Source: an uncultured Bifidobacteriaceae bacterium (GTDB lineage: Bacteria; Verrucomicrobiota; Verrucomicrobiia; Limisphaerales; JADLHS01). Taken from it: a stretch of 43,892 bases of DNA. Positions within the stretch are counted from its first letter, which is position 1; each line of letters opens with the position of its first letter. Below the pieces are notes generated by a model, which made no database searches, had not been told where the DNA came from, and saw nothing but the letters and a program-made list of their open reading frames with translations. The stretch lies in the NCBI GenBank assembly GCA_964502895.1, contig CAZCZP010000003.1:1-43892 (forward strand). The letters run 5' to 3'. Below, piece by piece: positions 1 through 43,892 of the stretch. The position numbers were made by a program, and so were the translations under genes.

Positions 1-538
1 TGATGCCGCTCTGACAATATTGCCACTTCGCACCCGGCTCAAATTGCATCGGCGCCGCGAGCCAGAGCGGGACGAGGTCGGCCAGTGTTTTGGCCTGGCG
101 CGCCGCGTCGCCACCGGCTTCACCGAGGCCGGAGGTGTGCGTGAGGATTTGCGAGATGGTCAAGTTGGCGGGCTTGCCAGACGGCGTTTTTAGATTGGCG
201 AATTCGGGCAGATACTTCGCGACCGGATCGGCGACGTTGAGTTTGCCCTCGTCTTGCAGCATCAAGATCGCGACACCAGTGACGGGCTTGGTCATGGAGG
301 CAATCCAGAACAACGTGTCGGGAGCCATCGGCTTTTTGTCGGCGACGTTGGCGAGTCCAGTGGTTTCGAGATGGACGATCTTATCCTTCGTGACGACCAC
401 GGTGATCGCCCCGGCGATTTCGTTTTTGGTGATCGCCGCCTGCATCGCATCGCCGACGCCGGATAGTTTTGGCGTTTCGGCAAAGACTGGGAGCGTGGTG
501 GCGAAGGCAAGGCCAGTAGCGAAAAGAAAGGGCTTCAT
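1..538 (-). CDS. Serine hydrolase, beta-lactamase/transpeptidase-like family (N-terminal part only; the C-terminus lies beyond the window start)
   Basis: Absent from the supplied ORF track because it runs off the window edge. Reverse complement from ATG at 538-536 reads MKPFLFATGLAFATTLPVFAETPKLSGVGDAMQAAITKNEIAGAITVVVTKDKIVHLETTGLANVADKKPMAPDTLFWIASMTKPVTGVAILMLQDEGKLNVADPVAKYLPEF... It has a signal peptide and the S-x-x-K active-site motif (SMTK) in the usual class C beta-lactamase/esterase context. The listed + ORF 90..551 is its antisense shadow. Confidence 0.8.
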   Translation of the reverse strand, partial: MKPFLFATGLAFATTLPVFAETPKLSGVGDAMQAAITKNEIAGAITVVVTKDKIVHLETTGLANVADKKPMAPDTLFWIASMTKPVTGVAILMLQDEGKLNVADPVAKYLPEFANLKTPSGKPANLTISQILTHTSGLGEAGGDAARQAKTLADLVPLWLAAPMQFEPGAKWQYCQSGI

Positions 539-744
539 GGCCGAAGACTAGCCGAGTTGTTCCCAACGAAGCAAGAATCCGCTCTCGCGTCGGGAGCGCG
601 GGCTTTGCCTTCTGCGATCTTGCACCCAAAGCCAAAGGGGACTGATTCCTGAGGAAGGAGGAGTTGGCGGCATTGATCGCAAATGCTTCTGAATGAATGA
701 CGTAACTCAACCATCTTCGGAATGCCACATGCTGGTTTTGGAGT

Positions 745-1749
745 ATGGCTAGAAAGCAAAAATCTCTTGGGCAAGAGAACGGCAACGGCAAATCCTCCGT
801 AAACGCCTCTCGGCAAAGCCTGGCCACGGATGGAGACATCGTTTCGGCGAATCTTCGCGCGCTTCAACCGGTCTATTACGCTGCCATGCTGGAAGAGGCC
901 CGCCTCTTTGAAGTGGCAGAACGATTGGTGACGATGTTCGGCCAGGGACTTTTGCCGGTCGGCCACGGGCGCGCCGGGGCGATGCTTTACCGCCATTGGA
1001 AGGGACACCAGAGCCGGCTCACGACGGAGCAGCGGCGCAATGTGTATGCCCGGGCGTTCGGTTTGCCCGGCGGCGATGCGCGGGTGATGCCCAATCGCGA
1101 CTTCAATGATCTCTGGGTGAGCTTCGTTTCCATCGTCGGCATGTATTCGGCCGAGCTTCAATCGCTGCCGCCCGGCGAACGTTCGGTCAGTGCGGAGGAA
1201 GTCCTTGTCAGTGGAAGGGCCCTCGCCATCAATCTTTCGAGCCACGGTCATGGCCTGCCTTGGTTCGCGGCTTCGGATTTCAAGCTCGAGATTCAGCAGG
1301 TCGTCGAGCTGCTCTCCGACGCGGAACTGCAAAATGCATTCGGCGCCAAGACGCCGTGGCAGGTCGTTCGCAATGTGGCGGCGGTGGAGTTGGGCGCCAG
1401 GCCAAACGTTCCGCGGGGCTACACGCGGGCAGAAAGCGGCATCGTCATCATTCGCTGGCTGGCCAACCGCCGGGCCCGCCTGCTGCGCCCGCGTTCCGCC
1501 AACATTCTCAGGCACGAAGACATTTGCGAAGGACGCACGGCGGCGTCGCAAAACAAAAAGCCGTCCGTTTATCCGACGGATTCCGATCTCGTGACCGCCT
1601 GCGAACAATGGCTTGGCGTCACGGGCACGCAGGAAGCGGAGTTGAAAGACCAGTCGCCGCGCGAGGAGCCAGTTTCGCGAGTCAAGACTCCGGTTGCACA
1701 GGAGGAACCGACCGGCGAGGAAGCCCTCACAAACGAACCTGCGGCCTGA
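745..1749 (+). CDS. Hypothetical protein (no family recognised)
   Basis: 334-aa ORF with balanced composition (…LRALQPVYYAAMLEEARLFEVAERLVTMFGQGLLPV…NRDFNDLWVSFVSIVGMYSAELQSL…). The overlapping minus ORF 535..1608 is Arg/Pro/Gly-rich, typical of an antisense shadow in GC-rich DNA. Confidence 0.65.
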   Translation: MARKQKSLGQENGNGKSSVNASRQSLATDGDIVSANLRALQPVYYAAMLEEARLFEVAERLVTMFGQGLLPVGHGRAGAMLYRHWKGHQSRLTTEQRRNVYARAFGLPGGDARVMPNRDFNDLWVSFVSIVGMYSAELQSLPPGERSVSAEEVLVSGRALAINLSSHGHGLPWFAASDFKLEIQQVVELLSDAELQNAFGAKTPWQVVRNVAAVELGARPNVPRGYTRAESGIVIIRWLANRRARLLRPRSANILRHEDICEGRTAASQNKKPSVYPTDSDLVTACEQWLGVTGTQEAELKDQSPREEPVSRVKTPVAQEEPTGEEALTNEPAA

Positions 1750-1784
1750 GGTTCAGTCCCCGCAGCTCGACGATTTAGATTCTT

Positions 1785-2474
1785 CTATTTCGCTGACGCG
1801 GCCATGCGCAAGGCGACCTCGGCGACACGTTTTCCGACGCCTTTGATCGTATTCAGACTGCCTTCGTCCTTGGAGAGTTCTTCCCCTTGCGATTGGATCG
1901 TTCCGCCCCAGTGATTTCCCGGCTTGCCGTCGCCGACGAGAATCATCTCCTGTGAGAGCATGAACATGATGAGTTGTTGCAGGATCAGTTCCACGCCGGT
2001 GTTGCGTCCGGCCCCGACGGCAATGGCGCCGCCCACTTTGTTACTCAACGGGAAGCCACCTTGACGGAAAGCAAGCATACGCTCGAAGAGTTGTTTGAGC
2101 GGTGACGAAACGATCCCCATGTAAACCGGCGAGCCCATCAGAATGCCATGCACATTTTTTGCCTCCAATTTTTCGCGGAGGGCGGGGAAATCGTCCGGTC
2201 GGTCGGAACTCTTGGCGCCAACCGCGATGTAGGGGTCGAGGTTCAGGCCGGAGAGTTCAATCAATTCCGTGGTGATGGCGGGGCTGACGGTCTTGGCAGA
2301 TTCAAGCGCGAGTTCCACGGCTTTGTAGGTGGATTTGCCTTTCCGCAGGCTGCCGGCGAGGCCGATGATCTTGACCGATCCGGCCGCGGGCTCGGCCGCA
2401 TTCGACAACGTTGGGAGGGTGGCTGCCGACATCGCGGCAGCACCAAGGAAGAGACGGCGGTTCATGTTTTTCAT
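1785..2474 (-). CDS. NADPH-dependent FMN reductase / flavodoxin-like fold protein with twin-arginine (Tat) signal peptide
   Basis: The N-terminus MKNMNRRLFLGAAAMSAATLPTLSNAAEP fits the Tat consensus (RR-x-F-L). The mature part (IIGLAGSLRKGKSTYKAVELAL…ILMGSPVYMGIVSSPLKQLFERM…GGAIAVGAGRNTGVE) matches the FMN-reductase/flavodoxin-like pattern. Confidence 0.85.
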   Translation of the reverse strand: MKNMNRRLFLGAAAMSAATLPTLSNAAEPAAGSVKIIGLAGSLRKGKSTYKAVELALESAKTVSPAITTELIELSGLNLDPYIAVGAKSSDRPDDFPALREKLEAKNVHGILMGSPVYMGIVSSPLKQLFERMLAFRQGGFPLSNKVGGAIAVGAGRNTGVELILQQLIMFMLSQEMILVGDGKPGNHWGGTIQSQGEELSKDEGSLNTIKGVGKRVAEVALRMAASAK

Positions 2475-2587
2475 GGGAGTGTTGGGTTCTCCCGCAGAGT
2501 GACCAAAGGGAAATCACGCTTCAAGGGAAAATGGGAGCCGACAGTTTTCGCCTGCTTAATCCCAGACGGCGTTCGCTCCGATACTGC

Positions 2588-2812
2588 TTACAAAAGCAAC
2601 AGCGCCTTTCGCGTTGAATCCTCCGTGGTGGAGCGGGTGCGCACGCGACGACGGCGCTCTGGCGAGATGCCTTGGGTTTCCAACATGAATTTTCGCAGGT
2701 GACGTGGACAAATTCCATGCGAGAGCGAGCCAGTTTCGCCAACCACCGCGCGCGGCTTGCACCATGCGCAGACGGCGACGCGCAGCGATAAATCAAGTTG
2801 AGCATCTTGCAT
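2588..2812 (-). CDS. Possible small Cys/His-motif (zinc-ribbon-like) protein
   Basis: 74-aa ORF MQDAQLDLSLRVAVCAWCKPRAVVGETGSLSHGICPRHLRKFMLETQG… The C-x-W-C…S-H-G-I-C-x-x-H arrangement resembles a recurrent small bacterial protein motif (CxWC…SHGIC). The Arg-rich tail and the lack of other support keep confidence low. Confidence 0.4.
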   Translation of the reverse strand: MQDAQLDLSLRVAVCAWCKPRAVVGETGSLSHGICPRHLRKFMLETQGISPERRRRVRTRSTTEDSTRKALLLL

Positions 2813-3247
2813 TCGACGAGCACTTAATCTTTCACGGCGCAGAATTCGTCAATGCAGTATTCGCGCTGTTCACTTGGCGGAGTTCGCGGGCAAACTCGCG
2901 GAGCGTCATCGGCCTGGTGGCACGCCCGCGCAACGCGAGGGTTGGGGTGAGCGTTACGGTGTCCGCGGTTGGGAACTCGCCAACGAGCCGGCGCGGCAGC
3001 GCGAATCAAGGCCGCAAATCCCAAACCGGCGGCGACAGCCCTGGTGATTGATCGCGTGGACAAGCCTGAAGATTGATGTCGCGGAGAATTCCGGGAAGCC
3101 TGCCGATTTCAACCCACTTAATCCGAGCTTCGTCCTGTCGGAAGCCGGCTTCGTCAATACAGTCTCGTTTTTTGAACCGTGTGGGTGTTTGATGCCCGCC
3201 ATCGGTCGCGAGGCTGGAACAAATCCTCGCGCCGTCCGTAGAGTTCG

Positions 3248-4675
3248 ATGCAGGACACGCTTTCAGATACCGGAAAGCCGCGAGCCAGGGCGCAATCACG
3301 CCGATGGTTGGGCGCCACTTTTTTTGTCGGTTGGACGGCTTTGGCGGCCTTCGCCGTCTGGTGGTTGATAACGGACGCCGCCAGGTCAGGCGACACGGTA
3401 ATTCGCGTCAGCCCGGGCGAAGTGAAGGCCTGGAGCGTGCGCCTGCATGAAAACGTCGTGTTGGCTCGACTGAATTTTCCCTGGGCCCTGGCGTGGATAT
3501 TCTTGCTGCCTTACGTCCTGTGGATTGGCGCGCGATTCAGCTTTGAAGGCGCATTCTGGCGGACGCGATTGCCCATTCTGCTCGCGACCGGTGCAGGTTT
3601 TGTCTGGGCGTCCCAATGGTTGTCCAACCAACTGGGCGCCGGACAAGCGATGATCGTCATGGTCAACTACAGTACCGATACGTCCGTAAGAAAGTCCGCC
3701 CCCCTTGAAGGAAAGGTTGATGAATCATTCACTTCGTTCGCTCGCGTCGGTATCACCAACCGCATCGTCACGAATCGCTTTACCAAAGTTTTGATTTCCG
3801 GCGACACCGGCGAAACAAACTGGGAAATGTCGGCCACGGAGATTCTCTCCGGCCTGCCGACGAATCTGCCGCACATGTTGCGCGGAGGCGGGGCGGGCTT
3901 CCTGCCGCCACCGGGATTTCGCTCGCGCCAATGGTCGGCCGCGCTTGATGGTCTTGCTTATGTCGCACTGATTGGCTTGGCGCACGCGGGCGTTTTTTAT
4001 CGCCGTTACCGGGAGCGCGAAGCGCAGGCGTCCCTGCTGGAGTCGCGGTTGAACGAAGCCCGGTTGCGCTCGCTTCAGGCTCAGTTGCAACCGCACTTCC
4101 TCTTTAACACACTCAACGGCATCGCCACGCTGGTGCGGCGCGATCCAGCCACCGCGGAAGAAATGCTTTTGTCGCTCAGCGATCTCTTGCGAATCGCTTT
4201 GAGCAGTTCTCACCGGCAGGAAATCCCGCTGCGGGAGGAGATGGATTTTATGGAGCGTTATCTCGCGCTTCAGAAGATGCGGTTTGGCGAGCGCCTCCAG
4301 GTCAGTGAAGAAATTGACCCTGAAGCGATGGATTGCCTTGTTCCGGCATTGGTGCTGCAACCGCTCGTCGAGAATGCGATCCGTCATGGCCTCGAACCTT
4401 CAGGGCGGCCCGGCAAACTTCGGATCGCCGGATCACGAGAAGGAAACTGGTTGAAGCTCACGGTTGAGGATGATGGCGTTGGACTTTCACCTGGCGAAGA
4501 ACATGGATCAGGCGTGGGCCTCGCGAACGTTCGCGAACGATTGGCTGCCTTGCACGGTGCGGCGCAAAAATTCAGCATCGCACCAGGACCGCAAGGCGGC
4601 GTCGTGGTGAACATAAAATTCCCGGCGCGAACGGAAACCGCTCCCGTGGAGAAGGAGGAGGGCATCGTCACATGA
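3248..4675 (+). CDS. LytS/YehU-type sensor histidine kinase
   Basis: N-terminal transmembrane segments, then the His_kinase (LytS-type) signature LQAQLQPHFLFNTLNGIATLV and an HATPase_c domain (LVLQPLVENAIRHG…EDDGVGL…GSGVGLANVRERL). The stop overlaps the next start (ATGA at 4672-4675). Confidence 0.9.
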   Translation: MQDTLSDTGKPRARAQSRRWLGATFFVGWTALAAFAVWWLITDAARSGDTVIRVSPGEVKAWSVRLHENVVLARLNFPWALAWIFLLPYVLWIGARFSFEGAFWRTRLPILLATGAGFVWASQWLSNQLGAGQAMIVMVNYSTDTSVRKSAPLEGKVDESFTSFARVGITNRIVTNRFTKVLISGDTGETNWEMSATEILSGLPTNLPHMLRGGGAGFLPPPGFRSRQWSAALDGLAYVALIGLAHAGVFYRRYREREAQASLLESRLNEARLRSLQAQLQPHFLFNTLNGIATLVRRDPATAEEMLLSLSDLLRIALSSSHRQEIPLREEMDFMERYLALQKMRFGERLQVSEEIDPEAMDCLVPALVLQPLVENAIRHGLEPSGRPGKLRIAGSREGNWLKLTVEDDGVGLSPGEEHGSGVGLANVRERLAALHGAAQKFSIAPGPQGGVVVNIKFPARTETAPVEKEEGIVT

Positions 4676-5433
4676 GCTTGCGGGTTGTGATCGTGGATGA
4701 CGAGCCGCTCGCCCGCGAGCGCGTGCGGACCTTTTTGGCCGAGGAAGCGGACGTGGAGATTGTGGCGGAATGCGCCGATGGCGCCGAAGCCGTAAATCGT
4801 ATTGAACAACTTCGACCCGATGTTCTGTTTCTCGATGTGCAAATGCCACGCTTGAATGGCTTCGAAGTGCTCGAAGCGATTGATGCCGCAGCAATGCCGG
4901 TGGTGATTTTCACCACGGCGCACGACGATCATGCGATTCGCGCTTTTGAAGTGAGCGCGGTGGATTACTTGCTGAAACCCTTCAAGCAACCGCGCCTGCG
5001 CAAAGCAGTGGAACGCGCGCGAACACAACTGCGCGCAGCGAAGGGCAACAAAACCCATCCACAACTCTCGTCGCTGCTTTCCCAATGGCGCGAAGGCGCG
5101 GGCGGCGGGCCGCGTGTGCTCGTGAAATCTCCCGACCGTATTCTGTTCCTCAAGCCAGACGAGATTGATCACATCGAGGCCTGCGGCAATTACGTCGTGC
5201 TTCACGTCGGCAAGGACAAGCACATCGTCCGCGAGACGATGACGGCGATGGAAGCGAGGCTGGCCAATTCCGGCTTCATGCGCATCAACCGGTCGGTGAT
5301 CCTGAACCTGAGCCGCATCAAGGAACTGCAGCCGGTGGCGGCTGGTGAGTATGTGGTGATCCTCAAAACCGGCGCGCGTCTGAACATGACTTGCAGCCTG
5401 CGCGATTTGCAGGCGCGGCTGAGCCACGCCTGA
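4672..5433 (+). CDS. LytR/AlgR-family response regulator (receiver + LytTR DNA-binding domain)
   Basis: Receiver motifs RVVIVDDEPLARE…PDVLFLDVQMPRLNGFEV. LytTR domain ILFLKPDEIDHIEACGNYVVLHVGKDKHIVRETMTAMEARL…FMRINRSVILNL. Strong GGAGG box at 4653-4660 upstream of the ATG. Confidence 0.92.
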   Translation: MSLRVVIVDDEPLARERVRTFLAEEADVEIVAECADGAEAVNRIEQLRPDVLFLDVQMPRLNGFEVLEAIDAAAMPVVIFTTAHDDHAIRAFEVSAVDYLLKPFKQPRLRKAVERARTQLRAAKGNKTHPQLSSLLSQWREGAGGGPRVLVKSPDRILFLKPDEIDHIEACGNYVVLHVGKDKHIVRETMTAMEARLANSGFMRINRSVILNLSRIKELQPVAAGEYVVILKTGARLNMTCSLRDLQARLSHA

Positions 5434-5597
5434 GGCAACAGGCGACCGCGACCATCACAGAGGCCCGAAACCTAATACCTCAAGGAGCAATGCGCTCAAA
5501 TGGCAGCACACACGGCGTGAATATGGTTGTTCCGCTCCCGGGCGCAGACAGATTTCGACCCCGAAGTGACGCTGGTAACCACCGAGGACCAAGCCGC

Positions 5598-6647
5598 TCA
5601 AGCGCCGGAAATGCGGACTACTTTGCCAGCCTTCGTCGACCGGTAACACGCTTCCAGAATGACTTGGCTGCGCAAACCTTGAAGGGCAGATTCCTTTGTG
5701 TCACGACCGTCCAGCAACGCCTGGCTGAACGCCTCGATCTCGGCGCGATAGGTGTTTACTGGTTTGGGAGCAATGATAATACCTTCGCCAGAGTTGCGAG
5801 CTTGTTTCGCGTCGTATCGATTTCCGGAGTCTTCCAGGAACGCGACCATTTTGCCATCGGAACCCTGACCGATGGTGTCTTGCGCGAGGATGCTGCCGCG
5901 CGAGCCATAGAGTTCGAGCCGGTTCTTGCTGCTGTGATCGCGAATGCAAAAGAATGTATCCACGGTTGCCAGTGCCCCGCTTTTGAAACGCAATAGAGTA
6001 GCGCCGCTGTCCTCTGTGGCATAGCGATGAATCGTGTGGTTTATCATGCAACTCAGCGACGCGACCGGGCCAAAGAACATTTCCAACAAATCAATGCAGT
6101 GGCCCGCGAGGTCCATCAACGCTCCGCCGCCACTCAGTATCGGGATTTGCCGCCATGCACGCCGCAACGGCGGATACCAGCAGGAAAGTTGCGCGCGGGC
6201 GTAAACAGGTTTTCCCAACCTGCCGTCCTGTATCAAACGCAGTGCGGCCAGATGCTGGCTGTGGTAGCGCATCATGAACGCTGTGCCCAAATTGACCCCG
6301 GCCTTCCTGCACACATGCACCATGCGCCGCGCTTCGGCAACATTCACGCCCAACGGTTTTTCGCAGAACACGTGTTTGCCGGCGGCGGCAGCCAGGCGCG
6401 TCTGTTCCAGATGCGCGTGGTTTGGCGAGGCGACGTAAACGGCGTCCAGGTCGAGCGAGAGAAGTTCGTCCAGGCTTTCCACCGCGCGCGCGCCAAACTG
6501 GCGGGCCACGGCGGCATTCGTCTTTTTGTTCCGGCCAAACACGGCGGCGAGTTCGGCGTTGCGCGCTGCCAGAATTCCCTCGGGAATGGTCCGGCGTCGC
6601 GCAATGCCGCCCGAAGCAATCACTCCCCAAAGTATTTTTGTAGCCAT
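5598..6647 (-). CDS. Gfo/Idh/MocA-family NAD(P)-dependent oxidoreductase
   Basis: N-terminal Rossmann motif WGVIASGGIARRRTIPEG, EKPL motif (FCEKPLGVNVAEA), and a C-terminal alpha/beta domain typical of the family. Lies 12 nt downstream of the MFS gene on the same strand. Confidence 0.92.
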   Translation of the reverse strand: MATKILWGVIASGGIARRRTIPEGILAARNAELAAVFGRNKKTNAAVARQFGARAVESLDELLSLDLDAVYVASPNHAHLEQTRLAAAAGKHVFCEKPLGVNVAEARRMVHVCRKAGVNLGTAFMMRYHSQHLAALRLIQDGRLGKPVYARAQLSCWYPPLRRAWRQIPILSGGGALMDLAGHCIDLLEMFFGPVASLSCMINHTIHRYATEDSGATLLRFKSGALATVDTFFCIRDHSSKNRLELYGSRGSILAQDTIGQGSDGKMVAFLEDSGNRYDAKQARNSGEGIIIAPKPVNTYRAEIEAFSQALLDGRDTKESALQGLRSQVILEACYRSTKAGKVVRISGA

Positions 6648-6659
6648 GACCGGGCGTAA

Positions 6660-8207
6660 TCAGGATTCCGTTGGACGCGGCAGGAACATCGCTGCGAAGG
6701 CAGCCGGGATGAACAGAAATCCCGCATAAAGCAGCGCCGCGCGATAATCGCCGACTTTGGCGACGAGCCCAAAGAAAACGGTGCCGAACGCAGCGAAGAT
6801 GCGCCCGATGTTGTAGCAAAAACCCGCGCCTGTGGTGCGGAGCAGCGTCGGGAACAGCGGCGGCATCAACATGGTGAACAGCCCGAAAACTCCGGACCAG
6901 AATCCGACCGCGGGCAGCCAGAATTTCGTCAACGCCGCGAGTGAATGGTTCGGGCCAAAGGTCAGGGTCATTGTGATGACGAATCCGCCGAACATCGCCA
7001 CAATCGCCCCGCGCCAGCCGATCTTTCGCGCGAGCGCCCCGGCGACGAAATTTCCCACGATGCTGATGCCGATGATGAGCGCGAAAGTTGTGGCGACCAG
7101 TTTGTCTCGTTGCGCGCCGTTCATGGCGACCACTTCCGGCAGGCTGCGGACATGCTGCGCCTGCCAGAACATGAACGCCCACCACGCCGTCAACGAACAC
7201 GCGCAAACCGCGATGGACAGCAGTGTCGTTCGCCTTATTCCTGTCCCGAACAATTCGAGCACGCTCGGTTGTTGGCCGGCCACCTTCGCCGCGTGCCACG
7301 TTTCCGGCTCCGGCACATTCCGGCGAATCCAAAACACCAGCAACGCGGGCAAGACGCCGATGAGAAAAATCCAGCGCGGATGCTGCCCGCCCAACAACAC
7401 TCCGGCGAGGCACGCTCCCAACACGCCCAGATTCACGCCCGTCTGGAGCACCGCCGCCGTCCAGGGCCGCCATTTTTTCGGCCACGTTTCCGCGAGCAAG
7501 GTCGAACCCACCGCCCATTCGCCGCCGATGCCCAACGCGGCGAGGAAACGAAAGATCAACAGGTGCCACCACGTTTGCGCGAAGAAAGACAAGCCGGTGA
7601 AGACCGCGTAGGTCAACACCGTCAGGCTCAGCGCCCGCGAGCGGCCCAACAAATCTCCCAGCCGGCCAAAGAATCCGCCGCCCAGCGCCCAGCCGATCAG
7701 GAATGCCGCCTGAATCCACGAACTCTTTTCCTTCACCTCGGAACTGCCGGTGTGCGACCGCGCCTGGAACACCTCGAACTCTTCGCGCGAAATGCTGCCA
7801 TTGTTGTTTCCATCGGCGACACCAAACGACTCTGCTTTCTGCCACTCGGTGGTGGAAAGACCCAGGCTGTGGTCTGTATCCAGTTGGGTGAATTCACTGC
7901 GAAACGACTGCCCGTTGATCAGGATGGCGACAAAGGCCGTGGCCACGAGCGTGTAGAGGTGCATGTCCAGCCCGTCGAACAACCAGCCCAGCCAGGCGGC
8001 GATGCCGGATTTCCATTGCTGCGGCGAGAGCGAGCGTAACGTGGTGGAATCCGCGCCGGCGGGCGCGGTGGCTGAAGCAGGTTTGGTAGCAGCCTGTTCC
8101 ATGCGATGGAGCGCGCGCATGTTGGCGAAACGGTGTGGCGATGCGAGCGAAAAGTTGGCGAGATGAGAACCGGGCGCAAAGAATTTCCAAAAGAATTTCC
8201 AAGACAT
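6660..8207 (-). CDS. MFS transporter with an EF-hand pair inserted in the TM1-TM2 loop
   Basis: Multiple TM helices and the MFS loop motif GRLGDLLGRSRAL, GGEWAVGSTLLAETWPKKWR. The insert carries DTDHSLGLSTTE and DGNNNGSISREE. The start is uncertain: the longest ORF starts at 8207, and in-frame ATGs at 8120 (MRALHRMEQ) or 8102 (MEQAATKP) are equally plausible. Confidence 0.88.
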   Translation of the reverse strand: MSWKFFWKFFAPGSHLANFSLASPHRFANMRALHRMEQAATKPASATAPAGADSTTLRSLSPQQWKSGIAAWLGWLFDGLDMHLYTLVATAFVAILINGQSFRSEFTQLDTDHSLGLSTTEWQKAESFGVADGNNNGSISREEFEVFQARSHTGSSEVKEKSSWIQAAFLIGWALGGGFFGRLGDLLGRSRALSLTVLTYAVFTGLSFFAQTWWHLLIFRFLAALGIGGEWAVGSTLLAETWPKKWRPWTAAVLQTGVNLGVLGACLAGVLLGGQHPRWIFLIGVLPALLVFWIRRNVPEPETWHAAKVAGQQPSVLELFGTGIRRTTLLSIAVCACSLTAWWAFMFWQAQHVRSLPEVVAMNGAQRDKLVATTFALIIGISIVGNFVAGALARKIGWRGAIVAMFGGFVITMTLTFGPNHSLAALTKFWLPAVGFWSGVFGLFTMLMPPLFPTLLRTTGAGFCYNIGRIFAAFGTVFFGLVAKVGDYRAALLYAGFLFIPAAFAAMFLPRPTES

Positions 8208-8256
8208 TTGGCGCGGTGTTGCTCACACTCGATCCGCATCGCTTTTCAAGCCGATT

Positions 8257-9396
8257 ATGAACGCACGACTCTGGATGTTGCCGCTGTGGGCGGCTCTTAC
8301 ATTTGGCACAAACACCAAAGCGCAGCCCGGGCCGCAGGTGGTTTCGCCCGAAGTTTCGCCGGAGCGCAAGTTGACATTCCGCATTCTTGCGCCCAAAGCG
8401 GAAAAGGTGCAGCTCGGTGGCAGCGGCGATATTCCGGGGACGGGTTTTGGCCAGTCCACACCGCTGACGAAGGGCAGCAACGGCGTTTGGGAAGTCACGG
8501 TCGGCCCGATTAATCCCGGCGCGTACCGCTACAATTTCAACGTGGATGGCGTGTCGGTGATTGATCCACGCAATCCGAAGACGAGCGAGTCCAATGAGAA
8601 CTCGTGGAGTCTTGTTCAGGTTCCCGGCGCGGATTTCATGGATACGAAGGACGTGCCGCATGGCGCGGTTTCCGCCGTCACCTACTGGTCCACAACGCTG
8701 AAGCGGTTTCGGCGGCTGCACGTTTACACGCCGCCGGGTTACGAATCGGGCAGTGACAAATTCCCGATCTTTTATCTGCTGCACGGGGCGTTTGATTCGG
8801 ATGATTCGTGGACCAGCGTGGGTCGCGCGGGTTTCATCCTCGACAATTTAATCGCTGCCGGCAAAGCGAAGCCGATGGTGGTGGTCATGCCGCACGGACA
8901 CACCGGCCCGTTCCGATTCGGTTCGGGCTTCACGGATGAGTTCGAGCGCGAGTTCGCCGCCGACATCATGCCGCAAATGGAAAAGCGGTATCGCGTTCAC
9001 ACGGATCGCGCGCATCGGGCGATGGCGGGGCTTTCGATGGGCGGGATGCACACGTTGAACATCGGGATTCCGAACCTGGAGAAATTCGCCTACCTCGGTG
9101 TTTACAGCTCTGGCATTTTCGGAATCGCCGGTGCGGGGCCGGGTGGCGGTGCGCAGGGCCCGGGCTTTGAAGAGAAACACAAAGCCATCCTCGATGACGC
9201 GAAGAAGAAAGAAGGGCTCAAGTTATTTTGGTTCGCCACAGGCAAGGATGATTTTCTGGTCCAGACTTCCCGCGCGACGGTGGAGATGTTCAAGCAGCAT
9301 CAGTTCGACGTGATCTACAAGGAAACCGACGGCGCGCATACTTGGGACAAATGGCGGGAGTATCTGAACGAGTTTGCGCCGAAGCTGTTTCAGTAA
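8257..9396 (+). CDS. Secreted esterase (alpha/beta hydrolase, 'putative esterase'/enterochelin-esterase-like family) with N-terminal Ig-like (E-set) domain
   Basis: Signal peptide MNARLWMLPLWAALTFGTNTKAQ. E-set-like region (KLTFRILAPKAEKVQLGG…GVWEVTVGPINPGAYRYNFNVDG). Esterase core FPIFYLLHGAFDSDDSW… with nucleophile elbow GLSMGG. Confidence 0.88.
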   Translation: MNARLWMLPLWAALTFGTNTKAQPGPQVVSPEVSPERKLTFRILAPKAEKVQLGGSGDIPGTGFGQSTPLTKGSNGVWEVTVGPINPGAYRYNFNVDGVSVIDPRNPKTSESNENSWSLVQVPGADFMDTKDVPHGAVSAVTYWSTTLKRFRRLHVYTPPGYESGSDKFPIFYLLHGAFDSDDSWTSVGRAGFILDNLIAAGKAKPMVVVMPHGHTGPFRFGSGFTDEFEREFAADIMPQMEKRYRVHTDRAHRAMAGLSMGGMHTLNIGIPNLEKFAYLGVYSSGIFGIAGAGPGGGAQGPGFEEKHKAILDDAKKKEGLKLFWFATGKDDFLVQTSRATVEMFKQHQFDVIYKETDGAHTWDKWREYLNEFAPKLFQ

Positions 9397-9591
9397 TTCC
9401 TTTCTGGCCGTCGAGGTTTTGTCCGGCAGTGACGCGGAAAAAGGGGAGGGACGCGTTCTCTGGCGTCGCTACCAAGGCGAATCGGGGACAACGGGGACCT
9501 TGCCAGCGAAGAATCCTCGGGGCACGGCTGCGGTTTATCTGGAATCGGCTTTCTGTTGCGCACACTTCAGCGTCTTGTCAGGATTCATCCC

Positions 9592-12500
9592 ATGCAAAAG
9601 CACCTCCTCTGGACCATCGTCGGATTGCTGCTCGTGGCCGGCGTGGTTTTGCTCTTGGTGCGCCGTCCCGAGGGCGATGCATTTGAGCGCCTGATGACGC
9701 GCGGCGCGGGTTATCTCGAACGCGGTGACGCGACGAACGCCATTGCGGTTTACTCGCAGGCGGTCGCTTTCGCGCCGGAAAGCCTGGATGCGCGGTTGAA
9801 TCTTGCCAATGCTTACCTCCTGGCCGGGGAGGACCAAAAGGTCATCGAACAATGCCACGAGGCGCTGAATCTGGATCACGAAAGCGGCGCGGCTTATTAC
9901 CTGATGGGCGTGGCGCATCTGCATTTGAACCAAGCCGAGCAAGCGGTGCAGGCGTTTCAGCAGTCGCAGCGAATCGAGCCTGCCGTCACGGCGTTGAACT
10001 TTCAACTGGGTCTCGCGCAGGAACGGCTCGGGCATATTGATGAAGCGGTCGCCACGTTTGAAACGATGCTGCAGTTCGAACCGGAGCATCCGTCCGCGCA
10101 TTACCAGTTGAGCCGGCTGTATCAGCGTGCGAATCGTGCCGAGGATGCCGCCAAGGAAATGGAGAAGCATCAGCAGATCGTGGCGAAGAATCCGGACCGG
10201 CCCGCCGGTTCGCGGCCATTCGAGGTCTGCAAATACACCGAGCCGCGAATGGCGTTCAAGCTGGAGCAGCCCGACGCGCGCGGGATTTCAGTGCGCTTTG
10301 GGGACGCGACCGCCGAGGCGTTCGGACCGCGTGCGGGTGAGTATCGCGCGCCGATGGCGGTGCTGGATTACAATCATGACGGGCGGAACAGTCTGTTTGT
10401 GATGGAGGGGCAAAATGCTTTTCGGTTGTTGAACAATCAGGGCGGACGATTCGAGCCAGGGGATCAGTTGCTGGCGGGAAAGCCGGACGTGGTTTATCGA
10501 GATTGCCTTGTCGGCGATCTGAACAACGATCGTTTTGAAGACGTGGTCGTTCTCGGAGAACAGGCTTCGCACGCGTTTCGATTTGCCACGAACGGAGAGG
10601 CGCGGGAGGTGACGACGGCCGCAGGCTTGCAGGATTTGAGAGGACGCGACGGCTGGCTGGCGGATTTGGACTTCACGGGCCGGCTTGATTTGTTGACCGT
10701 CCAACCGGATGGCCAAGGGCTGCGCGTTCACCGAAACCTTGGCAATTTCTATTTCAAGGAGGACACGACCAATTCCGGCCTGCCTGCGGTGATGTCGGGA
10801 GTGGAGCATGTGGCGGTCGAAGATTGGAATAACGAAGACCTGCCCGGCGTAATTATCAGCCGCCAAAACCAACCGCCTGTTTATTTTCCCAAACAACGTG
10901 CGGGCACGTTCGTTGAAACGAACTCACCCGCGGATTGGCCGGTGGGGAGCACTATCGCGACCGGAGATTTGAACAATGACCTGCGGCCTGACCTGGTTGT
11001 GGGTGGGGCGGACGAGGTTGCGATTGTTTTCGGCGGGGCCGTGCCGCGCGGGCGGATTCCCGTGAAAACCCAGCCCAAGGGAATTCTGCTGGCTGATTAC
11101 GACAATGACGGCTGGCTGGATGTCATTTGTTTTGGAACCGAGGTTCGGGCTTGGCGCAATTTGGGAAAAGGTGGCTTTGCGGACGAGACCTCGGCTTTAG
11201 GCCTGGACAAAATCGGGCAGATCGAAACCGCCGTCGCCGCTGACTTTGACAACGACGCCGACACCGACTTGGTTTTGGGCACGGCCGGCGGGTTGCGATT
11301 CCTGCGAAACGAAGGCGGCAACGCGAACAAACAACTCAAACTGCGGCTGATCGGGAATCGGTCGAACGCCAGTGGGCTTGGGGTAAGAGTGGACGTAATG
11401 GCTGGGCGCTGGCGCACGCGGCGGTCTTTGCAGAAGTTGCCGTTCGAGATCGGCGTGGGTAAGCATGACAAGATTGACGCGCTCAAGATTCACTGGTTCG
11501 ACCTAGCCACGACCGCAGTGGATGTGCAGGTTCAGGCGCAGGCGTTTCCGATGGTTGAGTTGACTGTGCCCGCCGGCTCGTGCCCTTATCTCTACGCTTG
11601 GGATGGGAAACGATTCAGGTTCGTGACGGATATCCTGGGCGCATCACCGCTGGGTCTTCCCGTTGCAAAGGGCCGATACATCGAAGCTGACCCTGAAGAA
11701 TTCTTGGCTTTGGGCGATGACAAACAGTTCCCACCCAAGGACGGTAAATACGAGGTCAGGATTACTGAGGAGCTTAGAGAGGTGCTTTACCTTGACCATG
11801 CGAAGTTGGTTGTCGTTGATCATCCGGTCGGCACCGTGGTCCACCCGACGAGCAAGCTGCGCCCGGGCAAACCCTTTCCCCCGCACGAACTGTGGACGCT
11901 GCAACCACTGGCCTCGCCGAGGCGGGCTTTCCGCAACGATCAGTTGGATGTGACTGAAGCCTTGGCGCGCTGTGATAAAGTGATGGTTTCGCCAGTGAAG
12001 CTCCGCGAACCTCAGTTGCGCGGCCTGGCCGAGCCGTTTTCGGTAACAATGGATTTTGGTGACCTGCCCACGAACAAGCCCTTGGTGTTGGCGCTGACCG
12101 GCTGGCTGCGCTTTGGCGGTGGGATGGCAAACGTCGCTGCGTCTCTTGACGCGAAACTTCCGTTTCCTTTCCCCCGCTTGGAAGCGGAACTTCCTGACGG
12201 TTCATGGAAACCCGTTGCGGCAGATGTCGGAGCGCCCTCGGGCAAGACTAAAACAATTCTTGTCGAGTTGGAAAACAAACTGCTGCCTGGGGTTCGCCGG
12301 CTACGCCTGACCTCGGCGTTTGAGATTCACTGGGACTTGGCGTTGCTCTGCGAAAAAGCGGACCATTCACAAAGCCGACACACTGCATTAGCGGCGGAAC
12401 GCACCGATCTCCGTTGGCACGGCTTCGGCGAGTTTGAAGAATTGCCGGATCATCTTCCGCTCACCCCTCGATACGAACAAACGCGATCAACTCCGCCTTG

Positions 12501-12861
12501 GAATCGCACGCCAGGCGGCTGGTGTACTCGCTATGGCCCGGTGGACGAATTGGTCCGGGATACCGATGGTGAATTGGTCCTGCTCAATGGTGGCGACGAA
12601 CTGGCGCTGACTTTTCGAGCGGACCAGTTGCCGCCCAAGCTGGATGGGTTCTCGCGGGATTTTTTCTTGCACGTGGTGGGATGGGACAAAGATGGTGATT
12701 TCCACGTAGGCGAAGGCTGGCGCGTGGAGCCGTTGCCGTTCGTGGGGATGGATGATCAGGCATACGGCGGGCCTGGAGCGCGGACCATCCCGCCCAGGAT
12801 GCTAAATTTCACGACGCGCTGGGTAGGACCGCGAGTGTTGACGAAAGTGATCGAGCGTTAA
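9592..12861 (+). CDS. TPR repeat + FG-GAP/VCBS repeat + ASPIC/UnbV domain protein (CRTAC1-family-like) with a long C-terminal extension
   Basis: Signal-anchor MQKHLLWTIVGLLLVAGVVLLLV. TPR repeats (GDATNAIAVYSQAVAFAPESLDARLNLANAYLLAG…). Repeated D-x-N-x-D-G / DxDxDG propeller motifs (DYNHDGRNSLFV, GDLNNDRFEDVV, GDLNNDLRPDLVV, ADYDNDGWLDVI, ADFDNDADTDLVL). ASPIC/UnbV-like segment LKLRLIGNRSNASGLGVRVDV. The ORF track begins at a TTG (9556); the ATG at 9592 gives the typical N-terminus. Confidence 0.9.
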   Translation: MQKHLLWTIVGLLLVAGVVLLLVRRPEGDAFERLMTRGAGYLERGDATNAIAVYSQAVAFAPESLDARLNLANAYLLAGEDQKVIEQCHEALNLDHESGAAYYLMGVAHLHLNQAEQAVQAFQQSQRIEPAVTALNFQLGLAQERLGHIDEAVATFETMLQFEPEHPSAHYQLSRLYQRANRAEDAAKEMEKHQQIVAKNPDRPAGSRPFEVCKYTEPRMAFKLEQPDARGISVRFGDATAEAFGPRAGEYRAPMAVLDYNHDGRNSLFVMEGQNAFRLLNNQGGRFEPGDQLLAGKPDVVYRDCLVGDLNNDRFEDVVVLGEQASHAFRFATNGEAREVTTAAGLQDLRGRDGWLADLDFTGRLDLLTVQPDGQGLRVHRNLGNFYFKEDTTNSGLPAVMSGVEHVAVEDWNNEDLPGVIISRQNQPPVYFPKQRAGTFVETNSPADWPVGSTIATGDLNNDLRPDLVVGGADEVAIVFGGAVPRGRIPVKTQPKGILLADYDNDGWLDVICFGTEVRAWRNLGKGGFADETSALGLDKIGQIETAVAADFDNDADTDLVLGTAGGLRFLRNEGGNANKQLKLRLIGNRSNASGLGVRVDVMAGRWRTRRSLQKLPFEIGVGKHDKIDALKIHWFDLATTAVDVQVQAQAFPMVELTVPAGSCPYLYAWDGKRFRFVTDILGASPLGLPVAKGRYIEADPEEFLALGDDKQFPPKDGKYEVRITEELREVLYLDHAKLVVVDHPVGTVVHPTSKLRPGKPFPPHELWTLQPLASPRRAFRNDQLDVTEALARCDKVMVSPVKLREPQLRGLAEPFSVTMDFGDLPTNKPLVLALTGWLRFGGGMANVAASLDAKLPFPFPRLEAELPDGSWKPVAADVGAPSGKTKTILVELENKLLPGVRRLRLTSAFEIHWDLALLCEKADHSQSRHTALAAERTDLRWHGFGEFEELPDHLPLTPRYEQTRSTPPWNRTPGGWCTRYGPVDELVRDTDGELVLLNGGDELALTFRADQLPPKLDGFSRDFFLHVVGWDKDGDFHVGEGWRVEPLPFVGMDDQAYGGPGARTIPPRMLNFTTRWVGPRVLTKVIER

Positions 12862-13065
12862 GTTCGCGGGCGGGTTGAGCAGTCGGTGACAACCGGCAAG
12901 GATTGAGGGCTGAGTGGCTTGGCAACCGATGCTTGTGACACTTTTCAGGGCCAACTTGAAAATATTTCTTGCATTCGTGCAACGATTTTGTTTCATTGAA
13001 AACGTCCCTAACAAATCCAGTAGTAAAAAAGTCGCACCAAAGCACCCAATCGCTATCCAGCGTTT

Positions 13066-16000
13066 ATGAAAATCCCAACCCAGATTCCCTTGGCAATCCT
13101 TTCGGCATGCTTCCTTGCAGGTAGTGGCAGTTCAATGTTAGGCGCGTCAATCGGAGCCAGCTTTATCGGCCGAGGTGCTGGCGCCGGCGCGATTCTGTTG
13201 CCATCGGAAACGGCTGGCGCCGTGCCCCAGTCTTCTTGGAACAACGTTGACTCTGGCGACCCGGTCGTTGACGGCACGACGCTTTCGTTGCTCGACAGCG
13301 CAGGGAGTTTCACAGGCGTTAAGATCATCTACGACGCCGGCGATAGTTGGAACAGCGATGGCGGCACTGCCACGCCTGACGAGAAACTCATGAAGGGCAT
13401 CATCAAAGCCAACCCAGATCCGGACTTGGCGCCGATAAACAACAGCGATCGCATGGTGTTCACGATCACCAACCTTCCTGCGGGTGCCACGTATAATGTG
13501 CTCGTGTACTCGTCAGAGAACGGCGCTGGTGCCCGGATGGACCTGACGGTCGGGGCGACCACGTATTACATTGATCAGATCAACAATTTTAGCGTGCAAT
13601 CAGGTGGATTGTTTGTGCCAGCTACTTCGACCACAGCCGGGGCGTATGAGTTTGGACCGAATTACGCCGGCTACACGAACGTTTCGCCTGCCGCCAACGG
13701 AACGATTACGATTACGGCGAAGAAATTAATTGAAGACAACGGGGCTGGCGCACAGATAAATGATGGCATCGGTGTGGCCGGCATTCAGTTGGTTCAGGTT
13801 TCCGGGCCGGCATTTCCCCCCAACACAGACACTTGTTCGATCACCACCAACCCCCAAGACACTTTCGCCGTTGTAGGTGGCACGGCGACATTTACGGTTG
13901 TGGCTCAAGGGCCATCCAAGATTCAATGGACGAAGAACGGCACGCCGATTGCCGGCGCGATCAACCCGACGCTCGTTTACACCCCCGTTTTGGCTGATGA
14001 TGGTGCGCAGATTCGCGCCGTCGTTTACAACAACGTCATTACTAACACCAGTACGGCTGCCACGCTGTTTGTTGACCCCGTCACTCCGCCCACGCTGACA
14101 CAAGGATTCCTGACCGTTGAACGTTGGGAGGGTATCGGCGGCACGGCCGTTAGTGCGGTGCAAGCTGCCATTGAAACCCCCACTGCCCCGACCCGGACGT
14201 TATTTGCTGCAGGTCCCAACCTCGCGCAGACAAGCCCCAACGTGAACGATTTCGGGGCCAGAGTGTCCGGTTGGGTCAAGCCAGACGTGACCGGTGACTA
14301 CCACTTTTTCATTCGTAGTGACGATGCTTCCGCCTTGTTCATCAATTCCACCAACACAACAAGCGGGACGAATGCAATGCCTGACCACACGGCTGCAACC
14401 GGCGTTGCGGTGGCGCAGGAGACTGGTTGCTGCGAAGGCTTCAAAGAGCCGAACCCGGGAGTAGGGCAGCCGTACGAAACGACAACCGACGCCATCCACC
14501 TCGAAGCGGGCAAGTTGTACGCTATTGTTGCGTTGATTAAAGAAGGCGGCGGTGGTGATTTTCTGCAAGTAGCATGGCGTTTGACTACCGACAGCACGCC
14601 TGCCAGTCAGTTACAGCCTATCCCGGCCGCTAATTGCTTCACCATGGCCAGCGGTGCAGGGCAAAGAGCCAGCATTACGACACAGCCTGTTTCCGCCTCC
14701 GCAGTTGAAGGACGTTCAGCTTCCTTTAGCGTGGGTGTAACTACCATGCCAGTGGCGGGACTGTTCGGAGTTCAGTGGCTTAAGAACGGAAGCCCGGTTG
14801 TTGGTGCTACGACGACTCCTTACGCAACGCCGCCAGTGGCCTTGGCAGATAATAACGCTCAGTACCAAGCAGTGGCCTTTACACTGCGAGGTCCCCTTAC
14901 AAGTTCGCCGCCCGCGGTTCTCACGGTCATTCCTGATACCTTCCCTCCCATACCAGCCGCTGGTGCGATCACGAAGTTCGGCGCGGGCGTACAAGTTGGT
15001 ATCGGCTTCGATGAAGCCGTCAATCAGGCCGATTTGGTGCCCGGCAATTTCACCGTGCTTGGCGCCACGACGGCGACGGTTTCGTTCCCGACGAATTCAT
15101 ACGGAGACTACAAAGGCATCCTCATTGACACGACGGGATTGGTAGCAGGCAATACGTACACTGCCCGGGTTTCCAATGTGCGCGACTTGAAGGGCAATCA
15201 AATACCCGCCGGCGGAGTGGACGTGCCCTTCACTGTTGGCAACAACATCGGTTGGGCGGAATCCGGCGTACCCAAGAGGCCGGGTCAGGTTATCCCAGTT
15301 GGCGCGGATGGCTTTGACATCCTGAACGGTGGCCGCAAGGAATGGGAGGCATACGATGAAATAACCATGGCCTATACCAAGAAGACCAATGACTTTGACG
15401 TGCGAGTGCAAGTTGTCTATGCCGAGCCGGGCAGCCAATGGACGCGCGTTGGTCTGATGGCTCGTAACGAACTGGATGTGGGTGAGGGTGACGGAACGGG
15501 TGGTGTGAACGCTGATGCGAGTGCATACGCCCAAACACATGTGAACCCAAGCCAGACTTTGTGGAGTTCCGGGCGCATCGACCCGACCGGGCTCACGCCA
15601 GCGAACACAACTCCCAACAATGGGCATGAGCAGAATCAACGGCTGGCGAAGGGCGTGGGTACCTCGGGCTGGGGAGCTGCAGGCACTTCGCCCACGTATC
15701 CGAATGCGTGGCTCAGGCTGCAACGTCGTGGTTCAACCCTCCGTGGCTTCCGGAGTATGGACGGCACGACATGGGTTGACCAGGGCACGACGACGCTGAC
15801 CGATCAGCAGGCGGACATGTTCGTAGGACCGTTCATAGCCGTGGAAACCGGTAACATCTGGAATGGTGCCGATCATAATGTCTTTACGTCGCCCTTTGAT
15901 CCGAAGTTTGACCGGCTGTTTCTGGCTCAATTCCGCAACTTCGGCGACATAGTAACTGTGGTTACGCCGACCCTGAGTATCAGCGGCTCCGGGGCGAATA

Positions 16001-16137
16001 CGATTATCACTTACACAGGGGTCCTGCAATCATCCGCGGTGGTTACCGGGCCTTACACCGATGTCAGTGGGGCTACGAGTCCCTACTCAACACCCTCCAC
16101 TGGTCCGGAAAGATACTTCCGCGCCAGGTCGCCGTAA
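13066..16137 (+). CDS. Large secreted protein: N-terminal unknown domain, two Ig-like (I-set-type) domains, a PA14-like domain, and a C-terminal concanavalin/LamG-like domain
   Basis: Signal peptide MKIPTQIPLAILSACFLAGSG. Ig-like repeats (ITTNPQDTFAVVGGTATFTVVAQGPSKIQWTKNGTPIAG… and ITTQPVSASAVEGRSASFSVGV…VQWLKNGSPVVG…). PA14 hallmark GWVKPDVTGDYHFFIRSDDASALFINS…LYAIVALIKEGGGGDFLQVAWR (about nt 14098-14640). LamG/ConA-like WTRVGLMARNEL…WLRLQRRGSTLRGFRSMDGTTWVDQG. Ends ERYFRARSP. Confidence 0.9.
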   Translation: MKIPTQIPLAILSACFLAGSGSSMLGASIGASFIGRGAGAGAILLPSETAGAVPQSSWNNVDSGDPVVDGTTLSLLDSAGSFTGVKIIYDAGDSWNSDGGTATPDEKLMKGIIKANPDPDLAPINNSDRMVFTITNLPAGATYNVLVYSSENGAGARMDLTVGATTYYIDQINNFSVQSGGLFVPATSTTAGAYEFGPNYAGYTNVSPAANGTITITAKKLIEDNGAGAQINDGIGVAGIQLVQVSGPAFPPNTDTCSITTNPQDTFAVVGGTATFTVVAQGPSKIQWTKNGTPIAGAINPTLVYTPVLADDGAQIRAVVYNNVITNTSTAATLFVDPVTPPTLTQGFLTVERWEGIGGTAVSAVQAAIETPTAPTRTLFAAGPNLAQTSPNVNDFGARVSGWVKPDVTGDYHFFIRSDDASALFINSTNTTSGTNAMPDHTAATGVAVAQETGCCEGFKEPNPGVGQPYETTTDAIHLEAGKLYAIVALIKEGGGGDFLQVAWRLTTDSTPASQLQPIPAANCFTMASGAGQRASITTQPVSASAVEGRSASFSVGVTTMPVAGLFGVQWLKNGSPVVGATTTPYATPPVALADNNAQYQAVAFTLRGPLTSSPPAVLTVIPDTFPPIPAAGAITKFGAGVQVGIGFDEAVNQADLVPGNFTVLGATTATVSFPTNSYGDYKGILIDTTGLVAGNTYTARVSNVRDLKGNQIPAGGVDVPFTVGNNIGWAESGVPKRPGQVIPVGADGFDILNGGRKEWEAYDEITMAYTKKTNDFDVRVQVVYAEPGSQWTRVGLMARNELDVGEGDGTGGVNADASAYAQTHVNPSQTLWSSGRIDPTGLTPANTTPNNGHEQNQRLAKGVGTSGWGAAGTSPTYPNAWLRLQRRGSTLRGFRSMDGTTWVDQGTTTLTDQQADMFVGPFIAVETGNIWNGADHNVFTSPFDPKFDRLFLAQFRNFGDIVTVVTPTLSISGSGANTIITYTGVLQSSAVVTGPYTDVSGATSPYSTPSTGPERYFRARSP

Positions 16138-16166
16138 TTGACTTCGCATTGATTGTTCGATTCATC

Positions 16167-16200
16167 GAAGACCGGATGATTTCATCCGGTCTTCGCCATT
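16167..16200 (+). terminator. Probable intrinsic terminator after the PA14-protein gene
   Basis: Perfect 13-nt inverted repeat GAAGACCGGATGA-tt-TCATCCGGTCTTC (16167-16194) followed by GCCATTTTC. Sits 30 nt after the stop at 16137 and before the next start at 16228. Confidence 0.55.
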
Positions 16201-16227
16201 TTCGGGAAAGAGGATTGCAGGAAGCCG

Positions 16228-19200
16228 GTGAAAGCACAGAATAGGTGGAGTCGAAGTTCCAAAGCCAAACTTGCATTTGCCGTGTTCCGTTTCCGCAATA
16301 ATCACATTCTGCTTCTGGTCATGCTCGGTTGTTTCTCCTGGCGGGCAACCGGCGCGGACTACAAATGGGAAGATGGCCCGAATTTCCGACGCGTGAAACT
16401 TCATCCGAACGGTGCCGGCAAGGATGGATTTACCCAATTGTCTCCTCAAGAAACTCAAATTCATTTTGCCAACACTCTCTCTGAGGAAAGAACGCTATCC
16501 AGTCAGATTCTGCCCAGCGGTTCCGGGGTTGCTGCCGGGGACGTGGATGGCGATGGATTGTGCGACCTCTATTTCGGCGCGCTGAAGACGGGAAGCCGCC
16601 TTTACCGGAATCTTGGAAATTGGAAGTTCGAGGACATCACTGGCAGGACCGGCGTTGGTTGCCCGAATCTGGATGTAACCGGCGCGGCGCTGGTGGATTT
16701 CGACGGCGATGGCGACCTGGACCTGATTGTGAATTCGCTGGGTGGAGGCACACATTTTTTCGTAAACGACGGCAAAGGCAATTTTACGGGTTCAAAGGAA
16801 GTCCTCAACGTCGGCCTGGGTGGGATGCCGCTGGCATTGGCCGATTATGACGGGGACGGGTGGTTGGACCTCTACGTGGCGAATTACCGGCTTAACTCAA
16901 TCGCTGATCGGGACGTACGCTACAGTTTGAGGACCGTCGGGGGAGAACTTGTCGTTGCCGCCATCAACGGCAAACCGTTGACCGACCCCGAGTGGACCAA
17001 TCGGTTTCAATTTCAAATCAAGCACGAGGGCGGAAATGTCCGGTTTGCCAAAGAGGAACTGGGTGAACCGGATGTACTGTATCGGAACGTGGGCAAAGGC
17101 GAATTCAAACAGGTGCCCTGGACCGGAGGTGTATTCCTGGATGAAACCGGCGAACCGTTGAAACACCCACCGTTCGATTGGGGATTAAGCGTCATGTTTC
17201 ACGACCTGAACGGTGATGGGAAACCCGACATATACGTCTGCAACGACTTTAACTCCCCCGATCGCATTTGGATTAATGCCGGACAAGGGCGCTTCCGCGC
17301 CATGGACTGGACCGCCATCCGGCAAATCCCATTTTCCTCGATGGGCGTTGATGTTGCCGACGTGGACGGAGATGGATTCGAGGACATATTTGTGTGTGAG
17401 ATGTTGAGCCGGGAGCATCAGCGACGCCTGGTGCAACGACCCAATTCCATGCCGGAAGTTCCTTCACCGGGCAGGATCCAGGACCGGCCACAACATGCCC
17501 GGAATATGCTCTACTTGAACCGTCGTGACGGCACTTACGCCGAAGTCGCCCAGTATGCCGGCCTCGAAGCATCCGAGTGGTCGTGGACGCCCATGTTTCT
17601 GGACGTAGATCTGGATGGCTATCCCGATTTGCTCGTCGCCAACGGCTTTGCGCGCGACAACATGAACGTTGACGCCCTGGAAGCCATGCACCGGGCGAGC
17701 AGGGGTCAACCGGAATCGGCCCAGGTTACCATACAGCAACGACGACTATTCCCAAAACTGGCCACGCCCAACTGCGCCTTTCGCAATCTTGGAGGCGTAA
17801 GATTCACCGAAGTCGGGCGGGTATGGGGATTCGATTCAGCCGTGATTTCGCAAGGAATGTGTCTGGCGGATCTTGACAACGATGGCGACTTGGACGCGGT
17901 GGCCAACAATTTTAACAGCCCCGCGAGCATTTATCGCAACGACGCCGCCAAGCCGCGCGTTGCCGTAATGTTGAAGGGCCTGCCGCCCAACACCCGGGGC
18001 ATCGGCGCAAAGATTCGCGTTTATGGCGGGCCCGTGCCCGCACAATCCCAGCAGATGATCTGCGGTGGGCGTTATCTTTCGTCCGATCAACCCTTGCGCG
18101 TGTTTGCTGCTGGCGCGCTGACGAACTTGTTGCGGATCGAGGTGGACTGGCCGCGCGGATCGCGAAGCGTCGTGAATGGCGCGGTGGCCAACTTCGTTTA
18201 TGAAATAAATGAAGCCGGCGCGGTTCCGTTTACGCGGCAATCGGCGGCAACGAATTCCCCCTTTTTTCAAGATGTCAGCCGATTGCTTTCGCACGAGCAC
18301 CACGACGATGCCTCCGACGATTTCGCCCGCCAACCAACATTGCCGCGGCGATTGAGCCAGTTGGGTCCCGGTTTGTGCTGGAGTGATGTTGACGGTGACG
18401 GCTGGGACGATCTGGCGATTGGCGGCGGGAAAGGAGGCGCCCTAGCGGTATTGATGAACGATCGGCAGGGTGGCTTCACGCAAAGCCGCGTTTCGACTCC
18501 GGCCAAGCCGTTGACGCGCGACCAAACCGGTGTGCTCGCGTGGCCGCGAACACCTGAGCGCGTGGTCGTCTTGGGCGGATCGGCAAATTACGAGGATGGC
18601 TCTGCGGATGGCGCAAGCGTGTTGGTACATGACCCGATAGCAGGAACCGCAAGCGGACTCATTCCGGCCAGACAGGAAAGCGTTGGCCCTTTGGCGTTGG
18701 GTGATTTGGCTGGTAATGATGAACTGGCACTGTTCGTTGGCGGGCGCATGATCGCTGGCAAATATCCACAGGCGGCGAGTTCACGCATTTTCCGCAGCCG
18801 CGCAGGCAAATTGGAGCTGGACGAAGCGAGCAGCAAAGTGCTTGAACAAGTTGGGCTGGTGAGCGGCGCGGTCTGGAGCGACCTGGACGGCGACGGCTTA
18901 CCCGAATTGCTGCTCGCATGTGAGTGGGGCCCTTTGAAAATATTCCGAAACGTGAATGGCAAACTTCACCCGTGGAACCCGCCGGTCACCACCACCACCA
19001 ACTCTTCATCCTCAACTCTCAACCAGCTTACAGGTTGGTGGAATGGAATCACCACAGGCGACTTCGATGGCGACGGTCGGCTTGACATTATTGCCAGCAA
19101 CTGGGGCCAAAACTCGAAGTACGAACGCCATCGCGCGTCGCCCCTGCGCGTGTATTTCGGCGACTTCTCCGGCCAAGGCATGCACGCCGTGTTGGAATCC

Positions 19201-20031
19201 TATTTTGAGCTTGGGATGGGCAAGTATGTGCCAGGGCGGCGGCTTGAGGTGCTGGCGGAAGCAATGCCGTTTTTGCGGGGTCAGTTCGGGACGCATCAGG
19301 CGTTTGCCAACGCCGGCGTGGATGAAGTGCTGCGAGATTACAAAACTACCGTTCAGTATTTGGAGGCCAACTGTCTCGAAACGATCTTGTTGCTCAACCG
19401 CGGCGACAGACTGGAAAAGCGTGTGCTGCCCGCGGAAGCCCAGTTTGCGCCCGCGTTCGGCATTGTGGTTGCAGATTACGACGGCGACGGGCGCGAAGAC
19501 GTGTTCTTGAGTCAGAATTTCTTTGCGGAAGAACCGGAAACTTCGAGATGCGATGCCGGACGCGGCCTGTGGTTGAGAGGAGATGGTCGTGGTGGGTTGA
19601 ACGCCGTGCCCGGGCCGGAAAGCGGCGTCATGGTCTATGGCGAGCAACGGGCTGCAGCCGCGGCGGATTTCGACCGTGACGGCAGAGTGGATTTGGTGGT
19701 GACCCAGAACGCGGCGGAAACCCGGTTGTTCAGAAATCTCCGAGGCAAACCGGGATTGCGCGTGCGGTTGCAGGGGCCTCCCGGAAATCCGTTGGGCTAC
19801 GGCGTGCAGTTGCGGTTGAAGCGCGGCGAGCAACTCGGTCCAGTCCGTGAGGTCCGCGGCGGCGGAGGGTATTGGTCGCAAGACAGTCCGGTGCAGGTAA
19901 TCGGCGGAGTCGAGCCGCCGACGCAAATATGGGTGCGCTGGCCGGGCGGCAAGACTTTCACCGTGGACGTTCCGGCTGACGCTATGGAGGTACAAATCTC
20001 CATGGACGGACGAATCAGTCGTTTGAAATAG
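16228..20031 (+). CDS. CRTAC1-family-like exoprotein with two [FG-GAP/VCBS propeller + ASPIC/UnbV] modules
   Basis: GTG start with a hydrophobic N-terminus. Many Ca-binding repeats (GDVDGDGLCDLYF, VDFDGDGDLDLIV, ADYDGDGWLDLYV, HDLNGDGKPDIYV, ADVDGDGFEDIFV, ADLDNDGDLDAV…). Two ASPIC/UnbV segments (RVAVMLKGLPPNTRGIGAKIRVYGG… and GLRVRLQGPPGNPLGYGVQLRL…GGGYWSQDS). Confidence 0.9.
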   Translation: MKAQNRWSRSSKAKLAFAVFRFRNNHILLLVMLGCFSWRATGADYKWEDGPNFRRVKLHPNGAGKDGFTQLSPQETQIHFANTLSEERTLSSQILPSGSGVAAGDVDGDGLCDLYFGALKTGSRLYRNLGNWKFEDITGRTGVGCPNLDVTGAALVDFDGDGDLDLIVNSLGGGTHFFVNDGKGNFTGSKEVLNVGLGGMPLALADYDGDGWLDLYVANYRLNSIADRDVRYSLRTVGGELVVAAINGKPLTDPEWTNRFQFQIKHEGGNVRFAKEELGEPDVLYRNVGKGEFKQVPWTGGVFLDETGEPLKHPPFDWGLSVMFHDLNGDGKPDIYVCNDFNSPDRIWINAGQGRFRAMDWTAIRQIPFSSMGVDVADVDGDGFEDIFVCEMLSREHQRRLVQRPNSMPEVPSPGRIQDRPQHARNMLYLNRRDGTYAEVAQYAGLEASEWSWTPMFLDVDLDGYPDLLVANGFARDNMNVDALEAMHRASRGQPESAQVTIQQRRLFPKLATPNCAFRNLGGVRFTEVGRVWGFDSAVISQGMCLADLDNDGDLDAVANNFNSPASIYRNDAAKPRVAVMLKGLPPNTRGIGAKIRVYGGPVPAQSQQMICGGRYLSSDQPLRVFAAGALTNLLRIEVDWPRGSRSVVNGAVANFVYEINEAGAVPFTRQSAATNSPFFQDVSRLLSHEHHDDASDDFARQPTLPRRLSQLGPGLCWSDVDGDGWDDLAIGGGKGGALAVLMNDRQGGFTQSRVSTPAKPLTRDQTGVLAWPRTPERVVVLGGSANYEDGSADGASVLVHDPIAGTASGLIPARQESVGPLALGDLAGNDELALFVGGRMIAGKYPQAASSRIFRSRAGKLELDEASSKVLEQVGLVSGAVWSDLDGDGLPELLLACEWGPLKIFRNVNGKLHPWNPPVTTTTNSSSSTLNQLTGWWNGITTGDFDGDGRLDIIASNWGQNSKYERHRASPLRVYFGDFSGQGMHAVLESYFELGMGKYVPGRRLEVLAEAMPFLRGQFGTHQAFANAGVDEVLRDYKTTVQYLEANCLETILLLNRGDRLEKRVLPAEAQFAPAFGIVVADYDGDGREDVFLSQNFFAEEPETSRCDAGRGLWLRGDGRGGLNAVPGPESGVMVYGEQRAAAAADFDRDGRVDLVVTQNAAETRLFRNLRGKPGLRVRLQGPPGNPLGYGVQLRLKRGEQLGPVREVRGGGGYWSQDSPVQVIGGVEPPTQIWVRWPGGKTFTVDVPADAMEVQISMDGRISRLK

Positions 20032-20058
20032 CCAGCAGAACGGCATTTTGAGCCTGGG

Positions 20059-22389
20059 GTGGAAGAAGGCTTGACCTGTTTCCGCACCGATGGGAATTTC
20101 CACTCCACCGTGCGAGTCTGTTTTTATTATGTCCTGTTAGGTCTTTGCACGCTCTTCGCGAACGTTCGTGCGGCATCCACGACTGCGGGACCCGTACCTA
20201 CAAACTCAAACCCCCGCGCTGCGCTACGTTCGCTGCCGACTCCGGCCGAAAGCACACGGAAGATGATCCAACGGCTTGCGGAGATACGAGAGTCGCGGGA
20301 TCCGATCCAACTCAGCTTTTTGAGCGAACAACGAGCGGCAATGCTCGCGCCGATGATCGGGCGCAGCACCAATGCCCTGCAAACGGTGAATCTGCGATAC
20401 AGCCTGGCTGAAACACTGACGGAAGGCGGAGATCCCGAGGCGGCGCTCGAACAGTTCAAACTGATTGAGGACTTCGTAAAGTCGCTCCAACGGCCCCCTG
20501 AGGAGAAATGGCAGGCTGGCTTCCGCATGAGCAAGGCCATTGCCCTCCTTCGCCTTGGCGAACAGGAAAACTGTTTGCGACTTCACAATGCCGACTCCTG
20601 CCTTTTTCCGCTGCGCCCCGCCGCGTTCCACGAAGTCATTCGCGGTTCGCGCGGAGCGGTCACGGTGTTGAAAGAGCAATTGGAGAAACATCCGGACGAT
20701 CTGAGCGCGCGCTGGTTGATCAACATCGCCTATATGACGCTGGGCGAATATCCGGACAAAGTACCGCCGCAATGGCTCATTCCACCCAAGGCCTTCGAAT
20801 CGGATTACGCCTTGCCCCGGTTCCGAAATGTTGCCGGTGCTTTGGACCTGGATATTGACGGACTCGCGGGCGGATGCATCCTGGACGATTTCGAGAACGA
20901 TGGCTTTCTGGACGTGATTACGTCGTCAATGCATCTGGACGGCCAAATCCGCTACTTTCATAACGATGGCAACGGCAAGTTCACAGAGCGCACGACGGAA
21001 GCGGGCTTGCGCGGGCTGCCCGGGGGCCTGAATATCCAGCAAACCGATTGCAACAATGACGGCTTCCTCGACGTTTGGATCGAACGCGGCGGCTGGTATC
21101 AGAAACAGGGCCGCATTCCCGGTTCGCTGCTGCGCAACAACGGCGATGGCACGTTCACCGATGTGACCGAACAAGCGGGTCTGCTCAGCGCTCGTCCCTC
21201 GCAAACTTGCGTCTGGTTTGACTATGATGGAGACGGCTGGCTCGATCTGTTTAAGGGCAACGAAACCTCTGATCCGGCTGATCCCGATCCCTGCGAACTG
21301 TTCCGCAACAATCGCGACGGGACATTCACTGAATGGGCGGCGGCTTGTGGAGTGGATGCGAAGGCCATCGTAAAAGGTGTTGCCTGCGCGGATTATGACA
21401 ACGACCGCCGACCAGACCTCTACCTGTCAGTTTTGAACGGTCCGAACCAGCTGTTCCACAACGACGGCCCCAACGCTTTGGGCCAATGGAAGTTCAGCGA
21501 CGTTACTACTCGTGCGCGAGTCCGTGAACCGATCCTCAGTTTTCCAACCTGGTTTTTCGACTACGACAACGACGGTTGGGAAGACCTGTTCGTCTCGGGC
21601 TACAAGATGGGTAACCTCGGCGAAGTGGCCGCCGATTATCTTGACCTGCCACATGCAGGAACCCCGCCAAAACTTTATCGCAACAATCAGGACGGCACAT
21701 TTACCGATGCAACCGAGGCAATGAAACTCAGCCACGTGCTCCTCACGATGGGCTGTAATTTTGGCGATCTCGACAACGACGGCTGGCTTGATTTCTATCT
21801 TGGCACCGGCGAGCCCAGCCTTGGCTCGGTCATGCCCAATCGCATGTTCCGGAACGCCAGTGGAAAATTCTTTCAGGATGTTACTACGGCGGGCGGTTTT
21901 GGACATTTGCAAAAAGGCCATGGGGTCGGTTTCGCGGACCTCGACAATGACGGTGACCAGGATGTGTTCATCGTCCTGGGTGGCGCCTACCCCGGCGACC
22001 GGGCCCGAAGCGCGCTTTTCTTGAACCCGGGCAACAAGAATCACTGGATCAAACTCAAGCTGGAAGGAACCCGATCCAATCGAGCCGCCATCGGCGCGCG
22101 CATCAAGATTTCCGTCACCACGCCCGACGGCCCGCGGTCCATTCACAAGACGGTCAACAGCGGCGGAAGCTTCGGCTCATCGCCGTTGCTTCAGGAAATC
22201 GGTCTGGGAAATGCCACCGCCGTCGCGTCAGTGGAAATCTTTTGGCCCACCTCCGGCAGACGCCAGAAGCTCACCGGGTTTGAACTCGACCGGGCTTACC
22301 GCATCCGCGAAGACGGTTCGTCACCTGTGGTTTGGGAACTCAAGCAAGTCGTGTTCGAATCGTCGAAGGCTCACGCGCATGGCCATTGA
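20059..22389 (+). CDS. CRTAC1-family-like protein: helical (TPR-like) N-terminal region + FG-GAP/VCBS repeats + ASPIC/UnbV domain
   Basis: Repeats DDFENDGFLDVI, TDCNNDGFLDVW, FDYDGDGWLDLF, ADYDNDRRPDLY, FDYDNDGWEDLF, GDLDNDGWLDFY, ADLDNDGDQDVF. ASPIC/UnbV segment HWIKLKLEGTRSNRAAIGARIKISV…NSGGSFGSS. GTG start at 20059; an alternative GTG at 20110 would give the signal-like MRVCFYYVLLGLCTLFANVRAAS. Confidence 0.88.
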   Translation: MEEGLTCFRTDGNFHSTVRVCFYYVLLGLCTLFANVRAASTTAGPVPTNSNPRAALRSLPTPAESTRKMIQRLAEIRESRDPIQLSFLSEQRAAMLAPMIGRSTNALQTVNLRYSLAETLTEGGDPEAALEQFKLIEDFVKSLQRPPEEKWQAGFRMSKAIALLRLGEQENCLRLHNADSCLFPLRPAAFHEVIRGSRGAVTVLKEQLEKHPDDLSARWLINIAYMTLGEYPDKVPPQWLIPPKAFESDYALPRFRNVAGALDLDIDGLAGGCILDDFENDGFLDVITSSMHLDGQIRYFHNDGNGKFTERTTEAGLRGLPGGLNIQQTDCNNDGFLDVWIERGGWYQKQGRIPGSLLRNNGDGTFTDVTEQAGLLSARPSQTCVWFDYDGDGWLDLFKGNETSDPADPDPCELFRNNRDGTFTEWAAACGVDAKAIVKGVACADYDNDRRPDLYLSVLNGPNQLFHNDGPNALGQWKFSDVTTRARVREPILSFPTWFFDYDNDGWEDLFVSGYKMGNLGEVAADYLDLPHAGTPPKLYRNNQDGTFTDATEAMKLSHVLLTMGCNFGDLDNDGWLDFYLGTGEPSLGSVMPNRMFRNASGKFFQDVTTAGGFGHLQKGHGVGFADLDNDGDQDVFIVLGGAYPGDRARSALFLNPGNKNHWIKLKLEGTRSNRAAIGARIKISVTTPDGPRSIHKTVNSGGSFGSSPLLQEIGLGNATAVASVEIFWPTSGRRQKLTGFELDRAYRIREDGSSPVVWELKQVVFESSKAHAHGH

Positions 22390-25300
22390 GTTTGACCACC
22401 GGATCGGGCGACCGCGCCGTGAGTATGTTCGTCAGCATCTCGCGCTCTTGCGCGGCTGCGCATTGGGAATTCTGGCGGTGAAGATATCCTTGACCTCGCA
22501 CGCCGCCGATATTCAATGGGTTGCAGGAACCGGCTACCGTTCGGCCCCCTTGCCGCCCGCCGTTCAACAAGTCGAAAGCGGTTTTGCGCTCCTCCCACCC
22601 GGCGCCACTGGAATCAACTTCACGAACATTCTCACGGACGAGAAAACTGCGGAGAACCAGATTCGCCTCAATGGTTCGGGTCTGGCTTTCGGCGATGTTG
22701 ATGGCGACGGTTGGTGCGACGTTTACCTTTGCGGCTTGGAGAATGGCAATCGGCTCTACCGCAATCTTGGCGGGTGGAAATTCGAAGATGTCACCGGGCG
22801 GGCGGGCGTCGCTTGTGCCGATCAGTATTCGGGCGGCGCGGTATTGGCGGACGTCAACGGCGACGGCAGTCTGGACTTGCTCGTCACAGGACTGGGCGTG
22901 GGGACGAGGCTTTTTTTCAACGACGGCAAGGGAATTTTTCGTGAAGCCACCGAGAGCGGACTGGTCCGCAGATTTGCCGGCACCACCATGGCGTTGGCCG
23001 ACATTGATGGCGATGGCGACCTCGATTTATATGTCGCCAATTATCGGACCATGACAATCCGCACGACGGGCCTGCCTTTGCTAAGCATCAACGGCCAGCT
23101 CGCCATTCGTCCTGAAGATCGTGAGGATTATGAATTGAATGCCCAGGGACTCATCATTGAAAAAGGCGAGCCGGATTTTCTCTACGTCAACGATGGGCAT
23201 GGCCGGTTCGAGTCGGTTTCGTGGACCAACGGCGTTTTTCTCGACGACGCAGGCCAGCGATTCACGAAGGCTCCAAAAGACTGGGGACTTGCCGCGGCCT
23301 TCCGCGACCTCAATGGTGATGGCGCGCCAGACCTTTACGTGTGCAACGATTTCATCACGCCGGATCGCATCTGGCTCAATGACGGTCGTGGCCGTTTTCG
23401 GGCCTTTCCGAGCCTGGCTTTGCGCAACACCAGCACGTTTTCCATGGCGGTGGATTTCGCCGACATCAATCGCGATGGCTTCGACGACATTTTCCTGGCT
23501 GATATGCTGGACGTGAATCACCAGATGCGCATCGTTCAATTCCAGTTCACCGAACCGATGCCCGCGGGGCTGGCAGGGATGTTGGAGCGCGCTCAGGTTA
23601 ATCGGAACACGCTTCAGTTGAATCGCGGCGACGGCACCTACGCCGAAGCCGCCTATTACGCGGACATGGAATCCTCCGGCTGGACGTGGTCGGGCATTTT
23701 TCTGGACGTGGACCTGGATGGCTATGAAGACATGATCATGTCCACGGGCTACCCGTTTGACACGCAGGATTTGGACGCCGGCGCGCGCATTGCCGCCATG
23801 GGCCGGATGGGCAAGAACCAGAAGTACAAGATTCTCATGTATCCCAAACTGCGACTGCCGCGCATGGCGTTTCGCAACCTCGGCAACCTGCGCTTCGAGG
23901 ACACCAGCGCGCGGTGGCGATTCAACGACGTTGGCGTGAGTCACGGCATGGCGCTCGCGGACCTCGACAACGACGGCGACCTCGATGTGATCATGAACAG
24001 CTTGAACGAACCTGTCCGCATCTACCGAAATGACTGCACGTCGCCGCGGGCAGCCGTGCGTCTCAAGGGATTGTCGCCCAACACGCGCGGCATCGGCGCG
24101 AAGATTACTGTTCGCGGCGGCGCCGTTCCCGCGCAAAGCCAGGAAATGATGTCTGGCGGCCGCTACCTTGCCGGAGACGACTCCCTGCGCGTCTTCGCCG
24201 TTGGCTCTGAAACGAACAAAATGGCGATTGAGGTGGCTTGGCGCAGTGGCAAGAAAAGTGTGCTCACCAATCTTGCGGCAAATCGCATTTACGAAGTTGA
24301 CGAAACCGACGCGCGCACTTCCAAACCAGAATCAGGCATCCGGAATCCACTGTCTCCATTGTTTGAAGACGTCAGCCAACTGATTTCCCACAGCCACCAC
24401 GACGAACCCTTCGATGACTTTCAGCGGCAGCCGTTGTTACCAAGAAAACTGAGCCAGCTTGGTCCAGGCCTGGCCTGGGGCGATCTCGATGGAGACGGCC
24501 GGGATGACTTGGTCATCGGGAGCGGCAAAGGTGGGCGGCTGGCGGCGTTGCGCAACGACGGCAAAGGCGGATTCACGCGCTTCGCTGGAAAGGCATTCGA
24601 TGAAGCTGTGGTTCGTGATCAGACGGGCGTTGTCTTGTGGCACGGCAATGGTCGCGAGCCCAGAATTCTCGCCGGCTCGGCAGCCTACGAGCCGACCGCG
24701 AAAGAAGGGGCAAGCGTGCGGTCGTTTGATTCCGCCAGCGGTTCCGAACAAATCGCGGAGGAAACAGAATCCAGTGTCGGCGCGCTCGCATTGGGCGACG
24801 TTTACGGAGATGGCACGTTGTGTCTGTTTGTCGGCGGGCGTGTTGTGCCCGGGCGTTATCCCGAACCGGCAAGCTCGCGCCTCCATCGAAGCCGAAATGG
24901 CAAGTTCGGGTTGGACGATCAAGCCAAGGGCGTCCTCGATCAGGTTGGCCTGGTGAGCGGCGCGGTCTTCAGCGATCTCGACGGAGACGGATTTCCCGAA
25001 CTGATTCTCGCGTGCGAATGGGGTCCGCTCAAAATTTTCCGAAACGACCGGGGCCGACTCGTTCGCTGGGATCCGCCGGTAAAAACCATCAACCAACAAC
25101 TCTCAACCCTCAGCCAGTTCACCGGCTGGTGGAACGGCGTGACGGCGGCTGATCTTGATGGTGATGGCCGCATGGATTTGATCGCCGGTAACTGGGGACT
25201 GAACACAAAATATCGTGCGACTGCGGAAAACCCGCGAAAAATTTATTACGGTGACTTTGCGGAGAGCGGCGCGTTGACCGCGATCGAGGCATACTTTGAT

Positions 25301-26125
25301 CGAAGCTTGGGCAAGGAAGTTCCCGAACGCGAGTTTGATGCGATGGCCGCTGCGATGCCGTTTCTGCGCGGCAACTTCGCGACGCACCGCGCTTACGGTG
25401 CCGCCAGTGTGGCCGAGGTCCTGGGTGAACGGTTCAAGTCAGCGAAGCAAGTCAGCGCGAATACGCTTTCCTCCATGATTTTCTTGAATCGTGGTGATCA
25501 TTTCGAGGGCAGGGCACTGCCAACGGAGGCGCAATTGTCTCCGGCCTTCGGGATAGTGGCCGCTGATTTTGACGGCGATGGTGGCGAAGACATTTTACTC
25601 AGTCAGAATTTCTTTGCCGTTGAATCACAGTCCTCGCGTTGCGATGCGGGTCGCGGTTTGTTGTTGAAGGGCGATGGCAAAGGAAATCTGCGACCGGTGC
25701 CGGGCCAGGAAAGCGGCATCGCCGTTTACGGCGAGCAACGCGGCGCGGCCGCCGCGGATTTTAATCGCGATGGCCGCGTGGATTTTGCCGTGACTCAAAA
25801 CGCGAACGCTACAAAGTTATACCGGAATCTGGGCGCTCAGCCCGGTCTCCGTGTGCGCCTGGCCGGGCCGCCGGGGAATCCGACCGGGATTGGGGCCGTC
25901 CTGCGGCTCAGGTCTGGCGACCGCTTCGGACCCGCGCGTGAAATCCATGGCGGCTCCGGCTATTGGTCGCAAGACAGTCCGGTTCAAGTTCTGGCGCTTC
26001 TGCCCGAACCTCTGAAACTTTGGGTGCGTTGGCCCGGCGGTAAAACGACAATGGTTGATCTGCCCGCCGGCGTTCGCAATGTTGAACTCTCGATGGGAGG
26101 CAAGGTAACGGTTATGAGTGATTGA
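22379..26125 (+). CDS. CRTAC1-family-like exoprotein with two [FG-GAP/VCBS propeller + ASPIC/UnbV] modules; paralogue of 16228..20031
   Basis: Collinear by eye with 16228..20031 (for example RLYRNLGGWKFEDVTGRAGVAC vs RLYRNLGNWKFEDITGRTGVGC, and GLRVRLAGPPGNPTGIGAVLRL vs GLRVRLQGPPGNPLGYGVQLRL). The track ORF starts at 22211 inside the previous gene. The ATG at 22379 (MAIEFDHRIGRPRREY…) overlaps the upstream stop by 11 nt (ATGGCCATTGA). Confidence 0.9.
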   Translation: MAIEFDHRIGRPRREYVRQHLALLRGCALGILAVKISLTSHAADIQWVAGTGYRSAPLPPAVQQVESGFALLPPGATGINFTNILTDEKTAENQIRLNGSGLAFGDVDGDGWCDVYLCGLENGNRLYRNLGGWKFEDVTGRAGVACADQYSGGAVLADVNGDGSLDLLVTGLGVGTRLFFNDGKGIFREATESGLVRRFAGTTMALADIDGDGDLDLYVANYRTMTIRTTGLPLLSINGQLAIRPEDREDYELNAQGLIIEKGEPDFLYVNDGHGRFESVSWTNGVFLDDAGQRFTKAPKDWGLAAAFRDLNGDGAPDLYVCNDFITPDRIWLNDGRGRFRAFPSLALRNTSTFSMAVDFADINRDGFDDIFLADMLDVNHQMRIVQFQFTEPMPAGLAGMLERAQVNRNTLQLNRGDGTYAEAAYYADMESSGWTWSGIFLDVDLDGYEDMIMSTGYPFDTQDLDAGARIAAMGRMGKNQKYKILMYPKLRLPRMAFRNLGNLRFEDTSARWRFNDVGVSHGMALADLDNDGDLDVIMNSLNEPVRIYRNDCTSPRAAVRLKGLSPNTRGIGAKITVRGGAVPAQSQEMMSGGRYLAGDDSLRVFAVGSETNKMAIEVAWRSGKKSVLTNLAANRIYEVDETDARTSKPESGIRNPLSPLFEDVSQLISHSHHDEPFDDFQRQPLLPRKLSQLGPGLAWGDLDGDGRDDLVIGSGKGGRLAALRNDGKGGFTRFAGKAFDEAVVRDQTGVVLWHGNGREPRILAGSAAYEPTAKEGASVRSFDSASGSEQIAEETESSVGALALGDVYGDGTLCLFVGGRVVPGRYPEPASSRLHRSRNGKFGLDDQAKGVLDQVGLVSGAVFSDLDGDGFPELILACEWGPLKIFRNDRGRLVRWDPPVKTINQQLSTLSQFTGWWNGVTAADLDGDGRMDLIAGNWGLNTKYRATAENPRKIYYGDFAESGALTAIEAYFDRSLGKEVPEREFDAMAAAMPFLRGNFATHRAYGAASVAEVLGERFKSAKQVSANTLSSMIFLNRGDHFEGRALPTEAQLSPAFGIVAADFDGDGGEDILLSQNFFAVESQSSRCDAGRGLLLKGDGKGNLRPVPGQESGIAVYGEQRGAAAADFNRDGRVDFAVTQNANATKLYRNLGAQPGLRVRLAGPPGNPTGIGAVLRLRSGDRFGPAREIHGGSGYWSQDSPVQVLALLPEPLKLWVRWPGGKTTMVDLPAGVRNVELSMGGKVTVMSD

Positions 26126-26161
26126 CGCCGCCCGCAACTCCAACCGACAAGACCCGCTCCC

Positions 26162-28453
26162 GTGAACAAAGCAGTGCAATCCAGTATCAAGTCGCGGTGG
26201 ATGCGTTTTCAAAGTGTCCTGGCCACGCCTGTTAACGGCGCATCGCTGGCGGCATTTCGCATCGCGCTGGGATTGGTCATGGCGCTGGAGGCTTACTCGC
26301 TCTTCCGGCCGAACGTTGCCGCTATCAGCACCGGGCTGAGTCCGCTCCAGACTTATTACACTTCTGCCGAAATCAAATTCCATTTTCCGTACGTGGGCTT
26401 CGAGTGGGTGCCGTTGTTGCCTGCCCAGTGGATTCATGTCCTGGTCTGCCTCCAGGCATTGGCGGGACTGACCATGGCGCTTGGATTATGCTATCGCGTC
26501 TCAGCCGCAACGGTCTTTCTGACGTGGGGCTACCTGTTCGTCGTGGAATCCACCAGATCCTACTGGCAAAGCCACTATTACCTGGAGGCGCTGCTGACTT
26601 TTTTGATGATCTGGATGCCTGCGGCCCGCAGGTACAGCCTGGATGCGTGGCTGGCGCGAGGTAAATTACAATCTCAAACCGTCCCGTCCTGGCCCATCGC
26701 CCTCTTGCGTGGGCAATTGGTCATCACCTACTTCTACGCCGGCGTCGCCAAACTCAACGCCGATTGGTTGCTGGACGCCGTACCCACTCGCTGGGTGCTC
26801 GCGCAGCCCAGTATCCTCGCTCCATACGAGCCATACCTTTCAGCCTCGGTCCTCGAATCCATAAGGGGAATTCTGCAGAGCGCTTGGTTCGCCTACTTCA
26901 TCAATTACGCCGGAGCCGTATTCGATCTTGGTGTCGGATTCATGCTTGTGGCCCGTCGCACGAGACTATTTGGCATGGTCCTGATGGTGCTGTTTCATGC
27001 CACCAACCATTTCATCATCTTTGATGACATCGGTTGGTTTCCACTGGTTGGGGTCGCCACCGCCTTCATTTTTCTGGAGCCTGACTGGCCGGAGCGGCTT
27101 CGGAATCGCATTTGCAACCTTTGGTCAGCCAACTCGGAGCACCGCAAAGGCGCAAAGGTTCGGAAGGAACAGGCGGCAAAGGTCGCGCGCCTCGTTTCAA
27201 CTGAAAACAAGCGTGCGCCCGCACCGGGCATCCAGCCAGCCCAAGGCCTCCAGCCCGCGACCTTCGTCCTGGCCTGGCTCGTCTGGCAGTCCTTGATGCC
27301 GATCCGCCATTTTCTAATCCGGGCCGATTCACGCTTCACTTACGAATCGCAGAGCTTCAGTTGGCGGCTCAAAGCGGACGCGCGCCGGGCGGCTCCGGCG
27401 GAAATCACAATCAAAGATCAAGTGCTTGTCCCTGATTCCGTCGGCACGACCAATGCGAGTCCAACGGCGCCCGCGACGCGTGTTAATTGGGAACACTGGC
27501 GCGGCGAGCGCGTGCTCTATCGCCGCGTGTCACCCGGGCGGATTGATTGGGAGCGCCTGCCGGAAATTTTCGTCTCGTTGGAACCCATCATCGGCGAGCG
27601 AGTGCTTTACAATCCTCACAGCGGTTCGAGAAGCAATCGGTCGGAAACCGTTTCCCTTGATTACATCCGCTCGCTCTGGCAAGGCCGTTTCGGCCACCAG
27701 CCCAAGGCTGTCAACGCAACGGGTGGTCTGAGTGGCTTTCTTCGCGCGGTCGCCAACGGTTTGCGCGCAGGCGGGAATCAACTGGAAGCCAACGAACTCG
27801 ATCGGCTGGCGGTGCAATATGCGGACAACCACGGCCAGGCCAAGGCGATACCCGACTACGCCGAGGTCGTTGATTTGTTGCGCGGTTTGCACCAACGCGA
27901 CAAAACGGGGGCCATGACCCGATTGCTTCGCTCATTGTCCCCCTTCGCAATGGAAGGAGAGCCCGTGCGACCTTCGCCATGCCTCGTGATTGATGACCCG
28001 CTGTTTCTGGAAGAACAGAGGCGCTCCACCAACGCGCCTCTGGTGATTTACACCACCGACCTAGGTCCGGACGGAATAAAAATGTTGCCCCAGGTTTGCA
28101 TCTTCGATTCGCAAGAACGGCCCGAACTCCCCCCGTACATCTGGTGGAACAGTCCGAAAGATCTGACTCTGTCGAAGCTCATGCACGTCAGCGCGCAACC
28201 GTTTTACCTGAGGCGCTATGCGCGTCGCGTCGCGGAACTCTGGCAATCGGAATACGGACGCCGCCCGGCCATTCACGCCATCACCTTGATGTCACTCAAC
28301 GGGCGGCCGCCCCAACCCATGGTTGATCCCAACGCGGATCTGGCCTCGGTGTCGGTTGCCTGGTTTCGTCACAATCCCTGGATCAGAGACTTGGAGACGC
28401 CGCGCATTCCAAAGTCCGCCGTCGCCTCGAATCCGGGATTCACTTCACCCTGA
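26162..28453 (+). CDS. Vitamin K-dependent gamma-glutamyl carboxylase homologue (HTTM domain membrane protein, full-length VKGC-like architecture)
   Basis: By-eye alignment to human GGCX recalled from memory. [16 protein letters not shown] ~ [29 protein letters not shown] ~ [26 protein letters not shown] ~ [36 protein letters not shown] ~ [32 protein letters not shown] ~ FCSPEWPRKL. FSWRLK ~ YSWDMM in the post-membrane domain. At 763 aa it is similar in length to the 758-aa human enzyme. GTG start at 26162; the ATG at 26201 ([16 protein letters not shown]) is an alternative. Confidence 0.9.
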   Translation: [763 protein letters not shown]

Positions 28454-28481
28454 ATCGGCGGGTCTTCGCAGCAGCCTTCAC

Positions 28482-30098
28482 TCATCGTTTCAAGGCGCGA
28501 TAGAAACGCTGCGGAAAATTGGTCGCCGCCAGATCCAGGAACTGAAACTGTGTGCTGTTCGGGATCACGCTCGTCAGCGAAAGCCAGCTTTGAAAATCTG
28601 TGGAGGCAATGATTTCATACGTCAGGCCGGTGGGCCCGCTGATGTTGAACTGAAAACTCCCATTCGCTCCCGGCGAAGCACCGCTCAACACCGGTGGCGA
28701 CGCCGGGAACGTAATTTCCCAAAGCCCCTGGCTGCCGCCGTGTTCCACCACATAAATCCGGTTGCCGATGATCTCCGCGTCAATCGGATTGGCGAAACCG
28801 CTTACCAATCGAGTGACGGTCATTTGATAATTGGTGTCCCCAAGTTTTGTCAGATTCAATTGCAACAGGTCCTGGCTTGCGTCGCGGAATGGTCCGGCTA
28901 CGCCGTTGCCGTTCGCGTCGCCGGGCGTCCAGCTCAAGACAAAACCCTGCCCGCGAAACGGTGGCGCCATCGCCCCGGCCGAGTCAAAAACCAAGCCCAG
29001 CGGCGAGCGATGCGCGGTGAACGAAGCGAGCGTGCGTCCCTGGTTGCTGGAATCCTTCACCACGCCGTCCGCCGGATCGCGATAACTGTCGGCATCCGGG
29101 CCAAGACTGACGACCGGTTCGGTGAAGTTCGTGGGTGGCGGCGGAAAGGTAGGATCATTGTGGTAGTAGCCGCTGCTGACTGCGATGAATCGCGAATCGA
29201 GCAGCCGGTCCGTGCTGGGATCGTAGCCGGGAAATTGCTGCGGATTATCCGTCCCGCCAATTCGCCACGGGAAACCGTAGTGCAATCCCGGGCGCAGCCA
29301 GTTGATTTCTTCCGACATGTCACGATCCGGACCGTTCTCCGTGCCGAACAAATCACCGTTGGGCGCGAAGGCGAAATCGAAGGTGTTGCGAATTCCTTCG
29401 GCAAATACATAACCCGCCTGCCGCAGCGCGTTGATGTCATTGGTCAAAACCAGATTCGAGCCGGACGCCGGCAGCCGGAGGATTTTTGCCGTCAGGGCGA
29501 CTTCGCGCGTGTTGGGAAAAACGCCGCTCCGGGTTTGGATTTCGCCATGATCCGTCCGCGAACCGCTGTTCAGATAAACGTACTGGCCGTCGGGGCTTAC
29601 GACGATGCCGTTGCACACGTGATCGAACGCCGTCGCGCTGCGCGCGTAGGGCTGCGTTGTGGCCAGCACCGACCAAGTGCGGCTGCCGCCCGCGCCCGGC
29701 ACGCCTTTCATGATGCGAGCGAACGTGTTGTTGTTGCTGTTCGTGTTGACGTTGCCCACGAGATAAATTGTTCCGTCCGGTCCGATCGCCATGCCTTGCG
29801 CGCTGCCAGGGATTCCGTGATTCGCGGACGTATAAACCCGGTTGCTCGTCGAACTGTTGCCGGGCTGCAAGTTGACCTGGTAAATGTCTCCGTTCATCCG
29901 CGAGTAAAAAAGTTGGTTGTTCCGCGGGTCTTTAGCGATGCGGATCGAATTCCCGCTGCCGGTTGATGTGTTTAGCACGAGCCGAATTTGCAGATTGGTG
30001 TTAAGCGCAACCGGCGCGGACTTGGCCGCGTTTGCGATGAAAAACAGGAACAGGAAAGTGATCCCGAAATACGGGCTGAAACGGGGACAGTGCTTCAT
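28482..30098 (-). CDS. PQQ-dependent sugar (glucose/sorbosone) dehydrogenase-like beta-propeller protein with C-terminal beta-sandwich module
   Basis: Start taken at MKHCPRFSPYFGITFLFLFFIANAAKSAP (signal peptide; ATG at 30098). The track ORF extends to 30230. GSDH-type motifs GIRNTFDFAFAPNGDLFGTENGPDRDMSEEINWLRPGLHYGFPW. The C-terminal ~70 aa end in …FPQRFYRALKR. Confidence 0.85.
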   Translation of the reverse strand: MKHCPRFSPYFGITFLFLFFIANAAKSAPVALNTNLQIRLVLNTSTGSGNSIRIAKDPRNNQLFYSRMNGDIYQVNLQPGNSSTSNRVYTSANHGIPGSAQGMAIGPDGTIYLVGNVNTNSNNNTFARIMKGVPGAGGSRTWSVLATTQPYARSATAFDHVCNGIVVSPDGQYVYLNSGSRTDHGEIQTRSGVFPNTREVALTAKILRLPASGSNLVLTNDINALRQAGYVFAEGIRNTFDFAFAPNGDLFGTENGPDRDMSEEINWLRPGLHYGFPWRIGGTDNPQQFPGYDPSTDRLLDSRFIAVSSGYYHNDPTFPPPPTNFTEPVVSLGPDADSYRDPADGVVKDSSNQGRTLASFTAHRSPLGLVFDSAGAMAPPFRGQGFVLSWTPGDANGNGVAGPFRDASQDLLQLNLTKLGDTNYQMTVTRLVSGFANPIDAEIIGNRIYVVEHGGSQGLWEITFPASPPVLSGASPGANGSFQFNISGPTGLTYEIIASTDFQSWLSLTSVIPNSTQFQFLDLAATNFPQRFYRALKR

Positions 30099-30246
30099 GA
30101 AACGCAGTGTTCGATTTGAGCATAATCGCGTCAAGTGAGAATCTAGGTTCGCCGTTTGCCGCGTTTGATCGCCTTCGTCCTTGTGCTTGGGATACGGTTG
30201 CGTTGTATTACGGCCGCAGCCAGACCACAACTTCGCCTAGCTTGCT

Positions 30247-30778
30247 ATGCGCATTACGATGAATCCCACGCGAGTCGCGGCAACGTTCGCGAAGTTCTCG
30301 GACAACCGTTCCTTCCAGGAAAGCGCTCAACTGTTCGCGCGCGGTCTGCCGATCGCGGAGATGCTTCAGGCCTTTGCCATGAACGAAAACGTACTGCGGG
30401 CTTTCGCAGGGTTTGATCGCATTTATCCTGAGGGCGCGCTTGAACGCGGCGTTCTTGAAAAAGTGATTCTGCGCGTCTCCCAACTCCACGAATGCCAGTT
30501 TTGCGTCAACTCGCATCTGGACATCATGCAGTCCGTCGGAATCGCCACAGACCTTTCGTCCGATGAACACCAAACGAAGCGTGAACGCCTGGCCGTTGAG
30601 TATGCAGGGTTGATCACACTCGATTCAAATCGCATCCCTGACGTTCTTTGAAAGCCTGCGCGCGTCATTCGCGGACACTGAAATTGTGGAGCTTACTTTC
30701 CTGGTCGGTCTTATCACGATGCTTAACCGGTTCCACAACGCGCTGCAGGTGTGTTACCGGGGCGAATTCAAGGAATGA
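30247..30778 (+). pseudogene. Carboxymuconolactone decarboxylase (CMD)/AhpD-like family gene interrupted by a +1 frameshift near 30640-30646
   Basis: Frame 1 (30247..30651) encodes the AhpD-like core with the motif LHECQFCVNSHLD and stops at …NRIPDVL*. The expected C-terminal helices continue in the next frame from 30644: FFESLRASFADTEIVELTFLVGLITMLNRFHNALQVCYRGEFKE*, with the stop at 30776-30778. Together they make a normal-length (~176 aa) CMD-family protein. Confidence 0.7.
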
Positions 30779-30831
30779 CGTGTCGTTGACGCAAGAGTGG
30801 CTCAGCGCCCTCCCACCAAGACGCGGGCGAT

Positions 30832-32430
30832 TTACTTGGGAGTGGTCGCCCCCTCGGATGCCGCAACGGTGTTGCGCAGGATGAGCAGTGAAGGCCCTTC
30901 CTTTTGCCAGCGTTGCAGCAATGTTTCCGGTGCTCGGAAGGGCGTCTTGTAAACCCCGCCAAGGACGACGTCCACGTCGCCATCGCCATCCAGATCGCCG
31001 GCGTCCATCGTCAGCCATCGGCCCCGTTGACAATCGGGAAACGTATGGGCCGTAAATTTGAGCCGGCCTTGGTTTTCCAAATACACAAAACTTTCCTCCG
31101 GCGATTTATCGTAGTCGGGGAAGAATGAAATGGCTGCAATGTCCAGGTCCCCATCACCGTCGAAATCCGCGGCCGTGGACTTATACGCCCCATTCAACGG
31201 ATAGAAGAACGCTTCCTTGAAGTTCCAGCGCCCGTCGTTCAAATGAATTCGGACCCCGTGATATTTTCGGGGCGGACACTCGAAATCGCCGCGGTCGCCG
31301 TTGGCCGCCAGAATGTCCGGGTGACCGTCGCGGTTGAAATCTGCCAGCTCGAAATACGCGAAACCCCAGACCGGCGGCTGCTCGATCAAGGCCTTTTCTG
31401 CAAATGTCCCGTTCCCCAGGTTGCGAAATAAAAATACACCTTCCTTGCCTTGGCCCATCAGCGCGATGACGTCAAGTTTTCCATCTCGATCCGCGTCGAG
31501 TATCCGCGAAGACACTGCGCCTGGACGATCAACGATCGTGTTTTCAGGATACTCGCACGGGCCGGAGCGCCGGTACCAAGCCAGACGGCCCGCCGTGTTG
31601 CCAAACGAACTCACGACCAGTTCCTCGTCTCCGTCATCAAACAAATTTGCCGCCGCCGTATGCACCGGGCGCAACAATCCCGTGATGACGTCGCAGCGCT
31701 TTTCAAAACGGTTTTCGTTTCGATCAAAAAGTGTGACGAGGCCATGGGGCAGATCATTGGGGGGTACGATCCCGATCTGCGTGCCGAGCCAGCCATCCGG
31801 TCGCTTGAGCAAATGAGTCACCGTCGTATTCACCGGCGAACTGGCGAGCAGGCGGCCCTGGGCATCCAGCACGTCCAGGGATTTCTTCAGCGCGTTCCCG
31901 ACATAAATCTGGCGCGTCACGGAATCAATCTGGATCATTGTGGCGTAGCCGTTCGTCACTTCATACTTTGGGTCTTCAACAACAAACGAGGCGAGGTCAG
32001 GCACAATCCGCGGGCGGGACTCCTGGGGCGGAGTTTTTTCCGGAGCGGCCACCGCGTAGTAGTCATTCCAAATCACGTTCCATTGTTCCATCAACGCGCG
32101 TGCGTCGGGGGAAGGATTGTTCTCCAACGCGGCAACGCCCATCGTCAGGCGCATCCGCGATTTGACGTGATTCGTCCACGTAAAACGGTCGAGCAATTCC
32201 GGCTCGGGAAACAAATGACAAACGGAACAAATGTTCGTGGCCAACATTCGCGCCCGCTGAAATTCCGGCTTCTCCAGCACTCCGCGGGCGGCTGCCGGAG
32301 CAGGCCAGACCAAGAACCACAAAATCACAATCACTGCAAACAACAGATGGAGCATCCGTCGCGGCGGCCGGTCGGACGCGCACACGCGGTCCATGATTTG
32401 CGTTGCATGCTTGCGAAATGCCTCGGCCAT
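30832..32430 (-). CDS. FG-GAP/VCBS repeat protein with an N-terminal CxxCH (heme c-type) motif
   Basis: TM/signal segment MLHLLFAVIVILWFLVWPAPAAA, then NICSVCHLFPEPELLDRF (CSVCH encoded at 32215-32229). C-terminal propeller repeats (LDADRDGKLDVIA, ADFNRDGHPDILA, ADFDGDGDLDIAA, GDLDGDGDVDVVL). Candidate starts: TTG 32478, ATG 32430, ATG 32355. Confidence 0.85.
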   Translation of the reverse strand: MAEAFRKHATQIMDRVCASDRPPRRMLHLLFAVIVILWFLVWPAPAAARGVLEKPEFQRARMLATNICSVCHLFPEPELLDRFTWTNHVKSRMRLTMGVAALENNPSPDARALMEQWNVIWNDYYAVAAPEKTPPQESRPRIVPDLASFVVEDPKYEVTNGYATMIQIDSVTRQIYVGNALKKSLDVLDAQGRLLASSPVNTTVTHLLKRPDGWLGTQIGIVPPNDLPHGLVTLFDRNENRFEKRCDVITGLLRPVHTAAANLFDDGDEELVVSSFGNTAGRLAWYRRSGPCEYPENTIVDRPGAVSSRILDADRDGKLDVIALMGQGKEGVFLFRNLGNGTFAEKALIEQPPVWGFAYFELADFNRDGHPDILAANGDRGDFECPPRKYHGVRIHLNDGRWNFKEAFFYPLNGAYKSTAADFDGDGDLDIAAISFFPDYDKSPEESFVYLENQGRLKFTAHTFPDCQRGRWLTMDAGDLDGDGDVDVVLGGVYKTPFRAPETLLQRWQKEGPSLLILRNTVAASEGATTPK

Positions 32431-32920
32431 ACTTCGGGTAACCAGACGGAGGCTTGCACGTTTTTGAAGCGGCGGCAATCGCGAGAGTTAGTTTTTGCCA
32501 GGCCGCCACGAATCCGGCAGAAGGCTTGCCCGGACACAGCGAAGCCCACGGAAGTCGCCCCAAGGCGTTGCGGCATTCAGCCGGGGTATCTCCAAAGCTT
32601 TTGGGCTACACTTATGGAAACCATCCAGCGGGAAAAGAAACGCCAGGCTAGACCAAGAATAAATGATTGCTGATGGAAAGTGTGAACGCGACCTGCGAAA
32701 AACCTCCTGCAGGCGTTTTCAACACTCACCTGAACGGTGTAGTAATAATGGTGAAACGGTGACGCAAGGGTTTATTGGAACAGAGAAACGCTTCGCGACC
32801 GCCAATATCGCCTGGTTCGGTTCAACGCTGCCTTCGCCCCGCGATGCGACCATCGAAACGCGAACTCCAGCCACACGCCATGATTCCGCAGGCGTGCGTG
32901 GCAACTTGGTTCAGGCCGGT

Positions 32921-33640
32921 TCACCACACGAGCTTGTATCCGACCCCATGCACCGTGAGCAGATGCTTGGGTTCGCCGCCGTTGTCGCCGAGTTTTTTTC
33001 GCAATTGGACTATTACTTGATCCAGCGTGCGCGTCGTACCGTAGTAATTGTAACCCCAGACTTCGTTCAACAGGCGGTCGCGGGACAACACCTCGCCCAC
33101 GTGCGCATGAAACAGTTGAAGCAGCTTCAGTTCACGGGCGGTGAGTTCCTCGACGACCTTGCCGCGACTAATCTGAAACGTCTTCGAGTCAATCCGGGCA
33201 TCGCCAATGGTGAAGGCGGCATCATCCTTCACACCGTTCGCGGATTCGCTCCCGCCGCGCCGCAGCAGGGCATGGATGCGCGCCAACAGTTCACGCACCC
33301 CGAACGGCTTGGTGACATAATCGTCGGCGCCGAGATCGAGGCCAACAACTTTGTCAATTTCCTGACCCTTGGCCGTGAGCATGAGAATGGGCGTCGTGTT
33401 CTTTTCCGCGCGCAATTGTTTGCAGACGTCGTAACCGCTCAACCCCGGCAGCATCACATCCAATACAATCAACGCCGGCCGGTATTTGGTTGCGGCTTCA
33501 ATGGCCTGGTCGCCGCGGCTGCAGGTGCGTACCTCGAAGCCGTCGCTTTTCAAGACTTCTTCCAGGCCGAGCAGGATGTGTGGATCATCCTCGACCACCA
33601 GAATTTTGGGTTTTGTTCCCGGTGTTGTCTGTGTGCTCAC
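32921..33640 (-). CDS. OmpR/PhoB-family response regulator
   Basis: GTG start overlapping the kinase stop (GTGA). Receiver domain KILVVEDDPHILLGLEEVL…LIVLDVMLPGLSGYDVCKQLR. Winged-helix output LTARELKLLQLF…LSRDRLLNEVWG…TRTLDQVIVQLRKKL…LLTVHGVGYKL. Confidence 0.93.
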   Translation of the reverse strand: MSTQTTPGTKPKILVVEDDPHILLGLEEVLKSDGFEVRTCSRGDQAIEAATKYRPALIVLDVMLPGLSGYDVCKQLRAEKNTTPILMLTAKGQEIDKVVGLDLGADDYVTKPFGVRELLARIHALLRRGGSESANGVKDDAAFTIGDARIDSKTFQISRGKVVEELTARELKLLQLFHAHVGEVLSRDRLLNEVWGYNYYGTTRTLDQVIVQLRKKLGDNGGEPKHLLTVHGVGYKLVW

Positions 33641-35469
33641 TTTCCCTCCTTATGCTCGCCCGGTGTCAGCGGCAACCTCATGGCGAAGCAACTGCCGCCA
33701 CCTTCGCGCGGTTGATAAACCACGTCGCCCCCGTGCGCTCGCGCAATCTGCCGGGCAAGTGTCAGCCCTAATCCTGAGCCTTGAATGCCGCTGGCGAGCG
33801 AGTCGTGCGCGCGATAGAATTTTTCAAAAATCTTTTCTTCGCAGCCTCGCGGCACTCCGGAACCCCTGTCCAGAACCCGGACCTCGGCGTAAGGCAAGGG
33901 CGACGCGTGCTGCTCGATGCTGATTTCAATCTGTTTCGCGTGGTTCGAGTATTTCTCCGCGTTGGATAGCAGATTGACGAGAATCTGAGCAAGAGCGTCG
34001 CAGTCGCCCCGGACGTTCACTGGCTTTTCTGGCAGTTCGTATCGCAGCGCGAAGCCGTGGTTTTCGAGATGCGGCCGGTAACTTTCCGCGGTTTCGCGCA
34101 CGAGGTTGACGAGGTCACATTCCTTGATGTTGTACTTCTTTTCATCCCGTTCCAGTCGGGCAAAATCCAGAACGTTGTTGATCAGACGCGTGAGTCGCGC
34201 CGTTTCCGCCGTTATGATGTGAAGGTAGGACCGCCGCTTGGCTTCGTCTTTCACGCGTCCCTCAGCCAGCAGTTCGGAAAACATGCGAATGGATGTAAGT
34301 GGCGTTTTCAATTCGTGCGAGACGTTGCTTACGAAATCTGTCTTCTGGCGCGCCAGTGTCATCTGGCGGTTGAGATCGTTTACAATCAACCAACTGCCCA
34401 CGACCATCGCGACCAGCAAAATGCCGATCAACAGACCCAACGTGAGTCTCATCGTGTTGGCCGTTTGTCCAAGTTTCAGGGGGTCGAGCAAATAGACGGC
34501 GACTTCCCAATGCGGCAGCGCTTCGCCGATTTCCGTGGCGACGAATGGACGTTTCCAGTTGGCGCGAAAATCCGGATGCGTGACCGCGACGGGCCTCGCC
34601 ATGTCGTCCAACAGCGCCACGCAGACATCGCTCTGAAGCTCCGGCCCGACATCATCCAGCAACAATTGCAACTCCTGCTTGAGTTGCGCCAGGGACAATT
34701 GGGCGCCGTAGATGATATTGGTTGCGCGCGGCGAGCGATACCAGAGCAGCACGGCCAGTTGGTTGTCCACGAATCGGGCCAGCGTGCCTTCGGCGGCGTC
34801 TCCGATAAGTTGGCGGAATTCGGCCTCGGCCGGGTTGATTTTGGAGCGATTGTTGTCAAGAGCCAGCTGCGCGGGTGTCTGTTGGTTTCCTTCCCAGTTT
34901 TGTTGTGGCAGGACATTTCGCGCCTGAGGCGTTTTCGAGGGAAAAACTTTTTGCGCACCCGCTACGCTGCTGTTCGCTAGATACTCATTGTTTCCGCTGA
35001 TTTGCTGTTGCGAGTCGAATGCCATTTGATTCAACGCCTGCTTGCCAACATTCCAGTAAACCTCCGCCGCCTCGCGATTGCAGAGAAACCGGCTCTGTTC
35101 AGAGACGAAGTCGCGCGCCTCGGAACGAGTCGGTGACGAAGGACAAAGCAATTGGCCGTCCGTGGTGACCGCGAAACCCACCTCGGCCAGCGGCCAGTTG
35201 GTGGTCAAACTGGAATCCAACGAAACCGCGCAACCGGCCGCCGACTGCCGAAGAAGCAGTCGCTCGATCTCCAAGCCAAACGAACGCAATTCCTCCGAAA
35301 GAAAATCCTGGGCCTGACGGGCGATATTGTCGGCCACGCCCTGATAGAGCAGAGATTGTTGACGCTCGACAACGTAGAGCTGGTCGCGCAACGAACGCGC
35401 CGCCAATAACGCAAGCAGCACACTCGGCACCAGCACGGCCAGCACAAACAGCAGCGCAACTTTCTTCAT
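33637..35469 (-). CDS. Sensor histidine kinase (HisKA + HATPase_c) with a ~330-aa periplasmic sensor region
   Basis: Two TM segments flank a large extracytoplasmic region. H-box FVSNVSHELKTPLTSI, N-box LVNLLSNAEKY, G-boxes VLDRGSGVP and GSGLGLTLARQIA. Confidence 0.92.
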   Translation of the reverse strand: MKKVALLFVLAVLVPSVLLALLAARSLRDQLYVVERQQSLLYQGVADNIARQAQDFLSEELRSFGLEIERLLLRQSAAGCAVSLDSSLTTNWPLAEVGFAVTTDGQLLCPSSPTRSEARDFVSEQSRFLCNREAAEVYWNVGKQALNQMAFDSQQQISGNNEYLANSSVAGAQKVFPSKTPQARNVLPQQNWEGNQQTPAQLALDNNRSKINPAEAEFRQLIGDAAEGTLARFVDNQLAVLLWYRSPRATNIIYGAQLSLAQLKQELQLLLDDVGPELQSDVCVALLDDMARPVAVTHPDFRANWKRPFVATEIGEALPHWEVAVYLLDPLKLGQTANTMRLTLGLLIGILLVAMVVGSWLIVNDLNRQMTLARQKTDFVSNVSHELKTPLTSIRMFSELLAEGRVKDEAKRRSYLHIITAETARLTRLINNVLDFARLERDEKKYNIKECDLVNLVRETAESYRPHLENHGFALRYELPEKPVNVRGDCDALAQILVNLLSNAEKYSNHAKQIEISIEQHASPLPYAEVRVLDRGSGVPRGCEEKIFEKFYRAHDSLASGIQGSGLGLTLARQIARAHGGDVVYQPREGGGSCFAMRLPLTPGEHKEGK

Positions 35470-35553
35470 TTCAGCCCGGCCTTTCCACGCCCTGCAGCCT
35501 TCACTTTGCCGCTTTCGGCACCCGGTTGCGACAACGAATTTGAGCGGGACCGT

Positions 35554-36960
35554 TCAAAGCCGTTTTTCCGGATCGTGCGCGCTCATGGCGTGGAACAGTT
35601 TCCACCCGGTCTCGCGAAGTTCGGGCGTTGCGGAGTCTGTTGCCAGTCGCAACGCTGGTTCGGCGAACCTGCCCAACCGCTTCAAAATTATTTCGGTTTG
35701 CTGGCTGGCAGCGGCATCGCCGGCTTTCGCCGCGGTTATTTGCCGGACCAACTCCTCCTGCATCGTAGGTGTGATGACCTCGGCGCGACCAACCATGACG
35801 CGCACCAACTCGCGCGGTTGCGGATTGAGCGTGAGCGGCAACGTGGTATCGGTCCACTCGCGCGGCAACGTGTAAAGGACGCGAACGCCGTCTTCGGTGA
35901 ACCAGGAATCCTTCCAGGTGTTCACCATGGCCTGTGCCTCGCGCCGATACAGGCCCTCGCGCACCAGTGCGTCGGTCATCTGCTTGCCCAACTCGCGCGC
36001 CAATTCCGGCAAAGGGACCACTCGTTTGTCTGATTTCAGGGTCACTGAATGCTGCGCGTTGGGGGACAACGCGTCGAGGGCAACAAAATTTCCAAGTCCA
36101 TCCCGCACCTGCAAGACGAACAAATGTGAGAGCGGCTTGTCACCGGCGTTCGTAAGCGTCAGCGTGGAATTGACGTCGGTGGTTACGCGCAATGGCGTCG
36201 CAAAATTGCCGACTCCGCGATAGAACAGATATTTTTCGTATTCAGGTGAGGGGTTTGTGCGGGAGAGTGAATTCACGCGAACGAATGCGGCATCCGTTTC
36301 TCGCGCCGCGTAATAGTGACCGCCAGATTTGTCGTCCGGGACGAGCCGCGAAACATCGGCGTGCTGATCGCGTGGAAGAATTTGCACGTTCGACCAGACG
36401 ATGCGGCTGTCCTTGGTTGTGCGTTGTGGCGACAGCGAAGCAAATGTGAATTCCGGTTTGAGGCCGATCTTGTGTGCGCCAGCGTCGAGCTTGGTGACGA
36501 GTGGCGAAGGCCGGACAAAAGCCGGGCCGATTTTCTCGGCCTGCGGATACCATTCGGTGATTTTTCCCTTGGGGAATTTCACTGTCACGTTTACTTCCTG
36601 CGCCTCCGTTGCGTAAAAGTAGATGACCGGCGTTTCCATGCGCTGACGCGTGACCATGGAGGATTTCGTGAATGCGTTCTGGCCGGAGCGATTCAAGCCG
36701 GGCCGCGTCCAGTCATACACGAACTTGGGCAGGTCGGAGGTTTCAAACGGACGCCAGTCCACCAGCGCTCCGTCGGCACCTTGCACCGAGGTGAATGTGC
36801 CCCACTCGTGCGCGACGTAATCGCGCCGGTCTCGCGACGCCGACCCCACGACGCCCAGCGCGATGCCCGCCAGGGCGATGCAGAACAACGCGCGTTTATG
36901 CTCGAAACAAAATGCTCTGAGTTTGCGAACGAAGTTTCCGGCAAGATTGATCGTTTTCAT
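35554..36960 (-). CDS. Conserved-looking membrane-anchored protein of unknown function
   Basis: 468-aa ORF with an N-terminal TM anchor (ALFCIALAGIALGVVG) and distinctive blocks HEWGTFTSVQG, METPVIYFY, KYLFYRGVGNF, EAQAMVNTWKDSWF, GVRVLYTLP. No characterised family recognised. The + ORFs overlapping it are antisense shadows. Confidence 0.8.
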   Translation of the reverse strand: MKTINLAGNFVRKLRAFCFEHKRALFCIALAGIALGVVGSASRDRRDYVAHEWGTFTSVQGADGALVDWRPFETSDLPKFVYDWTRPGLNRSGQNAFTKSSMVTRQRMETPVIYFYATEAQEVNVTVKFPKGKITEWYPQAEKIGPAFVRPSPLVTKLDAGAHKIGLKPEFTFASLSPQRTTKDSRIVWSNVQILPRDQHADVSRLVPDDKSGGHYYAARETDAAFVRVNSLSRTNPSPEYEKYLFYRGVGNFATPLRVTTDVNSTLTLTNAGDKPLSHLFVLQVRDGLGNFVALDALSPNAQHSVTLKSDKRVVPLPELARELGKQMTDALVREGLYRREAQAMVNTWKDSWFTEDGVRVLYTLPREWTDTTLPLTLNPQPRELVRVMVGRAEVITPTMQEELVRQITAAKAGDAAASQQTEIILKRLGRFAEPALRLATDSATPELRETGWKLFHAMSAHDPEKRL

Positions 36961-37032
36961 TCTCCCACAGTGCGCAATTCGGCCTGGCCGATTGCCACGC
37001 GGGAGTAAAACGTTTGTAAGAGATTTGTAAAA

Positions 37033-38073
37033 CTACCGCCCCATGAGGTGTTCCAGTACCATCTGATCCAGGGCGGCGTAATTCCGGTCGGCAATCAGCG
37101 CCTGCGCTTTCTTCTCGTTGAATGTCCGCGCCTTTTGCACGAGCCGGAGAAAAGTGCGCCGGCTGTTATCCAGATGCGCAAGCCAGTGTTCGACTTTCGC
37201 CGGGCGAAACGGATGCACGTCGAAACAAACGTATTCGCCGCGCCGGCCATAGCCGTTGCGTTCGAGGGCCCTGACTTGATTAAAAGCCACGCGCAGATTG
37301 GCGCTGCCGAACGGTTTGTCTTGATCAAACTTCAACCCGTTCTGGTCGTTCAAGTGGAGGGACCAGAGTTTTCCGAACGCCATGGCGAAATCAATTTCAT
37401 CCGCCGGGTCGAGACCCGCGAGAATGGCGTGGGCGCTTTCGATCAAGCAACCGACGCGCTTCGGGTCGCGTGTGAGCTGCGCGATGGCCAGCGCGTGGCC
37501 GATGGTGGGCACGTAAGCATGATCCATCGGTTCGTTGGGCTTGGGTTCAATGGAGAGCCGGATTTTCTTGTCGTAACCCAGCATCTTGTCGAGCGCCTCG
37601 ACCAGCCACTCCAGGCAACGTCGTGCGTTCTTCGATTCGCGGATGTAGCTGCCTTCGCGGGCAAACCAAAGCACGATGAGGTCCGTGCCGAGTTGGTTCG
37701 CCACATCAATGCACCGCAGCGAGCGCTCAATGGCGTATTTGCGACATTTCGGATCGTTGCTCGTGTAGGCACCATCAATCGTGCGCGGATCGAACCAGAG
37801 CCGCGGCGCCACCATTTCGGCGGCAACGCCGGCGTCTGAAAGTTTTTTCTTCAACTCCTTGGTTTCCTTGCGGACCTGCGCGTCGGATTTGCCATCAATG
37901 TCCGGCACGGCGTCGTCGTCGTGAAACATCATCGCGTCAAAGCCGAGCTGCTTGAGTTGGGTGAGTTTCCAAGCGAACGTTTGCGCCGGCCGCGTGGTGG
38001 GGCCGTACGGGTCTGAGCCTTCGCTGATGTTCCAGGGACCGAAACAAAATTTGTATTGAAGCAGTGTGCCCAT
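37033..38073 (-). CDS. Xylose isomerase-like (class I XylA-like) TIM-barrel sugar isomerase
   Basis: From ATG at 38073: MGTLLQYKFCFGPWNI…MMFHDDDAVPD…LSIEPKPNEPMDHAYVPTIGHALAI…IESAHAILAG…HLNDQNGLKFDQDKPFG…CFDVHPFR. This parallels class I xylose isomerase motifs (FHDDD, IEPKPNEP, PTVGHALAF, EVGHEQMAG, DQDLRFG, FDFKP). The 818-aa track ORF (to 39489) is an artefactual upstream extension antisense to the mutarotase gene. Confidence 0.88.
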   Translation of the reverse strand: MGTLLQYKFCFGPWNISEGSDPYGPTTRPAQTFAWKLTQLKQLGFDAMMFHDDDAVPDIDGKSDAQVRKETKELKKKLSDAGVAAEMVAPRLWFDPRTIDGAYTSNDPKCRKYAIERSLRCIDVANQLGTDLIVLWFAREGSYIRESKNARRCLEWLVEALDKMLGYDKKIRLSIEPKPNEPMDHAYVPTIGHALAIAQLTRDPKRVGCLIESAHAILAGLDPADEIDFAMAFGKLWSLHLNDQNGLKFDQDKPFGSANLRVAFNQVRALERNGYGRRGEYVCFDVHPFRPAKVEHWLAHLDNSRRTFLRLVQKARTFNEKKAQALIADRNYAALDQMVLEHLMGR

Positions 38074-38172
38074 AAATCGGAAAGCACGGTAACGGCGTGA
38101 ATGGTGAAGGAAAGCGAAAAGTTTTTCGTGAAATCGCGATGCGCAATTGCTAGGCTTGGCTCCGTCAGACTT

Positions 38173-39075
38173 ATGAGCGCCAGCAAACCCGACACTTCGT
38201 TGATAGCCGCGCCGAATGGACGCGTGACGTTTCTGGAGGGACGTGGTGATCTGCCGATGATCGAGATCACCACGCCGCGAAGCACGGCGGAGATTTATTT
38301 CCACGGCGCGCACGTGACCCATTTCCAAAAGCAGGGTGAGCCGCCACTGCTGTTCTTGAGCCAATGCAGCAATTTTGCTGACGGCCAGCCGATTCGAGGA
38401 GGCATCCCGATCATTTTCCCGTGGTTCGGCAAACCGGCCGACAAATCCGGCCAGCACGGCTTCGCGCGATTGAAAGATTGGGAATTGCGGGAGTTTGCCT
38501 CTCCGGCCGACGGCAGTGTCACGGTTCGTTTCCGGTTGCCGGATTGCGGCGACACCCCGGATTGCGCGGCCTGCGCGGTCGAATACTCCGTGACGGTGAG
38601 CGACACGCTTCGCGCGGAGTTGAGCGTCACGAACAAATCCACGCGCGACTTCGAGTTCGAGAATTGTTTGCACACCTATTTCACCGTCGGAGACATCCAT
38701 GCGACGAGCGTGCTGGGGCTCAAAGGCGTGGATTATCTGGATCAGCCCAGCGGCTTCACGCGCCGCAAAGAAACCGGGGATGCCATTCGCATCGTTTCGG
38801 AAGTGGACCGGATTTACCTCGACACGCCGCACACGGTGGAAATCCGGGACGAATCCCTGCGGCGGGTGATTCGCGTGGAAAAGGAAGGGGCGGCTTCGAC
38901 GGTCGTGTGGAATCCGTGGATGGCGAAATCGAAGGCGATGCAGGATTTCGGAGACGAAGAATACACGGGAATGATCTGCGTGGAATCCGGAAATGTAACC
39001 GCGAACAAGATCAAACTCGCGCCCGGCAGGAGTTCGCGGATGAAGATCAAGGTGAGCAGCGCGGCGCTGACCTGA
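38173..39075 (+). CDS. D-hexose-6-phosphate mutarotase (aldose 1-epimerase family, YeaD-like)
   Basis: MSASKPDTSLIAAPNGRVTFLEGRGDLPMIEI…AEIYFHGAHVTHFQKQGEPPLLFLS…IRGGIPIIFPWFG…VEYSVTV…FEFENCLHTYF…DRIYLDTPHTVEIRD…VVWNPW matches the glucose-6-phosphate 1-epimerase pattern. ATG at 38173 preferred over the track start 38101. Confidence 0.88.
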   Translation: MSASKPDTSLIAAPNGRVTFLEGRGDLPMIEITTPRSTAEIYFHGAHVTHFQKQGEPPLLFLSQCSNFADGQPIRGGIPIIFPWFGKPADKSGQHGFARLKDWELREFASPADGSVTVRFRLPDCGDTPDCAACAVEYSVTVSDTLRAELSVTNKSTRDFEFENCLHTYFTVGDIHATSVLGLKGVDYLDQPSGFTRRKETGDAIRIVSEVDRIYLDTPHTVEIRDESLRRVIRVEKEGAASTVVWNPWMAKSKAMQDFGDEEYTGMICVESGNVTANKIKLAPGRSSRMKIKVSSAALT

Positions 39076-39098
39076 GCCGTGATGATGCGTCCGCCTAA

Positions 39099-39584
39099 TT
39101 ATTTTGTGGCACCCAGGCTGGGCTGCTTTTCCTTCAGGGCGGAGAAATTTCCTTCCTCGCAGCAGGCCACGAATCCTTCCGTCACGGTTTTCAATTCCTC
39201 CCAACGCGCACGAATGGTTTTTGCTTCGGCCGGGGTGATGTAGTTGTCCGCCGCCGCCATGGCGATCACCGCCAGCAAGTCGGCAAATTCCTGCACGATC
39301 TCGTTCGTTGCCGGAATCAAATAATCGGGATGCGGCTTGTTGGTTTTGGGATTCAGGATGAAGAATCCGCCGGCACGCTGGCAAATCCACTGCACGAGTC
39401 GCGGATCGTTGGTGCTGCGGAGCAACGCCTGGATGCGGTCCAGTGGATTGACCGCGCCGCTGCCGGTGCCGTCGTCGGGCTCGGCCCATTTGTAAATCAT
39501 GGAGAGAGAAAGCCCAAGGTCAGCTGCGACCTGTTTGGCGCTGGTTTTCTGAAGAACCTCGCGCAGCAGTTCGTGCGATTGCAT
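39099..39584 (-). CDS. HTH transcriptional regulator, phage CII (CP76)-like architecture
   Basis: From ATG at 39584: MQSHELLREVLQKTSAKQVAADLGLSLSMIYKWAEP… (helix-turn-helix), then …NPLDRIQALLRST… and a C-terminal helical part (IVQEFADLLAVIAMAAADNYITPAEAKTIRARWEEL). This resembles the phage 186/P2-type CII layout. The family assignment is by eye only. Confidence 0.72.
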   Translation of the reverse strand: MQSHELLREVLQKTSAKQVAADLGLSLSMIYKWAEPDDGTGSGAVNPLDRIQALLRSTNDPRLVQWICQRAGGFFILNPKTNKPHPDYLIPATNEIVQEFADLLAVIAMAAADNYITPAEAKTIRARWEELKTVTEGFVACCEEGNFSALKEKQPSLGATK

Positions 39585-39659
39585 GTTGGGACAATGGAAA
39601 ACACGCGCCCTACAGGCAAGCGTGAATACAGCCGAACACAATTTGGGGGCGCCCGTGAA

Positions 39660-39706
39660 TTGGCCGGGGCCTATAATTTGCCCGGGACATTATAAATGAC
39701 CGGGGT
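39660..39706. promoter_or_regulatory. Divergent promoter/operator candidate between the CII-like regulator and the small-protein operon
   Basis: CCGGGGCC-TATAAT-TTG / CCCGGGACAT-TATAA-ATGA / CCGGGG: GC clamps (CCGGGG 39664-39669, CCCGGG 39681-39686, CCGGGG 39700-39705) bracket a plus-strand TATAAT (39672-39677) and a minus-strand TATAAT (complement of 39689-39694). No convincing -35 boxes seen. Confidence 0.25.
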
Positions 39707-39722
39707 GGATTTCCGGAGTTCC

Positions 39723-39860
39723 ATGGCCGTGGATATGAAACATGATCTCATTGAGAACGAAGTCCGCCGGCAATCGAACGCACCCGATTGGTCGTGGTTC
39801 GGAGACGCGCTCGGAGTGGTGTTCGATGGCCTGGAATGTCTCTTGAGTATTTTCCTGTAA
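39723..39860 (+). CDS. Possible small protein (45 aa), first gene of the small-protein operon
   Basis: Below the ORF-track size cutoff: ATG 39723 … TAA 39858-39860, MAVDMKHDLIENEVRRQSNAPDWSWFGDALGVVFDGLECLLSIFL. Third-codon positions are mostly G/C, as in neighbouring genes. It ends 18 nt before the next start. No family recognised. Confidence 0.3.
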   Translation: MAVDMKHDLIENEVRRQSNAPDWSWFGDALGVVFDGLECLLSIFL

Positions 39861-39878
39861 TCCCTGCAATATCGAACC

Positions 39879-40148
39879 ATGGGTTGGGGCAGAATGTTAT
39901 TACTCGGCAATGTCGGCCAGCAGCTCGACATCGGCGACTTGAACAACGCCATCGCGGGCATGCAAAGCGCCGTCGCGCAGAACGAAAGCTTGGACACGGA
40001 GCAGGGCAGGGCCATCGAGCGATTGCAGAGGGAAAACCAGGAGTTGAAATTGTACCTGGCCACTTTGGTTCGGTTGCTAGTGGCCAGGGGCGTGTTAAAA
40101 ACGGAGGAGATTGAAACCACGGTACACGCGATTGAAACCGAACACTAA
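39879..40148 (+). CDS. Small coiled-coil protein of unknown function
   Basis: 89 aa: MGWGRMLLLGNVGQQLDIGDLNNAIAGMQSAVAQNESLDTEQGRAIERLQRENQELKLYLATLVRLLVARGVLKTEEIETTV… It has a heptad-like central region and natural composition. The overlapping 255-aa minus ORF is Arg-rich junk. Confidence 0.6.
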   Translation: MGWGRMLLLGNVGQQLDIGDLNNAIAGMQSAVAQNESLDTEQGRAIERLQRENQELKLYLATLVRLLVARGVLKTEEIETTVHAIETEH

Positions 40149-40164
40149 AGAGAAGGAAATCGTT

Positions 40165-40413
40165 ATGGAAATCGTGGGCGGATTGGTTGTGTTCTTGGTG
40201 ATAGCGCTTATCGCGGGAATGGGGCTTGCCCTGACGGTGTTCTGGATCTGGATGCTCGTGGATGCGATTCAGAACAAAGGAATGACCGATGGAGAGAAGG
40301 TTGGCTGGGTGCTGGCGATCGTGTTCTTCCATTTGATCGGCTCGGTGCTTTACTTTTTCATCGGCCGTCCCAAGGCGAAGCAGGTGGCGGTGATTCAACC
40401 CGCGCGCGCGTGA
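40165..40413 (+). CDS. PLD nuclease N-terminal (PLDc_N) domain small membrane protein
   Basis: ATG at 40165 preceded by AAGGA (40153-40157). MEIVGGLVVFLVIALIAGMGLALTVFWIWMLVDAIQNKGMTDGEKVGWVLAIVFFHLIGSVLYFFIGRP is the typical two-TM PLDc_N pattern (W-x-L-x-D…W…I-x-x-P-x-x-G-x-x-x-Y). Confidence 0.75.
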   Translation: MEIVGGLVVFLVIALIAGMGLALTVFWIWMLVDAIQNKGMTDGEKVGWVLAIVFFHLIGSVLYFFIGRPKAKQVAVIQPARA

Positions 40414-40420
40414 GGTTGCG

Positions 40421-40612
40421 ATGAGTCTGAAACGGTCAACGCACGATTCGATGATCGCCGGCGTGTGCGCGGGTCTGGCGCACGAACTCGGCTGGCCAGT
40501 GGGCCGCACGCGCATCGCCTACGTGTTGCTATCGCTACTGAGCGCGGCGTTTCCAGGGATTTTGGTTTATGTAATCCTGTGGTTCGTGATGCCGAAGAGT
40601 CATGAATGGTAG
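40421..40612 (+). CDS. PspC domain-containing small membrane protein
   Basis: MSLKRSTHDSMIAGVCAGLAHELGWPVGRTRIAYVLLSLLSAAFPGILVYVILWFVMP matches the PspC-domain consensus (R-S-x-x-x-x-x-I-x-G-V-C-x-G-L-A…R-x-x-F-V…YI-x-x-W). Confidence 0.8.
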   Translation: MSLKRSTHDSMIAGVCAGLAHELGWPVGRTRIAYVLLSLLSAAFPGILVYVILWFVMPKSHEW

Positions 40613-41304
40613 AACACTCGAACCCCATCCTAAACATCGCTATGTCTGATCCGACCATGTCCACTCCGCCGCCCAAACGCCGCGGTTGTCTGTTCTACGG
40701 CTGCCTGACATGCATTGTGCTGGCGCTGATCACGGTGTTGCTGGCTGTAGTTGCCGTGCGCGCCGTTAAGAACAAGATTTACGCCTACACTGACGCTCAA
40801 CCAATGCAGTTGCCGAAAGTGGAAATGAGCGATTCCGAATACGACAGCCTGAAACAGCGCGTGGCCACATTCGGCGACGCGATGGAACAGGGGAAATCTG
40901 TCGAGCCTTTGGTCCTCGCGGAACGCGACATCAACGCGCTTCTTGCCAAAGCTCCGAATACAAAAGAGCTGGCGGACAAGGTTTATGTTTCAATGAATGG
41001 CGATCAGGTCAAAGGACAGGTCAGCATCCCGCTGTCCGGGCTTGGTTGGTTGGGCAAGGGCCGCTATCTCAACGGTGAAGCGACGTTCAATGTGTCTTTG
41101 GAAAATGGCGTTTTGTTGGTGACGGCCCAGGAAGTCAAGGTGAAGGGCAAACCGTTGCCGGAAACATTCATGAAACAGCTTCGTCAGGAGAATCTCGCCA
41201 AAGAAGCGTACAAAAATCCGAAGAACGCCGAGGCCATCCGCAAACTCGACAGCATTCAGGTCGAGGACAGCCGCGCAATTATCAAGGCAAGGGAAACCAA
41301 ATAG
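40606..41304 (+). CDS. Single-pass membrane protein of unknown function
   Basis: The ATG at 40606 overlaps the PspC stop (ATGGTAG), suggesting translational coupling; the ATG at 40642 (MSDPTMSTPPPKRRG…) is an alternative. TM anchor CLFYGCLTCIVLALITVLLAVVAV, then a ~170-aa soluble domain. Confidence 0.75.
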   Translation: MVEHSNPILNIAMSDPTMSTPPPKRRGCLFYGCLTCIVLALITVLLAVVAVRAVKNKIYAYTDAQPMQLPKVEMSDSEYDSLKQRVATFGDAMEQGKSVEPLVLAERDINALLAKAPNTKELADKVYVSMNGDQVKGQVSIPLSGLGWLGKGRYLNGEATFNVSLENGVLLVTAQEVKVKGKPLPETFMKQLRQENLAKEAYKNPKNAEAIRKLDSIQVEDSRAIIKARETK

Positions 41305-41306
41305 CC

Positions 41307-42458
41307 TCAGTGCGCCGTACCAAGTCGTTGCTGATGTTCCTGCATGAGATATCGGTCGGTCATGCCGGCGACATAATCGCAGACAGCTCGATGCAGGCCG
41401 TCTTTGCGAATCCGTTTGCGCGCAGCGCCGCCAATTTTCGCGGGGTGGCCTAAGTAAAATCGGAACAGCTCCTCCAGCATCCGCGCGGCGCGCTGGTTCG
41501 GTTCTTGAACGGCGGGGTTGTAATAGAGGTTCTTGTAAAGGTAACGGCGCAGTTCGAGATTCAACGCGCGGCGCTCGTGGCTGTATTGAACGAGTGGTTT
41601 CGGATGCAGGCGGACATCGTCGGCGGAATTCACCCCAGCCGCTGCAATAAGCCGCTCGCTGGTTGAAACCACGTCCCGCACCTGCAGGTCAATGATGGCA
41701 CGAATGATGGAATAGCGGCGGGCTTCATCCGGAAGTTTGCCGTGTTGCTTTTGCAGAAGGCGTGCGGCCTGATTCCAAAGTTGCACGTCGCGGCGAAGAT
41801 TATTTTCTGAAAGCAACGTCGCATCGAGACCGTCGTCCAGGTCGTGGCTGTAATAAGTAATTTCGTCGGCGAGATTGGCGACCTGCGCTTCAAGCGAGGA
41901 ATTGTTCGCGGAGAAACCCTCCCGCCGGCTTGGGTGACGACCGGGCATGTGGTGTTTGCTCAAACCTTCGCGAACTTCCCAAGTCAGGTTCAGGCCGGAA
42001 AAGTCCGGATATTTTTGTTCCAGCTCCTCGACGATGCGGAGGCTTTGCGCGTTGTGCTCGAAGCCGCCGTGGCCTTTCATCAAACGGCTGAGCACATCCT
42101 CGCCTTTGTGGCCGAACGGAGAATGTCCAAGGTCGTGCGCCAGCGCGATGGTTTCCGTGAGGTCTTCATTAAGTCGGAGCGCGCGGGCGATGCTGCGGGC
42201 GGTGCTCGCCACTTCCATCGTGTGCGTGAGTCGCGTGCGCAAATGATCGCCGGTGCCGTTGAGAAAAACCTGGGTCTTGTACTCGAGCCGCCGGAACGCG
42301 CGCGAATGAATCACGCGGTCGCGATCGCGCTGATATTGAGTGCGCCAGTCGGGTGAGTCCTCCTTGAACTTGCGCCCGCGAGTGTCCGCACTGAATTGCG
42401 CGTACGGCGCGAGGGTTTGACGTTCGATTTGCTCCAGCTCCTGTCGTGTGCGTGGCAT
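41307..42458 (-). CDS. dgt: Deoxyguanosinetriphosphate triphosphohydrolase-like protein (HD-domain dNTPase, short type)
   Basis: DRDRVIHSRAFRRLEYKTQVF…DHLRTRLTHTMEVASTARSIARAL…IALAHDLGHSPFGHKGE…LEAQVANLADEITYYSHDLDDG…VCDYVAGMTDRY are the dGTPase-family signature blocks. Confidence 0.9.
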   Translation of the reverse strand: MPRTRQELEQIERQTLAPYAQFSADTRGRKFKEDSPDWRTQYQRDRDRVIHSRAFRRLEYKTQVFLNGTGDHLRTRLTHTMEVASTARSIARALRLNEDLTETIALAHDLGHSPFGHKGEDVLSRLMKGHGGFEHNAQSLRIVEELEQKYPDFSGLNLTWEVREGLSKHHMPGRHPSRREGFSANNSSLEAQVANLADEITYYSHDLDDGLDATLLSENNLRRDVQLWNQAARLLQKQHGKLPDEARRYSIIRAIIDLQVRDVVSTSERLIAAAGVNSADDVRLHPKPLVQYSHERRALNLELRRYLYKNLYYNPAVQEPNQRAARMLEELFRFYLGHPAKIGGAARKRIRKDGLHRAVCDYVAGMTDRYLMQEHQQRLGTAH

Positions 42459-42500
42459 TCTGGAAACGCAGAATTCAGAACACGGAATGGCATCCCTCGG

Positions 42501-43727
42501 CTAGTTGGCCAGCAAAGCCTGAACAGAAATCCCGCGCAGTTCGCAGAGCCGGCGGATGACGTCTTCGATCAGGTTATTCGGGCAGGAAGCGCCTGCAGTG
42601 ATGCCAACGGTGATCTTACCAGCCGGCAACCAGTTGGGGGTTTCGAGTTCCTTCTGAATGTGTTGGTCGTAATGCTGGATGAGCTTGTCGGACACCATCT
42701 TCGCAGCGTTCTTGACGAAGTAAGTGGCAAGTTTGGCTTCGCCCATCTCGGCCAGGTGTGAAGTGTTCGACGAGTTATAGCCGCCGATGACCAGCAGGAG
42801 GTCGAGCGGTTCGCGTAACAACTTTTCTAGTGCATCTTGGCGGTCTTGTGTCGCTCCGCAAATGGTGTCGAAGAATCGAAAGTGCTTTTCCAGTTCGGCC
42901 TCGCCGTATTTCTTGAGCATCACCGCGCGGAGACGGCGTTGTACTTCTTCAGTTTCTCCACGGAGCATGGTAGTCTGGTTCGCCACGCCGACAGCTTGCA
43001 GATGCACGTCGGGATCGAATCCTTCCGAATATGCGCCTTTGAATTTATCAAGGAACTCAGCTTTGTCGCCACCGTTGAGGATGTAATCACAGACGTAGTC
43101 CGTGTCCGCGAGCGTGAAGACGACCAGATAATGCCCTCCGCCGTAGGCGCGGGCCTGCGAACTGGTGGCCTTGGTTTCTTCGTGCCACGCTTTGCCATGG
43201 ATGATGCTGGTGACGTGGTCCCGCGAGTATTGGCGCACGCGTTTCCAGACGCTCATCACGTCGCCGCAGGTCGTGTCCACTAAGATGCAGCCTTTCTCTT
43301 CGAGTTTTTGCCGCGTGACGACCTCTGTGCCAAACGCCGGGATGATGACGACATCGTCGTTGGTCAGGCGCTCCATTTCCGCAGCGGTGGGTTTATTGGA
43401 AATGGTCTGGATGCCGAGGTTGCGGATCTGGTCGTTGACCTCGGGGTTATGAATGATTTCGCCAAGCAAGAAAATCGGTTTGTCTGGGGGGAAAGATTTG
43501 CGAGCCGCATAGGCGAGGTCAATCGCGCGCTCGACACCGTAGCAGAACCCGAATTCTTTCGCGAGCCGGATGGTAAGATTATCGGCGCGCAGGACGTGCC
43601 CGTTGGCGCGAATCCGCTCGACCAATTGGCTGCGATAATGCGAGAGTACCTGCGCTTGTACGGCTTCCATGATGTCCGGGCGGCGCAGATTGATCTTCTT
43701 GGGCGCGACGGGGGCGGCGGTTGACAT
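42501..43727 (-). CDS. ispH: 4-hydroxy-3-methylbut-2-enyl diphosphate reductase (IspH/LytB), long plant/cyanobacterial-type form
   Basis: GFCYGVERAI, VDTTCGDVMSVW, FDTICGATQDRQDA (three cluster-ligand Cys blocks), GGYNSSNTSHL, and ~408 aa length with an N-terminal extension. Confidence 0.93.
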   Translation of the reverse strand: MSTAAPVAPKKINLRRPDIMEAVQAQVLSHYRSQLVERIRANGHVLRADNLTIRLAKEFGFCYGVERAIDLAYAARKSFPPDKPIFLLGEIIHNPEVNDQIRNLGIQTISNKPTAAEMERLTNDDVVIIPAFGTEVVTRQKLEEKGCILVDTTCGDVMSVWKRVRQYSRDHVTSIIHGKAWHEETKATSSQARAYGGGHYLVVFTLADTDYVCDYILNGGDKAEFLDKFKGAYSEGFDPDVHLQAVGVANQTTMLRGETEEVQRRLRAVMLKKYGEAELEKHFRFFDTICGATQDRQDALEKLLREPLDLLLVIGGYNSSNTSHLAEMGEAKLATYFVKNAAKMVSDKLIQHYDQHIQKELETPNWLPAGKITVGITAGASCPNNLIEDVIRRLCELRGISVQALLAN

Positions 43728-43845
43728 AGCAATGGAAACTTAACATGCGGAGAAACAACGTCGAGCAGGAACTCAAGTGGGTTTCGACTGGATTCTTGCT
43801 CGGCGCGAAAACGCGGCGAATGCATTCCACGCTAAGGATGCCTGG

Positions 43846-43892
43846 ATGGAGCTCGCAAATATCATTGCCGTCACAGCGAATCCTGCCATGAT
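43846..43892 (+). CDS. Start of a probable PfkB-family carbohydrate kinase (1-phosphofructokinase/tagatose-6-P kinase-like); only 15 codons in the window
   Basis: ATG 43846: MELANIIAVTANPAMD… resembles the characteristic FruK/LacC N-terminus (M-I-x-T-V-T-L-N-P-(S/A)-x-D). Very short, so tentative. Confidence 0.3.
   Translation, partial: MELANIIAVTANPAM

What the first reader, a model, noticed from the sequence alone, without database searches (positions are those of the whole stretch)
16228..28453. Candidate new system: three giant CRTAC1-like Ca-binding exoproteins co-operonic with a vitamin K-dependent carboxylase homologue
Four same-strand genes are packed with gaps of 27 nt (20031/20059), an 11-nt overlap (ATGGCCATTGA at 22379-22389) and 36 nt (26125/26162). 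The unit is bounded by a terminator upstream and a convergent gene downstream. The first and third genes are collinear paralogues, each with two propeller+ASPIC modules. The last gene is a VKGC/HTTM membrane enzyme whose animal counterpart post-translationally modifies secreted Ca-binding proteins in an extracytoplasmic compartment. To my recollection, the B. subtilis HTTM-like protein SdpB is needed to mature an exported peptide (SdpC). The working hypothesis is that the VKGC-like enzyme uses a membrane quinol to modify (gamma-carboxylate or otherwise oxidatively modify) the co-encoded exoproteins during export. I know of no described link between HTTM enzymes and ASPIC/CRTAC1-like proteins.
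Basis: inference. Interest (0 to 1): 0.72.

Follow-up and report, generated by a model that had tools for sequence, protein, structure and literature searches.

The report
Bacterial vitamin-K-carboxylase homologue beside giant exoproteins
A soil Verrucomicrobia-type bacterium encodes a full-length relative of the animal vitamin K-dependent carboxylase in a tight gene string with giant secreted calcium-binding propeller proteins, and this pairing recurs across one whole clade of such enzymes, which gives the first concrete candidate protein partners for a bacterial enzyme family whose function is essentially unknown.

Summary
Four same-strand genes lie at 16228-28453 with spacers of 27, -11 and 36 nt. 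Three encode FG-GAP + UnbV_ASPIC (CRTAC1-like) proteins and the fourth a 763-aa HTTM + VKGC-lumenal protein. The fourth protein's predicted fold matches only human GGCX, and it keeps the epoxidase centre (K218, W223, D263, N290, F299 equivalents).

- In the enzyme clade that contains the window (Verrucomicrobiota plus Pirellulales), about 25 lineages have FG-GAP/ASPIC and/or PA14-Ig giant genes within 10 kb, often with TPR genes. Eight well-flanked lineages have none.
- In that clade, 24% of flanking DNA encodes these families. The figure is 0 of 221 kb in other long-form clades and 1 of 350 kb in short forms.
- The link is one-sided: only 1 of 79 loci centred on ASPIC paralogues carries an HTTM gene.

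The conserved cluster is larger than reported, about 9556-32478.

No co-encoded protein has a Gla-like Glu cluster. Two of the three human Glu-contact residues are changed (N159 to Ser, Y395 to Gln/Leu). The genomic link is therefore real and, in the literature I could search, undescribed. Gamma-carboxylation of these exoproteins remains an untested inference.

The parts
9556..12861 (+). TPR + FG-GAP protein, 1101 aa, with an N-terminal membrane-anchor-like segment.
   Evidence: Pfam gives many TPR families and FG-GAP_3 at 1e-25. The hydrophobic segment IVGLLLVAGVVLLLV is at residues 21-35. Homologues lie next to VKGC-like genes in L001, L009, L011, L046, L048 and L050.
13066..16137 (+). PA14 / Ig / Big_5 surface-protein-like gene, 1023 aa, with a signal-peptide-like N-terminus.
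   Evidence: Pfam gives PA14 at 2.5e-7, with Ig_3 and Big_5. Related PA14/Ig giants lie beside VKGC-like genes in L002/3, L005, L009, L018, L019, L021, L036, L046, L048, L050, L162, L164, the P0025 locus, L167 and L168.
16167..16194 (+). Hairpin followed by a short U run. It is a probable intrinsic terminator that separates the PA14 gene from the four-gene string.
   Evidence: The sequence is. Folding gives a 12-bp perfect stem; the 90-nt spacer has MFE -33 kcal/mol and z = -2.98.
16228..20031 (+). Gene 1: double-module CRTAC1-like protein (two FG-GAP propellers, each followed by UnbV_ASPIC), 1267 aa.
   Evidence: It has 12 D-x-[DN]-x-D-G loops. It is 53% identical to gene 3. Orthologues in L042, L003 and L036 lie near VKGC-like genes.
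20059..22389 (+). Gene 2: single-module protein, 776 aa. An N-terminal region of about 250 aa has no Pfam match; it is followed by FG-GAP and UnbV_ASPIC.
   Evidence: Two orthologues (750-760 bits) lie directly upstream of the VKGC-like gene in L055.
22379..26125 (+). Gene 3: double-module CRTAC1-like protein, 1248 aa. Its start overlaps the stop of gene 2 by 11 nt.
   Evidence: The public gene call is identical. Its only PDB sequence hit is human CRTAC1.
26162..28453 (+). VKGC-like membrane enzyme, 763 aa (750 aa if it starts at 26201). It has an HTTM transmembrane domain and a periplasmic VKGC-lumenal domain split by an insertion of about 220 aa (residues 446-666).
   Evidence: Pfam results are. 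phmmer against human GGCX gives 8e-40. The AF2 model has pLDDT 76.7. Foldseek finds only GGCX entries, at 8e-17 over about 740 columns. K197, W202, D255, N282 and F293 correspond to human K218, W223, D263, N290 and F299. The insertion is shown.
28482..30230 (-). Convergent GSDH-like (glucose/sorbosone dehydrogenase family) propeller protein. The same position is kept in the closest relative, L161.
   Evidence: Pfam gives GSDH at 9e-11, and NCBIfam gives weak hits. L161 has the order HTTM -> GSDH(-) -> FG-GAP(-); L160 also carries homologues.
30247..30651 (+). Small AhpD/CMD-family ORF, 134 aa, with a CQFC..H motif. Its membership of the cluster is uncertain.
   Evidence: Pfam gives CMD at 3e-5, just above cut-off. 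It is not conserved in L161, where the corresponding gap is only 74 nt.
30832..32478 (-). FG-GAP protein, 548 aa, with a conserved N-terminal CxxCH (c-type haem) motif.
   Evidence: Pfam gives FG-GAP_3 at 7e-30. The CSVCH motif is at residue 84, and CxxCH is kept in orthologues in L160, L161, L080, L085, L110, L113 and L143.

Best explanation
The locus is one instance of a conserved, clade-specific gene neighbourhood in Verrucomicrobiota and Pirellulales. In it, a full-length vitamin-K-carboxylase homologue is encoded among giant exported proteins: FG-GAP/UnbV_ASPIC (CRTAC1-like) propellers, PA14/Ig adhesin-like giants and TPR proteins.

Shown here:
- The enzyme has the GGCX fold.
- It keeps the Lys/Trp/Asp/Asn/Phe centre that in human GGCX deprotonates the quinol and holds CO2.
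- It keeps a conserved LL9-type loop.
- It is recurrently adjacent to these exoprotein genes, often on the same strand and tightly spaced.

Inferred: the enzyme sits in the inner membrane with its C-terminal domain in the periplasm. It uses menaquinol and O2 to make a strong base and modifies, most probably carboxylates, residues of one or more of these exported proteins as they emerge. It would act both on the neighbours and, in trans, on paralogues encoded elsewhere. Because the Glu-contact residues are changed and no Gla-like Glu cluster exists, the target is probably not a classical Gla domain. Isolated acidic residues are the most plausible sites, for example in the 6-12 D-x-[DN]-x-D-G Ca-binding loops per protein. 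The 220-aa periplasmic insertion is a candidate docking module.
For: Enzyme identity:
- Pfam gives HTTM at 9e-56 and the lumenal domain at 1e-16.
- phmmer against human GGCX gives 8e-40.
- Foldseek's top 16 hits are all GGCX; the next hit has E = 0.025.
- K218, W223, D263, N290 and F299 equivalents are invariant or near-invariant in 75 homologues. Their roles are taken from PMC12647623.
- The LL9 loop motif [FY]T[FYW]EGLSFSWRLK is conserved.

Association:
- FG-GAP/ASPIC and PA14/Ig are the two families that most often accompany the enzyme in 80 genome loci.
- All positives fall in the window's clade.
- There, 102 of 424 kb of flanks encode these families, against 0 of 221 kb and 1 of 350 kb in the other clades.
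- Seven of nine independently fetched contigs show the same content.
- Same-strand spacers of 85 nt or less occur in the window, L161, L162 (stop and start share a base), L040, L080, L001 and L050.
- Gene order and orientation differ between lineages whose enzymes are only 43-56% identical. This argues against simple inherited synteny.

Substrate plausibility:
- All partners have signal-peptide-like or anchor-like N-termini.
- A bacterial VKGC orthologue (MloH) carboxylates an aspartyl residue.
Against: - No Glu-rich, Gla-like segment exists in any co-encoded protein: the maximum is 7 Glu in 45 aa, no more than in unrelated cytoplasmic proteins of the window.
- Human Glu-contact residues N159 and Y395 are Ser and Gln/Leu here. 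H160 is His or Tyr across the family.
- Only 1 of 79 loci centred on double-module ASPIC homologues has an HTTM gene, and that one is a short-form enzyme.
- L110, which holds the closest orthologues of genes 1 and 3, has an unrelated 726-aa ORF at the enzyme's position.
- HTTM-linked and unlinked paralogues interleave in the tree and share no signature columns.
- Eight well-flanked members of the clade have no such neighbour.
- The genome-wide density of these families in the relevant genomes could not be measured, so the enrichment factor is a lower-bound argument, not a calibrated statistic.
- No VKOR-type epoxide reductase was seen in the window.
Confidence: 0.4

Rival explanations
1. The enzyme and the exoproteins work in the same envelope or extracellular process, but the enzyme's substrate is not these proteins. 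It would act on a small molecule, lipid or glycan, or serve only as a menaquinol epoxidase that feeds another reaction. The genes would be neighbours because they are co-regulated.
For: - The only biochemically defined bacterial orthologue, MloH, acts on a polyketide-peptide intermediate, and viral truncated homologues are proposed to drive lipid desaturation.
- The Glu-contact residues are altered.
- PA14 is a carbohydrate-binding type of domain, and in L110 a glycoside-hydrolase-like ORF occupies the enzyme's slot (the GH resemblance is my own reading of the sequence, as there was no Pfam hit).
- Redox-type neighbours are present: a GSDH-like gene, a CxxCH-FG-GAP gene and an AhpD-like ORF.
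Against: - No biosynthetic genes (NRPS/PKS, desaturase, glycosyltransferase) are consistently adjacent in the surveyed loci.
- The enzyme keeps a large periplasmic domain and the LL9 loop. In GGCX these bind the protein substrate, and the viral lipid-linked forms lack them.
- Translational coupling to an FG-GAP/ASPIC gene in L162 is more typical of an enzyme-client pair.
Confidence: 0.28
2. The enzyme is a maturation or folding helper for giant propeller proteins rather than a carboxylase. For example, it could act as a quinone-linked oxidant in the periplasm, in the way other HTTM-clan proteins are linked to thiol-disulfide chemistry or to processing of exported peptides.
For: - HTTM domains occur fused to DCC-type thiol-disulfide oxidoreductase domains.
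- SdpB/YitO-type proteins are needed to turn an exported precursor into a toxin (that SdpB is an HTTM protein is from my own knowledge of Pfam).
- Thiol-redox type genes lie near some loci: an AhpC-TSA gene in the P0025 locus and a CxxC AhpD-like ORF in the window.
Against: - The CO2-stacking Phe and the whole K218 centre are invariant, which is not needed for thiol chemistry.
- No Cys is invariant among eight double-module orthologues.
- There is no DCC domain, no SdpA-like partner and no small precursor ORF. Spacers of 27, -11, 36 and 28 nt leave no room for one.
Confidence: 0.14
3. There is no functional link. These genomes carry many copies of FG-GAP/ASPIC and PA14 genes arranged in islands, and the enzyme gene happens to sit in or beside such islands in one lineage and its descendants.
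For: - The ASPIC family is large and often tandemly arrayed without any HTTM gene.
- The reverse survey found HTTM in 1 of 79 loci; by my own rough estimate about 0.2 would be expected by chance.
- There is no linked-versus-unlinked signature.
- Eight clade members lack the neighbours.
- I could not measure the true genomic background.
Against: - 24% of flanking DNA is occupied by these families and the share falls with distance (0.24-0.31 within 7 kb, 0.13 at 9-10 kb). To my knowledge no bacterial genome approaches that density.
- About 25 lineages are positive, with different orders and orientations, at 43-56% enzyme identity across two phyla.
- Same-strand spacing of 0-85 nt recurs.
- Cluster edges are sharp, with housekeeping genes immediately outside.
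Confidence: 0.13

Closest known systems
[quoted passage not shown]
   Same: - Same fold over the whole length, by Foldseek and phmmer.
- Same quinol-deprotonation and CO2 centre: K218, W223, D263, N290, F299.
- A homologous LL9 loop.
- The catalytic side faces the extracytoplasmic compartment into which Ca-binding secreted proteins are exported.
   Different: - N159 is Ser and Y395 is Gln/Leu.
- The periplasmic domain carries a 220-aa insertion that cannot be aligned with the human protein by sequence.
- The candidate partners have no propeptide or Gla-domain signature.
- The cofactor would be menaquinol, and no epoxide reductase is encoded nearby.
MloH, the VKGC orthologue of Streptomyces malonomycin biosynthesis
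   Same: It is a bacterial HTTM/VKGC-type carboxylase, and its target is an aspartyl rather than a glutamyl residue. This is a precedent for non-Glu chemistry.
   Different: MloH sits in a PKS-NRPS cluster and acts on a small hybrid intermediate. No such genes occur in the window or in the related loci. I could not compare the sequences directly.
Leptospira VKGC orthologue
   Same: It is a bacterial full-length VKGC homologue. From memory, it was reported to have vitamin K epoxidase activity but no detectable carboxylation of known substrates; this rests on my recollection of Rishavy et al. 2005 and was not retrieved here.
   Different: It comes from a different phylum. No partner proteins were proposed for it, to my knowledge. 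It was not compared here.
SdpB / YitO of the B. subtilis sdpABC and yitPOM operons
   Same: It is a membrane protein encoded in an operon with an exported protein whose maturation needs it.
   Different: Those systems have a small precursor and an SdpA/YitP partner, and they yield a peptide toxin. Here the neighbours are proteins of 776-1267 aa, and there is no small ORF or SdpA-like gene.
Giant-virus VKOR + truncated VKGC-like epoxidase-desaturase modules
   Same: The K218 centre is conserved in a non-animal VKGC relative that is linked by gene neighbourhood to a presumed client function.
   Different: The viral proteins lack the region equivalent to human 384-415 and are fused to lipid desaturases next to VKOR. 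The window enzyme keeps that region, has a large periplasmic domain, and has neither VKOR nor a desaturase nearby.
Cartilage acidic protein 1 (CRTAC1 / ASPIC)
   Same: Genes 1-3 share its FG-GAP propeller + UnbV_ASPIC architecture, and CRTAC1 is their only hit among solved structures.
   Different: The bacterial proteins are duplicated modules or carry extra N-terminal regions. No EGF-type domain was reported by Pfam. CRTAC1 is not known to be a vitamin K-dependent protein (my own knowledge).

Membership tests
VKGC / GGCX family (HTTM + lumenal domain) | HTTM transmembrane domain | tested here: met
   Pfam PF05090 at 8.7e-56, covering profile positions 3-259 of 259.
VKGC / GGCX family (HTTM + lumenal domain) | Extracytoplasmic VKGC lumenal domain and overall GGCX fold | tested here: met
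   PF22777 at 1.3e-16 in two stretches. The AF2 model (pLDDT 76.7) matches only GGCX entries in the PDB, at E = 8e-17, about 740 aligned columns and TM 0.45-0.52. The domain is interrupted by a 220-aa insertion.
VKGC / GGCX family (HTTM + lumenal domain) | Quinol-deprotonating Lys218 with W223, D263 and N290, and the CO2-stacking F299 | tested here: met
   K197, W202, D255, N282 and F293 are present in the window protein and invariant or near-invariant in 75 homologues. Their roles are taken from PMC12647623.
VKGC / GGCX family (HTTM + lumenal domain) | Glu-carboxylate contacts N159, H160 and Y395 | tested here: not met
   N159 is an invariant Ser in long forms. H160 is His in the window and His or Tyr across the family. 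Y395 is Gln in the window and Leu in the family consensus. Short-form bacterial homologues keep N and H.
VKGC / GGCX family (HTTM + lumenal domain) | Propeptide-binding cleft and substrates with a propeptide plus a Glu-rich Gla domain | tested here: not met
   No Glu cluster occurs in any co-encoded protein. The cleft residues (Y415, Y425, L426, V430, F431) fall in a region that does not align by sequence, so the cleft itself is inconclusive.
VKGC / GGCX family (HTTM + lumenal domain) | Vitamin K epoxidase and carboxylase activity | not testable with these tools
   This needs membrane assays and mass spectrometry.
CRTAC1 / ASPIC-like proteins | FG-GAP beta-propeller followed by an UnbV_ASPIC domain | tested here: met
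   Pfam finds both domains in genes 1-3. Gene 3 hits human CRTAC1 9etn at 1.6e-15. There are 6-12 D-x-[DN]-x-D-G loops per protein.
CRTAC1 / ASPIC-like proteins | C-terminal EGF-like domain of animal CRTAC1 | tested here: not met
   No EGF family appears among the Pfam hits at E <= 0.01.
SdpABC-type HTTM maturation systems | Small exported precursor and an SdpA-like partner next to the HTTM gene | tested here: not met
   Spacers of 27, -11, 36 and 28 nt leave no room. No unassigned ORF of 70 aa or more lies within 16228-30230. The neighbours are 776-1267 aa.
MloH-type biosynthetic clusters | VKGC-like gene embedded among PKS/NRPS genes | tested here: not met
   No PKS or NRPS domains occur in the window or in the related loci.

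The most novel reading that the evidence does not exclude
PVC bacteria possess a true menaquinol-dependent protein carboxylation system. In it, the VKGC-like enzyme adds carboxyl groups to acidic residues, possibly Asp in the Ca-binding loops, of giant CRTAC1-like propellers and PA14 adhesins in the periplasm. Vitamin-K-dependent protein modification would then predate animals. The two animal-bacterial shared families VKGC and CRTAC1 would have been functionally linked before either reached animals.
Probability: 0.13. Interest if true: 0.85.

Novelty: new variant of a known kind. Interest (0 to 1): 0.62.

Why it matters
[quoted passage not shown] One has a defined role, in small-molecule biosynthesis; none has a known protein substrate, and carboxyglutamate-type protein modification has not been demonstrated in bacteria.

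A clade-wide, tightly spaced association with a few families of giant exported Ca-binding proteins turns 'what do these enzymes do?' into a concrete experiment. One can look for an enzyme-dependent mass shift on named proteins.

If the link is enzymatic, it would extend vitamin-K chemistry to bacterial envelopes. It would give a first functional handle on the very large, uncharacterised CRTAC1-like/FG-GAP family of Verrucomicrobiota and Planctomycetota. It would also raise the question whether animal CRTAC1 has any relation to vitamin K biology.

If the link is not enzymatic, the finding is still a useful marker of a conserved surface-protein island.

Tried and rejected
- **Reverse survey.** I fetched 79 metagenome loci centred on double-module ASPIC homologues, hoping to find HTTM often. 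Only L138 had one. The idea of an obligatory enzyme-substrate pair is rejected.
- **Dedicated substrate subfamily.** In the tree of 88 double-module proteins, linked and unlinked members interleave. A scan for columns specific to linked proteins gave only 6 weak columns.
- **Gla-like or propeptide-like signatures.** Counts of Glu per 45-aa window are unremarkable.
- **A hidden small partner ORF next to the enzyme.** None exists in the window, and none is consistent in the called genes of nine contigs.
- **Generic promoter/terminator scan.** Counts equal the shuffle expectation, so it says nothing about the operon. Only the hand-identified hairpin at 16167-16194 stands.
- **NCBIfam.** No curated family matches any of the cluster proteins above cut-off.
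- **Rfam and tRNA scans of the window.** Nothing was found.
- **GSDH-like genes as a general partner.** They appear near the enzyme only in the window's nearest relatives and in one other clade. This is too patchy to build on.
- **A calibrated genomic background** for FG-GAP/ASPIC density in the same genomes. I substituted the comparison with other enzyme clades and the distance-decay profile.
- **Literature.** No paper joins HTTM with ASPIC, and only three papers use the phrase 'HTTM domain' at all. CRTAC1/ASPIC searches returned nothing relevant, and a search of gamma-carboxylase with PVC phyla and FG-GAP returned no paper joining them.
Full report
**1. What is in the window**

The ORF list and translations show four + strand genes:
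- 16228-20031, 1267 aa;
- 20059-22389, 776 aa;
- 22379-26125, 1248 aa from the ATG that overlaps the preceding stop; the longest ORF starts at 22211;
- 26162-28453, 763 aa.

The spacers are 27 nt and 36 nt, with an 11-nt overlap (ATGGCCATTGA), exactly as reported. The public gene calls on this 43,892-bp NCBI contig agree for gene 3. For the enzyme they give 750 aa, so 26201 is a possible start.

Pfam finds FG-GAP/FG-GAP_3 repeats plus UnbV_ASPIC in genes 1-3, with two ASPIC stretches each in genes 1 and 3. It finds HTTM (9e-56) plus VKGC_lumenal_dom (1e-16) in gene 4. Genes 1 and 3 are 53% identical and collinear. The only solved-structure sequence hit of gene 3 is human CRTAC1.

A perfect 12-bp hairpin at 16167-16194, followed by a short U run, separates the upstream gene from gene 1. 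The downstream gene is convergent.

**2. The cluster is larger than reported**

Upstream lie a TPR + FG-GAP protein (9556-12861) and a PA14/Ig/Big_5 protein (13066-16137). Downstream lie a GSDH-like propeller (28482-30230, - strand), a small AhpD/CMD-like ORF (30247-30651) and a further FG-GAP protein (30832-32478, - strand).

That last protein carries a CxxCH haem motif that is conserved in its orthologues. The rest of the window holds two-component regulators, transporters and housekeeping genes.

All cluster proteins have signal-peptide-like or membrane-anchor-like N-termini.

**3. The enzyme**

phmmer against all PDB sequences finds only human GGCX (8e-40). An AlphaFold2 model built on 16 homologues (pLDDT 76.7) matches 16 GGCX entries in the PDB (best E = 8e-17, about 740 aligned columns). 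The next hit has E = 0.025.

I took residue roles from the 2025 cryo-EM paper (PMC12647623). The equivalents of K218, W223, D263, N290 and F299 are K197, W202, D255, N282 and F293. They are invariant or nearly so in 75 homologues.

The LL9 loop that closes the Glu pocket in GGCX (human WTNGLYGYSWDMM) is present and strongly conserved as [FY]T[FYW]EGLSFSWRLK. This is therefore not a truncated 'epoxidase only' form of the kind described in giant viruses.

The residues that hold the Glu carboxylate differ, however. N159 is an invariant Ser in all long-form bacterial proteins. H160 is His in the window but His or Tyr across the family. Y395 is Gln or Leu.

Relative to short bacterial forms (about 470-520 aa), the long forms carry a mainly helical insertion of about 220 aa in the periplasmic domain, at window residues 446-666.

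A scan of 1.84 billion representative proteins finds 3040 relatives at E <= 0.001 and 608 at E <= 1e-30. The family is real but rare.

**4. Forward neighbourhood survey**

A scan of one genome per GTDB species returned 80 loci. About 56 are long-form genes, mostly from Verrucomicrobiota with some Pirellulales. About 24 are short-form genes from Acidobacteriota, Chloroflexota, Bacteroidota and others.

Blind clustering of all flanking ORFs put two families on top:
- FG-GAP/ASPIC proteins, in 11 loci;
- PA14/Ig giants, in 11 loci.

A TPR-FG-GAP family follows, in 6 loci. Pfam on representatives confirmed these identities.

On an NJ tree of the enzymes, every positive locus falls in one large clade that includes the window. 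Two other long-form clades and all short forms have none.

| Enzyme group | Flanking DNA encoding homologues of the window's FG-GAP/ASPIC/PA14 genes |
|---|---|
| Window clade | 102 of 424 kb (24%); 0.24-0.31 within 7 kb, 0.13 at 9-10 kb |
| Other long-form clades | 0 of 221 kb |
| Short forms | 1 of 350 kb |

**5. Independent replicate**

I looked up nine further enzyme homologues on their own metagenomic contigs, with precomputed Pfam labels for the neighbours. Seven have the same content:
- P0002 and P0004: FG-GAP genes. P0004 also shares the window's HTTM -> GSDH(-) -> FG-GAP(-) order.
- P0017: a 2822-aa PA14/Ig/cadherin giant, a double-module ASPIC gene, then HTTM. The HTTM stop shares a base with the start of an FG-GAP/ASPIC gene, which is followed by TPR, FG-GAP/ASPIC and TPR genes.
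- P0019: TPR, then two PA14 giants.
- P0025: PA14 giant, FG-GAP/ASPIC, TPR, AhpC-TSA, TPR, then HTTM.
- P0064 and P0082: PA14 giants.

P0034 and P0054 lack them.

My tally for the window clade is about 25 positive lineages, 8 negatives with full flanks and 6 negatives with very short flanks.

Same-strand spacing of 85 nt or less between the enzyme gene and an FG-GAP-type gene recurs in the window, L161, L162, L040, L080, L001 and L050. Elsewhere the pair is convergent or divergent. L040 and L080 are probably two halves of one gene of one MAG.

Order and orientation vary among lineages whose enzymes are only 43-56% identical and that span two phyla. Inherited synteny alone is therefore an unlikely explanation.

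I could not measure the genome-wide density of these families in the same genomes. To my knowledge, no bacterial genome comes near 24% occupancy. Cluster edges are also sharp, with riboflavin, glycolysis or cell-division genes immediately outside.

**6. Reverse survey and its limits**

Of 79 metagenome loci centred on homologues of genes 1 and 3, only L138 has an HTTM gene. That one is a short-form enzyme, adjacent and divergent. These ASPIC genes are often in tandem arrays without any HTTM gene.

L110 holds the closest orthologues of both gene 1 and gene 3, in the order PA14 -> CxxCH-FG-GAP -> gene 1 -> gene 3. Where the window has the enzyme, L110 has a 726-aa ORF with no Pfam match, followed by unrelated genes.

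Linked and unlinked paralogues interleave in the tree, and no column distinguishes them.

The association is therefore asymmetric. This enzyme clade is usually found among such genes, but such genes usually have no enzyme nearby. That pattern fits an enzyme serving many paralogous clients in trans. It fits equally well an enzyme that merely resides in such islands.

**7. Candidate substrates**

No co-encoded protein has a Gla-like Glu cluster. The maximum is 7 Glu in 45 residues, no more than in unrelated proteins of the window.

Genes 1-3 have 12, 6 and 12 D-x-[DN]-x-D-G loops. No Cys is invariant among eight double-module orthologues. There is no small precursor ORF.

**8. Mechanism, with shown and inferred steps kept apart**

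Shown:
- a GGCX-fold enzyme with an intact quinol-deprotonation/CO2 centre and a conserved LL9 loop;
- extracytoplasmic-type partners;
- recurrent tight genomic coupling.

Established knowledge:
- GGCX uses KH2 and O2 to make a strong base that abstracts a proton from Glu, which then captures CO2.
- A bacterial orthologue, MloH, carboxylates an aspartyl residue.
- Verrucomicrobiota and Planctomycetota use menaquinones (my own knowledge).

Inferred: the enzyme uses menaquinol and O2 in the inner membrane to modify exported FG-GAP/ASPIC and/or PA14 proteins in the periplasm. The target is probably acidic residues other than a classical Gla array, and the 220-aa insertion would serve as the docking site. 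I put this at about 0.4.

The rivals are:
- a non-protein substrate within the same envelope process (0.28);
- a maturation or oxidative-folding helper (0.14);
- no functional link (0.13).

**9. Comparison with what is known**

The enzyme is a member of the VKGC/HTTM family by domain content, fold and catalytic centre. It fails the Glu-contact and Gla-substrate criteria, so I do not file it as a gamma-glutamyl carboxylase.

It is unlike the following:
- MloH, because there is no PKS/NRPS context;
- SdpB/YitO, because there is no small precursor or SdpA-like partner;
- the viral epoxidase-desaturase/VKOR modules;
- the DCC-HTTM + DUF5819 pair.

No paper in the searchable library joins HTTM with ASPIC or FG-GAP. 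NCBIfam has no curated model for any of these proteins.

**10. Verdict**

The genomic association is real, clade-specific and apparently undescribed.
- the partner set is broader, including PA14/Ig and TPR proteins;
- the chemistry is probably not classical Gla;
- the link is one-sided.

I rate it a new variant of a known kind, with interest 0.62.

Noticed in passing
window 30832-32478 (- strand); also L160:8023-9612, L161:4942-6576, L080:567-2126, L085:2757-4370, L110:3834-6026, L113:13071-14660, L143:13525-15087: A family of FG-GAP proteins, mostly about 520-545 aa, carries a conserved N-terminal CxxCH motif (CSVCH at residue 84 in the window). This suggests a c-type haem attached to a propeller protein. 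Members sit next to double-module ASPIC genes and, in several loci, next to the VKGC-like gene.
   Followed up: partly
window 30247-30651 (+ strand): A small 134-aa ORF of the carboxymuconolactone decarboxylase/AhpD family, with a CQFC..H motif, lies between the GSDH-like and CxxCH-FG-GAP genes. An AhpC-TSA gene sits in the related P0025 locus. This is possible thiol/peroxide chemistry near the enzyme, but the ORF is not conserved in L161.
   Followed up: partly
L110:13688-15868: In the closest orthologous cluster (PA14 -> CxxCH-FG-GAP -> gene 1 -> gene 3), the slot occupied by the VKGC-like gene in the window holds a 726-aa secreted-looking ORF with no Pfam match. To my eye it resembles a glycoside hydrolase.
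   Followed up: partly
window 26162-28453, protein residues 446-666: Long-form VKGC-like proteins of Verrucomicrobiota and Planctomycetota carry a mostly helical insertion of about 220 aa inside the periplasmic domain. It is absent from short bacterial forms and cannot be aligned with human GGCX by sequence.
   Followed up: partly
L057-L079 (short-form HTTM loci from Acidobacteriota, Chloroflexota, Bacteroidota): Short-form homologues (about 470-520 aa) keep the human-type N159-H160 dyad, whereas long forms have Ser-His/Tyr. The short forms have no FG-GAP/PA14 neighbours and may have a different, possibly more GGCX-like, substrate.
   Followed up: no
L048 (protein P0113), linker after the HTTM domain: A tandem run of about eight copies of the pentapeptide RPNWG is inserted in the cytoplasmic or loop linker of a Pirellulaceae VKGC-like protein.
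   Followed up: no
window 26162-28453, protein residues about 318-362; also P0002: The window protein and its nearest relative lack the hydrophobic segment (consensus WFAxGAILFPxVGAALGW) that most family members have between the HTTM core and the last helix. They carry a charged linker there instead, which could change the topology count.
   Followed up: no
L055, L056, L049, L047: In these loci the VKGC-like reading frame is split into two or three ORFs, or duplicated in part. These are either assembly frameshifts or pseudogenes.
   Followed up: no
L138:808-2250 (- strand) and 2126-5596 (+ strand): This is the only HTTM hit in the reverse survey. A short-form HTTM + lumenal-domain gene lies divergent from and directly adjacent to a distant (30% identity) double-module ASPIC gene. 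It may be a second, independent occurrence of the pairing, or it may be chance.
   Followed up: partly
L007:555-7292: One 'negative' locus of the window clade has a different giant secreted protein beside the enzyme: 2246 aa with five lamin-tail domains, CotH and DUF1349. The window's PA14 protein also has a weak DUF1349 match.
   Followed up: no

What the first reader, a model, noticed from the sequence alone, without database searches (positions are those of the whole stretch)
26162..28453. Full-length bacterial VKGC homologue retaining the proposed catalytic Lys and His
Similarity to human GGCX (aligned by eye from memory) runs through the HTTM membrane domain and into the following soluble domain; it is not just a generic HTTM hit. 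In ORF numbering from 26162, K197 (AAA, 26750-26752) in [13 protein letters not shown] aligns with human K218 in [13 protein letters not shown]. H138 (CAC, 26573-26575) in [10 protein letters not shown] aligns with H160 in SWNNHSYLY. The LGLCYR(V/I)S block is identical apart from V/I. The residue aligned with human Cys99 is not Cys (FHFP vs CRFP). As I recall, a Leptospira orthologue was reported to have vitamin K epoxidase but no carboxylase activity, so the physiological reaction of bacterial members remains open. No VKOR-like gene is visible in the window.
Basis: partly seen in the sequence, partly recalled or inferred. Interest (0 to 1): 0.75.

Follow-up and report, generated by a model that had tools for sequence, protein, structure and literature searches.

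The report
Bacterial vitamin K carboxylase-family membrane enzyme
This gene encodes a bacterial relative of the human blood-clotting enzyme gamma-glutamyl carboxylase that keeps the residues that activate vitamin K but not those that hold the human substrates; such bacterial relatives are already known, and their targets are still unknown.

Summary
ORF 26162-28453 (+) matches Pfam HTTM (E 9e-56) and the VKGC lumenal domain (E 1e-16), and matches human GGCX structures by sequence (E 1e-39; family profile 6e-51) and by fold (Foldseek E 1e-17). Formal alignments put K197 on K218 and H138 on H160.

The quinol-activating half of the active site is near-invariant in 212 family members: K218, D263, W223, G259, F286, H287, N290.

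The substrate half is not kept:
- H160 is His in 155 members and Tyr in 53.
- N159 is Ser, Y395 is Gln, H440 is Gln and K217 is Ala.
- The C99-C450 disulfide is absent.
- Human residues 510-758 (clamp B and the C-terminal domain) have no counterpart.
- About 260 bacterial-specific periplasmic residues lie between the two lumenal segments that match GGCX.

So "full-length" overstates the match.

The family is large (601 representatives at E<1e-30), mostly in Verrucomicrobiota and Planctomycetota MAGs, and is already annotated as VKGC or HTTM. Conservation of catalytic residues in bacterial orthologues is published (Wu 2025), as is a bacterial carboxylase, MloH.

It is most likely a periplasm-facing, menaquinol- and O2-dependent carboxylase-type enzyme with an unknown acidic substrate. 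No VKOR gene is nearby. In a subset of loci it sits beside giant FG-GAP/ASPIC/PA14 secreted proteins. Verdict: a new member of a known kind, of modest interest.

The parts
26162..28453 (+). Complete ORF of the VKGC-family protein. It is 763 aa from GTG 26162; the database model starts at ATG 26201 and gives 750 aa.
   Evidence: PDB phmmer E about 1e-39 to human GGCX. Foldseek E 1.8e-17.
26228..27088 (+). HTTM membrane domain, residues 23-309, covering TM1-TM8 and the cap loop.
   Evidence: Pfam PF05090, E 8.7e-56, profile positions 3-259 of 259. AlphaFold2 helices. Positive-inside count of 19 K/R per 100 aa in cytoplasmic loops against 4 per 92 in periplasmic loops.
26570..26575 (+). S137-H138, aligned with human N159-H160 on the Glu/CO2 side of the active site.
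   Evidence: H160 column: His 155, Tyr 53 of 212. N159 column: Ser 136, Asn 73.
26750..26752 (+). K197 (AAA), aligned with the human catalytic base K218. The preceding residue A196 replaces K217.
   Evidence: Lys in 210 of 212 family members.
26762..26767 (+). D201-W202, equivalent to human D222 (cap-clamp contact) and W223 (stacks on K218).
   Evidence: Asp in 193 of 212 and Trp in 204 of 212. Residue roles from PMC12647623 and PMC12589487.
26924..26926 (+). D255, equivalent to human D263, which hydrogen-bonds to vitamin K and sits next to K218.
   Evidence: Asp in 210 of 212. Role from PMC12647623.
26993..27007 (+). F278-H279-A-T-N282, equivalent to human F286, H287 and N290, which form the floor of the naphthoquinone pocket and line the tail tunnel.
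   Evidence: 211, 210 and 209 of 212. Roles from PMC12589487.
27251..27316 (+). TM9, residues 364-385. It follows a basic cytoplasmic loop (residues 309-363, 12 K/R).
27356..27385 (+). The LL9-like linker [10 protein letters not shown], residues 399-408. W401 is invariant. R402 and K404 replace human D400 and M402, the wall between the quinone and Glu pockets.
   Evidence: Trp 212 of 212, Arg 191, Lys 170..
27317..28450 (+). Periplasmic C-terminal domain, residues 386-763. It contains a first alpha/beta unit, a four-helix insert, and a second alpha/beta unit.
   Evidence: AlphaFold2 models with pLDDT 83 and 81. hhalign of the first half against the second gives E 5.7e-5, probability 66%. Foldseek of this domain alone finds no PDB hit at E<=0.001.
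28169..28396 (+). Segment homologous to GGCX clamp A, residues 670-745, equivalent to human about 441-509. It includes N713 and R715, equivalent to the human bridge-loop residues N474 and R476 that contact cap residue D222.
   Evidence: Pfam PF22777 profile positions 75-150. HMMER. hhalign E 1.4e-5. N and R are invariant in alignments A1 and A3.
9556..26125 (+). Context only: five same-strand genes upstream for giant secreted repeat proteins. They are TPR+FG-GAP (9556-12861), PA14/Ig (13066-16137), and three FG-GAP/ASPIC-UnbV proteins (16228-20031, 20059-22389, 22211-26125). They are candidate partners or substrates; this is not shown.
   Evidence: Pfam. Relatives of these proteins cluster near VKGC homologues in other genomes: 12/104 adjacent genes against 2/184 genes four or more positions away.

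Best explanation
The gene encodes an inner-membrane enzyme of the vitamin K-dependent carboxylase (GGCX/VKGC) family.

Shown:
- A nine-helix HTTM domain with the N-terminus in the cytoplasm.
- An active site and a C-terminal domain of about 380 aa on the periplasmic side.
- The complete set of residues that bind the naphthoquinol and start catalysis in human GGCX: K197 as base, with D255, W202, G251, F278, H279 and N282.

Inferred mechanism: the enzyme binds the cell's own menaquinol. K197 deprotonates it, and O2 converts it to the epoxide through a strongly basic oxygenated intermediate. That base removes a proton from a periplasmic substrate held next to the quinone, most probably followed by addition of CO2 (carboxylation). 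F293 and H138 line the CO2/carboxylate pocket.

The substrate is not a Gla-domain protein recognised through a propeptide. Clamp B, the C-terminal domain, K217, Y395 and H440 are missing or changed. Two family-conserved basic residues, R402 and K404, sit in the wall of the substrate pocket, which suggests an anionic (carboxylate-bearing) substrate. Secreted proteins encoded nearby are the only candidates the data offer.
For: - Family membership: Pfam HTTM E 8.7e-56 and VKGC_lumenal_dom E 1.3e-16, both above their curated cut-offs. Human GGCX is the only significant PDB relative by sequence (E 1e-39; family profile E 6e-51) and by fold (Foldseek E 1.8e-17 to 1e-7, next-best target E 0.05).
- Catalytic core: it is conserved across 212 full-length relatives down to about 30% identity. 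Counts are K218 210, D263 210, G259 211, F286 211, H287 210, N290 209, W223 204, W399 212 and F299 189. The residue roles come from cryo-EM and mutagenesis papers.
- Cap-clamp contact: the D222-N474/R476 contact is kept as D201-N713/R715.
- Topology: positive-inside counts support an N-in orientation with a periplasmic active site.
- Selection: the family has 601 representatives at E<1e-30, most of the best hits with the same length and architecture, so the protein is under selection.
- Precedent: MloH is a bacterial orthologue that carboxylates.
- Cofactor: by my own knowledge of taxonomic descriptions, Verrucomicrobiota and Planctomycetota use menaquinones, so the cofactor is available.
Against: - No activity was measured.
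- The Glu-holding residues are not kept: N159 is Ser, Y395 is Gln and variable, H440 is Gln, and H160 alternates with Tyr.
- By my memory of Rishavy 2005, which I could not read here, the Leptospira orthologue epoxidises without carboxylating. Carboxylation therefore cannot be assumed.
- No VKOR-type epoxide reductase lies in the window or within 10 kb of 66 homologues. The tblastn part of that test is insensitive, and whole genomes were not searched.
- No gene is a universal neighbour, so the substrate is unidentified.
Confidence: 0.6

Rival explanations
1. The enzyme is a menaquinol epoxidase/oxygenase whose strong base is not used for carboxylation. The base could drive other chemistry, such as epimerisation, another C-H deprotonation or peroxide chemistry. 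Alternatively, quinol oxygenation itself could be the physiological reaction.
For: The quinol-activating residues are near-invariant, whereas the Glu/CO2-side residues vary: H160 is His or Tyr, N159 is Ser, and Y395 is variable. From my memory of Rishavy 2005, the Leptospira orthologue has epoxidase but no carboxylase activity; only the existence of that homologue is confirmed.
Against: F299, which stacks on CO2 in GGCX, is Phe in 189 of 212 relatives, and W223 is conserved. A large, conserved periplasmic domain with a conserved cap-clamp contact suggests a macromolecular or specific substrate. MloH shows that bacterial members can carboxylate.
Confidence: 0.22
2. The enzyme is a true protein gamma-glutamyl (or aspartyl) carboxylase. 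Its substrates are the giant secreted FG-GAP/ASPIC-UnbV/PA14 proteins encoded beside it, which would give bacteria Gla-type calcium-binding residues.
For: In the window the gene is the last of six same-strand genes, the other five being such proteins, and it starts 37-76 bp after the last one. Relatives of these proteins are concentrated close to VKGC homologues: 12/104 adjacent genes, 13/160 genes two to three positions away, and 2/184 further away, Fisher p 1.4e-4. This is seen in both Verrucomicrobiota and Planctomycetota loci. All are predicted to lie in the same compartment as the active site.
Against: Only about a fifth of loci show this neighbourhood, and the loci are not phylogenetically independent. 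Such repeat proteins are very common in these phyla. No propeptide-like motif or Glu-rich region was identified. The propeptide clamp B and the processivity residues are absent. Gla has never been reported in bacterial proteins, to my knowledge.
Confidence: 0.1
3. The protein is a non-catalytic HTTM membrane protein, for example a maturation or export factor like SdpB or a DoxX-like quinone-binding subunit, that only resembles GGCX.
For: There are weak sub-threshold matches to SdpB (TIGR04033, 18 bits), DoxD and DoxX.
Against: These scores are far below their cut-offs: 18.2 against 178.4 bits, 13.5 against 22.7, and 12.5 against 23.6. The catalytic Lys, Asp, Trp, Phe, His and Asn are near-invariant across the family. 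The VKGC-specific lumenal domain is present.
Confidence: 0.04
4. The gene is a recent horizontal acquisition from an animal host, as proposed for Leptospira, without an indigenous bacterial role.
For: The HTTM family is named for horizontal transfer (Schultz 2004, cited). The Leptospira homologue is presumed to be horizontally acquired.
Against: Identity to human GGCX is only about 27% in the membrane domain. The family is large, deep and full-length within Verrucomicrobiota and Planctomycetota. It has its own periplasmic architecture. GC content is 0.587 at the gene against 0.56-0.61 in the flanks.
Confidence: 0.03

Closest known systems
Human gamma-glutamyl carboxylase (GGCX, P38435; for example PDB 9l6q, 9bvk, 9wfc)
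   Same: - Nine-helix HTTM membrane domain.
- Catalytic base K218 (= K197).
- D263, W223, G259, F286, H287, N290, F299 and H160 are matched.
- The LL9 Ser-Trp motif is present.
- About 70 residues of clamp A are matched, including the N474/R476 bridge loop that contacts cap residue D222.
- Predicted topology is the same, with the active site on the non-cytoplasmic side.
   Different: - K217 is Ala.
- There is no C99-C450 disulfide.
- N159 is Ser, Y395 is Gln and H440 is Gln.
- D400 and M402 are replaced by R402 and K404.
- No clamp B jelly roll or C-terminal helices (human 510-758).
- About 260 extra periplasmic residues, including a probable second clamp-A-like unit and a four-helix insert.
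- No Gla or propeptide substrates are known in bacteria.
Leptospira VKGC orthologue (Rishavy et al. 2005, JBC; from my memory, not readable here)
   Same: It is a bacterial member of the same family. It is reported to oxygenate vitamin K hydroquinone, and its physiological substrate is unknown.
   Different: By my recollection it is thought to be a recent acquisition from animals and is closer to metazoan GGCX. The present protein belongs to a large indigenous Verrucomicrobiota/Planctomycetota clade with a different periplasmic domain. I did not compare the sequences directly.
MloH, the Streptomyces malonomycin-pathway carboxylase (Law et al. 2018, Nat Catal; cited)
   Same: It is a bacterial VKGC orthologue and the experimental precedent for carboxylation by a bacterial family member.
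   Different: MloH alpha-carboxylates an aspartyl unit of a PKS-NRPS intermediate and sits in a biosynthetic gene cluster. No PKS, NRPS or RiPP genes are in this window. The sequences were not compared here.
Other bacterial HTTM proteins (SdpB family TIGR04033; HTTM-DCC fusions that pair with DUF5819, bioRxiv 10.64898/2026.08.19.745780)
   Same: They share the HTTM membrane fold.
   Different: The present protein scores 18 bits against the 178-bit cut-off for SdpB. It carries the VKGC lumenal domain fused in cis rather than a DCC domain or a separate DUF5819 partner.

Membership tests
Vitamin K-dependent carboxylase (GGCX/VKGC) family | HTTM membrane domain (PF05090) above the curated threshold | tested here: met
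   189.8 bits against a 27.7-bit cut-off, covering the whole profile. Foldseek to GGCX structures gives E 1.8e-17.
Vitamin K-dependent carboxylase (GGCX/VKGC) family | VKGC lumenal domain (PF22777) following the membrane domain | tested here: met
   61.3 bits against a 27.7-bit cut-off, in two stretches. The C-terminal 200 aa alone score 41.8 bits on profile positions 75-150. Only about 100 residues are shared, and the periplasmic domain alone has no significant PDB fold match.
Vitamin K-dependent carboxylase (GGCX/VKGC) family | Catalytic base Lys218 in register | tested here: met
   K197 aligns with K218 in HMMER and MAFFT alignments. Lys in 210 of 212 relatives.
Vitamin K-dependent carboxylase (GGCX/VKGC) family | Naphthoquinone pocket and relay residues (D263, W223, G259, F286, N290, A214) | tested here: met
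   D255, W202, G251, F278, N282 and A193 are all identical to the human residues, and all except A214 (Ala in 143 of 212, otherwise mostly Gly) are near-invariant in the family.
Vitamin K-dependent carboxylase (GGCX/VKGC) family | His160 (Glu carbanion and CO2 pocket) | tested here: met
   H138 is in register. The column is His in 155 and Tyr in 53 of 212 relatives, so it is not a family constant.
Vitamin K-dependent carboxylase (GGCX/VKGC) family | Glu-anchoring and processivity residues (N159, Y395, R406, H440) and K217 | tested here: not met
   These positions are S137, Q397, R408, Q679 and A196. Only R406 is kept.
Vitamin K-dependent carboxylase (GGCX/VKGC) family | Propeptide-binding clamp B (jelly roll) and C-terminal domain (human 510-758) | tested here: not met
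   hhalign finds no match beyond human residue 515. The sequence ends at the position equivalent to human about 509. Foldseek of the periplasmic domain aligns only 50-75 residues of GGCX.
Vitamin K-dependent carboxylase (GGCX/VKGC) family | C99-C450 disulfide | tested here: not met
   F73 aligns with C99, and this column has no Cys in the 120 close relatives. The position of C450 in the HMMER register is not Cys either.
Vitamin K-dependent carboxylase (GGCX/VKGC) family | Quinol- and O2-dependent epoxidation coupled to carboxylation | not testable with these tools
   This needs enzyme assays.
Vitamin K cycle (GGCX plus VKOR) | A VKOR-type epoxide reductase encoded nearby or in the genome | tested here: inconclusive
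   None was found in the window. None is among the recurrent neighbour families of 66 loci. tblastn with VKORC1 and DsbB gave no hit below E 0.27. Whole genomes could not be searched.
MloH-type natural-product carboxylase | Location in a PKS/NRPS or other biosynthetic gene cluster | tested here: not met
   The neighbours are FG-GAP/ASPIC, PA14, TPR, GSDH-like, two-component and housekeeping genes.
SdpB family (TIGR04033) | Score above the NCBIfam cut-off | tested here: not met
   18.2 bits against a 178.4-bit cut-off.

The most novel reading that the evidence does not exclude
This clade could be a bacterial periplasmic protein-carboxylation system. A menaquinol-driven enzyme would install gamma-carboxy-Glu (or carboxy-Asp) residues on the giant secreted FG-GAP/ASPIC-UnbV/PA14 proteins it is clustered with. 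It would recognise them through its own duplicated clamp-A-like periplasmic domain instead of the animal propeptide clamp. That would be the first Gla-type modification of bacterial proteins, and an independent solution to substrate recognition in this family.
Probability: 0.1. Interest if true: 0.8.

Novelty: new member of a known kind. Interest (0 to 1): 0.3.

Why it matters
What bacterial vitamin K-dependent carboxylase homologues do is still open. Only MloH has an assigned reaction.

This analysis shows that a large Verrucomicrobiota/Planctomycetota clade keeps the quinol-activating machinery nearly unchanged but has replaced the substrate-recognition apparatus. It also supplies concrete mutagenesis targets (K197, D255, H138, R402, K404, N713, R715) and a short list of candidate substrates, the co-clustered secreted repeat proteins.

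If the enzyme carboxylates proteins, Gla chemistry would extend to bacteria. If it does not, it would be a natural example of uncoupled quinol oxygenation. As it stands, the gene is an expected, already-annotated family member, and nothing in the window settles its function.

Tried and rejected
- **Lumenal alignment by MAFFT.** The global alignment put human 436-513 on the first periplasmic unit and left R476 in a gap. HMMER, the family profile and hhalign all place human 441-509 on residues 680-748. I rejected the MAFFT register after residue 420.
- **Source record.** The exact-sequence look-up for the source contig found nothing. The cluster look-up gave no name or accession. The organism is therefore inferred only from relatives, which are Verrucomicrobiota MAGs at 56-64% identity.
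- **Leptospira paper.** It could not be fetched by DOI, and two literature searches for it returned only tangential papers.
- **Conserved partner gene.** All-against-all clustering of ORFs from 66 loci and Pfam scans of 104 immediate neighbours found no universal neighbour. DUF4178 plus an M16 peptidase recur only in one closely related freshwater subclade.
- **VKOR/DsbB search.** tblastn with recalled sequences was negative but insensitive.
- **Fold search of the periplasmic domain alone.** No hit at E<=0.001. GGCX was the only recurrent target, over 50-75 residues.
- **Pfam on the first periplasmic half alone.** No hit. The proposed internal duplication therefore rests only on hhalign, E 5.7e-5 with probability 66%.
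- **Promoter and terminator scan around the gene.** Counts were no more than in shuffled sequence.
- **A broad Planctomycetes literature query.** It returned nothing relevant.
Full report

Yes. The + strand carries an uninterrupted ORF from GTG 26162 to TGA 28453, 763 codons. The identical public protein (P0001, 750 aa, from a contig of exactly 43,892 bases) starts at the in-frame ATG 26201, which is M14. The codons quoted are correct: AAA at 26750-26752 is K197 and CAC at 26573-26575 is H138.

**2. Is it a VKGC homologue rather than a generic HTTM protein?**

- Pfam gives HTTM PF05090 at E 8.7e-56 (residues 23-309, full profile). It also gives the VKGC-specific lumenal domain PF22777 at E 1.3e-16, 61.3 bits against a 27.7-bit cut-off.
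- Matches to SdpB, DoxD and DoxX are far below their thresholds.
- Against all PDB sequences the only hits are human GGCX chains, at E about 1e-39, aligning residues 11-419 with human 46-417. A second stretch aligns 682-745 with human 443-506.
- A profile of 45 family members raises this to E 6e-51. The second stretch becomes independently significant at E 0.0013.
- An AlphaFold2 model (pLDDT 83, pTM 0.81) finds only GGCX cryo-EM structures in the PDB. Their E-values run from 1.8e-17 to 1e-7 with TM-scores 0.31-0.49; the next target is at E 0.05.

**3. Register of the catalytic residues**

I recalled the human sequence from memory. It reproduced all 39 residue numbers quoted in PMC12589487. 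HMMER and two MAFFT family alignments agree on the following:

| Human | This protein |
|---|---|
| K218 | K197 |
| H160 | H138 |
| C99 | F73 |
| LGLCYRIS | LGLCYRVS |

**4. What is conserved and what is not**

Residue roles come from recent cryo-EM and mutagenesis work (PMC12589487; PMC12647623). I mapped them onto 212 full-length relatives, which go down to about 30% identity.

The quinol-binding and deprotonation half is almost unchanged:

| Human residue | Residue here | Same residue as human, of 212 |
|---|---|---|
| K218 | K197 | 210 |
| D263 | D255 | 210 |
| G259 | G251 | 211 |
| F286 | F278 | 211 |
| H287 | H279 | 210 |
| N290 | N282 | 209 |
| W223 | W202 | 204 |
| W399 | W401 | 212 |
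| T391 | T393 | 205 |
| F299 | F293 | 189 |

The substrate half is not conserved:
- H160 is His in 155 members and Tyr in 53.
- N159 is Ser here (Ser 136, Asn 73).
- Y395 is Gln here, and the column is variable.
- H440 aligns with Q679.
- K217 is Ala (173 of 212).
- The Cys pair C99-C450 is absent.
- In the LL9 linker, which in GGCX forms the wall between the quinone and Glu pockets, D400 and M402 are replaced by R402 (191 of 212) and K404 (170 of 212).

**5. The periplasmic domain**

- Only two pieces resemble GGCX. One is the LL9 linker with the first strands (to residue 419, equivalent to human 417). The other is about 70 residues at 680-748, equivalent to human 441-509, which is part of clamp A.
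- In the second piece, N713 and R715 align with N474 and R476. These are the human bridge-loop residues that contact cap residue D222. N713, R715 and D201 are all invariant in the close family. The cap-clamp coupling is therefore probably retained.
- Nothing matches human 510-758, the clamp B jelly roll and the C-terminal helices.
- The intervening residues, about 260 of them, form an alpha/beta unit plus four helices.
- hhalign suggests that this first unit is a diverged duplicate of the second (E 5.7e-5, probability 66%). Pfam does not see it, so I treat the duplication as tentative.
- Modelled alone (pLDDT 81), the periplasmic domain has no PDB match at E<=0.001. GGCX recurs only over 50-75 residues at about 2 A rmsd.
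- "Full-length homologue" is therefore an overstatement.

**6. Topology**

Using the model's helices, predicted cytoplasmic loops hold 19 K/R in 100 residues. This includes 12 in the loop before TM9. Periplasmic loops hold 4 in 92. This gives an N-in orientation, as in GGCX, with the active site and the C-terminal domain in the periplasm. This is an inference, not a demonstration.

**7. Distribution**

- The word-indexed search returned more than 300 relatives. Almost all are 700-850 aa and carry both Pfam domains. The few that carry a source name are called "vitamin K-dependent gamma-carboxylase", "HTTM domain-containing protein", DoxX-family membrane protein or "hypothetical protein".
- The exhaustive search found 3,029 representatives at E<1e-3 and 601 at E<1e-30.
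- In species-representative genomes, 66 loci were found. All are MAGs, mostly Verrucomicrobiota (Limisphaerales, Verrucomicrobiales), with some Pirellulales and other Planctomycetota.
- The best relatives are 56-64% identical, so the window probably comes from an uncultured verrucomicrobium.
- GC content at the gene is 0.587, the same as its surroundings.

**8. Genomic context**

- In the window the gene is the last of six + strand genes. The others are TPR+FG-GAP, PA14/Ig, and three FG-GAP/ASPIC-UnbV proteins of 776-1304 aa. The gene starts 37-76 bp after the last of them.
- Downstream, on the other strand, are a GSDH-like beta-propeller and another FG-GAP protein.
- No VKOR, DsbB, PKS/NRPS or RiPP gene is present.
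- Across the 66 loci there is no universal neighbour.
- Relatives of the window's repeat proteins are concentrated close to the carboxylase gene. They make up 12 of 104 adjacent genes, 13 of 160 genes two to three positions away, and 2 of 184 genes further out (Fisher p 1.4e-4). They occur in both phyla.
- The ORF calling was crude and the loci are not independent. This is a lead, not a result.
- One freshwater subclade instead has DUF4178 and an M16 peptidase as neighbours.

**9. Mechanism proposed**

Shown:
- Membership of the VKGC family.
- An intact quinol-activation site.
- A conserved cap-clamp contact.
- Loss of the animal substrate-recognition parts.

Inferred:
- Menaquinol is the cofactor. 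These phyla use menaquinones, by my own knowledge.
- K197 deprotonates the quinol.
- O2 yields the epoxide and a strong base.
- The base deprotonates a periplasmic, probably carboxylate-bearing substrate held near S137, H138, R402 and K404.
- CO2 held against F293 is added.

The carboxylation step is the least secure. The Leptospira orthologue reportedly only epoxidises (my memory of Rishavy 2005; not readable here). MloH, however, does carboxylate.

**10. Comparison with what is known, and novelty**

Bacterial HTTM/VKGC homologues have been known since 2004-2005. MloH (2018) has an assigned reaction. Wu et al. 2025 (PMC12647623, Fig. 6b) already present a tree of 131 eukaryotic and bacterial homologues. 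They include a Planctomycetia bacterium, and they state that the KH2-deprotonation and CO2-stabilising residues are conserved.

The finding is therefore a new member of a known kind. This analysis adds three things:
- Only half of the active site is conserved in this clade.
- H160 alternates with Tyr.
- The periplasmic domain is largely different from the human lumenal domain.

It also adds a weak neighbourhood link to giant secreted repeat proteins. I score interest at 0.3. The most novel reading still open is a bacterial protein-carboxylation system acting on those neighbours. I give it a probability of about 0.1.

Noticed in passing
window 9556-26125 (+): A run of five very large same-strand genes for secreted repeat proteins (Pfam): TPR+FG-GAP (1101 aa), PA14/Ig/Big_5 (1023 aa), and three FG-GAP + ASPIC/UnbV (CRTAC1-like) paralogues (1267, 776 and 1304 aa). 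Similar clusters recur next to VKGC homologues in a subset of other genomes.
   Followed up: partly
window 22211-22389: The listed start of the third ASPIC ORF (ATG 22211) overlaps the end of the preceding ORF by 179 bases. An internal ATG at about 22379 (MAIEF...) is a more likely start.
   Followed up: no
window 30247-30651 (+): A small ORF (134 aa) matches the carboxymuconolactone decarboxylase/AhpD-like family (PF02627, E 3e-5) and carries an ECQFCVNSH CxxC-type motif. It lies 1.8 kb downstream of the carboxylase gene. It is a thiol-redox protein close to a quinol-epoxidising enzyme, but there is no evidence of a link.
   Followed up: partly
window 30832-32478 (-): An FG-GAP repeat protein (548 aa) whose N-terminal region contains CSVCH, a c-type haem-binding CxxCH motif. 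That is unusual for this repeat family.
   Followed up: no
window 28482-30230 (-): A beta-propeller related to glucose/sorbosone dehydrogenase (PF07995, E 9e-11) lies convergent with the carboxylase gene. GSDH-family genes also lie within a few kb of the homologue in six other loci (the L024 group), though without detectable sequence similarity to this one at BLAST E<1e-10.
   Followed up: partly
window 6660-8207 (-): An MFS transporter with a weak EF-hand match near residue 127-147.
   Followed up: no
L024, L025, L029, L031, L032, L041, L043, L058, L061 (neighbours of the homologue): In one freshwater verrucomicrobial subclade, several of whose records are labelled Akkermansia, the carboxylase homologue is flanked by a DUF4178 protein upstream and an M16-family peptidase. 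The peptidase gene overlaps its 3' end by 34 bases on the opposite strand.
   Followed up: partly
window 27317-28450 (+), residues 386-763: The periplasmic domain appears to contain an internal duplication. SWRLKAD...RIDWERLPE...[13 protein letters not shown] resembles PFAMEGE...YIWWNSPKD...[13 protein letters not shown] (hhalign E 5.7e-5, probability 66%).
   Followed up: partly
L059, L060, L054, L064: In several MAG loci the homologue is split into two or three overlapping ORFs. These are probably frameshifts or assembly errors, possibly pseudogenes.
   Followed up: no
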